DNA of 64,000 bases, from the NCBI GenBank assembly GCA_963924565.1, contig OZ004607.1, positions 35,712,001 to 35,776,000 of the forward strand, given 5' to 3'. The notes beneath the pieces were generated by a model. That model was not told the origin of the DNA. It saw only the letters and a program-made list of their open reading frames with translations, and did no database searches. How positions within the stretch are numbered: the stretch's first letter is position 1; each line of letters begins with the position of its first letter. This document shows, in pieces, positions 1 to 64,000 of the stretch. Origin of the DNA: Ascidiella aspersa (lineage: Eukaryota). The translations under genes were made by a program, and so were the position numbers.

Positions 1-2558
1 ACACCAAAACAAAAAGGAGAAAAGTTGACCTTCTGCCAAATGCGCAATTATAACTCAGGCCCACCTCCCTGTGGCGGCACCATATCCCTATGGGAATGGT
101 TGTCCGGAGGAGGGACTGAACATTACTGACACTTCAGACATTCCCGGCCTCCTTTTTGGCCAATGGGAAGACAAAGCCACTACCCTTTTACCTTTTACTT
201 TACTCTTACTTTCATTGCTTTCTTTTAGTCGCTATTGTATAGAGATAATAAGAACGTATTTAAAAAAAAATCCTTACCCTGCAGGAGACAACTCGATTTA
301 ACCAACCAAATTTTAAAATTGGCCCAAACAAAATATCTAACACCTTATGTCAACATTCAAACCACCCCAAAAGTAAGAGGCACCGGTACCGTTTTTCTCA
401 TAAATCAAAAAAAAATTCCCTCCGGCCCTTCCTTTGTGGTGGCACCTGTTCCCTAGTGGAGACAGGTTTCATAAAGGACTTGGCTCAGACCATCACATTG
501 TTGTGTTTTTTCCAGCCACTTGTTCACCAATTGGAAGAATCGAGCCAAAACGCTTAATATAACTTACATTCTATCAGGTAAGTTCAGCACTGGCGGAGAA
601 AAAAAATAAATTTACGTTATTTAGTTAGTTAAAAAAATGCACTTCGTTCAGCAACAAACTGCAGGTAGCTGTATGTTGAGATTTGTTTTTAACTATATTG
701 GCCTGAAGTTTTCAAATGGTTTGCTTTAATAAATTAATCACAATTTACCAAACTCATTGAAACAGAACATTTCAGTTAATTTTTGCTACACTTTCGACCA
801 ACAAACGAAAGTTTTCTCATACAGTTTATAACCTTAATTTAACATAGAGGTTTAGCATTACAAAAAGCTAATAAAACCTGACTGGTGGCTTTCGGGCGCT
901 GCAAAAAAGTTGCTCCCGTTGAGAGCTTCACTGGATTGGAATGTATTTGGCAACTCGGTTAAGTGCTTACGGTCACTTGTTGCTTGCTAGCATCAATTTT
1001 ACCGGTGAAATAATTTACACGCAGAAAATCTCTGACATTGTCAGAATGAATACTGAATAAAATTAACCACTAATAAAGGATAAGTAGGCAGGGGCCCGCG
1101 GCAGATTTTTTTATGAGGACGAGTCGTGAAAATTTTAGAGATGACGTCAGAAACAAATATTCTCAAGAGTCTTGTACGTGCAAGTACAATCGGGTTTAAA
1201 TCTATTCAAGCATATGGCAACAAAGCGGTCGCGCGAAAAAATATCTGACTATTTGGGTTAAATTTATTATGAAGTAAAAGTTATTAAACTTATAAAAAAC
1301 AACGGTCTTGTGAAAAAAGGGCGCTGGTCTAGAATCCTACCACTTTTATTTTACAGTAACAAAACGAGTTGTCAAAATTGTATCACCTCCACCACAAATA
1401 AAATATGTAAACATTTACCTCTTATACTTACCTACTACACAATTTATCAGCACAAATAAGTGGAGAAACTGTTTACCTACTCCGCTTTGTAACCTGGGCT
1501 ACTTACCTGACGGGGGGCGTTTAACCCGCACCACTGTGGGGTTTGTATGCTGGCATTTTTTCCTGGGTAAAACCGGGTCTTTTTGCCCAATAAAATACTA
1601 AATTTATTACCTTACTGATACATACTATTATTACATATTACCTACACTCAAACAAAAAGGCGAAATTCTTGACCTTCTGCCGATGCGCGGTTATAGCTCG
1701 AGTCCTACCTCCAAGTGGCGGCACCATCTATCCCCCTTTGGGAATCGTTGTTCTGAGGACTGGGCCTGAACCATTACTGACATTTCAGACATTCCGGGCG
1801 TCCTTTTGGCCAATGGGAAGAAAAAGCCACTACCCCTTTACCTTTTACTTTCTTTGCTTTCTTTTATTTAGCAAAATCTAAAAAATAAAAAAACGCAACT
1901 CGGTCCATACATTCGTGGTGGCTCCCTAGTGGAGTCAGGTTTCATAAAGGACTTTGCTCAGACCATCACTAACCTTGCTGTGGTTTTTCCAGCACTTCTT
2001 CGCCAATTGGAAGAATCGAGCCAAAACGCTTAATATAACTTACATTCTATCAGGTAGAAGTTCAGCACTGGCGGGAAAAAAAAATAAATTTACGTTATTT
2101 AGTTAGTTAAAAAAATGCACTTCGTTCAGCAACAAACTGCAGGTAGCTGTATGTTGAGATTTGTTTGTAACTATCTTGGCCTGAAGTTTTCAAATGGTTT
2201 GCTTTGATAAATTAATCAGAATTTACCAAACTCATTGAAACAGAACACTTTAGTTAATTTTTGCTACACTTTCGACCAACAAACGAAAGTTTTTTCATAC
2301 AGTCTATAAGCTTAATTTAACATACAGATTTTGCATTACAACAAGCTAATAACACCTGACTGGTGGCTTTTGGGCGCTGCAAAAATTGCTCCCGTTAAGA
2401 GCTTCACTGGATGGGAATGTATTTGGCAACTCGGTTAAGTGCTTACGGTCACTTGTTGCTTGCTACCATCAAGTTTTGCCGGTGGATTAATCTACACGCA
2501 GAAATTCTGACATTGTCAGCATAAATAATGAATACTGAATAAAATTAACAATAATAAA
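1..2558 (+). repeat. Direct duplication: 1-1077 versus 1644-2558
   Basis: Colinear throughout; near-identical for ~527-1077 versus ~2003-2558, more diverged and indel-rich in the 5' part. Confidence 0.92.
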
Positions 2559-2569
2559 TATTGAGGAAA

Positions 2570-2978
2570 TACCCCGGGGATTTTTTTTTTTTTTCAAAAA
2601 TTCAAAAATAATCGAAAAAACTTAAAGTCGTTTTTTTAGCTTTATTTTAGGTGTTAGGCAGTTGAAACTTTACCATGTTGTTTCTACGCACAAGGCGCAT
2701 CTACACACAAAGTTTCACTCAAATCGGAGAAGGTCGATTTTTTTAAAATGCCAAAAATCGCGTTTTTTCGAATAATTTTTATAAAAAATGTCCATTTTCT
2801 CGTTAATTATAAAGAATTGGACTATATAAGTATCACCGTTGGATTCATATTGTCCTAACGCATCTTCTGTGAAAATTTCAGCCAAATCGGAGCAGGTCGA
2901 AAATAATTCGAAAAAAATCGCTGGTATATGAGCGTCGAAATTCGCCAATTTTGCCGATTTAGCCTTATGTTATAAGAT
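2570..2978 (+). mobile_element. Possible Helentron/DINE-1-like non-autonomous fragment
   Basis: Motifs aagtttcactcaaatcgga and aaatttcagccaaatcgga, ending ...tataagat; recognised by motif only. Confidence 0.3.
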
Positions 2979-3639
2979 AGGGAATACTGATGATGTGAAA
3001 CGCGCTATAATAAATAGTCAAGCGTTATATCAAACAGACAAATCTCGTTCTTATAACTATTTGTAGGCTGCGATAAGCTTCATGTCGTCAACTTGTTAGA
3101 AGTCGTTTTGGGAAAATTGTTGATTTTGAAATCCAACTTAAGATGAACTGTGTATATTCACCAGTATATTCACCAGAAGTCTTTTAACCACCAATCTTCA
3201 GAATCCACAAACGCTACTGTTTTTGAGAAAATCACTTGAGAATGCATAAATGATAATTTGCAGTTTCTCCAAGTGCGTTTGGACAAACTGCCGGTATTTC
3301 GGCTCGCTAAAAAAAATATTTTGTTTTTTTGTAACTGTATAACAAAACGTTTTTTTTCTAATATATTATTTTTCTCTAATATATCTAATTTTTTTTTTAA
3401 ATTTGACTTCGTTTTTTTTCGAAGATAGTCTTAAATTTATTTAGGTGAGTTTTTTGGTGGGTTTTTATTTGTAGGCACGATTTTTGTAACTTTGTAGTAT
3501 AATATTCTGCCATATCCAGAAAGAGAAGTTGTTGGTTTATGAAATAACGGTTTTCAGTAATTTCTATCTACTCCTTCCAATGTAGAGTAGTAGCGAACAA
3601 ACCTCAACAACCAACTACTTTTTACTTACGAGCAGTCTT

Positions 3640-3712
3640 CTTTCAATCGCCCATAGAAAAGTACAAACCAAGCTTCAAGTTGCTTAACTTCGTAGATACG
3701 ACAAGCTCCTAT
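3640..3712 (-). pseudogene. Degenerate 5S rRNA-like sequence (5S pseudogene or SINE3-type head)
   Basis: Minus strand GAGCTTGTCGTATCTACGAAGTTAAGCAACTTGAAGCTTGGTTTGTACTTTTCTATGGGCGA is colinear with the animal 5S core as recalled (GAAGTTAAGC...TGGTTAGTACTT..ATGGG.GA; box A to box C). Confidence 0.55.
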
Positions 3713-5780
3713 AAGGTTTAGGGCTTGACGATTTAGCGCAAACGTCAAGCAGCACTCGGCAGATCTTGAAGAAGACGTCTCTAAACCTTAAATTTCGTTT
3801 TAAGTAATCCTCGATTAAACTTTCGTTTGTTGGTTGGAGACGAAGAGCTTCGTTTCTCCGTGTCCAAAACCAGACAGTGAGAATTCAAAATTGTTTATTT
3901 CGTTTCTATTGTTTTTTCACATTTATATTTTTGCAGAAGCCGCTTTCACAATTTGAAGCAAATGATGTCAGTTGACTAAAAATTTATAACAGACTCTTTT
4001 AAATCTTACTTTTGAAGTCTATACAAAGTAATGGGTCGTATAACATTATTTTCTTCTTTAATTAATGGGTCGTATAATAACTTACTTAATAATCGGATAA
4101 ACCTCACCAGCTACGATTTCGCCACAGTAAAAAGTGAAACTCAGTTCTTTACTTTTTTTTATTTTTTAAGGAACGCTTCACGATTTTGATTTCAAAACAA
4201 AAAAATCTTTTTCGTTAACAAGTAATCTGCGTTTAAACTTTAGTTTGTTGGTTGATTCTCGTTAAAATAAGAATTTTTTTTTTTAATTTTTTTGTAACGT
4301 AAGTTGGGTTCAATGTCGAGGACAAGTATAGATGTATATATTTTTATTATTATTATATATCTCCATTGGTCTAGTAGGAAAAAAATAATTATACCCATAT
4401 TTAAAACAAAATTAGAACGCTTTTCTTTTTTTTTGGAAAAACATAAATGCGAAAGCTACTATTCCACGATAAATTAGTGTTATTGCCTTGGTTATGGTTT
4501 CTTTCTGGGTTTGTGGTGCTTTGGTTTACTTTGACTCCGGCTTGTACTTCAGTTGGACTATTCATTATTGGCTTCTCGTTCTTAGGTTGGATGTCGCTTC
4601 GTGGTTTTGCGCTTGTATGTTGTATGTTGCCGTCGTGATGAAGTCTTTTGTTGGGTTCAGTCAGTGCTTGAGGGTTTTTTCTGTCGTTACATTATCTTCT
4701 AAGCTTCTTAGATAAAAGCCTACTCTTTTTCCAAAGTTCCCAGAATAAATTGTCAAATTACCTTCGCAGAAATATTGCAATGTCGGCACGTTGAATCTAA
4801 ATAAAACAGTAAACACAGATTAGCAATCATAAAAAAAGAGTAAATAAAAGTCGTATCTTCTGAGACTTAGCAGCCCGGTGTTTCGTCAGTGGTTTGCCTT
4901 TTTATTTTAAATAAGAACGTTTTATTTTTTATGATAATTCAAGAAGGAATTCTTTTACATCTATCCTTGTGGTATAGCTTCTGTCTTTTTGTTGGCAAAA
5001 TTGTCAGATATAAATTGTTCATGCTTTTTTGGTATCATTGTATCAACTATGCCTCTTCCAACCTCCAGTGAGATAATCGTTTGATATCAACACCAAATTA
5101 AGATAAAAATAAGGATTCAAATGAAAAATGTAAAGATGAAGTAATAAGTTATAATTATTGCGCAATAAGCTTCGGTCATACTGAAAATATTTTGCTAAAG
5201 TTTATTGCAAAATAGGTATAACCTATTAGGCTACTTAATCAATAGAAAATTAGGATCTATTTAGTGAACGGATCCATGAGTAGAGTGAAGGGAGGTTCAA
5301 GAGAAGGATATTTTTTTTAATTTTAATTAAATAAGGGTTTTTTGTTTTTTTTATAAATTAAATAAGGTTAGTTACAACGAAAAGTAAAGGTAAAAGTGGA
5401 AGAGGAAGAGGAAGAGGAAGAGCTACGAGTACAAGTCTACGGACGCTACGAACAGAAATGAAACAAATAGTATTTGTAATACTTTTGTTTTTTTTTAGAT
5501 TTGTGGGTCTTTTGTTTCGCTTTATGTGTAGTTTCTTGGAGTCCACTGGAATGTTACTTGTACATTTGTCAGCCTCGTGTTCTGGTCGGTTGTATTGCCA
5601 ATAACTTGTTTCCTCTTTCCCGGCACGATAGTAGAAATTCGGTGTTCGAGAACGTGTTGTAATACCGACCATTATTATTGGAGTTCAGAAGTATAGAATA
5701 AATGTTCGAAGATATCTTATCTTCTGCTTATTACAAATCTGACATGCTTGTTAAAACGCCTCAATCGAGTGACTTTAGAG

Positions 5781-6765
5781 CAGTGCTTCCCAACCAGTGG
5801 ATGGCGAAGCATTTCTAAATGTTATAGTTTTCTTATAGATCGGGAAATTATTGCATTACCATTACGTAACAATTATGCAAAAATGTAACAAATACGTAAC
5901 AATTAGATTTGTTGTGTCCAGGGAGTCGAACCGTTTGACTTTTCCGGTTCAGGTTCGGTTCGACTAAATTTATTTTCAAAACCGGTTTATAAAGTTCCGG
6001 TTCGGATGCAATATGAGATGAAAATGTGGGTCAATAAATGTAGAGTTACATAGATTAACTCTGTAAAATAGAGGTTGTGACGTCATGCTGGAGTGAACCG
6101 CTTTTATTGACAGGTTCGAGTTCGGTTAAGGTTCAGGTTTATTCAAAATATTGGGTTCAGTTCCGGTTCGGCTCTTTAGAATCTTACATAAAACGGTTCA
6201 GGTTCGGTTACGGTTCGGGAAAAATTGGACCAAAACCGGTTCATAAAGTTCCGGTTCGGTTCCGGTTCGACTCCCTGGTTGTGTCGCATTAACTATTTCA
6301 GTACGTTGTCCCAAATAATGCCTCAACTTGATCTGATAATATCCAATATGCAAGCTCAAGTTTCGCAATAATAGTAAATTGTATGTGTATACATTGCCTC
6401 GTTTCTCATTCATTTGTTTTTTATCTCATTGTGGGTCGCACAATGAAACTTAAGATATATGATCTATAGGTTGTTGTTATTTTTGCACACAAGGCACAAC
6501 CCACGGAACTACCTCTTCATTCATACTAATAAATTACTCGCGTTGGTCAGTGATTTTAATATAACTCCATATGTAAGGTATCACACCGTACAGACAATCG
6601 TTTTACATTATGATATGGCAGTGTTTTGGGCACCAAGGCGCCGTATTATATTTCACAAAAATATCCCGAATCCGTCACTTTTTCGTAGTGCTTTTACATA
6701 GTGGGCCTTCAATAGCTCTGAAAAGGGTACTTTGGGCCGCGACAAAAAAAGTTTGCTGACCACTG
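5781..6765. mobile_element. Older hAT (Charlie/Buster-like) non-autonomous element
   Basis: Ends cagtgcttcccaacc...gtttgctgaccactg; nnnTAnnn flanks; internal 6320-6447 matches 45377-45498. Confidence 0.65.
5919..6277. mobile_element. hAT-type MITE with perfect TIRs and 8-bp TSD, nested in an older MITE
   Basis: 15-bp TIR cagggagtcgaaccg/cggttcgactccctg; TSD gttgtgtc at 5911-5918 and 6278-6285; internal (c/a)ggttc repeats. Confidence 0.92.
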
Positions 6766-6774
6766 TACTAAGGG

Positions 6775-6966
6775 GGTGAGGTTTGGGGTTAGGCAAACTG
6801 TTGTATAGGCCTGATTCTGGCCATTTAGGTCTTCTTCTGACGGATTTAGGACTTATTCCGATTAAGACGGTACTTCGACTATGAGGTTTTCGTCCTTTCT
6901 AATCTTATTCTGAACTGTGTTTTATTCCGACGTTGATGTTGTTCTTATTTCGGTCGTGTGGCTGGA
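6775..6966 (+). repeat. Dispersed repeat; inverted copy at ~48812-49003
   Basis: cctgattctggccattta, ttattccgacgttgatgttgttcttatttcgg match the reverse complement of 48812-48970; telomere-like ggggttagg flank. Confidence 0.85.
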
Positions 6967-7039
6967 GTTTGTCGTAGTGAATGATTTCTTTCATTAAAAA
7001 CAAACTTTTATCTGGCCTCGCCCGTAAAACGCAGTCGTT

Positions 7040-8055
7040 TTTTTCGTTTTGCCGCATTTATTTTATAAACGAGATTGAGAAGCGCAAGAGAAAAGAGAAG
7101 TAGCGAGCGGAACAGGATAAAAAGGAACTTGTCGATGTAACAAGAGTCAAAAAAATAATAATGTACAAAAAGAAAAAAAAATACAACAACAACAGGAAAA
7201 AAACAACAACAAAACTCACTGAAGAGGAAAGCGCGCGAACGGTAATATCTATAAATAAATTGATTGTCGCGAAAAGGTTTCAATTAACTGCATCGTATAA
7301 AAACAGCAAGAACAACAAAACAATGATGTAGCAAAACCGAAACAGAATACTGTCAACTTTTTTTCGTAAACGTTTGTAACGTTAAATTGTATTGCTTAAA
7401 TGACATGTCGGATGAACTGTATAGCTACAACAACCCATCTAAAATAGTTTTGATTAATGGTAAAAAAAACAAGCAAAATGATTACAATTTTCAGTAGTTT
7501 CTTAATAAAACACGTGCGAAGATATGCGGACCAAAAAATGTTAAAAACCTCATCGTTTCGTTTCGGCCAGCATTCGTAACGTATCCTAAAAACTAGCGTA
7601 TGGAACTATTGGAAACCACGAACGTTACTATATAGACACTTGAGCGTTCGTGAAAAACTACAAAACGTTGGCGGCGCCAAGATTTGTGAGGTCAAAACGT
7701 TGCAGCCGTTGCGAACAGCGTTCAACAGTCGCGCCAACACAGTATAAGTCCTGCACTGCAGCGCGTTTTAAAGGCTTTCGTCGCAAAAAGAAAGGTAACA
7801 TCGGGTCCTGGAAAAAATTGAAGGAGAAGCCATTGCAGCGATTAAGATAAATATTCCGATCGCAAAGAATGACGGTCGCAGTTTTTCACGCTCACAGCGG
7901 GTTGGCAGCTGCCTGCAGCAAGCAAGCAAGCGGACTAAATGTGCTACGCAGAGAGGTGCCATCGCCGTGAAAACTCGTCAACGTTAAAATCGGCGTCGGG
8001 CGCTGGATCCGTTCCGGGCCAATGGGCGTGGTATGTCGCGTGTCGCGTACGGCGG
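7040..8055 (-). other. Predicted 3' UTR (~1 kb, U-rich) with AATAAA at 7062-7057
   Basis: First minus-strand AATAAA I found downstream of the stop, followed by U/GU-rich sequence. Confidence 0.55.
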
Positions 8056-8156
8056 TCACCTGGTGCAGATGTCGCAGCAAACCTTCATATAGTTGGAACA
8101 GAGGCCCATGTGCTTGATTTTGGCGCAGTCGCGTGAAGTGTTTACGCAAGGTCTTC
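8056..8156 (-). CDS. ADAMTSL1/3: Terminal coding exon: PLAC domain (GRPCVNTSRDCAKIKHMGLCSNYMKVCCDICTR*)
   Basis: ttgactcag| acceptor; six Cys in PLAC pattern C..C..C..CCxxC; TGA at 8058-8056. Confidence 0.93.
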
Positions 8157-11100
8157 CTGAGTCAATAAGAAAGACGACACTCTGTTAGGGTCGGTCACAA
8201 CACAGGTCTATGCATACTTAAACTGTTGCTACCAAGCATAGTAATATTAAAAAATCAGCTCGTAATATTTAAAAAATCAGAATTTTGCGATGCATGGCAG
8301 CGAATTGAACTTTAAAGGATAATTTTAAAAATGTTGTACGTTAAGTGGGTACACTATGCACGGATCTGTAATCTGCCTTGATAAAAAAGTTCAAAGACAA
8401 AAATGTCGATCTGCCATATTGATGAAGACGTTTCGATACGAGCTTGTACCATCTTCAGTTCATTAAATCCTACATCAACATTAGCTGAAGATGATACAAG
8501 CTCGAAAATATTTTTAAAAAACTAAAAAAAAAAACTCACAAAACCAAAACCATCCCATAATCTCACCTGCAAACCTGCTGGGCGCGAAAATTCGCGAGCG
8601 AGTGCACGATCGGCGGTTACAGGGCATCCGTACAGAAGGCCTACTGTTTGCCGGACACACCTTGCCAGCCGCTTGCTGCCGTCTGCCGTGGTACACGCAC
8701 CTCAGGATACGAGTGCGGAAACCGTCGCGGCCGCAAGCCTTGGAGCAGACCGACCAGGGGCTCGAGACCCACACAGGCACGCAACGGCGGTTCGGACATG
8801 ATGAATTTCTACGTGGGAGAAAATAAAGTCAATACACCAAAACGACTTAAGTCAAGCCAAGTAATTTGAAAACAGTGACTTGTGATTACAACACAGTTTT
8901 TTCGACCTACACATGCACGAAGCGACGGTTCGGACATGAATTTCTGCGTGGGAGAAAAGGGATTTATTTTAGGTCCAGCTTAAGTTATGTGTTTAGAGAA
9001 TTTTAATAAAACAAAAATTTTTTTTTCAACTCTTTTTAATTTCTTTTTAATTGTGACCTTGGTATTTACGTTGTGTTGTTTTCGAATTATATTCAAAAAA
9101 CTTGAGCGATCCAATATTAGGTCTTTAGAAACTTACAAATTTTTTCATAAAATTTTGAGGCAACCCTTTTAGATACTGCCGTTGTATTTTTGTAAAATAA
9201 AAATCATGTTGTTTTATAAGGTTGTGTATTATGTTGAGCGGTTAAAGTTGCAAGTCTGAGCGGTGAAAGTTGCAATTCGTATTTGGTATTATGCAATGCA
9301 ATTGTAATTGTTACCCAACGTTTCGGCAATCTATTCAAATCGCCTTGTTCAAGGTGAATGACATCGAACGCTCGCAATACAATTTTTCCCCATTGATTAT
9401 ATAATGAGGGCGTTTGGTGTTGTCCTCAATAAGGCTTGGTTAGTTTACAATTACAGTTACTATAGGTTTTTTTGATTAATATTATGCCTGGTACCAACAG
9501 CTATAATGGTATCCAAATTAGGAAAGCAAGTCAATCTAAATTTAAGTTATTGTCATAACAATCACTCGTTTCCGCCCGATTCTGAGCCATACCTCAACTA
9601 AAATAAGACGAAAAACGCAATGCACAGCAAGCAATTTGTTTTATGTGCAAAAATTGGCATAAATAACCAAATTTTATAATAATGCTTTATGAAAACACTT
9701 CATTTACCAAAATTTGTCTAAAAAACTAAAGTCAAGTCAAGTAGTTTGCCCCAAAAAACCCAAGTTGAGTTATTTTGCTCAAAAGACTTAAGTAGAGTCA
9801 TTTGAAAACTTAATTTCAGTCATTAACAAAAATTTTATTCACAAAAAAAACTCAAGTTAAGTCATTTTCCCAAAAGCCTTAAGTCTTGTCAATTGATTAA
9901 AAAACAGTGACTTAAGTATGCTTGACTTTTAAGAAACACAGACATTAACTTAAATCATTACAACAGTGCCAAAATGCTATAAGCGTGTGCTGAGGAATTC
10001 GCCTGCAAGGGCTCAATGACAACAATGTGCTTCTGCTTCTCGAGCTCTGTCGTCAAAAGGTAATTCCCCTGATGACGTACCTTGTGGGCCGGGGCTGTCC
10101 CTTGCATGCGGACCTCGGCAGTTCCTTGGTTCCATCGCCCGACATACAGTGAAGTCGCCTCAGGCGTCGACCAACTCCGCGTCCAATGCACTTCTTGCTG
10201 CACTGTAACACAAATACACAACGTCACCCTTATGGTACACGACATAAAGCCACCAGTCACTGAATGTGTGTTGGGTACGAAAACTACACGGTTTTCCCCC
10301 TCGGGTGAAAAGGGTCGGAGATCAGTATTACCGTTGGAATTTACAATTGCGGGCAGGATAACAAAACATTCGAACTTTATTAGCTTAATTATTGTTACAC
10401 GAAGGACGTCTAAATAACTATATGCAATAACAAGTGTAGTGGGCTTTAAGAAATGTCGTATATTTACAACCACAAAAAATTAAAATTGCATTCGACAAAA
10501 TTCTAAATGTACTTATTTTTCAGGTCGTGGTGTGGTGACCTCTGAAACGTCTTTATCAAGATGAAGTCAATTTAATCGACCTTTTTGGCTATGAGACTCA
10601 TCAATTATTATCAATCCTTTATAATGTTGTAAAAATCCAAATGAAATTTAAGAAAAATGTCATTAAGCTTACCCTTCTCCACGGGCCGGGTTTCCACCAC
10701 GGACAAGAACCGCTGAAGCAAGGCTCCACTCGACTTGGCTGTTCGCTGATTCCTTGACACTCCTCGTTAGCGACCTCTCGCGCCCCGCCGTCCGACATCA
10801 GCACGACGCAAGGTGTCGCCCTAGTGCGGGTCCCGTTGCCGCAAGTCGCTGAACACGATTCCCAGCGACCGGTTATGAATCTGTATACGAGAAAAATAAA
10901 AAGCTGTGTTTAAAAGACTGAGTCGTTATACTCAAGTAAGATTGCAATTATTTGGCTGTTCAGAAGAATTTAGAAAGATTGATATGCTAGGTGTTTTTTT
11001 GCATCTGGTTTGTATGTTGCTCGTTTTTTAACTGTATAATATACAACCGGCGTAAATTTCAGCGTTATGTTTATTTATATTATATAGATAGATACGGCTT

Positions 11101-14100
11101 GCAATTTAATTTTTCAAAAAAACTAGAAAAGAAACTAAAGAAAAACTCATTTGCGAAACAAATAAAATCCCACGGAAGTCTCAATACACAAAGCAAGCAT
11201 ACCGAGCTGTTTTTTAGGCGGAATTGCCTTTTAAGTATAATTAAAAAAACAAGCGGCCTTCAAACGAGGTTTGAAAATGTTAACAAAAACTGCCGATTAA
11301 AATGTTAATGCGTATCACACTGGTAAAAGTTACACCCAAAGCATTTCAAAACAAACTTTACTATATAGGAGTAGATAGCTATAAACAACTAAAACGATGA
11401 CGTTACACTATTTTAGCTTTTTTGTTCCCCAATTAAGAAACGGTTCAAGACAGCAACCAGTGATTGACAAAGTACGGGAAGGTAAAAACTGGTTGGTGCA
11501 GGAAAAAATTGGTCGTAATAGTTTAAAAAAACTCCCAATTGGTGAAAATTAAGTCGCACTTAAACTCAAAGTCCTTAAAATTAGATAACTTTGCAGACCA
11601 AGTACAAAAAATCTTACACACGCTTAATCGCTTATACACAAGTCTGAACTAATTGATTACCTGGGCGGGCAGTCGACCCTGTTACAGGGATAGTCGGTCA
11701 GTTGAGGTATGTCAAGTCCTATACAGTACCACTGATCAACCTCCCTGCCTGTGTCCGTTAAACACCGCAGCATTCGTCGCTTGAAACCACTCGGGCCGCA
11801 TTCCGAAGAACACTCGGAGAAGTTGCCGACGGCATACGAGTAAACTAAATAGATGGGAAACGACTTTGTTTAAACTGACTATTGAGATGTGTAAATGCAT
11901 AATTAACTTTGAGAATACAGACGAATGGACAGACAAAAAGTCTTTTAAAAAATATGTAATATTTAAAAAAAATGTACAAACGTAAAAAAGAACGCTTACA
12001 AGCGAATCCCACCCTCCCAAAAAGGAAAAGATAGCGGGAGTAAAATTTAAAAAATATAGTACATATAAGTAAAAAAAACAAAACAAAAATATAGAATATT
12101 TAAATAATATCTATAAATAAAATCAAAAACAACTCCTACAAGCGAATCCGTAAAAAAATAAAAGATAGCGAGAGTAAAAAATAAAGTATATGTATTAAAG
12201 TAAAAAATATTATTAAAGTACAAAATAATATTGCAAGATTTTTTTTAAATACAAAAACAAATATATGACGAAATTTCAATATGAGATTTATAAAATAAAA
12301 TTACTATAAACTTTTAACAAAAATGCGGATTAAAAATACAAATGCGGTTAAAAATTGTATAGAATAAAAAAAAAATAGTTGATATAAAATTGCAAACACT
12401 AATCAAAAGAAAGCATCGCAAAAAAAACCTTTTAATAAAACACAAATATTCTATGCCCAAGCTTACCGATAAGTTCAATCCGCAGACTGGTGGTGTAGTT
12501 TCCTCCCTCATTGGTCCCGGTGCAGGTGTAGACTCCAACCGCCTCCTTTCCAGCCACAGGGATCTGCAGGATCTTGTTCTGGTGGAGGAGCTGGTAGTCA
12601 AGCTCAGCTCCCAGTTCGACAATCGGTGTCCCGTTGAAATACCAAACGACCTCCGGCTCGGGGAAACCGGTCACTGGACAGCCTAGAGAGGGGTGATAGG
12701 GTTTTTGATTAGGTATGATAAACCAATATTGCTTTCATGGGCAACTCAATTCGTATGGTCATGTTTTCTGCTGCTGTTGTTAGGCTTGAAATAGTACGAA
12801 ATTGTTAAAAGTTACTACCGAAGATTTTTAAAACAATTGTAGTAAATATCTAGAAAGAATCATTCTTACACTTCTAAATCGCAACCGCATACCACTCTAC
12901 GTCATGTCTGGAAATGTTTTAGGATTTCTACATTTTCTATAAATGTCCGGACAAAATTTATGTAGTCTAGGTTAATATACAAATTCCGATATAGGTATTG
13001 TAGAAAAGTATACTATTTGGAATCTAAACGCCTATTGCAAAACCACGTCTGATTTTAAAGTCGGGAGCGCCAAAGGACCAACGGTTTCATGAGAAAAACG
13101 AGGCCTATAATCCTGGAGACAAACTGGGCTCAAACGCAAATCCTGGGAAAGTCGCCGCGTCCACGTTTCACCCCAACTTAAAAAAAGTGTAAACCGCGTG
13201 GGACAAGCTTATTGTGCGAGGTAACCGAATCGCGGCCGGATTAGAAGTGCCAATGCGAGGAGGTATTTTGACCGTTTTCTGAGAGTCAAATGCGACGAAT
13301 TTTAGCCAGGCCAAGCTGACCAAACACCACGAACGGGTCGGATGTCGACAGTATAAATCCAGGTCCAACGCCACCTTGGAAAGCCGTTCTTTCAAAACGC
13401 CACAGCCGTTGAAAAACTTCAAAGGACCGCGGTGCGGTTTCTTATAAGGAAAAGTCTGACCCCGTGCAATTTGGACGCCGACCTGTCAACGGCAATTTCG
13501 GGCCGGGTAAATAAGAGTCGCACGCGGGACGACTCCCAAGACGCCGAAATCAATTGGCGGCTTTCTAAAATGGGTCGATTTTCTGGGAGGCGGCACGCAA
13601 TAATTTACGGCAAAAATCCATTTACGCTTTAAGGTTTAACACTCGCGAGGCGCCCATTTAAAGACTCACTTCGCGATCACCTTTTATGGCCTTTTAGCAA
13701 CATTAGCGTCGAAAGACTCAACACTTTTCTGTTTTCCGACGCCCAAAAATGCAAAACTCGAATAGGGCTGCTATGAAACGACAGTTCGACATCGCATATT
13801 AACAGCACAGCTCGTAAATCAACCGAAATGGTCACATATCTGAAGTAAAAAAGTGATATACGAATTTATTGAGATACTCAATTCACTCCTAATAAAAAAC
13901 TTTCCATTTGTCCAAGCCAAAGCACCGTAAAATGCAAATTGTGGCGATTGAAATCTGTACGGATGCTCTCTAAAAAGGACACGCGCCCCATTTACATCGT
14001 ACATCAAAGCTATAAAAACGCGGCATCAACCGCTTCCCTTTAACTCTTGTTTGCACAGCCACATGCGACGTGCTACGGGCCTTTCAAAACCACCACCAAC

Positions 14101-17100
14101 ATAAATTGCCCGAGCGACACAAAGCCGGTTTCAATTACCGCCATAAATTTTGTTACAAGCAACGGTTAGGCTGAAAAGATTGTAAATTCCCCAAACGAAT
14201 TTCGATTATGAACAACCTTAAATTTTCTGACTATACACTGAAGACTAGGTTTTTACAAAATAGCGGGTATAAGAAAATTCGAAATATCGAACAGACACAC
14301 TATTTATCGGAATATTAAATGTGTTAGCATATCCTTGGCATATCTCAACTTAACAAAGAACGGAAAACAAGATCTCGAATCAAGAGTTTGTTATTGTTTT
14401 GGCGAAATTGGGATGGTTGGAAATAATTTTATTAAGGAATGTATATATATTTAGTTTTTAATTTAAAGCAATTTCCTATATTAATAAATGGCTGTGAACA
14501 TCATACAATATTCCTCGTCTAGAGATGACCAAAAAAGCTTCAATTGGTTTCCAATTTGAATATAATAGTTGGAAAATTCGAAGTATCAGACAAGCTCACT
14601 CTATACTTTCTCAACGCTGAAAACATATCGGATTTATAATTATGTGTTAACAAAGGCCTTTGCACAACGCAGCTGAACAGAGAAACAATAACGAGATCTT
14701 ACCCATCATTACACTGCTGTTGGCCTTCACCGGATAAACCGCCTCCGAGCTGCGAGCCATCAGCAATCCCGGGAGATCCCCGGATACTCCGTCAACATCC
14801 GGACTCTCGCTTAGCTGATTGGTTTCATGAGGAGGATCTGAGGAGAAAAACATACAGGAATGTCCAATACTTGACATTTTGAAGCTTTAGTTTCTCAACT
14901 CAGTTAAAACGATAGTCATGCATCGAAAATATAGCCTCTGAATAGAAATCATAAAGGAATGCCATTAAATGTTATTTTTACGAAAAAAAATTTTTTACGA
15001 AAAAATGTCCGATACGAAAAAAAATAGGCATTTTTTTCCGATACCGATACACGATATTTTGTGCGAAAAGTATTTCGATTCGATTCGATAGCAAATATTA
15101 CTGAGCTCAAAATCGCACAATAATTGAAAATGTTCAAAGGTACAAAGTATTTAGGCCAAACTTTGCCTTAGCCTTGAAAAATTAAACGTTTTAAAATGGA
15201 ATCATCGCTACTTCGAATCGCATATCATGGCTGAAATTTCTCTGCTAATTGGGTATCGGATCGGCACCGATACCCGACTAGTATCGGAAGAGTACCGATA
15301 CTATTAAATGCATCGGTTATCAGCCACGATCCGAAACTGGTCTGGACATCTCTAAGTTGTGCTATTAGCGTTTGACGTCATTTACCCTCAAAAACGCGAC
15401 AGGAGAAAAGTGCTTAACAAAGAACCAAAAACGAGATCTCAAACCAACCGTTAATAATTTGGTTAAATTGGGGTTGGTTGGAAAATGACTTTAATAAAAA
15501 ATTTTCGATAGTAATAAAATCTTGACAAGATTTTAAACAACTTTTGTTAAAGAGTGCCAACTGATTTCCAGATCTCTGCCAAACAAACAAACAAACAATT
15601 CCACCTTCTCACCTATAAGCACGAGGGTAGAGGCCTGGTAGTCGCTTCCGCTCGGGTTCGTGGCTTCACAGGCGAACAAGCCTTGGTCGGCTCGAGTTGT
15701 AGGGTCGAGTTCGAGCGAGTTGTCGGGTAGAGTGTTCGAGTTGCTACTCAGCCCGTCGCTGTCCTTGCGCCAGATCACGTAAGGCTCGGGATAGGCTGTT
15801 GGAAAACAGATGGTTTAGTTTTTTTAAGAGATTTTTGCTACTTTGCTTCGTTTTAAACTTTTGTAGGCTAGATTTTTTTTATTACTGTGCCCACATTTTG
15901 TTTCATTTTCTATATTTTCTAATAGATAAAATGGGGTTGATTTCTTAAAAAACGTAATTAACAAATTACATCAGTTCTACTCTATGCGACTGCTGCTGCC
16001 TTAGTTTTTTGGCAACGCGTTGTTCAATGTTTGGAAAAGTAGTAGCTAATACACAACGACATTGAGTCCCGTCAACCGATGTGAATATTTTGATTGAAAC
16101 GAGAAATTTTACCCTCTGCGTTTACACTACAGCTGGGTGAGCTGAGCAGGCCGTGAAATTATACAGCTAAGCTTAGTCGATTAAAGCGTAAAAATAGCTC
16201 CCAAGCGTAACTTTTTGCTAGCTGCACGGAGCTTAAGTTGAAACCGTGAAACGCTCGCCACAATATAATTTAAATGCAAATTAAGCTGTGTGATCAACTC
16301 AGCGCAGCTGTAGTGTAAATGGACCCTTTATAGATAATGCACAACGAAAATAAGTCCCGTCAACCGATGATATTTTGATTTGATAGCTCATTTACCCACT
16401 AAAACGAAATGTACCCCAGGTTAAGAAAGGCTGAACTAGAATCTCACCGTTTCAAATCACACTTGCTTAAGCAAAAACATCATATCTATCCGGAATTATA
16501 CAATAGTTCATGAAAAATCTCACCGTTTGCCGGGCACCGGATCGTGACCTTTGCCCCCAGCTTGGCGCGTATGCGTGACCCCACCGTGACCTCGACGACG
16601 TCGGAGACAAAGTCCTCAAAGTCCTCTGTGCTCGGGAAGATCTTGGGCTTCTGCGTCACGCTCAACACCGTGCTGACGCTGTCGTTTCCATGGCGATTGC
16701 GCGCCACGCACGTGTACACGCCGGCGTCCCACTCGTGCGGCTCGAAGATGCGCAGTGAGTTGTCGCGCAGCACGCTGTATTGCCTAGCAACGCGAAGCGA
16801 GAGGTTGATATTGTGTTTTGTTTTTGCTGGATTGGGATGATTGGAAAGTGATTTTGATAAAGTGTTTTCGATAATAGCTGTGAAACATTAGACAGAATTT
16901 CGTGAAACATTAGACAGCTGTGAATATTAGACAGCATTCCTTAATTACAGTAGTGATGATTTAAGCAAGTTTTAATAAAAAATATTTCATAATTGTCTAA
17001 TTTTAAGGAATTTTCGATAACACTCACAACATTCAATCATTTGCAATAACCAAAAAATGTCAATTAGCAATAATTAGTTTTTAATTTAAAGGAATTTCCG

Positions 17101-20100
17101 ATAATGTAAAATGACTGTGAACATTAGAAAACATTCCTTAGCTAGTGAGGACCAAAAAATCTTTCAATAAGCAATGTTTAATAATTATTTTTTGAATTGA
17201 AAGGAATTTCTGATTATACTAGATGGTTGTGATTATAAGGCAACATTATTGGAGTAGAAACGGCCAAAAAATGCAATCTTAGAAATTAGATTAAAAAAAA
17301 TAATTAAGAAGTTTCCTTGTCGGCTTTTTAACCATGAACAAGCAAGGATTTATACATAAGAGATTGTCGTAAAAAACAAATCAAGTTTATCACGAAAAGT
17401 AACTTTAAACGCTATTAAATGTATATGAAGTTAATTGTCATGGGTGAAAAAAAAATATTGTTAATAATTGATATCGAATTTAGGGTAGAACTTAATAACA
17501 AAATGGTTTTAAAATCGAATTGCAATGCCTATTAATGTGAGATCCTAAGAAAAATTTATTTCGTCCAAAACTTTTCAAATTTTTTTGCAAACAATAACAC
17601 CAGCAGACCTACCTAAGGTTGCTGTCCGGCAACTTGATCTCATCCTTGTACCACTCAATGGCCGGCGGGGGATTCCCCGTGGCCTCGCACAGGATGTCGA
17701 CCCGGGCCGCCCCGACCAGGACCAGGTTGCCCCCCACGTAGGCGCTGACCTCGGTCCCCATCTGGAAGGGGGGGAGGGTCGACTGGCGGATTATTGACGG
17801 CGCGTCTGTGAGGATCTTGTCAGGGATTTGGTTGTCTGTGACAAAGTTTGGCGGAAATTATAACTTGATTTTTTTTAATTAAACAAATAATTCGTTATTT
17901 GTACGTCTTCACGCATGAATTAATAATACGCCTGATCAATTTAATTTAATTTTCAACTGTTTTATTTGACGCTTGCACTCAAACAATAAGTGGTTTAACC
18001 AGGTAAAATTGGGTTATTTCCGGTTTGGTTTGTAAGTGATATCAGTCATCAAACATAACAGCCCTGAGTTACCAAATTTTTGGGCTATGTACATTAAAAC
18101 TATTGAAAGCATGCCTAAGAAAAAAAGAATAAAGATTTGACTGTCACTAGTCTTTAAAGCAAGTGTTTTTTAGGCAAACGTATAAGACTTTACGAAAAAG
18201 CAAAAAAACGTGTTTTAGGCTTGACGCCACTGTGCAACAAGGTTAATAAAACCTTTTTAATTTCTGACACTTTTATCGTACACAAAAATTGTATCAAGGA
18301 GTTAACTAATAAAGCACAAAATGGAACTTTAAAGAATTTTAACTATCTCTAGGCACACTTGAAGGTTAAAAATGGGACCCCAGAGTTCCGCGGCACCCCG
18401 GATGAGAACACTAACGTACAGGATAAGAAAACTAGAAGAAATAGTCTAGAGGCGCTATAGGTAGAGACCGTGGTGATGAGGACTTACTTTGAGGAATGCG
18501 GAAGAGCGCTTCCGGTGATCCGGTCTGCTCCAGATTCGACTCTATTTCGAACAGGTCGGAGTCGGAGGTCTCGTTTTCCTCTTGAAGCTTGGTTTGAAAC
18601 TGAACAAGGAATCTCTCGATCTGAATAACATGCGTTTTAAATTGCCTTCGTTGCCAAGCGTGCCGTGCAGTTCGGCCAAAAGCAGCCTTGTCATCGAACA
18701 TTAAGCAACAAAAATGCAAAAACCAGTGTTGTATGCAAAACATTTTGAAACGAACCAAGTCCCAGTTAAGTCATTCGCAAAATAATTGAAGTCCAAGTAG
18801 AGTTGCGTGCAAAAAACAGCATAGTGTAAAATTTCGATTTTTTTTTATAATTTGCGAAAAACAGCATAAAATTCCATTTAAAGTCATTTTCATCACAAGT
18901 CAAGTTATCGCATCAGCATTAAAAGTTTGTTAAAAAAAATGCTCAACTTGTCCGAACATGAGCGGTATAAAAATTAGCAAACAACAATGTAACATTAAAC
19001 AAATAAATTGTTGAAAAAATGAAAAAACATCTGAAATAAAAAAAATAACAGCCTTTTTACACAACCAACGATTTAGGGAGACTGCAAACTTACAAAAATC
19101 CATATATCCAGAAGGATAGGGATATTTGGGCCTTAATTCTGAGCCGTGGTTGCTCAACAAAAAACTGAAAAAGTGTTTGAAATAGCATATATATGTCTTG
19201 AAAAAGTTGAAAGTTTCGGCATCTGCAAGCTGTGCCTAAAACCGCTTTGTTTTAATTTTAAAGCAGGGCCACAGATTAATAAGACATAACAGGACAAAGC
19301 AAGTTCCGCACTTAGCACAGCGGCAGAAGTTTGGCTGGCATTCACAGCGCTAAAAAGCCAAAAAACGTGGGCGCAGACGTAGCTTTGCTTTGTGCAGAGA
19401 TGTCCGACATTTGCCATTTTCTACTTTAAATTGCTGTTGTTAACCTACTATGTTTTGAGAAATTTATCTTTAGAAGTAGTATTGCCGCTTAGAAAAGAAA
19501 ACCATGGCTATGATATACATTGGTAATAGTTTAGTTACCTCAAGTGGTTAACCGAATATTACTTGATAAATTTGTGTTTTAAGATAAATATCGCTAGTTG
19601 GGTTGCAAATCATGTCTGAAATTCCGATATTACTTTGGTATCGGATTGGCACAGGTATACAACCCTAGTATCGGACAAATACCGATACTAGCACTTGGCA
19701 GCGGATATCAGGTCCGCTCAGATATATAATCGGACATCCCTGTGGCGTATGGGTAAAGCAGGGGTTCTTAAACTGGGGTTTAGGGACCCCTTGGGGGTAT
19801 GTGACAAGTTTAAGGGGGTCCATGAAGGCTTAATTCAAATATTAGTGTATATTTGAAAAGTAATCAAATTTTCAAAGAAAAGTGTTTAATAAAAAATAAA
19901 ATGTTTTTGCACTCTATGCATTTAGACTCTATTTCACATTTTTTATACCGGAAACAGCAGATTTCTGAAGTCTATTTACATTGTGACGTAAATTTATGAC
20001 GTCATCTTTTAAAATTCTAGCATACCCTTGTCCATGCGAAGCAAAATTTTTTTAAGGGTTCCGCGGTAAAAAAAGTTTAGGAACCCCCTCATCAGATAAA

Positions 20101-23100
20101 GCAAGCGAGCGAGCGAAGAACTTTTCCTAACCTGTGAATCTGTCGAGAACTTGTAGTTGGGAAGTACGGCGCGGGTTTGAATCGGCGGCACGTCGTGTTG
20201 TTCCACGAGAAACGGGCCATGGTCGATGGGTTTGGGAGCGTACGAGACCACCTTTTGCTGGTCCAGGCTTAGGTTCTGCGGTGCAGTCGGCTGTAGCCTG
20301 GTGCTGGTTTCGCGCGCGCTGTCAAGTTTGTTGCCGTTGAAGATGCTCAGGATATCGTCGATTTTATGAAGGTCGGCGACTTTGTGGATCTTGTTCAAGT
20401 TGTTGTCGATGTTGTCGATTTGGTTGATCTCGAAATTGTTGTTGTTGTTGTTATTATTATTTCTGTGGTTGTTATTGTTGTTGTTGTTGTTGTTTCTGTG
20501 GTTGTTTTTGTCGTTTTTTCGAGGGTTGGAAACGTCGAAGACGACGAGCGGGTTTTGGAAGCTGAGAATCTGAGAAGCGCCTGAAAAAGGTCGCAAAAGT
20601 ATTGTTTCAAAAGGGCCAAAGAAAACGTTGCCTGTTAAGTTCGCATATGCTTTCTGTCCTGCAAAATTTGTTTAAACAAACCAAAGGCAATCGACTCTCA
20701 ACAAACACACTTTGATTTTCCCTAAAATTCGCGTGCAATCATTTTTGCCTTTTTTGGAAGTACTTTGTCCATGCGATTACGGCAAATTTAATCATGGCCA
20801 AGTATTGCGCTGTTTTTCCTAGTTTTCCGAATCTTTAAAAAATGGTTTGCACAGGCCACATTGAAAAACTACATCTATAACAGCACTTTAGTGGATATTC
20901 ATACTTAATTATCAACATGAGTTTGTCCTGTAAACTAGACAACATTGAGTCCATGTGTCAACGTAAAGCGTAATTATAGAATTTTGTTTTTTTTTAGCTG
21001 TTTTCTCAAAACTTCTCCATAACAAACAAACAAACTAAACAAACGTTAGGCCCTATAGTCAATATACACCTTAACTTACCGTCAGTATCTTCAGTAATAA
21101 AAACAAGGGCGCTGGCGCTCGTGGGTCCAGCAAGGCAAGTGTAGTTGCCAGAGTCCGACTCGCCAGCCTTTAGAATGCGTACTGCCCGGTCGGACTTTCG
21201 CAGCAGTCTGCGTCTGGACAAGGTCATGGGTCGGCCCTCGTACAACCACTCGATAGTACCGTGTCTGAACCTGTGTGTGTGTATTGGTATTAGGAATGTA
21301 TAGGAAAGTAAAAAAACGCCTGTTTTTTAAATTACGTTAGATAATGTATGCACTGGTTTACACCAGGGCTGCGGAGTCGTAGTCGGACTCGGGACTCGAC
21401 CGAGTCGTTTTTTTTTGCAGGAATCGAACTCAGGACTTAAGTAAGACTACGTAAGAGTCCCGAGTCCGACGAGCAGTATTAAATTCAATAGCAATGCGCC
21501 GACAATCTGCTAAGGTTGGAATGCTATATGTTTTGCAGGAACGAATTTCGGGCGGATGAGATATTATATGGCATCCCTATGAGTGGATTGCTGTATATCC
21601 ACCATACTTTAGTTATGTAAATGAGTGGGATATTTTCAAAAGGTTTAAACGGAGTGCTCAAACTTTTTAAGCTTGCTGCACACTAAAAAAATCTTAAATA
21701 TTTCGTGGCACACTTTTAACAAAGAAACGAGAGCTTTCACCTGTTCACTTTGCAGCGAATAACGACTGTCGTGTTTGGGAAAACGAAGGCTTGCGCTCCA
21801 ACGTCGACCCTCACCACCGGCTGGTAATCAGTCTGGATGAAGGGAATCTTCGTTTTCACGATCACAGGGGTTCGAGTTCTTCCAGCGAAAAGACCGGACG
21901 GCCGCCGTATCGGTGACGAAATTCGGCGGTTTGATGAAGCTGACGAAAAAAAATCGAAGTTTTCTCGAGCCGAACAAAGAAGGAAATATCGCTACAGACT
22001 TAAAACGTGTTTTCCGACGTTTTTCTTTGCGGTTGATAACGTGCGGGTGAAATATGCCATGTTTTTCGTCTACTTAACACAAATCGTTATTTGTCGCAGT
22101 CTAGGGCTCTTGTTATTAGATTAAGTATTCACAATTTGCATAGATTTCAGTAAATATTTACCAGGTCGTGTCAAGAATGATTTTATCAACTGATTGAGGT
22201 CGAAAGTGCTTTTGGACAGATGTTAAAGTTTTAAATAATAAAAAAACAGTTGTGTCATATTCGTTTACCGATGATATACTTTTGAATCGTAATGTGGAGA
22301 AATTTCGCTATTACCACACAAAACCAGGTTTAATTACTCCCATATTAGCAGCCAACACAAATTGTTTAATTTTTTGGATCTAAAATCACCTAATAAAGAC
22401 GTCATTTATCGAAATGGAAGAAAGAGTCGAAAAAGATAAATGACTGGCTTTAATTAAGACAGGAGTCGAAATAATATTGCTGAAAGCACTGAGCTTGTAT
22501 ACAAGTCGTCAGTTTTCGCAAAAAAAACTAGTCGCAGCTATTTGGCAAGGTGAAACCATATGTTTTTTTTTTCGATACTGATAACAGATGTTTTAGAAAA
22601 AGTATCGTGACACGACCTGATGCCAAATAACATCATCACTACGCTCAAACAAAAAAAAGATAAAATTGAAAGGTTCAAACGTAGTTTTTTTAGCTTGGTA
22701 CGCCGAATTTGCTTAAAGTTAGGATGCTTGGTTACTATTACAAAAGGTGATGGTAATCCAATTACGGTTAAATTCGACTCACGGCATTATCCAATTGACG
22801 TCATTACTATGTTCAAACAAAAGAACAAAAAAAAGGTTGGTTCGCCGTTTTGCTTAAAGTGAGGATTCCTATTTACTTTGAAAAAGTTGATGTTAATCCA
22901 AATAAGGAATAAATTCCACTCACGGCATCGTGGCAGTTTACATCGTTTTCGGCCGACTGGGCGACGGAGTGCCCGGCACGCCATCTTGTTGACACGCTCC
23001 GGTCTTGATTTGCCTGGCCTCTGCATAATGCACGACACAACACGACGCATAAACTCCCGGCCGCACCTCTTCTTGCACTGCAACGTGTAATGAATTGTCT

Positions 23101-26100
23101 CGAGTCAATGACTTGACTTGATTGCACTTGAATCACAGTGTTAAATGAATTGGCTTGACTCAAGTCTCTTTTGACAAACCCGCCCGCACCTCTTCTTGCA
23201 CCGCAATGTGTATTGTAATGACTTGAGTCAACGACTTGAATTACTGTTTTTTTTAATGATATAATTTGACTTACGAATGATGCAATTTTGACCATTTTTT
23301 GAATGATGTGATTTGACAAAGAATGATGTGATTTTGACCATTTTTCGACGGAGTGACTACATTTGTTGTTTTCAAGATATACAGGCCAATTTTTTAACTT
23401 AAACTTAAGTATTTTAAAACAAAGTGCGTATATGCACTTGTTTTTAAGTTTAAAGTTGAAATAATAATAAACGTTGCGATTTTTTGTCAGGTAACGCCTA
23501 TTCCCCGCTAAGCAACCTACACTACATAAACGCCAATGTAAGAACAATGCAGGTTTACATTACATAAAGTCATTCGGCTTAAGGGTGTTAAGGTAAACAC
23601 TTAGTGTTGCGAACGCCGCCAAACCAGGGCCAGGTGATTGCCAGCCGGCTTTTGCAGCAGCTGCGCAAACAAATAAAGTGTTTACACGAGCGAACCTTCG
23701 AAGCAGATCGATTTGCAAACAAAGCCTTCAGGTTAAGCGCAATTTCAACTCTAAGTCCACAACCTTAAACTGATCGACGCCGGAAAAAAACGGTCTCAGA
23801 ACCGGGGAGCATCACGCCGCTGACTTCAGTGACGTAACCATTAGCCGGCGTTTCAAAGTCGCGGTCGGGTGGTGTGCGGGTGATGAGGGGGGTAACGAGC
23901 CTTAATTGCCAATCGATCGCCCTTGGGGCAAACAAAGCCGGCCATAATCGACGGGCGCACGATCGGTTACACATTAAACTGATCTTGAGACGGAGAGCAA
24001 GCACACAGCGATAAAGATTGGTGGCTTTTTCTGGGAAATTATACACAGCTCGCAGTTGGCAAACGCCACAGTCACAACAGGTGTGCTGTTGCCCTTTCTT
24101 TCCGAGGCTTGTTTCGTTAGGAAGCCGAACGCTGACAGTTTATGTGGTCGCGGCAATCAAGGTAATGTTTGCTTATGCGGTTTTACTGATTCCTACAAGT
24201 GCGGTGGGTTGGGGGTGTGGGTTGGGGGTGTGGGTCGTTTATGCCCCCTGGGAGCTACCCGTGCGGTGTACAGGTCATAAAGAGACGTTCGCACCAATTG
24301 CACCTTTTATCGCCGGAAATTTGAACAGAAACCTGTCTGTTGAGATGGATTTAAATAATACGGCTATTCCTTTTGACCAAGCGATTCTCAACTTGGGCAA
24401 AACGTGTATTCATTGATAGGCCAGAAGCTTTTTAGGAACGTAAGAGTAATATTATAATATACAATTTCTTTGCCGCATTAAAGCGACCTATATAATTTAC
24501 AGTATGCGACTAGCGGGGGAAGTTTTAACTTTTAACTTCAATTAACGTGAGGAAATTTGAGAAAATATTTTTCAAACTAGGATGCGCGCAGCGGAATTTA
24601 AAAGCCACTAGGCGTATGCGGCTGAAAACGGTTGAGAACCTCTGTTTTATCTATTGTTACCTCCTGGGCTTAACTCATGGTAGAACGTATCATAAAGGGT
24701 TGCAGTTGAAAACTAGTGAATCTGATGCGATACTGAAGTCTTCAGTATACAATAATTTATTGATAACAAGGTTTATACGTCATTGCCAAACACTTACAAG
24801 TAACTCATAAAATGATTTGCTACAGCGACAAGGTAGTAACACCAACTGCCGTAAGGACAACTACAATGATAAGGCACCATGTGCTAAGTTTGACCGTTTG
24901 ACCGCAAGTAATAGAATACTTATACATTTAAATAGGTCAAAAGCATTTACATCAAAATGCGCTCAAGCAGCAAACTCACTGTTAAACTTAATAGGAATAA
25001 TACCTTTTTATAACGTGTGTTGTATAAAAATCGTTCCAGGAAATTTGGTTTTGATCTTTAGTCGTTAAAAAGTGAACGTTCGTCAGAGGCATATATCAAC
25101 AATCGTGCGAAACATTGTTCCATAATTTAACAATCCGTCTCCAACAAAATAACGGTTGAAACACGTCAGCGCTCCGCAATATCACTCAAAAGGTTATCTT
25201 CCTTTTATCGAGAAAGTCCTGATTCACACGACAAATAAACTTTGAAATATCAAGACAAACAGCCTGGACTCTTTTTTCAACAGTTTGTTTGCGTTTCTCG
25301 CTGATTTATTTTCACGCCGATTTCGTTCGGATTCAAGCGCAAATATTGCGACGTCGTGGCCATTCTTTCAAGCTTATAGTTGATGACCGATGCGGTATCG
25401 CTGTATACACGCTTAGAGAATAAATGTTGGCTCGTTAATCGTCGCGGTTTTGATCGTTTGCTACTGGCAAGGCTTTTCCTCTTACTCGACACAAAGCCTC
25501 ATCTGTGCCCTTTTTTGACTGGACAATGTTTTATATTGTAATCAACATAAAGGTAGCTTCAGAGCTTTGTTCTCGTCAAGCGACGATTTACGTCAATTGC
25601 CTGCACCAAGCAAACAGGACTATGGCGTACATTCCCTCTCAAACCAAGGTTGTCCGGGGTAAACTCGAAAGTAGATTGATTGGCACACAGTTCGTGACCG
25701 CCTGGGGTTGAAGTACCTTTATACACACACCGGAAGAGTTGAACAAAATTTTTGTTCTGTCTGAAATGCAGATAAGCGTTGCATACAGCGTAGAACTGTC
25801 GAGTTAGCGCCCCCTAGTGGCTATTGGACCTCAGAAGGTTCGGATCATGAAAGGTTTACCGGAAAATTCGATTTCCTGCTTTTTCAGACGATTATCATGG
25901 AAATGTGGAATAATTGGTATACAACAAAGTTTGTTTTATTAACAAAGTTGTTTTCAAAGCAGAAAATCACCGATCACCGCATTCACTTATCCTATTGTTA
26001 AGAAAAGTTGTGTCGGTCGCTTCGAAAGTCGCATAAAAAACACGAAACGATTTGGAATATGTTTTAAACCTTTTGGCCACTAAATACTTTATGCTTTACC

Positions 26101-29100
26101 ATTAGTGTTGAGTAGCAACAATCTTTGTTGTGGAATACTATAATATTTAATGGTGAAAATAACGGCCCAAATAGACATAAAAAGTGACATGCTTTATTAT
26201 TCAAACGTTTCGGCAAATACTCATGCCATCATCAGTGATATGAAGGCCACATCAGATATCACTGAAGATGGCATGAGTATTTGCCGAAACGTTTGAATAA
26301 CAAAGCATGTCGCTTTTTATGTCTATTTGGGCCGTTATTTTCACCATTAAACTTATGAACAGATCCGTATATAGTGTTCCAAAGTATAATCTTTGTTTGT
26401 GGAGTACCGATGCTGTACCACCCGAAGTATAGGCTTGTTTGGATGAGCATAAAATTGATATTTCGGGCTGTACAGCAACAGACACACGCAATTGTACTAC
26501 ACAAGAAATACTTTTATTGCACAACATGTATTGTACATTCAAAATGGTAAGATTGGATAGTTACTTTATAAAAAAATGCTTGAGTGTTAAACGCCCATGG
26601 TGTGCTAAACGAGTGATTTTTGAACCGGTGTTTTGTGGAACATTAGTGAAATTATTGGGTTTCTTGCGGAACACGTGACCAACCTTTGGGGGCCACTAGT
26701 GTCCCGCGGAACTCCGGATTGAACATCACTGCTACATAGTTACTTAAATACCTACGCAGCTATACGCGCTAGGATTAAGAGTCGCGTGGCCCAGTCATAT
26801 TTGCAAATTGGGCCAAACCACAACTGAAGGCGGCGCACAGCTGTCGGCATGGAAAGCGACCAAAGGACCCAGATGTGGAATGCGGCCAAGCTCAATTGTG
26901 TGGGGCAAGGTAGCGCGCTTTCTCGTGCAATACCTGCGGGACGCTACCCCAGACTTAGCAATTAGTTCGCCGGAAATCGACGCTCGCATGTGGCTGGCGG
27001 CCCGGTGACTGACAGGCTTACGTTGTGTAAGCGTGAAGTATGTGCTCTGGTATGACAGCGTCGCTACGGCTCAACTCTATTGAAAAATCGACCCACGCAT
27101 ACTTTTGCTAACTGCTGTCTGAGGGTAGACCAGCTACAAAATGTGTAATTTTGTACATTTAACTGTGCATTCGTAGCACAACCGTACGTGTTTTTATTAA
27201 TTAACCTGTTTTATAATAAAAGTGGAATATCGTTGGTCATATACTTAAATGTGATAAGGCCAAAGCCGAAGCAGCAATATGCATTCCTACTTGTAAAGGC
27301 AATAATGCACATTCCTGCTTCGGATTTGGCCTTTTTATCACATTTAAGTATATGACGATATTCCACTTTTTATTAAAAAACAGCTTAATTGGTATTTAAG
27401 CAACTTATTTTTTCGGACTTGGGCATAGGCTGACCTTAGATGCCGTGAAAAAATGTTTTAACATTTTCCCCACAATTACGTAATAACGCATAGTTTTGGT
27501 TTGATGCCTTTCACATAACAGGAAAAAATTCTGACAAACAGTCACGGGACCATTTGCGGCTACAAACTAAATTTTTAAAAGCAGAGCCGAAATCGAAACT
27601 CAAAAAGAACGAAATGATTTGAAAGTTTCTCACGGTTATTTTGGTTGAGAGATACCGGACAGAAAAAATCTGATAAGATGGGCAGAGTTTCAAACTCTTT
27701 TTGGAAAAGAAACTTGAAGTTGAAATATCAAACCGAAAATAACACCGATATTCTCTCAACCCAAAGCTAAATCGAAATAATTTGCGAAAATATTATTTTT
27801 AGAAATTTCGCGAAAAACGTCATTTTCCGAGTGTTTCAATATAGGCCCAAATTGAAATAACTCACAGATAAAGATTACAGACTTTCTCCTGCAAAGCATT
27901 GGATGGAAATAGCTTGCGGAAAACGTAATTGCTATTAATTCGCGAAAATGTCAGTTTTCCGAAAAGGGCCGAATTTTCACATAGAAAAAATCGAATTTCT
28001 CCCTAACCCAACATTAAATAGCCGACAATGACGTCAATAAAGAGATAGCAATTCCTTAAGGGCCGGACCCCCGGCTGTCCTACAGCATTGACCTTTACAC
28101 GAAACCCCACGTAGCGGGTGCGGGACAATGGTGACCTTGTGACGTAATAATTGCCGACGGTGTCGTATTGTCACCGCGAGGGCCAACGCGTCGCGAAACG
28201 ACCGAAACGCGGCCTCAGGTTTTTCCGAGCCTCGAGTCTTTACGGGAGCCCCCAATAACCATTTTTACGGGTGTTTGCTTTCGCCTGACCTGTTTATCGC
28301 CTAGGCCGGGGGATTGTCTCTCTGTGGTCGTGAATAGCAAATCGATGGACCCCCCTGACAGGGCTCGTAATATTGCCTTTGTTGTAAAGTTGCGGTTTAG
28401 GGCTTCGAGGGATTACGTAATGCGTTGAGATTACGTAATGCGGATGACGTGTTTCGTGGCAGCAACTTGAAGACGTAACGCTATTGGGGAAGGTGTATTG
28501 AAACTTGTTGTCTTATGCAGGTTTAGCCAACTTATGTTTGATTGCAATCGACTGAAATATTTTTAGATACTCTCGATCAACTGGTTTGATGAAAAGTCAC
28601 AAGAACACTTATTAAACACTTAGAGCGTTAATTGCAATTCAAGTCAGCGATGGTTAATTTATTACAACAAATAACGCTTCATAAGGCTTGTCCAGACAAC
28701 AATTGGTCATTTTAATGTTTCGCTTGTGTGCACTTATAGTTTACTTAAAATCTAAAATAACGGCTAATACTCGAAAAAGGGTTAAGAAAAAGTTAAAAAT
28801 TAGATGACTCTGTAGAATAGCACTGGTTTAGAAATCTGTTACACAGCTGTACTTTTGATAAATCAAAATTTTTTTGCGACAATTGCCCTAAAAATTTAGA
28901 AGGTAACCTTTTTGAAAGATTAGACCGACACCGTAAATCGTTTTTGACAGTTTTGGAACAAGACAACACGAAACCCTGACCAAGTGGGAAGCAAACATAC
29001 CTGAAAACTAAAAAAGGGTCACACATACCGGCTGCCACTTTCTCGTAACGTAGCGTGGCCTGCATTTTCTGGTCATAAGACATCGACGACGGCGGACGGG

Positions 29101-32100
29101 CGGCTTTTTGCTGCAGTATTCGCGAGATACGGCCTCAACCCGACCGGTTCCCAGCATACGTTGGCAGGTCAGGGTGCGATTTTGATAGCCACAAGGTCCG
29201 TCGCACTGGTAGGCAAAAAGGAAAAACTTTGTAGGGCGTGAAAAATAAAGGGGTTTTAGATATGGAATTCTAAAAAAATAGGATCAGAACCAATGCAGGT
29301 AAAATGCTAACACTGGAGTCCTGTAGTTACTGACCCGCTTTCAAATAATTTATTCTTTCAGTGCGAACTTAACAGCCTTTGTCATCTTGTATTTTTTAGT
29401 TGAATTATTGCTTATAATCGGATGAGTTTACCAATTTTAATGGTTTAATCGTTTTATTCTTTTATTACGGGTTTGACTTGGAGATGACTTGCTCTTTAAT
29501 GACTTGACTGCTGAAACGTGACTTGGGCAACTGACGACTTGGGCTGGGACTTGCTCTATTTTAGAAAGACTTGACTTGGACTTAAGTTATTTTACAAATG
29601 ACTTGACTGGGATCAAACTTATTTCAAAAAGACTGTTGCACATAATTAAAATGGTCTCACCTCTTCCCAGGGTGAGGCTACCCATTCGGGCTCGCATGGG
29701 ACTTGGGGGCACACATTGGTCGACGGGGGCTTGGGCAGGGGGCACATCATCTTGGGCATAATCTCCCATGGTTCGCTCTCCAAGTCGTCCGAGTCCAGGT
29801 TCTCCGGCTTTTTCCTGCACACCACGCTTCTCTCCTGGACTCCTCTTCCGCATGTGACGCTGCAATCTCCCCACGCTCCCAGCACCCACCTAGCGGAAAG
29901 AAGAAAAATGAGAGGAGTTATGTTTCTATGTTGTCGCGGGTTGGAGGCTTGTGGATTTTAAGGCTTATATGTGCAGTGTAAGTATTGTTGGCAAAAACAA
30001 CGGCATATATATGTAGAATGAAGTGTCAAATTGACTGGGGAATTTGTTATATTGAATCAAAAAAATAGAGGCATCCCTATATGTGTTTAAATGAGGTTTT
30101 ACATTCTGTGAGGAATGTGTTGTTTATCAAAGCAATCGAGCGTATAATTGCAAATACCATTACTAGAGCTTTGCCCTGATAAATCTCGCGCTGCCCATTT
30201 GGGCGCAAATTACTTCCGCCCCATTTCGGAAGCGCAATCCAAACTAAAAAAAGAAAGGATTAAAACAAAGAGGTACATCGATACCAAAAAAAGCGGTTCA
30301 GCTTCCTTGCTGATAAATCTCTTTCAGTCGATTTGGGCGCAAATACTTCCATCCCATTACGGAAGCGCAATACAAACGAGGAAGCGAAAGGATTAAAAAG
30401 AAAAACGGTATAAGCACGATAACTACAAAAATGAGGTTTAGGGTTTTCTTGTTTATGAATTCGTTTTGTTTTTGGGGTGTTCGTGGTAAAGTTTGGCAAA
30501 ATGCAAATTGGAATCGCGCCTCAGCTTTGCAAAAGCAATAAGTTAATGGGGAGGCTGTTTTTTTTCGGAGGCATTTTAAACCTTGTTTTGTCGCCGCCTC
30601 CGCTCGACTCGTTCGTCAACCACAAAATTTCAATAGGTCGAATTTGGAGGCGGCGCTAAGCGTGGAACGGGATTACGAAAATTAACCGTTGGGCGCGCGT
30701 TAATTGGCAATGAGCGACGGTTCGTTAAACGCCCGAGGCAGGAAAACAGTCCTAATTACAACTGAGGGTTCAGAACAGCGGCGGGGTGAAGTGGAAATTA
30801 GGTTATTCGTCGAAAAGCTTGTCCCTTAGTCAGGGCCTTAATGATCCTGTAGGCCTAAGGCTGTTTACTACAGAAGGGCCTAATTAAACAGCCTAAATGA
30901 AACGATGTATTTATCTACTCACACACAAGCCACATATTGACTCGACTTTTTCATTGATTATCAAGAAAAAACTGTGCTGTATACTGTAACTGGATTTGTA
31001 TCACTATCAGCCTTGTAAAAACCTTTAAAAAATTAGGGACGAATTTTTCCAGGGCCCAAGGCGTATAGCCTTAGTAGCCCAATGCCAAACACTGCGATGC
31101 TTGTCCTCGCTCAGAATTTCTTGCACTCGAAAAAGCAAACTGGCAAAAACAATGCCGGCGCTTATCTCCGCGCGAGCACAAAGCAAACTTTAAAGAGACG
31201 CGACAATAAACAAGGACTCGAAAGAATGCGGCTCCCGATGCGAAAATGCGCGGAATGCGGCGGCGAAAACAAGGGCCCCGTACATCAGGTCGAAAATCTG
31301 CCGGAAAAAAGCAAACAAAGTCCCGCGGGAGGCCGAAACGACGACCCTTCGATGAGTGGTAATTAGGAAGCCGTCGCCACCGCTGTGGGGTCTAACTACA
31401 AAGGGGGCCCATTGTCGTTTCACCATTGTTCCCCGGGCGCTAGGTCCCCGCCCCCAACTTGCGCTACCGTGGCTGGCATTAATCTGGGCACGTCGGAATG
31501 TCGCGCGTTTTGAGGGGTTTGCGTTCGCGATGAAAAGCAAAGACCACCGTCGTGCTACTGTCGAAGACCTCCCACTCCCAAACAATCAGATTCTTGTGGA
31601 AAAAAAGTATTTGGCGGCCCTGGAAATTAAGCTTGAAGTATCACGGCAATAGTAACTGTCAAATAACTGAAATACAGCGTCTTCACATAATAAGTCCTGT
31701 TTCATAGAACAATGAAAGCAAATTTTTGTTTTGTTTTTACATTAATTTGTAATTTCCCCATCGCCTTCCTCCTTTAAACAGGTAAAACGTAAGAATGTAA
31801 ACCTTTGTTTTACTGCTGCTCTGTTTTTCGACTGACGCATGAAAAGAATTCCCTTGGCAGACGTTCAAAGTCCCCGGTGGTTTTGCCCCACGTATCGGTC
31901 AGGAAACCGCATCTGAGGGGTCACGCGGGGTAAATTTGGGGCCGTCTGGGGCGTGTTTTTACAGTGCGTCAGACGGCATCAAAGATATCAGCTCGGTCGA
32001 GAGATAATTTGGGGGAAAATCTTTGATCGTTTTGTTTAGGAGTGCGCGAAATTACACTTTAAGTTGGGTAAATCGACTAGTCATGTTTATGGGGTTTTCA

Positions 32101-35100
32101 AAGGGTGGCAGACTGGCAGTGTGTCATTCAAAACTAATTTAAACTAAGGTAGCGTGTCATTTGAACTTCAATGAAGTGGCGATTACACTAACTCTATTTT
32201 TTAGGCTGTAAGGGATTTCGATATGACTGGCAGCCCAGTCAAGTCGCTTGAAGAAATAGAAAACCAAGTCCCGGAACAAGTGTAAAAATTATCCAAGTTT
32301 AGTCGTAGTCCAAGTCATTGACATCGCAAGTCCAAGTCAAATTAAAATTAGTGTGCATACAGCAGAGCACTGTTCTGTGTCACTCTCTACCCAAAGGGAT
32401 GCTTGGTTAACCAAGAAACACGAGCAAAAAACAACGGCTTTACGAGGTGCCTTGCATTGAGCGTGCGGGCAAATCTTGATGTATGAGTTGCAGTAGGCGG
32501 TAAGAGCGCGTCCGCTAACACGGATAACAAGGCTAATCCTGACATCTGTCAACAACGGAAGGCCACGCAATAAACAAGCGCTGCAGTCCGGACCACAAGC
32601 ATCCTTCACCGGGCCGATTTCGGGCGCCATTGCGGGAAAGCGGAAACCCCTTTATGACCGAGTATGATTGTAATCCGTAGGTAACCGGGCTGGGGCTAAT
32701 CCTTTGTTGATTTTGCTCATAACCGCTTTGCTCGATGGAGCGAAGCTGTTCAGACGGTTCGCTTTACGCCTAGTTGAATGGCAAACATGGATGACTGGGA
32801 GCTGTAATTTCGGTTTCTCTCACAACACGGAAGCACCACATCTGAGCACCAACAAAGTGAGAGAGGGGGACGAACCAAGAATAGGCTTTTTGTTGACTGG
32901 GTTTAACAACAAACTCTATAGGTGAAAGTTAAGCCCGCCAATGCCTTATAAGCCTTTGCAAATTTGCTATGCCTTATATTTAAATCTTTGCACACAGTCC
33001 ATTGACCATAGACTTTGTTTTTCCTGTAACTCAAAATTGCAAATAATATACGCTTTAAGTCGACTGATAAGTTGCCAAAAATGCAACCAGCGGAGCTAAC
33101 TCTTGTGTATACAGCAAACTAAGATAAAACATCCTTTGGCGTGGGTAGTTTGCAGGCAAATTGTTAGAACAAACATTATTAGTTTATTAACTTCAACCCA
33201 ATACGTTTTGGTAGCAAGAAAATTGCAAAACAAACATTGCTGAAAAAGCGTTGAACGCCGTCATATATTAGCGCGAGTGAAACACGATGGTTGTTTCTTA
33301 GGTTGATCACGCAATGTTCTTTATGCGTACCCAAAGTACAGCCAAGAAATGAAAAACCTTAGATTTGACCCCTGGCCCGAAAACGGAAAGAACCAACTCG
33401 CGAATGGAACCAATGACGGATGGAACACTTGACGCACCCAGGAATATAATCAAGGCCTTGTTATCCACACTTTAACTTGCTTCGGGCCATTGGTCTTGCT
33501 GTTGATCTGTCTGCGCCCCTATTCCACAATACGTCTACATTGATTTGACTGCTCCTGTTGCAACCTAACTCTTTTGACGAGCGAAAACAGCACAATATAT
33601 TGATGGAATGGTCTTTACATTAGCGAAATGTCCTCGTCAAGTACGCATATCAACCTTATTTTACTTTCTGGCGGCGAAATCGCTTGTTACCTATTGTGTT
33701 TCAACAAAATCTCAGCCCTCGCCCGACAGTCGACAGTAAATCACCTCCTGAGCCGAAAATTGAATTCGATAAAATTAGCCCTAGGCTTCCTAAAACGTCC
33801 AAGAGCGGTGCCCAATCGCAAGCAACTGGCCATCAATCGCACTTGACCGCTCGACAGGGGTCATAGGTCGGCCGGCCGGGGTTTTGTTGACGTAACAGAT
33901 CACACTGTTGCCTAAACAAACACGTTTATCGTCTGCCAGCGTGAGGCTCGGGTGACAAGGAGGCATGGTCGGCTGACGAGCTGCGCCCGCTTGGAGCGCC
34001 AAAGAGCGGCGAAACTTGCCGAAAATCTGCGAAAAAGTCGCGAAGTGTTTCAAGATAAATTCAGGCTGATATTCCTGCGTAAATTTGGTATCGGATCGGC
34101 ACCGATACCATCCTAGTATCGGTTCAATGCAACCGCTTGAAATCGGGTATCGGCTCCGATCCCACATTAATCGGTCATACCTGATATGTAAATAAGTTTG
34201 ACAATCTTTTTGAAATGCCCCCAGCTCCGTGCCTGTCGTAACCCGACAATCAGCAGGATCCAGCTGAACACCGTTGTCCGACAGCTATTAGCGGGTGGGT
34301 GAATTTTTTAAGAAAATGTGCTAAAAATGAATTGGAGTGTTAAAAATTCGACGACGGAAACCAATCTACCAGAAACACCCAAAATCTTTGTGTTGTGTTG
34401 TTTTTTTGCTGTAACTAAATTTGGTTGATTTTTGCTTAAAATTAACGACAATATTACCCAAAGATTTTGTTTCCACTAATGATCATTATTATTTTATACA
34501 TTTCATAATATCTTTATTAAAGAGTTTTTTTGAGGGTAAGTAAATTTTCAGGAAGTGGTCATATTTAAAAAGCACGTTACTACATATGGTTGTCAAGATA
34601 AAGAGAAAGCTGGCCTAACAAGTTCTATTGAAGAAGCAATATTTGTTCCAAAAAAAAAAATAAAGCGTATACACAAACCAACCACAGATATACCAATTAC
34701 AGCACAATCCCGAAAAAGAAAAGTGCGTAAGCGTAAATACCCCCAAACTTAAAAGGCACGAAAAAAGCACCGGACCCGCAAATCAGTAAGCCCTTAAACC
34801 GTTGTTGTTGTCCGTTTTACCGGTCGAGCATGTTCGTTAGTTCCGCCCCAGCGGAACACAAGCCGTTTACTCATTGGCCCACTCAGGCCGAAAGCCCTTG
34901 ACCCCGCGCGGTCCCTTTGTTCACGTCATGTTGTTGATGACGTCATCGCTTATGTGCAGGGCGTGCCGAGTGTCCGAAGAGGGGAGAAGCGAAATGGAGA
35001 GAAAGGTCGGAAATTGCGTCTACTACACCATCGTCCACTTTCGATAGATCAAGCGCTTTGAAATCGGACTCAGTGGATTTTTGAATGGGTTTACGCCCTA

Positions 35101-38100
35101 ATGCGGTACTTTCCAAAGTTTAAAATCACCTACATGAAGGTGGTCTACGTTTTTTTCGTGTGTTGAAGCATACCTTTGAATGAAAACGGTGTTCTCTTCA
35201 GGGTAAGGCCGCAAAAACGGAAATTAAAAATATTTTTTCGTGCCATCCGCGTCATTTTATAAAATCAAGCAAAAATATTTGACAAGTTCAAGAAAGAAAA
35301 TGTCGTAAATTACCACGAGTTTCTGTTATATGGACGTATTTCGCCGCTTTTTATAACTATTAAGTATAAAAATACACAATGATTTTTTAATTAAGGGTTT
35401 ATCTTTTAATTTTAAGGTATTTTTTTTTAATTCAACTTAAAAATATGACCGCCACCACACATTATGCATGTCTGTTAACGGCGCGCGAAAAACAATTCGG
35501 GGGATCCAAAAAAGTCCGGTTAGCAGCTTAGAAATTACGAGAAACCGCAGTCACAAAACTCGGCCAAATTCGATTTCCCCGCAAACGACAACGAACAAAA
35601 AAAACGTTTCCTTTCAGCCGACACCAGCCTTTGCAAAACCCAAGGCTTATTTGCCTTCACTTGGCAGGGCAAACACGTTGGGCAGAACTTTGGCGACCGA
35701 ACGATTGTCCTGTATGGGCAGCGGCGCGGCGGCCTTTATCTTTGCACAGTAGCCGATTGTCCAGTTAATCTGTCCATAACGCGGGCGCCTCTGCTGTTTG
35801 CATTGGCCGAAGCGAAATGGTGGACCAAGCAAGGGGCTGTCGTTTTTCGAGTGGTCTTTGACAAGGAAAAAGGCCCAGTACTATAGGCGGCTACACTGGC
35901 AAATTAGTCGCTGATGCGCGGTAAAACCGGTCCTTGCCTTTTCCATTGAGTTTAAGACGCAAAAATATCGTTTTTGTGTATTAATGGACATTGTGTGACA
36001 TGTTTAAGTGAATTGGATAACTTGAAATAAAATATATAGCAAACAACGGTGCGTGATCTTTATTGTTGATTAGGCATTTTAAGAGGGAATGGATGTAAAT
36101 AAATTTGAGTACGCCGCAATACAAAACAACCTATATGGTTTTGCATAACCATGATTTAGATATAAAAAACATTATTAAAATGGGTGATGTTTTCTGCCAG
36201 AAAAACGAAATTAAGGAATATTTTTTCATTCAAATGGGACCACTTTAAGCCTAAAGGTGCCATGGTTTAAGTGAGAAGCGTATTTTTGTCTAATAAGGTT
36301 TTTCGGCCCTTTATTAACCACCATTTACACATAACGTAACAAGTTTACCATGCTTACCAGGCGTGATAGCTGTCATAATCCCATGCGAACTCGTACATGT
36401 GTGTATTTTGCCCGGGAAAAGATAGACGCCAAAAACGGACAAACATTCCGAACCGACAGGGAAATGTATGAAGAGGTCAGGGCTAATAATACGAAACCGG
36501 GGAAAGATTAGTGGAGGAAAATTTAACCAATATGGTGGGTTTTGATTCCTAGGAAATGCGACTACCATTGGAACCAAATAAGGGACCGTTTTTGTCTAAG
36601 CGATAAAGCTCGGTATGAAGTGTTCGAGCTGTCGTGTAAATCATCCCACGAAACATTTTTAAAATCTCTCAGACCGGCGTTTTTTTCACGAGACCAGGAA
36701 ATATTTGCCGCAAAAACAAGATACAACAATTTGGTGGGTTTCGGTTAAGCTAAATTAATTCAAAGTTAAACTTGGTACGAGGTGATATTCGTAAAATCGA
36801 CACATTCGCCCGTTTAAAGTTTTCCATCGTATTCTCAGGGTTAAGGTTTAAGGCCTCGACGGAAATCCTTTCCAGCAAAAATTTCAAAATTTTCGCGGCC
36901 GAGTTTTGAAGCCGGCGTCGTTTCACGAGCTCGCGCACAACTCAGTTGCGAAATCGAAAACAAAATTCCGCGCGTTGTCGGTCGTAAAGCGGCGATTAGC
37001 CACGTGCGAGAAACGAGCGCTATTTGTTTTCACACGCCGAGGTGAAACCAGGCAGCGATCGATTGGCCTACAGCAGTAGTTCTCAACCGGGGTGCCGCGG
37101 CACTTCAGGAAGGGGCCATTTTTAACGCACAAGGTGGCCGAGAGATATATCAAAACCTATAAGATTCCAATTTAGCTTCTTGATACAATTTTTTGTGTAC
37201 GATCAAAGTTCCAATAATTAAAAAGGTTTTTTTATCAAGCACAGTTAATGTGCTGTTTTAATCTCGTTTATTGTCACGTTACAGTTTAACCACTCTGCAA
37301 AATACAAGCAAGGGTGCCGCGAACTATTCATAGTTTCTATAGGGTGCCGCAAGCCAAAACGGCTGGGAAACACTTTCCTAACAGTAACCCGAGGCCGATT
37401 ATGGGCAGGGCACTTTAAACAGCACCCGGCGTCCAAAAATCGCAAAGCGAAACTGTTTCGCGGGCGATTCTTTACCACCTGCAGGGCGCAAGAATCCATC
37501 ATGCTGACTTAACGCTCGGCAGACTTCAAGGCAACCTTTCACATTGCGAGCCGCAATGTTTGTCGAGTTATACCGCGTTTGTCGTGCCGCAAAGCTAAGA
37601 AATCCCGCCAAATAATTTCCCCGCCTGTCCGCATGATTTCTGATCGCTGACATTAGCTTACGTACAGTATAAGCAAGCCTGGTTTTTGCCGTGTATTGAT
37701 GTATTAAGCCAATTGAAAAAAAATTTTCCCTTGTTTTGCGTAAGTGACTAAACTTATTTCGATCCGTGATGAGTTGGGCTTGAAAAAAATAGACAAAATA
37801 TAAAAATATTTTCGGAAATACTTTTTTTCACAACCAAGAGTACGAGGAATTAGCTTTGGGTATGACAATAATATCAAAGCCTTAATAATCAAAGTATAGT
37901 TGACGGTTGCAAACAATAAAGGATAAAAAGTAAACCTACGATCATGATTACCTCAGAAAATCTGTGTTGCACTACTTTGTTGGCGAAACAAACATTATGG
38001 TGACCATCATAGTCTTAGAAGTATTCTCAAAATACATAAAAGCCTTGATGTATATTTACAATTGACCACGCACACTAAAGAAAAAACGTAACTCAATATA

Positions 38101-40862
38101 ATCATTATTGCCCTTGGAAAATTACCCCAACCATTGTCGCCCTAAGACTTAGCAAGTTCCAACCGAATGCATTGGCAAATCTATTAGATCGTTTACTCGA
38201 AAACGATAGCTAATGACGTCATTGTTTCGTTACAGATCACACGAAGCTTGCGATTTCGATTGCACATAGCACATAGGCTTTTATTTAGTTTTTGTCTGAC
38301 CACTACAGTAGGCAGGGCTACAAAGCGAATATTTACTGAAGTACATTTTAAAATCTAAATGGTGATTTTCAACATTTTAAATCTTAATTGGCCCAATATT
38401 AACACAATGAAACTGCAAGCCCCTTCTATAAATGTATCTCATAAAATTAAAATAAGCCACGACAAAACAAATCAGGTTGTTGGTAACGATGAAGAACCAA
38501 ACAGAAGACGAAGTCCTTATAACACAGCACTTATGTTATTTTTAGCACGTTCTAAAAAGGTGGACAATTTGGATTTTTCGCCAAATACGTATTATGATAA
38601 ACTATCAAGCACAAAATCGGTTTCTAGCCCGAATTGGTCTGCACTAAAGGTTCGGGCCAAAAATTAAGTCGAAGCAGCATTCTTCAGCCGCGTTCGGTAC
38701 GGCGCCAACAGTGACCAGGGTTGGGGGGTTTTGGGAGGGGCCAGGGACGCGTAGGCGCGACGTCTCAAACGGGGACAAACAGATTTTCGGCTCAGGGCCC
38801 GCTGGTGGCGCCTGGGGCGGAAAATTGGGGGAGGGGCGATCCCGTAAACAAACAAGATCAGCTGCAGGTGTGTCCAGCGCTGTTACTGAAACAAAATCGA
38901 CAGCGGGAAAGGTAAGAGGGAAGGGTCGGTTTACGTTTCGCGGTTTAAAGGCGTAAGCCGGTAATGAGGTGCCAGAACTCGGCAGGGTTGCGTCATTTTT
39001 TTTGAAGTCCACCGAACGGACAACACTCGAGTTTTATTGTCGTAAGGTGCGATTTTTGTGGGAACTGTGAAACCGGTTCTTTTAGGTTCAATTTTGGGGT
39101 AAGCAGATTTTTCCAGAGTTGTACGTTTGTAAGACTTAACTTTGTGTTATAACGTTCATGAAAAACATCCATTAGGTATTGTTCCAAAAATACATCCGTT
39201 TTGAGGTATTATATCGGGTGGCACTCAGGACCGAATTAAGAATACTGTAGGCCCTATACTCACACACAAGGCACATTCATTCGTTTTTAAGCAAAAACTG
39301 TTCTGAATCTGTATCACTATCAGCCTTACGTCAATTTAACCTTAAAATTTTTTTTCCCAGGGCTTAAGGCTATAGCCTCAGTAGCCTAATGGTTAATCCG
39401 GCACTGGTGGCATTATAAAGCCACAAAGCCGTTTAAATACAAATTTTCGATTTTCCTCAAAGGCAGCAGTGCCGTGAAACCTCTAATGTTGTCACAATCA
39501 CCGGCACCACAATCGAGCACGCATTAAACAGCAATAGGGGCGTGTACCCACGTCGAACGCCAAACGCCGCAAAATTCACGTCACAAGCAAACCGCGAAGG
39601 AGCAGCGCCCTTCGACCGCAAAGTTGTCAAAGTGGCCGCAAACCTGGCAGCTCCTTGTTGCCTTGTCGTGCCCAAAGCGCCCATAAGCAGCTTCAGCTGG
39701 GGCTAGTTGGTTTGGCGTGCGATTGACGCAAAACGCGGACTATAGGACAAGCAATCGTTTTTGGATCACTTTTGATGCTTCCTTACCTGTTTGGGATAGC
39801 GTCGGACGTTTCAGCGACGCGAAAGAGTAGGAGAAAGATGGAGAGGCGCACCAGAAAGACTAAAACGCCTGGGAAGGGAGCCTTTTTGCTCCGGCTCCTC
39901 TTTAGCGCAACTTCTCGACGCTTCTTGTCTCTTAGCGAGCCACGCTCGTCAAGGAAGCCTACGACTTCCGGCCGTTGGCGTTGTACTACGCCCGCTGGAT
40001 CACTACAAAGGATACTACTACTGCTGCTTGTGACAAGTATTGTGCGGTTGCTGGGTGCGGGCGTCTTAGGCCGGTATTCGCACGGTTGCGATGAGAAGCG
40101 TTCATAACGCGGCCCAACGCATGACGCAGTGCCAGTGATGCCGCGTTCGGTAATGTCGTCACCACTGCCGCTGCGGTCTGAGCTTGCCCTGAGCTCCAAA
40201 CCACATCTAGACCGGGTGTCTCGAGAGGCGACAAGACCGCAGCTATGATCGCGCGCCAAGTGTACGGCCTGAGGAATTGGCGCGGCGCTTTTCATCGAAA
40301 TCTGACGTTGACGAATCGACGTTCGTCCGTGCATCGACCAAAGCCGGCCTTCCTTCATTTCCGCTTCATTAAATCGCCCGGCGGATATCTGACGTTGAGG
40401 GATCGGCTCCGAGTCGGGGCGGCGCCAAAGCTGAGCAGTGAACTTCAATCCAGCACCCTTGGACGAATCTCGGCGGGCGAGCGGCGGACGACAGCCGAGT
40501 CCGTTTCGAGTGCGCCCAAGATCACTTAAAAGCCCTTGACTTGGCGTTAGATTGCCGTCCGAGTGACGGCGGGTCCTGGTCTTACATGTGCCTGTTGATT
40601 TTGCCCTGATCCGCCTCTTAAAGCCACCACGCGAGTCTGGCCTGCTTTCGCGCCGTTGGCGGGCAATATCGCGTCGTTTTGCCGGGGCTTGCGTCGTCAG
40701 CGATGCCAAAAATGTAAGAAGCCGCTGGAGGTTTGGCTCGCTCGGAAGTGTACAGTGGTTTGGTGGTTCTTTAGTGTGCTGGGGTGGGGAGTACGGTGTT
40801 TTGACGTTTTCAGTATTGCTGCCGCAGCGGCATGCAGGCTGCGCGCCTGCTTCAAAGCCCAT
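8056..40862 (-). CDS. ADAMTSL1/3: ADAMTS-like protein (Punctin/MADD-4 family), spliced model: join(40862-39787,29889-29661,29205-29029,23077-22924,21939-21741,21270-21080,20580-20132,18620-18488,17835-17613,16783-16524,15795-15613,14837-14703,12682-12467,11844-11661,10880-10673,10202-10081,8808-8567,8156-8056); 4482 nt, ~1493 aa
   Basis: All junctions are GT-AG and phase-consistent. Domain order 3xTSR-Ig-linker-3xIg-4xTSR-PLAC with no metalloprotease domain. The pre-Ig segment PVIVKTKIPFIQ...VDVGAQAFVFPNTTVVIRCKVNRF resembles the ADAMTSL1/3 'YIQ...VGG.AYLLP.T.VV.RCP.RR' segment as I recall it. The first exon is less certain than the other 17. Confidence 0.9.
8422..8463 (-). ncRNA. Minimal type I hammerhead ribozyme motif (Penelope-like element type)
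   Basis: AUGAA-CUGAAGA-U-GGUAC(aagcuc)GUAUC-GAAAC-GUC^-UUCAU: intact core, 5-bp stems I and II, palindromic ACGU stem III. A broken inverted copy lies at 8485-8507. Confidence 0.7.
8567..8808 (-). CDS. ADAMTSL1/3: Exon: last TSR (NSSCPNRRCVPVWVSSPWSVCSKACGRDGFRTRILRC...)
   Basis: ttttctcccacgtag| acceptor, G|gtgaga donor, 242 nt, phase 2 to 1. Confidence 0.94.
9312..9358 (-). repeat. Degenerate hammerhead-like/Penelope remnant
   Basis: CUUGAACAA-GGCGAU(uugaauag)AUUGCC-GAAACGUU: stem II and GAAAC intact, CUGANGA core mutated. Confidence 0.4.
9725..9935. repeat. 'aagtcaagtc/gacttgactt' repeat family; also ~8826-8895, 18755-18905, 23085-23345, 29470-29640, 32255-32340
   Basis: Recurrent aagtc pentamers with shared aaaacagtgactt. 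Confidence 0.65.
10081..10202 (-). CDS. ADAMTSL1/3: Exon: TSR (CSKKCIGRGVGRRLRRLHCMSGDGTKELPRSACKGQPRPTR)
   Basis: tttgtgttacag| acceptor, AG|gtacgt donor, 122 nt, phase 0 to 2. Confidence 0.93.
10673..10880 (-). CDS. ADAMTSL1/3: Exon: TSR (FITGRWESCSATCGNGTRTR...CFSGSCPWWKPGPWRR)
   Basis: tttttctcgtatacag| acceptor, AGG|gtaagc donor, 208 nt, phase 2 to 0. Confidence 0.95.
11661..11844 (-). CDS. ADAMTSL1/3: Exon: TSR (VYSYAVGNFSECSSECGPSGFKRRMLRC...PCNRVDCPPR)
   Basis: tttcccatctatttag| acceptor, AG|gtaatc donor, 184 nt, phase 1 to 2. Confidence 0.93.
12467..12682 (-). CDS. ADAMTSL1/3: Exon: Ig4 (GCPVTGFPEPEVVWYFNG...VGVYTCTGTNEGG...)
   Basis: cccctctctag| acceptor, G|gtaagc donor, 216 nt; I-set motifs. 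Confidence 0.95.
14703..14837 (-). CDS. ADAMTSL1/3: Exon: linker and start of Ig4 (DPPHETNQ...VKANSSVMM)
   Basis: tttttctcctcag| acceptor, G|gtaaga donor, 135 nt, phase 1 to 1. Confidence 0.88.
15004..15354. repeat. 'ccgata/tatcgg' MITE family; other copies ~19615-19742, ~34065-34183, ~57030-57062
   Basis: Shared gtatcggatcggcaccgatacc..ctagtatcgg and ...ggacatc(c/t)ct ends. Confidence 0.7.
15613..15795 (-). CDS. ADAMTSL1/3: Exon: end of Ig3 (AYPEPYVIWRKD...DQGLFACEATNPSGSDYQASTLVLI)
   Basis: ttttccaacag| acceptor, G|gtgaga donor, 183 nt. Confidence 0.95.
16116..16327. mobile_element. MITE with ~30-bp imperfect TIRs, PIF/Harbinger-like ends
   Basis: tttacactacagctgggtgagctg ... aactcagcgcagctgtagtgtaaatggaccc. 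Confidence 0.6.
16524..16783 (-). CDS. ADAMTSL1/3: Exon: end of Ig2 and start of Ig3 (DNSLRI...DAGVYTCVARN...VTIRCPAN)
   Basis: gttgctag| acceptor, G|gtgaga donor, 260 nt, phase 2 to 1. Confidence 0.95.
16850..17300. repeat. Degenerate minisatellite-like array; related pieces at ~14360-14560 and ~15420-15520
   Basis: Recurring ggaattt(t/c)cgataat..ctgtgaacattagac..cattcctt..gaccaaaaaa. Confidence 0.55.
17613..17835 (-). CDS. ADAMTSL1/3: Exon: first half of Ig2 (...VDILCEATGNPPPAIEWYKDEIKLPDSNLR)
   Basis: ctttgtcacag| acceptor, AG|gtaggt donor, 223 nt; CxAxGxPxPxIxW I-set motif. Confidence 0.93.
18488..18620 (-). CDS. ADAMTSL1/3: Exon: acidic linker (IERFLVQFQTKLQEENETSDSDLFEIESNLEQTGSPEALFRIPQ)
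   Basis: ttattcag| acceptor (in-frame alternative starting at 18599), A|gtaagt donor; supplies the needed phase 0 to 1 bridge. Confidence 0.8.
19759..20089. mobile_element. hAT-type MITE
   Basis: TIR caggggttcttaaact/agtttaggaaccccct; TSD not preserved. Confidence 0.7.
20132..20580 (-). CDS. ADAMTSL1/3: Exon: low-complexity Asn-rich linker
   Basis: ctttttcag| acceptor, CAG|gttagg donor, 449 nt open frame, phase 1 to 0 fits both neighbours. Confidence 0.85.
20436..20512 (-). repeat. Coding (AAC)n microsatellite, two NHR-N9 blocks
   Basis: Plus-strand (gtt)n runs; translates KNNHRNNNNNNNNNHRNNNNNNNNNF. Confidence 0.9.
21080..21270 (-). CDS. ADAMTSL1/3: Exon: second half of Ig1 (FRHGTIEWLYEG...ESDSGNYTCLAG...)
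   Basis: acacag| acceptor, G|gtaagt donor, 191 nt; Ig core Trp and DxGxYxC motif. Confidence 0.93.
21741..21939 (-). CDS. ADAMTSL1/3: Exon: linker and first half of Ig1 (...PFIQTDYQPVVRVDVGAQAFVFPNTTVVIRCKVNR)
   Basis: ttttttttcgtcag| acceptor, AG|gtgaaa donor, 199 nt, phase 1 to 2. Confidence 0.93.
22924..23077 (-). CDS. ADAMTSL1/3: Exon: TSR (CKKRCGREFMRRVVSCIMQ...CRALRRPVGRKRCKLPRC)
   Basis: cacgttgcag| acceptor, C|gtgagt donor, 154 nt, phase 0 to 1. Confidence 0.93.
25805..25823 (-). promoter_or_regulatory. Consensus CTCF-binding motif
   Basis: Minus strand TAGCCACTAGGGGGCGCTA matches the CCAC(C/T)AGGGGGCGC core. Confidence 0.6.
26146..26351. mobile_element. Inverted repeat (96-bp arms, 14-nt spacer) with a hammerhead-like core on each strand; Penelope-like pLTR remnant
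   Basis: Arms 26146-26241 and 26256-26351 with 3 mismatches; CUGA(A/U)GA-U-GGCA..UGCC-GAAACGUU on both strands. Confidence 0.7.
27197..27390. repeat. Fold-back (MITE-like) inverted repeat, ~85-bp imperfect arms
   Basis: aaaagtggaatatcg..gtcatatacttaaatgtgataa..ggccaaagccgaagcag pairs with ctgcttcggatttggcc..ttatcacatttaagtatatgac.gatattccactttt. Confidence 0.85.
29029..29205 (-). CDS. ADAMTSL1/3: Exon: TSR (CDGPCGYQNRTLTCQRMLGTGRVEAVSREYCSKKPPVRRRRCLMTRKCRPRYVTRKWQP)
   Basis: ttttgcctaccag| acceptor, CCG|gtatgt donor, 177 nt, phase 0 to 0; six-Cys TSR spacing. Confidence 0.92.
29661..29889 (-). CDS. ADAMTSL1/3: Exon: TSR (R-WVLGAWGDCSVTCGRGVQERSVVC...CPQVPCEPEWVASPWEE)
   Basis: ctttccgctag| acceptor, GAG|gtgaga donor, 229 nt, phase 2 to 0; WxxxxWxxCSxTCGxG motif. 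Confidence 0.95.
30830..31094 (+). mobile_element. Diverged copy of the 39226-39406 MITE family
   Basis: Shared tactcacacacaag, tgtatcactatcagcctt, tatagcct.agtagcc.aatg. Confidence 0.7.
37075..37374 (+). mobile_element. hAT-type MITE (agggtgccgc subrepeats); related fragments at ~18350-18412 and ~26630-26732
   Basis: cagtagttctcaaccggggtgccgcggcac...ggctgggaaacact; three gggtgccgc motifs. Confidence 0.65.
39226..39406. mobile_element. hAT-type MITE with 8-bp TSD
   Basis: TIR caggaccgaattaa/ttaatccggcactg; TSD gtggcact/gtggcatt; related copy at ~30830-31094. Confidence 0.8.
39787..40862 (-). CDS. ADAMTSL1/3: Putative alternative first coding exon (358 aa + 2 nt): long basic/Ser-rich N-terminus, then a hydrophobic signal/anchor segment, ending ...SDAIPNR
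   Basis: Longest ORF in the window. Start context aaagATGG with an in-frame TAA upstream. Ends AAC AG|gtaagg (phase 2), matching the phase-2 acceptor at 29889 (AG+G = Arg). Hydrophobic APFPGVLVFLVRLSIFLLLFRVA at 39881-39813. Confidence 0.7.
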
Positions 40863-43800
40863 CTTTGCAATTTTGTGGAGCGTTTCTTGCTTTAAGCAGA
40901 CTTGAACTCGCCCTATTGATTAACCATTGCATAAAATCAAAAAACGAATTCTGACGAAAGGTCAAACAGAGGTTTAAAAGGTTAAGGTTGCCACTCGGTG
41001 GTTGGCGCGAAATCAGTCTTGTTAATATCCAACCACAGAAAATAACATAACACCAACGAAATCTGCCAAAAGTAAGCCAAAATGTTTTACACAAAGATTT
41101 CTGACAAAAATTGCAGAAAGCTGCTAAAGCTATAAACCAGTCTAGATGTTATCTAATCGCTTGGCAACATTTAAAAAAAACACACTCATACGTTAATACA
41201 TTACACATTTAAACACTTCCATATATATCGTGCTGGAAAAGTCAACATTCGGCCCCTATGGTCACTTAAGACGACAACCTTAAAAAAGCGCAAGGGGACA
41301 CCCTAAAATGTTCAGCCCTCTTTGCAGCATGTCAAGCGTGCCAATGTACATAGCGAAAAACATCCTAAGGGGCTAAGGTTACGGTAGCAGTACGCCTATA
41401 CTTGGAACTAAACCTCGCAAACACGGCGAAGACAGTAGGCTGATTTTCACGGGAACTGCTTAAGCGAGTGACTCTTTGTGTTTAACAAGGCAAACTAACG
41501 GGAACGCTTCTAAGGAGGCCGTCATTATACGCGACCAGTGGTCACTTTTCGAGCGGTCAGTAAGCAACCGGATACCAGAATTGTTCTGGTCAGAAGTGGC
41601 CCCCGAGTCGAGTTTCAACTTGGCACGGAGCCAGGACTGTAAGGCGACCCCCTGTGGACAGAACGAGCCCCTTTTGGAATTCAACGTTTGCCTAATGATC
41701 GAGCCACGTTGCAATGTTTGCTTAGCATACGCCTATCCGAAATGGCCGTTGTTGCGCTGACCACTGACCACACAGACCATCGTGGCTGAACAAATTGAGG
41801 GCCAAAATAACTCGCCGACTGAAATAACTGGTCAACAAACGCAGCTTGGTCACCTAGGCAGGATTGCCATTTATTAGTTGAAATTCCATTAAGCTGTTTG
41901 CCCGTGACTTGCTATGTATGTTTTAATCCATTTCGAAATTTGGCATTTGATGAAAACGCTGCAATTCAGATCATAAGCCAAAGTAAATTTTGCGTTCATT
42001 GAACGCAGTTTTGTGTTGTCTTGGTATTAGTTTAAAACATCCCATTGCGTTATAATAAAAGTAGAAGGTTCGAACTTACAATACAGACAATAATGTCGTG
42101 GCCAAGTTAACATGCATGAAAGCACGAAGCTTCAATTTTATGTTGTTCGTCCTCAAAGACAAATAAAGTTCGCTCTAAAGATATTATTTGGGACTTGGGT
42201 TGGAGAACATCTGGTGAATACAGCCGCATTAGTTCCTTCTCACTAAAGGCATTCCTTATTTGGCCCGGACAAAACCACCTTTTTTTAATAGCAACTACAA
42301 AACCGGGCGGCCCCTTTTTCAACTTGCTACCTCGGGCATGACGTAAGCATGCTTTGAAGCCTAGATTAGTTCCACATGTGGTTCCGTCGGTCGCGCAAGA
42401 CAAGCTGTACAAATAAGACCCCGCCACCCCGTTGTAGTAACAGCAACAATAGCAAACTATCTGCGATGCCGCGGTTAGCCGCAAACAACATTATTCCAAG
42501 TTACAAATTGGCGAATAATTAGAAGGCTTTGTAGGCAGTCACGTGCAGTTAAGCACGTTAAGGCCGCTTTAAGACGCCTGTATTAAGCAGTCAACAAGCC
42601 CAGCGTTTGTATCCACGCTGGTGAAATAGAGTTCGAGCGTTTAGCGCATTTCCTCAATTTAATCCCTGATAAAGTATTTGGGCTAAAACCCCTGCTGAAC
42701 AACGTTAAATCTAAACATCCGCGTATGGAAAAATATCCCGAGTTTACATGAGGACTCATACCAAGAAGCTTACCGCAAGATAACGCATAAATCCGGACTC
42801 TTTATGTTAAAAACTATTCCAATTCCTACTAAACTCCGAATATATGTGCAAACGTTGCGAAATGACCAAACTATAGCTATAGCTATTTATATCGAAATTT
42901 ATCCATAAAGGGTATTACTTTAGTAAATCGAACTCCTATACTCGTTGCAAGTAAAATTCAGCTCAATTTAATACTCAATGTTCTGACAGCTTACTTTAGT
43001 AAAAATGTTACATAAAACTCGAGTTCGCCTGAACACTCAAAACACCCAAGTTTTCCTGAAGCCCCAAATCCCCAAACACGTTTCAGCTGACTTTCAAATT
43101 GCCGCAAAAACACAATATATACACCATTTCGCCCGAAACAATATATACTCAATTTCGCCCGAATCCAGCCTCAGTCAATCAATGCCTCTTTTGTCAAGCG
43201 GTCTTCATTATAGCCAGTCCTGCGTGGAGCGGGGTGAGTACTGAGTAGTTTGGACGTCAGGCAGCACTCCAGTGTACGTGAGGTCGTCGTGACGGCCAGT
43301 GGGGTATTTTTGTCACGTCCACTGCTTTTTCCCATGCCAGATAATTGCTTCGTTTCCACGACCCACTTCGCTTTGCTACGGAAATAGCCGAACGCAGAGG
43401 TAGAAATGCGACAGGGGCGAAACGTTAAAGCGGAACATATCGAGCCATGTGGGTGGGTTTAACGTTTTATATTATCGCGTGGTTGTTTTTCAGCGCAAAG
43501 CTAGGGCTAATGGCTGAAAACGACAGATTTTCTTGGTCTTAATACATTCCGAGACCTAAAGTTCGGCCCGTGCATTGACCCTGTAAAACGTGGTCTGTTA
43601 AAGCGTTTATGAAAACGACAAAGTCGTACCTTTGTAAAACCCTATCTGGGTGTAAATCTATAGGGATCTGATCTGGGAGCTGTTTGCTTTAAAACCGTTA
43701 AAAGCCTGTTTAAAACTTAATCTTTGGACGAAGCTTGCTTGGGTGTAGATTATATAGTTAGAAGAGTGTTATTATAGTAAGGTTTCTCGCAAAAGTGGCA

Positions 43801-45256
43801 TATGCTCTGAACCATATCGAGCCATTCGTGGTTTCTGTCTAGAGCAGTGCTTCTCAACTTTCTATGAGTGGTCCCAAACCTCTTGTTCACGTTTTTGAAA
43901 CGAGAAATCAACGCAACAATGGCCCAACTTCTGTTTTAAAACGTGAATTGCTCTGCCAAATTTGCCACATAGGCGACATTCTCAAGCACGTGGAAACACA
44001 CGGTGGAAAAAATTCCAAAACTCCGGAAATTCTATAGCCCGTGTTTGCCTAGAGATCACGCGAAATCCGCATAACCCCTTAATCATGGGGCATATTGAGG
44101 CACTGCGGCGTGTCATAACAGTTATTGCAGCGAAGCGCGCGGTTAGGTGGGGGTCGGAGGGTTAAGTTGGGGTCGCAACATAAATGATGTCATCTATTTG
44201 CTCAGTAAACGCGCTTTTCGCCACTTTTAGCGCGAAATAGAGGGTATTTGGATGGTGTGCGGTTTTTATGAAGGGAGCTAAGTTTAAAAAGGGGCGGCGA
44301 AAACTGGATACGTGACCCAGAACAATGGGGCCTTTATGTGGGGCCTATGGGGGCCTCGATTTGCCCAAACAGCACAACACGTGCGTGATGGGAGTCCCCG
44401 ACAGGGCGAAAGAAAGTTGATGTTATTGTTATTTTAGCTTCCTGCTGCTGGTACTGAGTGAAAACTTGTTTTTAAATCATTGAACCTATATACAGGATGT
44501 TATTAAGTTCGCGTCGGAAATAACTTGTAATAAAACTAACCAAAACCAGCTCCTCTGGTAATTGTAGTTGTTAACCAACATTTTTTTTTCGCCTTCTTAG
44601 GCGGGAATGACATCGAAGGCTCGTAGTAATAAAACACTACACATAGTTTAGTGAAAAAAAACAGCGATAAAAAGAAAAAAAAAACAGCGATAAAAAGAAA
44701 AAAAACTCTTTTTTCAGTTTCCATTGTTTATATTTCACAATTTGTTTTCTGGACGCCGATTTTTTTTCATAGCTGACGCGATCGACATTGCAAAGGGCTA
44801 ATTTTTGCCTTCTGTAAACGCGGGAGGCATTCTTTAACCGATTTCCGGAAAGGTTCAATTTTCCCGTATTAAAATCGCCGGCGCTCCACACAGATAGGGA
44901 ATTCCAGCGCGCGTAATAACGTGCCATTAACATGTCAGCGCTCCAATAAGGCGAGCGTGTAATTGCGGCGTGTTGTGGAAATGCCGGCTGCCAGCCGCTG
45001 CGAGCAAACTTTCGCTAATTAACAGCTCTTAAGGACTCTGGCGTCTCTTGCTCGCGGCCCCACAGCTTTGATCGTTCCTTTTAAGGCGAGCGATAAGTAG
45101 CGCCAGCAATTGTGGCCGGAACTGTTTGAGCCTATTTTAGTTCGAATGCTGCGGCGTGTCGAGTAACGGGTCAGGGCCAGTTTGCCAGAAGGGAAGCGAA
45201 TGTCAACGGCACGCAATAGTCAATGAAATAAATGATACACACACATGTGTTTAACC

Positions 45257-45498
45257 AGTGCTCCCAAACAGTGGTTCAAAACTAATTGGTCTAAAAACCA
45301 AATGCATTTCTAAAAGTTATAGTTCTCTATTATATATTATTACGTACCATTGCGTGTGAGCTTATCTAAAATCAAGCCTCAACTTGATTGGATAATATCC
45401 AATATGCAAGCTCAAGTTTCGCATCAAAGGTTAATTGCAGGTGTATCTCTTTTCTTTCATTCTTTTGGTTAAAACTCATTGTGGATCGCGAATTGAAA
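45257..45498 (+). mobile_element. Partial second copy of the 5781-6765 hAT element
   Basis: Begins cagtgctcccaaacagtgg; shares gcatttctaaa.gttatagtt and gataatatccaatatgcaagctcaagtttcgca. Confidence 0.7.
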
Positions 45499-45510
45499 GA
45501 GTGGGGAGCG

Positions 45511-45584
45511 GCATCCAGTGAGGTTCGAACTCACGACCTCCGGCAATTCCGAGATCGTCGCTCTTACAACTGAGCCACACAGGC
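45511..45584 (-). pseudogene. tRNA-derived sequence (SINE head or tRNA pseudogene)
   Basis: A box TGGCTCAGTTG, B box GAGTTCGAACC, perfect T stem GTGAG/CTCAC; acceptor and anticodon stems do not pair. Confidence 0.7.
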
Positions 45585-48500
45585 TCAGAGACCAGCGAAT
45601 GCTTGCAGCGAGCAATAGCTGATGGGATTCATATCTATCGAGGTATAGAGCACTGGTACAATTGCTGCCTTCCGAAAACGATCGGAATAAAGCACTGACA
45701 CGTAACTTTTAGGAAAAGTCTTTTATTTACTTTTGATATATCATTACAGCTAGGTCATTTTATGAGCGTTCGTTCCGTTAGGAAAATGCCTATGTCTATT
45801 TTTTTCAAAAAAAAAAAAATTTTACAAAACAAAAAAAAATACGATGACAAAATTTCAGCAATTGAATGGCCTAACATAATACCATGGATGTTTTGCCGTA
45901 TAGGCCTTATTGAACAGTTCATAGATACACTTCAATAAAGAGATGTGGAATTTCGGTAATGTGGACAAAAAATCACTGACTTTATTCGTTACAAATCAAG
46001 AGGTTAATTCAAATTTGGCATTCAGAAAAAAACAAACATACACTCACCCTATCTATGAGTTGCGATTTTTTCAAACTAGGGCCAATTTTATTTTCACCAC
46101 CTTAAGCTTTCCTGATGCTAAAAATGCGCAATTGGGAATTTAAAAACGTAGGCTACCACAAGTTGAAAGCAGTGCCGTTCTCCCGGGACACCTTACCATG
46201 GCGTCGCGTGATTCAGCGACAGCGCGGTTCATTAATGGTTTCTTGGGCAAACAGCTGTTAAGCGCGACGACATTGCCGTTCAAACAAGCCGCTAGCATTT
46301 AAGAAAGTTCATAGGTGCAAGCCGGGAGACACGGAAAGCGGTTTTGCACGTGACCAAACGGACGGCTCTGATTGGACGGCTGGGCAAAGCGGTCCCACGG
46401 CACTGTGGCGTCGTTTCAGTTATCCGGAAAATACATCCAAACTAAAACGTTACCATAACCAGCTATATATGTTTCTATTACTGTGTTTCAGATAGCGTCT
46501 AGACTAGAGGTTTGTGTGCATTTAGATAAGGTAGGCGCTGTAAGACATGTTGCAAGTCTTCCCAGCCGGGAATGAGCTTACATACGAGCTAAACCGCTAT
46601 GACATAGGCCTACCGGAAACGAAATGAAGGTTGAAAGCTAGTTTTACCAGCTCCCTGCAAAATACACACTACCCCAAATTGCCTAATTTAAGAGTATTTG
46701 TCCTTAATTTTCCATGGTCAATCCAGCAATAATTATTCTCAATCTTCAACACAAAACCTTTTAAAAAATCTACACTCTAACCCCACTTACTACATAACCT
46801 TTCCTCATGTTTGTTCATATTTTTATAACTTTAATATTAAACTTTAAGGTTTAGGATTTCACAACGAATCCCTTTAATATCAATAAGATATATCGGAAAG
46901 GTCGCTATAACGCTCCAAAGAAAACTAGCCAACTGAATATGTCCTGACCTTTGCAAGGAAATGTCAACCTCAAAGTCTGATAATAATACTAAGCTAGGCT
47001 TTAACGCTACAGATAATAAGATGGCATTTTCCAATAAAGGTCGCTTCAATTTATGGCAGAATATAGTTCCGTATATTTATTTACAATAAAAGTGCGAGTT
47101 ACGGCCCTTTACAGCCAAAGAAGCCGGTGCTGGTATAGGCAATAATAAAATTAGATTTTGAGAACTGGATCTGCCACTGTTTAAAGTGTTTAAGCAAATA
47201 GAGGCCCTCAAAACAGTAAATGTAGCGTTAAAATCGTATCGCAGCTGTTTAAGTTCATGTTAAAGCGGCACATTCAACTTTGCAAGCAACAAATTCCACT
47301 TACAAGCAACTTAAGGCCGAAAAAATCTCGTTTTTAGAGGACGGAAAGCGACAACCAGAGGACACATTCCGCAAGGGACGCAAATTGCCGTTAAGCCGCC
47401 GCGCACTCGGTTTTGATCCGCTTTCGTTAGACCCCGAAGCCGCCCTAAAGAGCTAAAGAGCTCGCGGGCGAATCCCAGCTCAAACAAGACTAAATCGCGT
47501 CTCCTTGAAGAGCAAAACTAACGCCGGCATTGAGCGCGATGGAGCGTTGATCCCTGAGCCAACACCTCTATCAAAATAATTCAAAGCCGCCTTGTGATGG
47601 TGTCGGCGGCGGCTGGCCTTCGAACGTGCTGTTTGGCGAGGCCCGTCGCCCGCACAAAAGACTCGTGTGTACGCCCGGGCCAATACACATGGTTTGCACT
47701 CTCGCTGTTTATATTCCTGAGCTCTTTATGAGTCGGCTCTCGAGTGCGAAGCGAAAAACGCGGTCGGCAAATCGTGTTTCGATTGTTTGCCCCCCCCCCC
47801 CACACACACACCCCCGGGACGTGACAATGACGCCGATTGTCGTCAGGGGGTAAGCGACAACCGGGGGTCCCTGACATTTTATTCCGATACCTGAGCCCAA
47901 AACCAAATGACGTCATTAATATGCCCGGCTAAGCAAAATAGATGAAAATTGTAACGTTCAAAGGTAATTTTTCCAGATTGTTTGCCAAAGTTTGTTTTAT
48001 CAATAATAGGTTTAGTTACCTCCGTTTGTTAACCTTTTGGGATGCAAAAGTAACTCTTCATAATTAATATGCTAAAAAATGAAATGAAAAACAAAAAAAA
48101 TGGAATGGAATCAAAAACAAAATAATAAACAATAATATTTCGGTCTGTATTATTTAGCATGACAAAATTCAAAAGCAGTTAAAACAATCTCCAAGAAGAG
48201 AGAATGCTGTATACTTTTGGTTGGCTTTGACAGCCTAGGTTTTATGCCTTGTGGTCGCGGATTGTTCAAGTTTATGGCCTTTTCATGTCCAAGGGTTATT
48301 AAAATTGTTGGGTCTTGATAAGCGCAGAGAACTTCAGCACACGTACGATAAAATTGTGACCAGAATGTGGCACTTCGAGCACCTTGGCGACACTATACAC
48401 CCTTGTCTGTATCACCCAAAGCAATTAGTTGAATGGCGTGGCCCTGTAACAGATTAACTATACAATCGAACGAGAGAAGTGTCTCGCAGTTTTTTTTAAC

Positions 48501-48811
48501 AAAATTAATGAGAGGCCTAAAAAGGCAGTTCAACTGCTAACCAAATAAACCAATAAAAAGTAACAATGGACCGCATTTTATCTCACCGGGGTTTATGAGG
48601 TAAAGCACAAACAACAACAACAACAACTGCAACAGCGTCATAAGTCCAACGGATTACAAAAGTTACTAGAAAGATTTGGCTTCATGTTACACCAAGGATG
48701 AGTCACAGCCCCCAAGACAAATCAGTGCCTTAACCCACCGGGACCCCTTTCCGTGATTCACCCAACGGGGTCAAAATAACCCTTAACCGATTACTATACG
48801 TTTTCTATGGA

Positions 48812-49003
48812 TCCAGCCATAACACCGAAATAAGAACAACATCAACGTCGGAATAACAACAGTTCGGAATAAGACCAAAATAGGACTAATACCTAATAGT
48901 TGAAGTACCGTCTCAATCGGAATAAGTCCTAAACCCGTTGGAATAAGACTTAAATGGCCAGAATCAGGCTTAAATATTTTACATAACCCCAAACCTAACC
49001 CCT
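48812..49003 (-). repeat. Inverted copy of the 6775-6966 repeat
   Basis: ccgaaataagaacaacatcaacgtcggaataa...taaatggccagaatcagg. Confidence 0.85.
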
Positions 49004-52000
49004 ATGCTAATCACAAACTTCCCTAATAAGTTTAATCCTGACAAATTTTCTAACCTCACTTCTTACCCACCAATAAGCCCATGCAGGGCCGAGAATTTGA
49101 TGCCAAAATAGCTTATTCCTCTACTTGATATTAGTGCGTATTAGACTTCAAAATGTCGTTGGTTTAAATACTATGCTTTTATAGATTTCTCCTTTAGGTA
49201 TGTTGCTTTTTAAGTCTTATTATGTGTTCCCGTTTTCCATAACTAAACAGACAGGAGCGTATGTCTATAGAAAAGTCCAGACTCAAAATCCCAATTAGAA
49301 CCAACCCTTCTGTACATCTATTCCCATGAGATACATACGTGAACCGCAAACGTATCGCTTTGCATAGGTCAAACCGCCCTGCCAATACTGTTTACCGCAG
49401 GCGTTTATGAGACCCGCGAGAGTGGGTGTGTTTGCTCCAATCCTTGGGCGGTTGAATTAAACGACCCCGAAATAGTTTGCCGCTCGCACCGCACTGGGAT
49501 CTGTTGTTAAGGTTTTTGGGTGAATCTCGATACATTTTTGCAACTTATGCGGGTCGGACTGCAAGCTTGAGCTAAGGCGACCATGTAAACACAATTCTAC
49601 TGATGTAAGAAATCGACAGCGTTGGAAAACAAGTAATATTACCCATGTTTTGTCTTCGCTTTCTTATGTCTGTAAGTGTCGTTTCGATCAATCGGAAATT
49701 AAACCGAGTAGCTTCGGATTTAAGAGAAAACGGAAAAAAACTACTCAAACCATTTTGATAAAATTTCTGCTAAAACAGCAGGCATGCTAAGATAACTAGG
49801 GTATGGTATAAGCATTATTTTAGACCATATTGATCACATCAAACTTATCGTTGACCAAACTTACTTTTTATAACTCAACGCAACGTAATAGGTTAAATAA
49901 CAGATTAGGTCTTCATCAACCTCCAAGCAAACGACATCCTAAAAACTCTAAATCTTTAGCAATATAAACACGCTCACTTTCAATAGAAAACTGGGCGCTC
50001 CTACAACAGCGTTTAAAGTACTATATCGACGTATATTATTTGGGTTAGGGTGGGTTAAGTATTATTATATGTATTCGACTTGATATTTATTTCTCTGTTC
50101 TAGCCTGTAATCTAAACCACTTTAATAAAGGCCATATTACTTTCACTGCGCCATCACTGAGCTGATATCAATACACCTTCTTATAGGCTTTAATAAAAGC
50201 AAAAATGTCCGGTACTAAGGTTATGGCAATTTTGCCTCGAAACCCACCATTTATCTATGGCGTAACTATGGCGGTGGAAAGGCGAAAAACGAAGGCGATC
50301 ATTAAAGTCGGCGGTATATCCGCAAACTTACACTTGGATAAAAATTTCAGTTTGGCGGGTTTTCGAGCGTTGTTTGCGGCGGAAGGTATTCAGGCACGCC
50401 CGGTGTGGTTTCAACCTCTTAACAGTTGGAGGCGTTTTCCTGACCCGTGTGAAATGTTAGGAATGAGGCTGCAAAACTAAAATCGGTTGTTTCAGGGCAC
50501 TTTGAGTGAAATACCACCACATTAAAACATATTGGAATCCACCGCTTGTCATTTAGCCATGAATATTAGCGTGGACCAATCAAAGTTACATTAGAGTAAG
50601 CACCATATTTTAAATGCCACTAATACGAATTAGATACATTTCACAAATCGGTCCTTTTTGGGCAATTTCAGTGTAACAACACCACATTAAAACAAATGTT
50701 AACCTACCGCTTGTTATTTAGTCGTATTAAAAGAATCACCAGCTCAAATCTTTAGAATTTATTTGGAAGCCCTAAAAGGGATATTAGCACGGAGCTACTA
50801 AAATTACATTATAAAGAATACAGTATTTTAAATGCCACTTTTATGAATTAGATACAGTTCCCTAAAACCTGCATTTTTTAAACTCGAAATTACAGCACGT
50901 CTTGCAAAAACTATAAACATTTATCGATTCAACGAAACGCCAAAAAATGCAGTTTGGCTCGCCGGATAAACTCGTTTCGCCAACAGACTCCGACTACTCG
51001 CCATAAACTCGCCCGAAGCCGTACACTCGTGAGTAGCCTTGCTATGGTGAAGTTTACACACCTCTGTAAACTCTTATACAAAGCAGGCGAAGCAAGGAAA
51101 GCTAATTCGAACGCCTTGGCGGCCAATTTAGAAATTAGCGCCACTCGGCTGAGCGGTTCCGCTTTGCTAGCTCAGCGCGCAACACTCGTCTTGTTTTGCG
51201 GAAAGGGCTGCGGTGCTCAGCTGACAGTAACTTTGTTGGGCGTTTAACACGTCTTGCCCGTGTATGCGCGGCGATTCCATAGGCCAAGAAATGCCGGGAA
51301 ATTTTTCGAGTTCTGACATATAACCTTTGCCCAACGGATAAGCTATAGGCTTGGATATCTGTGACCATAAACCACGGTCTTTTCATAGCTGCTAATTGTG
51401 CTTTCTTCCTCGGTATTTATTTACTTTAAATATACTACAAACAGCCCTGAGTTGTGTACCACAACAGCCTAAATCGGTAAACCTTCACTACTCAACGCTG
51501 TCGTTATCTGGTCATACAACCCTTTACAGTTTACAAACTTAGTTGTGCAAATAGATAACCAACAGATTTAAACGACAAGTCCGCCCGACCGAAATATGCT
51601 GACAGAGCAAGCGCTACAAACGAGCCAAATAAGAATTGGCGACGAGGAGATATATTCTCTGTCACAATTATATTTGGAAATAGGCGAAATTAATAGATTG
51701 TTTACACTTGTGGCAAACAGAATGTGTAAAAAGAGAAAATATCTCCTAGCCCTTACAGGTAAATGACGACCATGAGTACAATTCTACGTATATTCTCTAA
51801 TCTACACTTTCCTGTCTCAATCAAAGTCAGTCATTTTTAAGTATTTAAGCGAATTATATTTCGCTACAACATAAGGCCTTGTACACAACCATCCACTGCT
51901 GACTGACTGACTGGGTCCGGGCAGCTAAGGTACACAAAAGCTTCGGTGTACATTCGGCTGGCCTCGAGCGTCCAGCGCAAACACTGGCGCCGCTATTAGG

Positions 52001-55000
52001 CCCCGAACGAGCGCTCGTTAACCCTTTCCAAACGCGAATTACGCACCCGATTGCGACGAAAGATGGCTGGACCAAGCCAATCAAGCCTTTGCCTGCCAAC
52101 GCTAAAAGTCTTTACCTGTAGGATTCTAACAGCGCCTACTTCTCTCTTATTTGACGCTCTGCGCGCGCAAATGCTGTCTGCCTCCAGTGCGCTTTTTTGC
52201 TGCCAACTATTTCCATTGGCAGCAAAATACGAACGCGCCCAATAGCAACGCTATAGTCAAGAGCCGACCCGCAAGCGCTGGCTTGGCGACGCGTCAAAGT
52301 GCGGCCTTTGCCGAGAATAGAACAGTTTTTGAACCCGGACGCTGTTTTTACCCAAAAGGCTGGCGGAAGTTTTCTTTCGCGTCCCACAAACACTCCTCTC
52401 TTTTTTCCTGGGCGCTTACTGCCAGCTGTGCGGGTTCGCCTGACCGTTTTCAGTCGGCGTTTTTAGCCGGGCGTCAAATCGAACGCTCCACGGCCCGGGT
52501 AGAGTCTGGCGCGGTCGCCGCAACAAAAGCCGGCTCTCGGAAACGCCGAAAGGTTGCGGCGCCTTTAAAGACCAGAGGCGAACTGAACGAGGCAGGGTCA
52601 GCGACCAGTAGAGCTTTCTAGGCCTATGCCCCGGGTTGTAATGTACCCGGGTCGCCTATGCTTGGCTCGAGGCCGATGTGAACAAATTTGCTCGACGCCG
52701 ACTCGCCGAACGGTTCATTTATAGCTTTTTGAAGGCCGGACCTTCTTCTCTGCGCAAACATAAGGGCGCCGCGTCGAACGCACAAGCGCGCGCGCGCATT
52801 TAGGAACACACCCGCGAATTGCGAGACCGGCTCGGTAGGCAAACCCACCTTCGCCATGCGCCCTTCGAAAGCGCCCGTCTTTTTATATGAAAGACACTCA
52901 CACCTATATGTCCTCAAAAGATATCAATTGTAAACCATTTTACAATTGAAACAATGCCTGGAAGAAACAGTATATCCAAAAAAACTGTTCCACAGAGCGG
53001 AACTCACATATGTGAAAGACACACACACTAGCCCCTCGGAAGCTTCTTTTTGACCAACGATTACAGCTTCCGTATCATTATAGTACACCGAAAAAAACAT
53101 TTGTCAAGTTGCGCTTCTTTTTATGTGCGTTTGTCCTCAACGAAAAGATGTGTAAGCGGGGCTTTCAATGTTAAAAGAAAACTGGCGCTTAATGAGGAAT
53201 AGGAAAAATCCAAGCGGCCTGCAAAAGGCCAAGAAACGAATACGAATACTTTTTTAAGACGCGACTTGATCAGCAGTAGCAATCAAAACGTTCTACATTA
53301 AGAGGGGGGCTTTTCGTTTTTTTTTTGGCTTTTCGAATATCGTTGAAAACTAGGAAAACACGAATAGCAACGCTCATGGTTATTTTACTAACATTTGCTC
53401 AAACAAAGCGTTTGCAGAAAGAAAAATAAAACAAGACACTTAGAGCCCGTTGAGATTACTCGACGTCTCATCCCAGCAGGTGTACGCAAAAGAAAAGATC
53501 TTATAGATTCGCGGATCCGACAGAGCCACTTGAGCATCCCAGGGGGCGTTGAAAATATTACGAGCCCAAGTCATTGTACGTCCTTAATGCACAGGTAGGG
53601 TTCTGGTATTCGGCAAGGGACTTAAGACTGTGGAACTTGCAGCATCGCGTTGGTAAAACGCAGGAAAACTTCTAAAATGCCGAGAAGTCCTTTTGTGAGT
53701 TTTGTCGGTCATGTAACATAACCAAGTAAAGAATGGTTAGGGCATATGTTCAAGGGGAAGTATATTTTACCGTTGTGTTACACGCGTACCGCCTGCCTGT
53801 CATTTTAGCATCAAATTGCATCACTGTATGATCGCGTATAGCATTTAGCGTTCAGAAACAGGAAAAGCGATCTTCTAAATCCACGTCTCAAGGCTTTGGA
53901 AGCTGATTTTCGCAAACCGAGTTTAGCTAGCTTATAGTTACACGGATGACCCCTGCTGCCTGTCACATATTATACAGCACCCATGTAAGACCCAGTATAG
54001 CATTACAGCGCCAACTGGTACACCTTACGCGTATACAGAAACAAAGGCAGCGATTTTGAATCCTCTACTCTTAGCAATGCCACTTAAGCCTCGAAAGCTC
54101 ACAAGGCCTGTCCTGGTACAGTTGTCGTCAGAAACGCTTCGTAAAAAGATTAAGAGTCTGGCTGATGTTTCTCCTTAACAACAGGTTCCACGTGCGCAAA
54201 TGCACGGCTAGGGTTGCGCTTATCGGACAGCGTTCGTGGGCTTGTAAGCCGGCGGTCTCGACCATGTAGTCACAGGCTTTTGAACGGGCAAGGCGGCGTT
54301 CAGTTTCCCAAACGTATCAGGTCGCGCGGACCCGGGTAAAAAATGTCCAAAAAATGCCGGTTTTGGGGGCGTGTAGAACTGTGCGCAGGAATCGTCTAGA
54401 AAAAACGACCAAGCCGCTGCAAAACGATTGTGAATTTTTTGAAACGAGTAATTTTCCAAACCCAGATTGCATTGAAGTAATGGCCACAACCTCTTGTTTT
54501 AAATCTAGTAGTGATTTCGCAACTTAAATTTCCTCTTAAAATTGACTGATCTTCACTGTATCCCGATTCAAAGCAATGTTTTACGAAACCTTAAAAAATG
54601 TGGGTTGTGTTATTTAAACGCCACCCTGAAAAACGCAATCGTTTTAAAAGGTGTTGTAATGCTATGAACTATGTGGTTTCAATAAACTTTAACGATTTTT
54701 TTTTAAATGCTGCCCTTACGCCAAAGATCTTAAGTGACATAATTTGGTGTGAATTATTGGCGGTCTAGTGAGTTTTCAATGAAAAATAGCCGCTTTCGGC
54801 GTATTTTTCGTCTTATTTGGGCGCAGGATTTCGGGAAAAACTATTGTGCGCGAATCTTTGGCGGCCACAAAATTCCAAACGATACAAAACGATGATGAGA
54901 AAGCTTGAGCGAATTGTTCAGAGAAAAACGATTTATATTGGCGAAGCGCAATGAACACAACTTCACCGTTGCTACCTTAATTCCTTTCCAACATGGCCAC

Positions 55001-58000
55001 ATCTGATATGAAATGCGCCGCATTTATAGCAACCATTCACGTTTGTTTATCCATGCGTTATCAGGATATATACTTCATTGTTGCCAATTCCACATGGCGA
55101 CAAATACGAAACGACACGCTGTTTTATTTTCGAGTTGAACGGCTTAAAAAATGCCCAGAAAATTTCCAATTAAACAACGGACTAAGAGCTCACAGGAAAA
55201 ACCCTATAATTACAGTACTTCAGATTTGAGACGATTCAAGTGGATTTGTACATCGGCGCCATTCCATTGATAACTCATCTAGTCGGGATTCAATCTATTT
55301 CATATTCTAGTCAGTTTAACTTGATTTTAAAGAGACGACGAAATCTAATTCAAAGCTTGAGGCGACTCTTGCGGTTGGCCCAAAATCTTACATCACAGTC
55401 TTTAAACATCAACAGGGCATCCCAAAATTTCTGTACCAGGATAAAGCTGACTGCAAGAGTCTTTAAAAAGTCGCAGAGGGTTAGAAGTAATTCTCGTAAT
55501 CAATGTGTTGTTGGACAATGTCTGGTATAACGTCTAATGATCACATGAGAACCACAGGTCTAGCGCATGGCTAATCAATGGCTATGACTAGCACTTCGAA
55601 ATATGCAAAAACAAAACATCGCAATTGCGCAATCGGTTGTATTTATAGGCCCCCGTTGGAGAACAGGAACAAACAACATGCGGGGGAGCACGATTGATCA
55701 ACAAACAACAAGACGGGGGAGTCATTTCACGGAAGGACGGTCTTTCCAAAGCGAAAGCCCCGCGCAAATCCGGGAATCCTTCGAAATTGGATTACCGCTG
55801 TTTAGTCGAAAAATCGCGGCGGTAATCGCTATTTCGGGAAGGGCGCATCATCAACCCTTGTGTAGGTGAACGGAAGCGTCGAGAAGGGGGAGTAAGTCCC
55901 CTTTTAAGCTGAGAAACCGCGAAAACGAAATCCCGAAAAAACAGTGGCGTACCTCCTCGGCAATTTTCTTCGAGAAAAATGTCTTATCTTTAGGTAAAAT
56001 ATATGCACGGATCTGTAATGTAGCTTGATACAGAATCTCAAAGCCAAAAAGGTCGAGTAGATCGACATCATCTTGATCATACTTTTCATCAAGATGATGT
56101 TGATATATACTCGACATTTTTGGCTTCGAGACCCATTATAAAGCAATACCTATTATGGTCTCCATAAAAGATATTCTATTTACTAGCAACCATCAACATA
56201 GGAAGACTTTAGTTTTTATAGGCGACAGTGCTAAACATCTAAAATAGCCGATTTAAAAATGTGGAGTTTTCCACTTTTAACCCATCTTCAGAAAACAGTA
56301 TTGTTTTGAAACAGAAGAAAACCGTTTCTAGGACGATTTGGTGACAAGCTTGTCTCGGTATTGATTCGAGGATTCGGCGGCCTTAGAGGACACAAGGTGA
56401 CCTTGAAAGGCCCGGCGCCGCCGGTGCAAGGTCAAGCGCGGCCGAGCACTTGACTTTTAGGTAAGCCGGGATAAGGAGGCTCCTTTTGGGGGATTTATGT
56501 TAATCCACGTTGGGCCCCGCACCCAATTAACGCACTTCTAAGGGTAGGGAAGCTTCCGTCTACGACTTTAACGAGCCAACGGTTTCCGAAATTCGTGCTG
56601 ATGACCTTAATTGTCATAGGGCCCGATTTGCCCCCTCTTATGTGTTTGCCTTAAGCGTAAGAGATGGAGGAACAATGCTTGTATTTTGTTCCTGGGCCTT
56701 GTATTTTGTACTTGTATTTTGTAGCCCTGTATGCAAGTTTTGGCGAACGAAGGGCCGCCAGATCCGACACCTAATCACGTCGTTACTGCGATCTAATAAG
56801 GAAAATGGGCACACATGAAATGTGTTCAAGGTATTAAGACAAAATTTGCTGTTGCGTTACGAGGTTTTAAGTTACTCCAGGTGTACTTAACTGTTTTACT
56901 AAAACTAATTTTTAAGGTAGAAAAGCTACGTTACTTTGCACACCATACCTCAAATGCATACATTTATTTGGGATGCGACCGGCACTAATGCTACCCTTTT
57001 AATGGACCAGTAATATACTAACACTTGGAATCGGGTATCGGCTCCGATCCTATACATCCCTAATGGAAAAACTTTGAACCCATTTAAAGGTGTCCGATTT
57101 TTCTGGAAATATGCCGTGTTTACAATTCTTGCATGCCAAATTAGTTTATTTTGGCTTGCAGGTGGAACCCAGGACAATAGCGCACTGTATTTTCAGGTAA
57201 GTCAATCCCTGTTGGACCAACTCCACCTGTTGCTTTTCAGTGACCGTGCGAAGTGCAAGTGTTCTGGCCAAAGGTGCACAAAGATACACAAGCCTTGTTT
57301 TTAAATCCACACGTGCATGGTAGACTATGCTTGCGGTTTTGGTTAAACCCTGTTTTTGTCACGTTTTTAGTAGAAGTGAAAAGAGGACAGGTCCGTTGTG
57401 ATAGCTGGCTTTTTGTAAACGAGAAAGGAAATATTTTCGTAAAGGCACGAATGATCATTTCGTAAAGGCACGAATCGCATCAGATCATTTCTGGCCAACT
57501 AAAGAACAATCAGAGCTCTGTATGCTTTCGTAGCTATATCACAGGAGAACAATACACTGTACTAAAAATGCAGGTGCATTTTTTTCTAGAACCACGCTCA
57601 ATTTTAGCCAATAAACGACATCATTAAAATACAACCAATATTATATAGTGTACAGGAAATCGAATTTATACTTCAGCACGCTTTTTCCAGGCTATGCAAC
57701 GATTTTGAACTGTTTGGCATTAACAACAGAACATAGACTCGGCCCATTAAAAAATAGGATTTATGCTAATTGATTCTGCCATTGAACAGCAACATTAAAA
57801 GTTACAAAATGCGCGGTTGAACGATAACCCCGGGTGAAGAATTAAATGAGTTTCATCTTTTAAAGTTTTACATTTTAAATAAATAGTAAACAAACATTTG
57901 AACAAAGATTAAGGACGCTGTTTCGACCGTTTAGTGGTAGTTTTTGGAAGGCTCATGACTCGAAGGTTCAGGTCATGGCTTTCAAATTGTATAAATTATG

Positions 58001-58058
58001 ATTAAAATTTGCCCACATTTCGTTGGTTTTGTTATTAATCGTTTACAGGTCATATTTA

Positions 58059-58122
58059 AAATAGAGAAATCAGGTGGCACTGTATAAAGATCTTTATACA
58101 GTGCCACCTGATTTCTCTATTT
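58059..58122. repeat. Perfect 64-bp spacerless palindrome
   Basis: aaatagagaaatcaggtggcactgtataaaga|tctttatacagtgccacctgatttctctattt. Confidence 0.97.
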
Positions 58123-61100
58123 AGAATTAGGACAAATACGGCCATATACAAAGGTCATATTTAGTACACTGAAATCCATTGCAGAAGGGCTAGATCTCAG
58201 TTGTTAACACAAATATATGTATGTACATGTTTCATTAAACAGGTCATATTTAGTCATTTTCGAAAAGTGTTTAGTTAAATTTCGCAACGTGCTCAAGAAG
58301 TAAGATTTCAGCTAAAGGCTCGCTGGCGCGAAAAGCAAAGAGCAATTAATTACACGACCCTAGTTCTTCCGAGAATGATGCGGTCAACGACAACGTCACG
58401 ATTATATTTCACAGCCGTGGCTAGGACTTTGAAGTTAACCCAGTTGGATTTCAATGTAGCTTTGCTTGATCGATATATACCTTGACATTGCACCTATACA
58501 CCCGCCTACACAGGAACAGAGACCTTTTGACCGCAGAGCTCATTCAAAAGTCGGCCCTGGAAGGTAAACGAACTAGCTTCCGTCTATTATTTGGCAGTGA
58601 AATTAACGCAAACTCTCGGGTTCTGTGGGCGACTTCAAAGCGAGGCTTGGAAAGATACTTAGTCAATTGGGCCTTTATCAAAACTTTACCTCTGCGCACA
58701 ATGCGATTCTTTATGCGCGCGGTTTGCAAACGACCCGACAGAAAGGCCGCGCGCTCCCGGGCACAAAGGACCCTTGCAAACAGAAAGCCGTTGTTTTGCG
58801 CCCGGGGTGCCGGGGCCAGACCGCGGCGGGGCCAAAGGTTCCAGGGGGCGGAGCGGGGTTTCAAAATTTGTTCAGGCTGGCGGCAAGTTCAACCGTGACT
58901 TTCCGAGTCGAATTTTCGTAAAGTGTATTTATTGGGCCGATCAACATTTTGCAAGAAGAAATTTGCGCCAAATTGCTGGCGTGGATTTTGAAAGTGTGAC
59001 GTTATGATTTATGCATCGAGAACTGCGCTTTGTGGAAGTGGTTACACTAAGAAGAGTTATCAAATTTATTTATTGTCTTGTTGTTTAAAAACTGCTTAGA
59101 ATCGATCCTCTTAAAGAATTTCCAGCTCCCAGAAAAATGTTCCATAAACGTATGGTGAACAAAATACTGTTCGATGAGCAATTGTGCAAAAAAATTGTTT
59201 TCCGTGATGTGTTCTGAATTGAATCACAGTCTCTTATTCCTGACAGGAAAAACCGTTGTAGGGGTATACGTTACAACTAGTACGGCCACATCACCCACTA
59301 ATAACCTCGACACAGTATAGGGTCCAAATTTCGCGGTCAACTTCTCATAATCGTCCCCTGGTTATCGCTACGTTATATCTAAACCTTACCGAGGTAACGA
59401 ACTGCGCGCATGTGCAGGGGCGGATCCAGCGGGACAAGTGGCCATTCCCCCCTACCAAATTTTATTTTTGCCTATTTAAACTACGTAAACGCAAAAGTGT
59501 TTTGCGCTCCGCGTGAATCTGACCTATGTTTCTAGTATGTCGAAGCTTATTTTTGATAAAAACGATTTTACCCCACTATAGGGATAAATCCTTTAAACCC
59601 GCGGCACACCTTCGCGCATCTGTCGCACCTGGATCGAGGCAAACAACAACCGCAGGGGTTCAACGGCATCAAGGCCGCTGAGCCGAAAGGGGCGACCTAA
59701 TTTCCAACCAACGGAGAGCTGCCCCCAGGAGCGGGTCGTCCAAATCCAGGGTCGGCAACAGCAGCTGTGGGATCGCGGTTAACTGCCTTGTACTCCATCG
59801 CACGCGACCCGTTGCGTTTCGTGTATCATAAAAAACGTCGCAAAAGAAAAGGAAAGCAGCGACCAAGGCGCTCGCGCGACACAAGGGCAAACACGGGTCT
59901 TTTTACGGTTCCCAGAAGCGCCGGCGGACCCCCTGCCGCCGCGACTTGGCGGATTGACGCCCGCGCGCGCCCGCAGGCCAATTTCCAGCTCGTCAAAACT
60001 GACCGCAGCCGCGGTGAAAAGGCAAACAGCGGCGTGGCGCAAAATACGGCACACCGCATCTCGCAGTGACTTGTGGGGGCCTCGAGTGGCGATGGGTGAC
60101 GCAGAACAAGTCACCACCTGTGTGCGGGGTGCACTTTGGAACTGGGTCGAGTGGAGGTGGGGTTTTGGGGGTAAGGTGCACTGACGTCATATTACCCATC
60201 GTAAATCGTCGCTTTACGGAAGCGGTCGCGATAGGCCAGGCCACCCCTTCTACACGGCCACCTTATGAGGCTGGCTTATTTACGGCCTGGCGCTATTTGA
60301 TCACCTGAAGGTTGGAGCTGCGGTTGTTAACCTGTAATTAATTACTGCCTAAAGGGTAATTTGGCGGTTTCAGGGGGTAATTTTCACAGTTCCGCGAATG
60401 CTTTATATCAGCGCTGAATAGGAAATTGTGCCCATACTTCTAATTGTTTATAATGTTATTTTTAATACATTTTAGGTCAATCTAGTGTTGTTAAAAGGGG
60501 CAATTGGATGGTTCGGATGCTATAAATAAACGCTAAATAGGAAAACGTAACCATACTTTTTTATTGTTTAATAATGTTAATTTTACTACATTTTAGGTCA
60601 GTCTAGTGTCGTTGTCATCATTTGATTACGTTCATAAAATTAAAAGGTGTCATTTAAATGCACAAGCGTTTCAGAGGGCTATAACGATACTGGTTAAGAG
60701 CCACTGGGTTAGAGTGTAAAGATGATGTAAAACTAAAAAAAGCGGTTCTTTTGACTTGGTCATGTAAATTTCCCCCAAGCGGTTGGAAAATAAAAAATAA
60801 GTCTGAAATTTTCAACGCCAGGTATGACTCAAGGATATGTGGGAATTTTATTGGCGTATTGAATCACGGCCTTTTATAAGTCGATTAGCGATCTAATATT
60901 TCTTCTGTCGCCGACATGGGATACGAGCGTAAGGTGAATCACGAAGGGGGGGGGGGGGCGCCAATTGCGTCCTATACACAAACATTTCACAACCATTTCC
61001 GGGAACTTTATGGTCATTTGACAGCAGTAAAATCTTTACAAGGCCTACTTGGCAAGTTTCTCGGGTGGATGCGATATTTTCTTGCATTTGGATTTGCAGC

Positions 61101-64000
61101 AATGTGAAACTTCCTTTGTGTTTCTGATTCACTTTCTAACAAGTTTAAAAGGATTTGTTCTGAAGACTTTTTACGAACGTTTATAAATTCTCAATTTGTG
61201 ATTTGATTTCCGGTTAACGAAAAATACACTTCGTCCAATGCCCACCTTAAAAGAGTTAAAATTGTAAAACTGTTTCGTAATAAATAGCATATTGGATGTG
61301 GATAAACTTGAAAAAAATTATTTGTCTTTCCTGTACCTTTAGATTTCGTGCTGTGCCTTTAAAAAAATCATTAGGTTTGGTGTCGGAAAAGTGGGCTACA
61401 GTCCTTCAGATAAACTAAACAGCAATCACCGCAGCCAACATATTGGCCCGTTTATGATTTGCAAGACCCACAAAGCCTTGATGGTTGTCGTGCAATTATT
61501 TGCCATTCGCAGGCCCTTCAATGAGCAGGGTAAATACGACGGGCCAACGGGCAAATGTTGGCGTTTCTTATCACGGGCAAGGTCGAACTCGAAACACAAA
61601 GCCTGGTTGATTCGATGGCGCAAGATCAGTAAGCGGCGGTTCACCCCTCCTACATAAGCGACGGTGTTTGAGAAGGTAAAACAGCGCTTTTGTCTTTAGA
61701 TCCGGTCTTACTAGCTCGGCATATAGAGCGGATCAATTCGAAAAATCGATTTCGGAAGCGGAAAAAACTTGAATTGAAAGATTAATCGGAGAGAGCGAGC
61801 AAAAACACGTACAACCGTGAGAATCTCTCGACATTAAGTTTGCCAAGCAGTGGTTTTGCATTCAGCGCACAGCTTCAGATGTAGCGGCCGCAAGTTGTGT
61901 TTAATGTGTTTGCGCACCAAGCCAATTCACAAACAACAGGTGAACGGCGCTCAATAGGTCAGGGAACCCAACCTTCGCCACTTTTCGCTGTAGCGAAAGA
62001 CCTTTTTGCCCTTCACGATACGATGTAGTTCGGTCGCATATATTGACACGTGTTGGACGAAATGTCATTGCCACAACAGGAGAATGCAAAAAGGAAAGCT
62101 TCTTTTGTTGGCTGTGACAGCACTGTTTGTAAAAGCACCCAACTCAAACCGAAAAAAATGTATTTTTTGAAGTACAACACAACTTTAAAAGGGTCATCGC
62201 AAGTCAGAAAAACGACAACTGGCGAGCAATCACTTTGGCCAGATTTTCGCATTTTTCAGATGGATCAGACGTCAATGACATTTCCGAGCAACTGTCTGTA
62301 ACCCCTAAAGAGGAAGCAGTGAACAAGAGAAAACACAACAGCCTTTGTCCGCTGCTGTTTGCATTGGCGACGCGTTTAGCGAGCAAGCTTTCAGGCGGAT
62401 CTCGAAAATAGTCGGACGATCTCGAAGTCCCGATAAGCGTCCACTTGTTATTGCTGCTGTCGGGTTCGTTTGGGTCGCGAGATATGCCGAGATGTCGTCA
62501 GGGGGTTGTCGCGTGGCCAGAGATTGGCGCCCCTCGAGAGACGGGATGCGAACATTTTTTTGCACAATGTGCGCAAGAATGTGCACGCGAAAATGCGCAA
62601 AAAATGTTCATACATTTTACAAGGCATGTCAAAAATGTGCGCACTTGTTTTCAATTGACGCCCCACAAGTTTGTGTTGGACCAGTGGCCGGCAAACTTTT
62701 ATGTCGCGGCCCAATATTCTATTTTAAAGCCTGTTGGCGGCCCACAACGTTAAACCACTACAACAAAACCAATAATTAACATGAAACAAAAACATTTATC
62801 ACTTGTGCAAAAGCTTGTTACATTGCTTTGGTATTTTTTATATTATCAGACAACCAAAAACAATCTCCAAACAGACTCGCCTTAAAAATCCATTAATTAA
62901 GGATGACCGCCTCAAAGGTCTCCAATAAAAGTTATATTAGACTTAACAATGAAACCGTGAATAACGATTTTGGTGTTTCCCCCGATTATCAATTTCGGTG
63001 TTTTCCCTAAGTAGTGATTTCGGTGTTTTCCCGATATTTAATTTTATGTATAAAAAGAAGGTTATACTTCCTGTCTCAAATAATGTTTTCAATTTTAAAT
63101 ATACTTCTAAGGTTAACACGTTTTAAAAAATGTTTTCTATTTTAAATCTCAATAGACTATTCTGCAAATCTTAACAAATAGGGAACTGTGGCGAAAGGCT
63201 GGGAAAAATAATACGGCGAAAGCTGGAGAAATATTACTCCTCCAACCTTTGAGCAGGCTTAGGCATTAAGCAGCGATTTGCGCAGACAATGGTTTCGCCC
63301 GCCCAGACAGCCTTTTTACAAGAACCAGCTTGAGGAGTCAATGTCAGAAATAAGACCCACTGGTGTAACTAGAGCCCCAAGGAGAGTGGAATGCTAGAGC
63401 ATTTACAGGGCAGACTGTTGTTTTGCGGCCGTCCTATCTCAACTTGAAATCAGACCCGTGCCCTGCTGTAGCTACAATAGCTCGCTTTGTATATTAAAAG
63501 ACCCCAAGCCCCGGTCCCCTAATGCCACTTAGGCCTGTTTAAACACAGCCCGGGCAAAAGTAAAACAAACAAAACAAAGTGCTTTATCTGAACGCCCAGC
63601 AACTACCGAGGCAAAACTGCAGAAATATCACAACCGTCGAGAAGTTAGCTGAAGCTAAGACCTCGTGGCATTTGGGCAACTGTGACCTCTAAACTGTGAC
63701 CTTTCGACTGAGATCAAAAGCGCCAAGGCGGCGAAACGCCAACAGCAGTTCTCTAAGATTTTCAACAACGCGCCTTTTCAACAAAGTAGCCCAGCAGCTG
63801 CTATAATTTGACTTCTAAAGCAAGAGGAATGTTGTCTTCGACCCTCTAATGGGCAAACAAGGCATACCACGTATAACTGGCATTTGGCCGCCCGAAAAAG
63901 TGTGCCAATGGGTGTCGAATGCCGCGAAAATGTCCTTTTGTGTCGACCTAAAGCGCATCCTTCGGGTCATTAAGCGTTAAAGGCTGACCCACAAACAACG

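What the first reader, a model, noticed from the sequence alone, without database searches (positions are those of the whole stretch)
39787..40862. Hidden first exon predicts a 'short Punctin' isoform, starting three TSRs before Ig1, with a novel 358-aa N-terminus
Seen: the window's longest ORF starts at aaagATGG, has an upstream in-frame stop and ends in AG|gtaagg. This phase-2 donor joins the 29889 acceptor in frame across a 9.9-kb intron (...SDAIPN-R-WVLGAWGDC), with no ADAMTSL-like sequence in the exon itself. Established: C. elegans madd-4 makes long and short Punctin from alternative promoters; the short form (MADD-4B) begins with three TSRs followed by the Ig domain, and the two forms differ in cholinergic versus GABAergic synapse specification. 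Inference: this lineage has an equivalent internal-start isoform entering at the same architectural point, either ancestral or convergent.
Basis: partly seen in the sequence, partly recalled or inferred. Interest (0 to 1): 0.85.

Follow-up and report, generated by a model that had tools for sequence, protein, structure and literature searches.

The report
Orphan signal-anchor exon in ADAMTSL intron
A 1.1-kb open reading frame inside a 49-kb intron of a sea-squirt ADAMTSL (Punctin-type) gene looks like an extra first exon that would anchor a short form of this matrix protein in the membrane. Its sequence looks evolutionarily young, a second and more classical signal-peptide exon lies nearby, and no RNA evidence could be obtained.

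Summary
On the minus strand an ATG at 40862 opens 358 codons with an in-frame stop 20 codons upstream. They end in CAG|GTAAGG at 39787. That phase-2 donor reads in frame into the TSR exon at 29889, which is followed by three TSRs and then Ig1. It is the window's longest ORF, single copy, with no Pfam match and no relative among 1.84 billion proteins.

Exon-like features:
- The frame has 0 stops against 11-19 in the other five frames.
- The donor is the only one matching 8 of 9 consensus positions in 11.6 kb.
- The last 30 residues form a hydrophobic helix with charge +7 before it and -2 after it.
- 29889 is the best phase-2 acceptor downstream.

Features against an old coding sequence:
- Codon-position and amino-acid composition match random DNA that merely lacks stops, unlike every real-exon control.
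- The product is predicted disordered.

The host is an ADAMTSL gene of an ascidian. Its long form also enters 29889 through a phase-2 donor. A third phase-2 exon, 26 kb upstream in the same intron, carries a classical signal peptide and is the closer MADD-4B analogue; another reader of this scan had already noted it.

Best reading (about 45%): a young, lineage-specific alternative first exon making a type II membrane-anchored short ADAMTSL.

The parts
40920..40922 (-). In-frame TAA that closes the reading frame 20 codons upstream of the ATG
   Evidence: Translation.
39787..40862 (-). Candidate alternative first coding exon: ATG plus 358 codons plus 2 nt (phase 2). Single copy, GC 55-59% in a 41% GC intron.
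39819..39878 (-). Hydrophobic segment, residues 329-348. It is the only confidently predicted helix (331-355). Net charge is +7 in the 15 residues before it and -2 in the 10 after it, so it is a predicted signal anchor with the N-terminus in the cytoplasm.
39781..39789 (-). Splice donor CAG|GTAAGG, 8 of 9 consensus positions. It is the only donor of that quality on the minus strand between 29889 and 41500, and the read-through stop TAA lies inside it.
39253..39412 (.). Dispersed repeat of about 150 nt (more than 300 candidate copies in the genome) in the intron just downstream of the donor. It is not part of the exon.
29890..29912 (-). Acceptor AG with its polypyrimidine tract (89% pyrimidine). 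It is the best of 450 phase-2 AG sites between the donor and this exon.
29661..29889 (-). Shared exon holding the first TSR (TSP1_ADAMTS) and the W-motif of the next TSR. It can be entered in phase 2 from this exon, from the signal-peptide exon and from the long-form exon.
29056..29205 (-). Body of the second TSR.
22925..23083 (-). Body of the third TSR.
21009..21991 (-). Ig1, split over two exons (21740-21991 and 21009-21326).

Best explanation
The ORF is an evolutionarily young, lineage-specific alternative first exon of an ascidian ADAMTSL (Punctin-type) gene.

Proposed mechanism, all inferred:
- A transcript starts inside the 48.8-kb intron. This could come from an internal promoter or, in an ascidian, from spliced-leader addition at the AG about 50 nt before the ATG.
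- Translation starts at 40862.
- About 328 disordered, basic residues stay in the cytoplasm.
- The hydrophobic helix at residues 329-348 acts as a signal anchor.
- The 39787 donor joins the 29889 acceptor.
- The three TSRs, the Ig domains and the C-terminal TSRs then lie outside the cell.

The result is a short ADAMTSL that is tethered to the membrane instead of secreted.

Shown: the ORF, the donor, the frame match, the helix prediction, the charge asymmetry and the host-gene architecture.
Inferred: transcription, use of the splice, the topology, and the idea that selection acts only on keeping the frame open and on the anchor.
For: - The frame has 0 stops in 378 codons against 11-19 in the other five frames, and 0 of 5000 shuffles reach that length. 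About 0.07 such runs are expected by chance genome-wide.
- The donor CAG|GTAAGG sits exactly at the ORF end and is the only 8-of-9 donor in 11.6 kb. The background is about 15 per 64 kb per strand.
- The phase matches the next TSR exon, whose acceptor is the best of 450 AG sites.
- The terminal hydrophobic helix is the only confident AF2 element, with pLDDT 88-90. Its chance probability is 6.5e-5 under the ORF's own composition and about 0.01 by the empirical rate in this T-rich intron.
- Charge is +7 before the helix and -2 after it, which puts the TSRs outside the cell.
- A scan of the whole intron for 'ATG, hydrophobic end, donor' found this exon as the only strong phase-2 candidate, and found none on the plus strand.
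- It cannot be an in-frame cassette exon. There is no phase-2 acceptor in the open frame before the ATG, and no in-frame AG inside the ORF has a pyrimidine tract above 0.63.
- The sequence is single copy.
Against: - There is no RNA evidence of any kind.
- Codon-position composition equals that of random stop-free DNA (chi2 11.1 against a null of 8.3, p 0.23), whereas all 7 real coding chunks give p <= 0.018.
- Amino-acid composition equals the random-codon expectation (p 0.16, r 0.93), whereas all controls give p <= 0.015.
- The codon-usage frame margin is only 0.05-0.07 bit per codon, and one antisense frame scores higher.
- No Pfam family matches, there are 0 hits among 1.84e9 representative proteins, and the language-model recognition score is low.
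- A classical signal-peptide exon in the same intron already offers a short secreted form.
- In the papers I read, Punctin/ADAMTSL proteins are described as secreted, and I found no report of a membrane-anchored one.
- The hydrophobic stretch is coded by a tract that is 75% pyrimidine, and such tracts are common on this strand.
Confidence: 0.45

Rival explanations
1. It is an independent nested orphan gene. The ORF is transcribed on its own and not spliced to the TSR exons, giving a 359-residue tail-anchored membrane protein: a disordered cytosolic part, a transmembrane helix 12 residues before the stop, and the stop TAA at 39783-39785.
For: - Unspliced, the ORF ends 11 residues after the helix, which is the layout of a tail-anchored protein.
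- An AATAAA lies 750 nt downstream, at 39038.
- The same intron holds a second unique orphan ORF on the same strand, L002:6535-7329, with 265 codons, 0 stops against 7-17 in the other frames, and no donor at its end. Free-standing orphan ORFs therefore exist here.
Against: - The stop lies inside a near-consensus donor. For an unrelated stop this has a chance of roughly 2e-4 to 4e-3.
- The phase also fits the next TSR exon.
- A strong donor followed by a strong acceptor on the same strand would normally be spliced.
Confidence: 0.2
2. It is not a functional coding sequence. It could be a GC-rich unique patch, such as a regulatory element or a non-coding or leader exon, whose long open frame arose by chance or very recently and is not expressed or not selected.
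For: - Composition by codon position and by amino acid is what random DNA without stops gives.
- Period-3 signal is weak, 1.8 against 6.3 in known exons.
- The product is predicted disordered, with mean pLDDT 44.5.
- It has no relatives.
Against: - Chance expectation is about 0.07 per genome and about 0.012 for the 51 Mb scanned so far.
- The coincidence of donor, phase, terminal helix and charge asymmetry would need a further factor well below 1e-4.
Confidence: 0.25
3. It is a relic of a mobile element or virus whose ORF is still open.
For: It is a GC-rich island in an AT-rich intron, with a dispersed 150-nt repeat 375 nt downstream.
Against: - It is single copy by DNA and by protein in the 308-Mb genome.
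- There is no Pfam hit in any frame.
- There are no hits in 1.84e9 proteins, a set that includes viral and metagenomic ones.
- No terminal repeats were found, only one short 23-nt inverted pair.
Confidence: 0.05

Closest known systems
C. elegans MADD-4B / PunctinS (short Punctin from an internal promoter)
   Same: Both are ADAMTSL genes. The short form lacks TSR1, the Cys-rich module and the spacer, and begins with an isoform-specific first exon that joins the TSRs lying before the Ig domain (PMC13142758, PMC11385328).
   Different: - PunctinS has a classical signal peptide and is secreted. This exon encodes about 328 disordered residues followed by an uncleaved-looking anchor.
- There is no sequence similarity.
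- This gene has several Ig domains, and no PLAC domain was found for it.
- Expression is unproven.
Signal-peptide exon in the same intron (L002:2128-2303, minus strand; window coordinate 66128-66303)
   Same: Both lie in the same intron on the same strand, and both have an ATG, a hydrophobic signal and a phase-2 donor that fits acceptor 29889.
   Different: - It has 58 codons with a textbook signal peptide.
- Its donor is CA|GTAAGT.
- It lies 36 kb from the acceptor rather than 9.9 kb.
- It is the better analogue of the madd-4B first exon.
Vertebrate ADAMTSL1 / ADAMTSL3 (punctin-1 and punctin-2)
   Same: The long form here follows the same order: TSR1, Cys-rich module, spacer, TSRs, Ig, further Ig domains and TSRs.
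   Different: - The papers I searched describe no C-terminal short form made from an internal promoter, and no membrane anchor, for these proteins.
- The PLAC domain was not found here.
Young or de novo coding exons and orphan ORFs
   Same: The ORF has random-like amino-acid and codon-position composition, predicted disorder, no homologues and is single copy.
   Different: At 358 codons it is far longer than most ORFs described as de novo (from my own knowledge, not checked here). It also carries a non-random functional-looking end, the anchor plus the donor.

Membership tests
ADAMTSL / Punctin (host gene) | N-terminal TSR1, then the ADAMTS Cys-rich module, then the spacer | tested here: met
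   The exon pieces are colinear on the minus strand:
- TSP_1 at L019:2993-3112.
- ADAMTS_CR_3 profile 21-92 at L018:8221-8505, and profile 87-115 at L004:5675-5833.
- ADAMTS_spacer1 profile 47-96 at L004:4073-4312.
Each piece is below the whole-protein cut-off because it is a fragment.
ADAMTSL / Punctin (host gene) | No metalloprotease domain | tested here: met
   None of the 6 Reprolysin matches in the genome lies within 4 Mb of this locus on contig C1.
ADAMTSL / Punctin (host gene) | TSR arrays of the ADAMTS type with Ig domain(s) | tested here: met
   PF19030 matches seven exons of the window, and I-set/Ig_3 match five.
ADAMTSL / Punctin (host gene) | C-terminal PLAC domain | tested here: inconclusive
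   There is no PLAC match in the window or in the 10 kb downstream. The nearest, C1:35907448-35907540, belongs to the next gene upstream. The model has only 31 positions and an intron could split it.
MADD-4B-type short Punctin isoform | Isoform-specific first exon with its own start codon that joins in frame just before the TSRs preceding the Ig domain | tested here: met
   ATG at 40862, upstream stop, phase-2 donor at 39787 and phase-2 acceptor at 29889, followed by three TSRs and then Ig1.
MADD-4B-type short Punctin isoform | Own cleavable N-terminal signal peptide, secreted product | tested here: not met
   The only hydrophobic segment starts at residue 329. No residue with a small side chain sits at both -3 and -1 after it. 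The neighbouring exon L002:2128-2303 does meet this feature.
MADD-4B-type short Punctin isoform | Transcript from an internal promoter | not testable with these tools
Type II (signal-anchor) membrane protein | One hydrophobic helix of about 20 residues, no N-terminal signal peptide, and more positive charge on the N-terminal flank | tested here: met
   The 19-residue hydrophobicity (Kyte-Doolittle) mean is 2.32 at residues 332-350. The AF2 helix spans 331-355. Flank charges are +7 and -2. This is prediction only.
Long-standing protein-coding exon | Codon-position asymmetry, non-random amino-acid use, detectable relatives | tested here: not met
   All real-exon controls from the same genome passed.

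The most novel reading that the evidence does not exclude
A first exon born recently from intronic DNA turns a secreted synapse and matrix organiser (Punctin/ADAMTSL) into a type II membrane-tethered protein with a long cytoplasmic tail rich in basic-kinase motifs. This happens in a chordate that also keeps a classical secreted short form and the long form, so one acceptor is fed by three alternative phase-2 donors.
Probability: 0.3. Interest if true: 0.65.

Novelty: new variant of a known kind. Interest (0 to 1): 0.4.

Why it matters
Long and short Punctin made from alternative promoters decide cholinergic versus GABAergic postsynaptic identity in C. elegans. Whether chordates use the same gene logic is unknown.

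This ascidian locus offers two candidate internal first exons that enter at the matching architectural point. That makes the question testable with a few junction-specific RNA assays.

If the 358-codon exon is used, it would be a rare worked example of a young, random-like exon acquiring a function. The function would be a membrane anchor placed in front of old extracellular domains, and it would give the first membrane-tethered ADAMTSL.

If it is not used, it is a useful caution: long intronic ORFs with good splice signals occur in this genome.

Tried and rejected
- Homology:
  - Pfam on the ORF, on all other frames and on neighbouring GC-rich ORFs gave nothing.
  - phmmer against 1.84e9 representative proteins gave 0 hits.
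  - The ESM Atlas gave no usable hit.
  - Rfam on 36000-44000 gave nothing.
  - The search for homologous proteins with the 76-residue TSR exon gave no candidates in the allowed length range. Annotated isoforms of the orthologue in other ascidians could therefore not be reached.
- Species control: the genome's own proteome is not in the database. The nearest relative, Phallusia mammillata, is only 56% identical on myosin-XIX. The blank for a disordered exon therefore says little.
- Repeat or mobile-element origin: rejected, because the sequence is single copy.
- In-frame cassette exon of the long form: rejected, because there is no usable phase-2 acceptor.
- Other acceptors between 39787 and 29889: none is convincing. 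A 47-nt mini-intron to the AG at 39740-39741 would stop after 12 codons (read).
- Codon-usage frame test with about 9 kb of training exons from this genome: inconclusive.
I rebuilt the seeds from coordinates instead.
- Step left out: the spliced protein was never joined, searched or folded. Only single exons were used, by reference.

Full report
**The observation**

The minus strand carries an ATG at 40862 in the context aaagATGg. It is followed by 358 codons and the two bases AG, then GTAAGG, so the exon would end at 39787 in phase 2. The frame is closed by a TAA 20 codons upstream of the ATG. Unspliced, it stops immediately at AGG TAA. It is the longest ORF in the window, 359 aa against 224 for the next.

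The acceptor ttctttccgctag|G at 29889 continues the frame as ..IPN-R-WVLGAWGDC. This is the start of a TSP1_ADAMTS repeat with E 7.6e-11. From there three TSRs precede the first Ig domain.

**Is the open frame more than chance?**

The frame has no stop in 378 codons. The other five frames of the same 1134 bases have 11-19 stops, and 13.5 are expected from base composition. None of 5000 dinucleotide-preserving shuffles reaches 378 codons: mean longest run 142, maximum 363.

I used the local composition of 214 kb of this genome, leaving the locus itself out. On that basis about 0.07 such runs are expected in the whole 308-Mb genome, and about 0.012 in the 51 Mb the scan has read so far.

The ORF fills a GC-rich island (51-66% GC per 100 nt). 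The island's 5' edge coincides with the start of the ORF, inside an intron of about 41% GC. It is single copy by DNA and by protein. The nearest repeat is a dispersed element of about 150 nt at 39253-39412, downstream of the donor.

**The host gene**

- The best database relative of a control protein from this genome, an intronless myosin-XIX, is Phallusia mammillata at 56% identity. Clavelina, Ciona and Styela follow. The genome is therefore an ascidian whose own proteome is not in the database.
- Upstream of the window, on the minus strand, the pieces lie in order: a TSR1 piece (window coordinate about 107.0 kb), two colinear pieces of the ADAMTS Cys-rich module (102.3 and 89.7 kb), a spacer piece (88.2 kb) and about five TSRs (87.2-78.7 kb).
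- No Reprolysin match lies near the locus.
- The last upstream exon, L003:4680-4833, ends ..NVNNT plus AG|GTGAGT, which is again phase 2. Its only in-frame continuation is the 29889 exon, across a 48.8-kb intron.
- Downstream follow three TSRs, Ig1, a low-complexity linker exon, further Ig exons and four TSRs.
- A PLAC domain was not found for this gene.

The gene is therefore of the ADAMTSL1/3-Punctin type, and the ORF lies in its largest intron in the sense orientation.

**Evidence that the ORF is a spliced exon**

- CAG|GTAAGG is the only site matching at least 8 of 9 donor consensus positions on the minus strand between 29889 and 41500. The background is about 15 such sites per 64 kb per strand.
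- Only a phase-2 donor of the GTRAG type places a stop right after the exon. An unrelated stop codon would sit in such a context with a chance of roughly 2e-4 to 4e-3.
- Among 450 AG sites downstream, 29889 has the best pyrimidine tract (0.89) and the longest in-phase open frame.
- The exon cannot be an in-frame cassette of the long form. No codon of the open stretch before the ATG begins with AG, and no in-frame AG inside the ORF has a pyrimidine tract above 0.63.
- Residues 329-348 are strongly hydrophobic, with a Kyte-Doolittle mean of 2.32 over 19 residues.
- AlphaFold2 predicts 287 of 358 residues below pLDDT 50. The single confident element is a helix at 331-355 with pLDDT 88-90.
- The 15 residues before the helix carry net charge +7, and the 10 after it carry -2. 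This orientation would place the following TSRs outside the cell.
- Under the ORF's own composition, such a segment in the last 38 residues has p = 6.5e-5. This overstates the case. The segment is coded by a tract that is 75% pyrimidine, and in this T-rich intron strand such segments occur at about 0.075 per kb per frame. That gives an empirical chance near 0.01.
- A scan of the whole 48.8-kb intron for 'ATG, hydrophobic end, donor' returned this exon as the only strong phase-2 candidate. It returned nothing on the plus strand.

**Evidence that it is not an old coding sequence**

| Test | ORF | Controls from this genome |
|---|---|---|
| Base composition by codon position, against random codons without stops | chi2 11.1; null 8.3 ± 4.6; p 0.23 | Seven equally long chunks of real coding sequence: chi2 21-190, p <= 0.018 |
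| Amino-acid composition, against the random-codon expectation | p 0.16, r 0.93 | TSR, Ig and myosin exons and the gene's own disordered linker exon: all deviate, p <= 0.015 |
| Period-3 signal | 1.8 | 6.3 in known exons |
| Codon-usage model trained on about 9 kb of exons from this genome | Prefers the ORF frame over the other two sense frames by only 0.05-0.07 bit per codon; one antisense frame scores higher | Correct frame wins in 26 of 28 |

In addition, no Pfam family matches, there are no hits among 1.84 billion representative proteins, and the language-model recognition score is low. Given the distance to the nearest sequenced relatives, the lack of homologues is weak evidence. The compositional result is not weak. 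Apart from being open and ending in an anchor, the sequence shows no trace of selection on its protein.

**A rival first exon**

I confirmed it.

- It has an ATG with A at -3 and a textbook signal peptide: a basic start, a hydrophobic core and ..CAEA before the likely cut.
- It has 58 codons and a CA|GTAAGT donor in phase 2. This gives ..DEDM-Q-WVLGAW.. on the same acceptor.
- PunctinS of C. elegans has its own signal peptide (PMC13142758), so this exon is the closer analogue of the madd-4B first exon.

Three phase-2 donors can thus feed acceptor 29889: the long form, the signal-peptide exon and the ORF exon.

**Reading**

- The most likely explanation, about 0.45, is a young lineage-specific alternative first exon that gives a type II membrane-anchored short ADAMTSL. 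Only the open frame, the anchor and the donor matter to it.
- An independent nested gene for a tail-anchored orphan protein explains the terminal helix but not the donor and the phase (about 0.2). The second unique orphan ORF in the same intron keeps this rival alive. That ORF is L002:6535-7329, with 265 codons, 0 stops against 7-17 in the other frames, and no donor at its end.
- A non-functional open frame fits the composition but needs several independent coincidences (about 0.25).
- A mobile-element relic is unlikely (about 0.05).

**Literature**

Long and short Punctin from alternative promoters, with different synaptic roles, are confirmed in PMC13142758, PMC11385328, PMC7260190 and PMC6920096. 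The claim that MADD-4B starts with exactly three TSRs could not be verified: PMC13142758 places TSP4 to the Ig domain in the middle part, and the paper that would settle it (PMC7705314) is not held. I found no paper on ascidian ADAMTSL and none describing a membrane-anchored ADAMTSL.

**Limits**

- No RNA tool worked.
The spliced product was neither assembled, searched nor folded, and all searches used single exons by reference.

Noticed in passing
L002:2128-2303 (-), which is G000:C1:35778128-35778303, 2128 nt beyond the window end: A 58-codon exon with a classical signal peptide and a phase-2 CA|GTAAGT donor that fits acceptor 29889. It is probably the true MADD-4B-like start. It was already noted as s1-806526.
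   Followed up: partly
L002:6535-7329 (-): A second unique orphan ORF in the same intron and on the same strand. It has 265 stop-free codons (0 stops against 7-17 in the other frames), random-like composition, ends in TAA TAA without a donor, and has no Pfam match.
   Followed up: partly
window 23144-23227 and 22790-23104 (-): A short local duplication of the start of the third TSR exon. A truncated copy of its ..CKKRCGR.. motif lies about 100 nt upstream, which looks like a pseudo-exon copy.
   Followed up: no
window 39253-39412: A dispersed repeat of about 150 nt, 72-81% identical to more than 40 scored copies (321 candidates) across all large contigs. It looks like a SINE or MITE.
   Followed up: no
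window 51800-53000 and 58400-60300: Further GC-rich, mostly unique patches in the big intron. They hold 120-160-codon open frames on both strands and short embedded repeats of 50-130 nt. Their role is unknown.
   Followed up: partly
G000:C1:35907448-35907540 (-): A PLAC domain match 131 kb upstream of the window end. It probably marks the C-terminus of a neighbouring ADAMTSL- or papilin-like gene in tandem orientation. No PLAC was found for the gene studied here.
   Followed up: no
L007:1930-5064 (-), which is G000:C6:6281930-6285064: An intronless 1045-codon myosin-XIX gene, 56% identical to the Phallusia mammillata protein. It served as a species and coding control.
   Followed up: partly
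window 38647-39033 (-) and 39460-39702 (-): Two more GC-rich stop-free stretches, 129 and 81 codons, just downstream of the donor. They share a frame with each other but not with the ORF, have no Pfam match, and I assigned them no splice signals.
   Followed up: partly

What the first reader, a model, noticed from the sequence alone, without database searches (positions are those of the whole stretch)
39813..40862. Possible type II membrane-tethered ADAMTSL: basic disordered tail with kinase motifs before a signal-anchor
Seen: the only hydrophobic stretch (APFPGVLVFLVRLSIFLLLFRVA, 39881-39813) lies ~330 aa from the start and >130 aa after the last Met. It is preceded by RDKKRREVALKRSRSKK. The tail carries RRHS, RRDS, RASS and a twice-repeated QRQIS motif (plus PIPQ twice). 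Established: characterised ADAMTSLs are secreted through short N-terminal signal peptides; the positive-inside rule favours N-in topology; RRxS and RxxS are PKA/CaMKII-type sites. Inference: either a membrane-anchored Punctin with a phospho-regulated cytoplasmic tail, or an unusually long cleavable signal peptide (candidate cut SDA|IP). The two Arg residues in the segment weaken the transmembrane reading.
Basis: partly seen in the sequence, partly recalled or inferred. Interest (0 to 1): 0.8.

Follow-up and report, generated by a model that had tools for sequence, protein, structure and literature searches.

The report
Hidden start exon of sea-squirt Punctin
Inside a 49-kb intron of a sea-squirt Punctin (ADAMTSL) gene lies a single-copy coding exon that would put a 330-residue disordered tail, unusually rich in Arg-x-x-Ser kinase-type sites, and one membrane-spanning helix in front of the protein's extracellular repeats; no RNA evidence or relatives could be found.

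Summary
A minus-strand open frame of 378 codons (ATG at 40862, exon end 39787) carries every motif described and one hydrophobic helix (G332-A350).

It looks like real coding sequence:
- No dinucleotide shuffle reaches this open-frame length (0 of 3000), and the other five frames hold 11-19 stops.
- R-x-x-S occurs 16 times against 5.4 expected (0 of 200,000 shuffles). The excess is confined to this frame and this spacing, uses varied codons, and is strongest upstream of the internal Mets, so translation probably starts at M1.

The stop codon lies inside a consensus donor (AG|GTAAGG, phase 2). That donor reads in frame into the next thrombospondin-repeat exon at 29889. The host gene is a >100-kb ADAMTSL gene whose long form starts beyond the window. 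A conventional signal-peptide exon, also phase 2, lies 26 kb upstream in the same intron.

My best reading (about 0.5) is an alternative first exon of a short, MADD-4B-like Punctin whose signal sequence is internal, with the N-terminus in the cytosol. Whether it stays as an anchor or is cut after SDA is open.

Weak points: no RNA reads, no homologues anywhere, near-neutral polymorphism (pN/pS 0.59). Another first-stage note in this scan flagged the same stretch.

The parts
39787..40862 (-). Coding part of the candidate alternative first exon: M1 to N358 plus 2 nt (AG) of a split Arg codon. 1076 nt, phase 2 at its 3' end.
   Evidence: ORF. Zero stops in this frame against 11-19 in the other five, and 0/3000 shuffles reach it. 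Single copy in the genome at DNA and protein level. No indels and 1.0% SNPs, against about 1.7% SNPs and several indels in the flanks, in a second individual.
40860..40862 (-). Start codon M1 in a strong context (aaagATGg: A at -3, G at +4).
   Evidence: R-x-x-S enrichment is strongest in residues 1-168 (9 against 2.0 expected, P=1e-5), and only M1 can give translation of that part.
40863..40919 (-). Open leader of 19 codons between the in-frame TAA (40922-40920) and M1. A T-rich tract followed by AG (40914-40913) is a candidate 3' splice or trans-splice acceptor, and no ATG lies between it and M1.
   Evidence: Sequence. The upstream ATGs lie 65, 70, 186 ... 386 nt before M1. Use as an acceptor is inference only.
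39885..40829 (-). Disordered basic tail carrying 16 R-x-x-S sites, with the Arg at residues 12, 70, 74, 86, 98, 130, 131, 148, 157, 173, 186, 204, 225, 230, 255 and 322.
   Evidence: 16 sites against 5.4 expected, confined to spacing 3, to this frame and to a 9-nt distance, with varied Arg and Ser codons. AlphaFold gives pLDDT below 50 for 294 of 359 residues.
40297..40405 (-). Small internal duplication (22 nt, 86% identical, 87 nt apart) that gives the two QRQIS copies.
   Evidence: family D2.
39882..39932 (-). Basic cluster RDKKRREVALKRSRSKK (residues 311-327), the positive flank on the N-terminal side of the hydrophobic segment.
   Evidence: It supplies the positive-inside signal for an N-in orientation (established rule; the orientation here is inferred).
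39813..39881 (-). Hydrophobic segment APFPGVLVFLVRLSIFLLLFRVA (328-350), with Arg at 339 and 348: a candidate signal-anchor or the h-region of a signal peptide.
   Evidence: KD19 of 2.32. Cluster P=3e-4. Confident helix 331-355, pLDDT about 90.
39798..39812 (-). Polar c-region ETSDA (351-355). Candidate signal-peptidase site after A355 (S at -3, A at -1), followed by IPN.
   Evidence: Read directly from the sequence. Cleavage was not tested.
39781..39786 (-). 5' splice donor GTAAGG (context CAG|GTAAGG). The ORF's TAA stop (39785-39783) lies inside it.
   Evidence: Only 6 of 3193 minus-strand stop trinucleotides in the window sit in an AGGTRAG context.
29661..29889 (-). Next constitutive exon of the host gene (one TSR plus the start of the next). 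Its acceptor ...ccgctag|G is phase 2, so AG+G = Arg and the frame runs on into WVLGAWGDCSVTCGRG.
   Evidence: sequence. PF19030 E=7.6e-11. It is the best of only three phase-2 acceptors with a pyrimidine tract and at least 45 open codons between 39785 and 29800.

Best explanation
The stretch is a protein-coding alternative first exon of a sea-squirt Punctin/ADAMTSL gene. It lies in the 48.8-kb intron that separates the N-terminal ADAMTS-like half of the gene from its TSR, Ig, TSR and PLAC-like half.

Proposed mechanism:
1. Translation starts at M1 (40862).
2. It produces a tail of about 330 residues that is basic, disordered and dense in R-x-x-S sites, the type used by basophilic kinases.
3. 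After the Lys/Arg cluster comes one hydrophobic helix. It emerges from the ribosome long after the N-terminus, so it would act as an internal signal sequence that inserts with the N-terminus in the cytosol.
4. The exon is spliced (phase 2) onto the TSR exon at 29889, which places the TSR, Ig, TSR and PLAC-like part in the ER lumen and then outside the cell.

Two outcomes are possible. If the segment is not cut, the product is a type II membrane-tethered short Punctin. If signal peptidase cuts after SDA(355), a normal secreted short Punctin is released and the R-x-x-S-rich piece stays behind as a C-terminally anchored cytosolic protein.

Shown: the open frame, its statistics, the motif enrichment, the helix, the donor and the phase match. 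Inferred: transcription, the splice, the start site, the topology, cleavage and phosphorylation.
For: - The 378-codon frame is open while the other five frames have 11-19 stops, and 0/3000 shuffles reach that length.
- R-x-x-S occurs 16 times against 5.4 expected; 0/200,000 shuffles reach 16.
- Only spacing 3 is enriched. Only this frame is enriched, not the five other frames of the same DNA or 40 other open frames of the 144-kb locus.
- At the DNA level only a 9-nt distance in frame 0 stands out, and the Arg and Ser codons are varied.
- The enrichment is strongest upstream of M169, and M1 has a strong Kozak context.
- The stop lies inside CAG|GTAAGG, a context held by 0.2% of stops in the window.
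- The phase matches the TSR exon, which is the best acceptor available.
- The upstream constitutive exon and a second, conventional signal-peptide exon use the same phase.
- The region has exon-like GC, 57.6% against about 40% background.
- A second individual shows fewer SNPs and no indels in the exon, with 1-, 2-, 3- and 7-nt indels just outside it.
- The structure model shows a disordered tail and one confident helix.
- Precedents: the C. elegans madd-4 locus makes its short isoform from an internal promoter (PMC11385328), and ascidian Tast proteins carry TSRs on type II anchors (PMC11673157).
Against: - No RNA support: the one RNA run of this species gave 0 reads over 38301-44000, with only about 6% of the run read, so it is no test.
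- No homologue among 1.84 billion representative proteins, none in metagenome contigs, no paralogue in the genome and no Pfam family.
- The polymorphism looks near neutral: 7 nonsynonymous to 4 synonymous changes, pN/pS 0.59, not significantly below 1.
- The amino-acid composition tracks what random translation of this base composition would give (r=0.93).
- A codon-usage score trained on the gene's TSR and Ig exons is negative, though best in this frame.
- The GC-rich block runs about 300 nt past the donor.
- A conventional signal-peptide exon already exists in the same intron.
- The hydrophobic segment coincides with a C/T-rich tract, which gives hydrophobic residues in one frame out of three.
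Confidence: 0.5

Rival explanations
1. The exon is real and translated from M1, but it belongs to a separate gene nested in the Punctin intron and splices to private downstream exons rather than to the TSR exon. The hydrophobic helix would then be a membrane span of an unrelated orphan protein.
For: All the coding evidence and the consensus donor fit this equally well. No RNA data tie the exon to the TSR exon. Two other phase-2 acceptors with open frames exist, at 38811 and 36482.
Against: The TSR exon has the best pyrimidine tract and the longest open frame of the three candidates. The GC-rich block around 38811 carries a 1-nt indel polymorphism, so it is unlikely to be coding. No Pfam domain or other coding sign was seen between 29958 and 39785. 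A signal-like segment with a -3/-1 site 4 residues before the donor makes most sense in front of disulfide-rich TSRs.
Confidence: 0.15
2. It is a stand-alone, unspliced nested gene. The 359-aa ORF ends at the TAA, giving a tail-anchored protein: an R-x-x-S-rich cytosolic domain, a C-terminal membrane helix and an 11-residue luminal tail. It would be inserted post-translationally and would have nothing to do with Punctin. The same product would also arise by intron retention.
For: The hydrophobic helix ends 9-11 residues before the stop, as in tail-anchored proteins. The GC-rich block continues about 300 nt beyond the stop, like a 3' UTR. An AATAAA lies about 750 nt downstream, at 39038-39033.
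Against: The stop sits in a perfect donor consensus, which only about 0.2% of stops in the window do. The phase also happens to match the next host exon, a 1-in-3 chance. No poly(A) signal lies within about 700 nt of the stop. The stretch just after the stop has the highest SNP and indel density.
Confidence: 0.08
3. It is not a functional coding sequence. The open frame would be a chance or decaying feature of a GC-rich intronic island or of a non-coding leader, and the hydrophobic segment merely the translation of a pyrimidine tract.
For: No RNA reads. No relatives. pN/pS of 0.59 is not distinguishable from 1, and the SNPs do not favour third codon positions. The composition is close to random expectation. 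The codon score is negative.
Against: It would need two independent coincidences: a 378-codon open frame (0/3000 shuffles) and a frame-, spacing- and distance-specific R-x-x-S excess (0/200,000 shuffles). On top of that come a stop inside a consensus donor and the lack of indels where the flanks have them.
Confidence: 0.1
4. It is an ordinary signal peptide after all. A small upstream exon carrying an ATG would splice to the internal acceptor ...gctcccttcccag|GC at about 39866, giving M...VLVFLVRLSIFLLLFRVAETSDA|IP. The long open frame upstream would then be incidental.
For: A good pyrimidine-rich acceptor lies right at the start of the hydrophobic run. The segment has the n-, h- and c-regions of a classical signal peptide.
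Against: It does not explain the open frame or the R-x-x-S excess upstream of that acceptor. No such upstream exon was identified. No in-frame ATG, and only a weak ACG near-cognate, lies in the 70 codons before the segment.
Confidence: 0.05

Closest known systems
[quoted passage not shown]
   Same: A short isoform starts from an internal site of a long Punctin/ADAMTSL gene and keeps only the C-terminal TSR/Ig part. The madd-4 locus makes two isoforms by alternative promoter usage (PMC11385328), and madd-4 is the orthologue of ADAMTSL1/3 (PMC10499240). Here two candidate internal first exons, both phase 2, sit in the intron in front of the TSR, Ig, TSR and PLAC-like half.
   Different: MADD-4B is described as a secreted synapse organiser (PMC11385328, PMC10015018). 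The exon here has no N-terminal signal peptide. Instead it has a roughly 330-residue R-x-x-S-rich tail in front of an internal signal sequence. Orthology of the exon itself cannot be claimed, because it has no detectable relatives.
Vertebrate ADAMTSL1 and ADAMTSL3 (punctin-1 and punctin-2)
   Same: The host gene has TSR1, an ADAMTS Cys-rich domain, ADAMTS-type TSRs, Ig (I-set) domains and a PLAC-like end.
   Different: From my own knowledge, these are secreted through short N-terminal signal peptides, and I know of no membrane-anchored form. The isoform proposed here would lack the TSR1, Cys-rich and spacer module altogether.
Ascidian Tast proteins (astacin-like metalloproteases with TSRs)
   Same: They are ascidian proteins predicted to be type II membrane proteins: no signal peptide, one N-terminal membrane span, and the TSRs outside the cell (PMC11673157). 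They are a precedent in this animal group for TSR ectodomains on a signal anchor.
   Different: Their span is close to the N-terminus (residues 21-43 in HrTast2c), so the cytosolic tail is short. They carry a protease domain and are unrelated to ADAMTSL. Nothing like the 330-residue tail is reported for them.
Tail-anchored membrane proteins with basophilic-kinase sites next to the anchor (for example phospholamban; from my own knowledge)
   Same: If the exon is left unspliced, or if the signal is cut, the N-terminal product is a cytosolic, R-x-x-S-bearing polypeptide held by a C-terminal helix with a very short luminal end.
   Different: There is no sequence similarity. The tail here is far longer and disordered. 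The resemblance is in architecture only.

Membership tests
ADAMTSL / Punctin (host gene) | N-terminal ADAMTS ancillary module: TSR1, Cys-rich domain, spacer | tested here: inconclusive
   TSR1 lies at L004:2993-3112 (PF00090, E=4e-6). ADAMTS_CR_3 is split over two exons at 20.7 and 18.4 bits, just under the 21-bit cut-off. The spacer family PF05986 found no match at this locus. All of these lie 50-67 kb upstream of the exon, outside the window.
ADAMTSL / Punctin (host gene) | Further ADAMTS-type TSRs, Ig (I-set) domains and a C-terminal PLAC domain; no protease domain | tested here: met
   PF19030 is above its cut-off in seven exons and PF07679 I-set reaches E=4e-11. The PLAC-like end at 8059-8184 is below cut-off (15.2 against 26.4 bits). 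No protease motif was seen in the 144 kb read, but I did not search for one specifically.
ADAMTSL / Punctin (the isoform that would start at this exon) | Carries the TSR1, Cys-rich and spacer module that defines an ADAMTS-like protein | tested here: not met
   The exon splices downstream of that module. The product would be a short Punctin isoform of an ADAMTSL gene, not a complete ADAMTSL.
ADAMTSL / Punctin (the isoform that would start at this exon) | Short N-terminal cleavable signal peptide | tested here: not met
   The N-terminus MGFEAGAQPACR... is not hydrophobic. The only hydrophobic stretch starts at residue 328, 138 residues after the last Met.
Type II (signal-anchor) membrane protein | One hydrophobic span long enough to stay in the membrane, with no cleavage | tested here: inconclusive
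   KD19 is 2.32 and the model has a helix at 331-355. However, there are only about 15 apolar residues, interrupted by R339, and a good S-x-A site follows. SignalP and DeepTMHMM were not available.
Type II (signal-anchor) membrane protein | Positive-inside charge bias on the N-terminal flank | tested here: met
   RDKKRREVALKRSRSKK holds 10 K/R and 2 D/E. The C-terminal flank RVAETSDAIPNR has net charge 0.
Tail-anchored protein | Single span within about 30 residues of the C-terminus and no N-terminal signal | not testable with these tools
   This is met only if the transcript is not spliced at 39787, in which case the ORF ends 9-11 residues after the helix. Deciding it needs RNA data.
Multi-site substrate of basophilic kinases (PKA, CaMKII, PKD and similar: R at -3 of Ser) | An excess of R-x-x-S over what composition predicts | tested here: met
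   16 sites against 5.4 expected, with 0/200,000 shuffles reaching 16, specific to spacing and frame. Actual phosphorylation cannot be tested here.

The most novel reading that the evidence does not exclude
A membrane-tethered Punctin. The synapse and matrix organiser would be displayed as a type II surface protein, and its surface delivery, retention or release would be set by multi-site phosphorylation of a 330-residue cytosolic R-x-x-S tail. That would place in a single polypeptide a control that in C. elegans acts in trans, where UNC-43/CaMKII promotes MADD-4B secretion (PMC10015018). A variant is equally unprecedented for this family: signal-peptidase cleavage gives two products from one exon, a secreted short Punctin and a membrane-anchored phospho-regulated fragment.
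Probability: 0.2. Interest if true: 0.8.

Novelty: new variant of a known kind. Interest (0 to 1): 0.55.

Why it matters
All characterised Punctin/ADAMTSL proteins are secreted matrix proteins. [quoted passage not shown] A chordate Punctin isoform that is born as a membrane protein with a kinase-addressable cytosolic tail would be a new way to couple cell signalling to matrix or synapse organisation, and sea squirts are tractable enough to test it. The case also shows that a spacing-specific motif excess can mark an orphan, disordered exon as coding when homology and codon statistics fail. If RNA data show no such transcript, it remains only an unexplained intronic open frame.

Tried and rejected
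- Pfam on the ORF and on neighbouring open frames: nothing.
- HMMER against 1.84 billion representative proteins: 0 hits. An isoform hidden inside a cluster represented by the long form cannot be excluded.
- Metagenome contig scan: 482 pattern hits, none confirmed.
- Own-genome DNA and protein searches: self only, so it is not a repeat, transposon or gene family.
- RNA: the only RNA run gave 0 reads, which is no test. The other three runs are DNA-like. The loose ends of run X3 at 41923 and 42109 are not splice sites and match nothing in the window.
- Codon-usage log-odds trained on 771 TSR, Ig and Cys-rich codons: this frame scores best of the three but the score is negative. I judged it inconclusive, because the training set is Cys-rich domains and the target is a disordered region.
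- Cassette-exon reading, entered from the phase-2 upstream donors: the acceptors near the start of the open frame are phase 0 or 1, not 2, and a hydrophobic span inside an already secreted protein makes no sense. Rejected.
- Near-cognate start just before the hydrophobic run: only ACG at codon 267, plus CTG and GTG inside the run itself. Rejected.
- N-myristoylation of MG...: Phe follows the Gly, which the PROSITE pattern, as I recall it, excludes. Not pursued.
- RR-x-[ST] (strict PKA type) alone is not enriched (P=0.11). The signal is R-x-x-S.
- PF05986 (spacer) found no exon at this locus.
Exons were searched one by one.

Full report
**What is there.** On the minus strand a frame is open for 378 codons (40919-39786). 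Its first ATG is at 40862, giving the 359-aa ORF listed.
- RRHS (98), RRDS (130), RASS (225), QRQIS (156 and 185) and PIPQ (153 and 195);
- the basic run RDKKRREVALKRSRSKK (311-327);
- directly after it, APFPGVLVFLVRLSIFLLLFRVA (328-350 = 39881-39813).

In-frame Mets are at 1, 169, 177 and 190 only. The two QRQIS copies come from a 22-nt direct repeat. One correction: the exon ends at 39787. The sequence reads AAC AG|GTAAGG, so the ORF's TAA stop (39785-39783) lies inside a consensus 5' splice site.

**Is it more than chance?**
- Open frame. The region is 57% GC. The other five frames of the same 1134 nt contain 11-19 stops and this one contains none. None of 3000 dinucleotide-preserving shuffles reached 378 open codons (maximum 352; mean longest 144). 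It is the longest open frame in the 144 kb I read around the gene; the next is 265 codons.
- Copy number. It is single copy in the 308.6-Mb genome at both DNA and protein level, so it is not a transposon.
- Hydrophobic cluster. It is unique in the ORF: the Kyte-Doolittle 19-residue mean is 2.32 against 1.18 for the next best, and such a cluster appears in 3 of 10,000 residue shuffles.

**The kinase-motif claim.** RR-x-[ST] alone is not significant (3 against 1.2 expected, P=0.11). R-x-x-S is:
- 16 sites occur in residues 1-326 against 5.4 expected. None of 200,000 residue shuffles reached 16, and shuffling within 30-residue blocks gave the same result for R-x-x-[ST].
- The excess exists only at this spacing. 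R followed by S/T at gaps 0, 1, 3, 4, 5 and 6, and every reversed order, is at or below expectation.
- It exists only in this frame. The other five frames of the same DNA are equally rich in Arg and Ser but give z between -0.8 and +0.7. Forty other open frames of the locus show nothing comparable.
- At the DNA level, an Arg-type triplet followed 9 nt later by a Ser-type triplet occurs 16, 2 and 2 times in the three frames.
- The sites use five Arg codons and five Ser codons, so this is not a hidden DNA repeat.
- The excess is strongest in residues 1-168 (9 against 2.0, P=1e-5) and weaker in 169-326 (7 against 3.5, P=0.03). Only M1 can give translation of the first half, and M1 has the best start context (aaagATGg).

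I take this as the best available evidence that the frame is read as protein from M1.

**Other properties.**
- AlphaFold on the single sequence gives pLDDT below 50 for 294 of 359 residues and one confident helix at 331-355.
- The tail has 62 K+R and 30 D+E.
- A second individual of the species (run X2, DNA) has 11 SNPs in the exon (1.0%) against about 1.7% in 3.9 kb of flanks (one-sided P=0.07). It has no indels in the exon, while 1-, 2-, 3- and 7-nt indels lie just outside it.
- The SNPs are 7 nonsynonymous and 4 synonymous (pN/pS 0.59, not significantly below 1), and one of them removes an R-x-x-S site (R204C).
- The amino-acid composition correlates with random translation of this base composition (r=0.93).
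- A codon score trained on the gene's folded domains is highest in this frame but negative.

Any constraint is therefore weak, as expected for a fast-evolving disordered region, and also as expected for a young or dispensable one.

**Context.** Earlier notes of this scan call the genome a sea squirt; I did not verify that. The window holds only the 3' half of a very long minus-strand gene:
- three TSRs (exons at about 29.9, 29.2 and 23.0 kb);
- four Ig/I-set domains (21.9-12.4 kb);
- three more ADAMTS-type TSRs (11.8, 10.8 and 8.7 kb);
- a PLAC-like end at 8059-8184.

Beyond the window's end I fetched 70 kb more. It holds TSR1 at about 107.0 kb, the ADAMTS Cys-rich domain split between about 102.3 and 89.7 kb, and further TSRs at 87-78.7 kb. 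The Pfam spacer model found nothing at this locus.

The last upstream constitutive exon (L005:4833-4680, equivalent to window position 78833-78680) ends ACA AG|GTGAGT in phase 2. The next constitutive exon starts at 29889 after ...ccgctag|G, also phase 2. The intron between them is 48.8 kb and contains two candidate first exons:
- the one studied here;
- 26 kb upstream of it, a conventional one (L002:2303-2128, MLLSRRNTKTLWITIVASQLLLVCAEA..., ending ATG CA|GTAAGT, phase 2). Another first-stage note flagged that exon, and I confirmed it in the sequence.

All three donors fit the same acceptor.

**Is the exon joined to Punctin?** There are no RNA data to show it. The arguments are indirect.
1. 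Only 6 of 3193 stop trinucleotides on this strand of the window lie in an AGGTRAG context. An ORF that merely happened to stop there would be a coincidence of about 0.2%, whereas a phase-2 exon with a GTRAG donor always shows a stop at that place.
2. The phase matches the TSR exon, giving ...SDAIPN-R-WVLGAWGDCSVTCG.
3. Between 39785 and 29800 only three phase-2 acceptors have a pyrimidine tract and at least 45 open codons. The TSR exon is the best of them, and the nearest alternative lies in a block with a frameshifting indel polymorphism.
4. A segment with a basic n-region, an apolar core and S-x-A four residues before the donor is what one expects in front of disulfide-rich TSRs.

**How it would work.** A signal sequence that emerges after 330 residues cannot take the N-terminus across the membrane. 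With ten K/R residues in the 17 residues just upstream and a neutral C-terminal flank, it should insert with the N-terminus in the cytosol (the positive-inside rule is established; its application here is inference).

Whether the segment stays as an anchor is open. It has about 15 apolar residues interrupted by R339. A simple sum of Hessa-scale values, which I recalled from memory and did not recompute with a tool, is near +0.7 kcal/mol. The c-region is polar, with Ser at -3 and Ala at -1. All of this resembles a cleavable signal at least as much as a stable anchor. If it is cut, the cell would obtain a secreted short Punctin plus a membrane-held R-x-x-S-rich fragment.

Upstream, the last two out-of-frame ATGs lie 65 and 70 nt before M1. 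A T-rich tract with AG (40914-40913) follows them, with no ATG from there to M1. In an animal group known for spliced-leader trans-splicing (my own knowledge), this could be the 5' end of the mature mRNA. That is speculation.

**Rivals.**
- A separate nested gene that uses this exon with private downstream exons (0.15).
- An unspliced tail-anchored orphan protein (0.08). The helix ends 9-11 residues before the stop and the GC-rich block runs 300 nt further, but the donor and phase coincidences argue against it, and the first AATAAA is 750 nt away.
- A non-functional open frame (0.10).
- An ordinary signal peptide supplied by an unseen upstream mini-exon through the acceptor at about 39866 (0.05). 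This leaves the open frame and the motif excess unexplained.

**Comparison with what is known.** The arrangement parallels C. elegans madd-4, whose short isoform MADD-4B arises by alternative promoter usage and is a secreted organiser of GABA synapses (PMC11385328). UNC-43/CaMKII promotes MADD-4B secretion (PMC10015018). madd-4 is the orthologue of ADAMTSL1/3, and that study counts four ADAMTSL genes for Ciona (PMC10499240). Ascidian Tast proteases are predicted type II proteins with TSRs outside the cell (PMC11673157), which shows the topology is used in this group, though with short tails. My one targeted full-text search turned up no report of an ADAMTSL with an internal signal or a long cytosolic tail, and I know of none.

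The protein atlas could not take a new sequence. The RNA run gave no reads. No homologues were found.

**Verdict.** It is probably a real alternative first exon with an internal signal sequence, but expression, splicing, topology and conservation are all untested.

Noticed in passing
L002:2128-2303 (-), about 2.1 kb beyond the window's end: A conventional first exon in the same 48.8-kb intron: MLLSRRNTKTLWITIVASQLLLVCAEA... with its own ATG, ending ATG CA|GTAAGT in phase 2. It fits the same TSR acceptor at 29889, so the gene may make a classical secreted short Punctin as well.
   Followed up: partly
window 39277-39413: A short high-copy repeat about 400 nt downstream of the exon. Word depth in the DNA runs jumps from about 60 to about 1360, and many contigs break here.
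   Followed up: no
window 38600-39050: A second GC-rich block (up to 66% GC) with a 129-codon open frame on the minus strand. The other individual carries a 1-nt deletion (38922) and a 3-nt deletion (39034) here, so it is probably not coding.
   Followed up: partly
L002:6535-7329 (-): A 265-codon open frame in the same intron, the second longest in the 144 kb read. It has no Pfam family and no R-x-x-S sites at all. Unexplained.
   Followed up: partly
window 20012-20671 (-): A 220-codon open frame between the first and second Ig domains, with two poly-Asn runs (NNNNNNNNHRNNNNNNNNN). It may be a low-complexity linker exon of Punctin. There is no convincing Pfam match.
   Followed up: no
G000 locus C1:35.79-35.82 Mb (L003, L006): The ADAMTS Cys-rich domain is split over two exons 12.5 kb apart, each just under the Pfam cut-off. 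The Pfam spacer model finds eight places in the genome but none at this gene. The spacer may be divergent or cut into small exons.
   Followed up: partly
L009:1554-1893 (window -8446 to -8107): A long 12-nt-period microsatellite that reads (SLTH)n in all three minus-strand frames, downstream of the gene.
   Followed up: no
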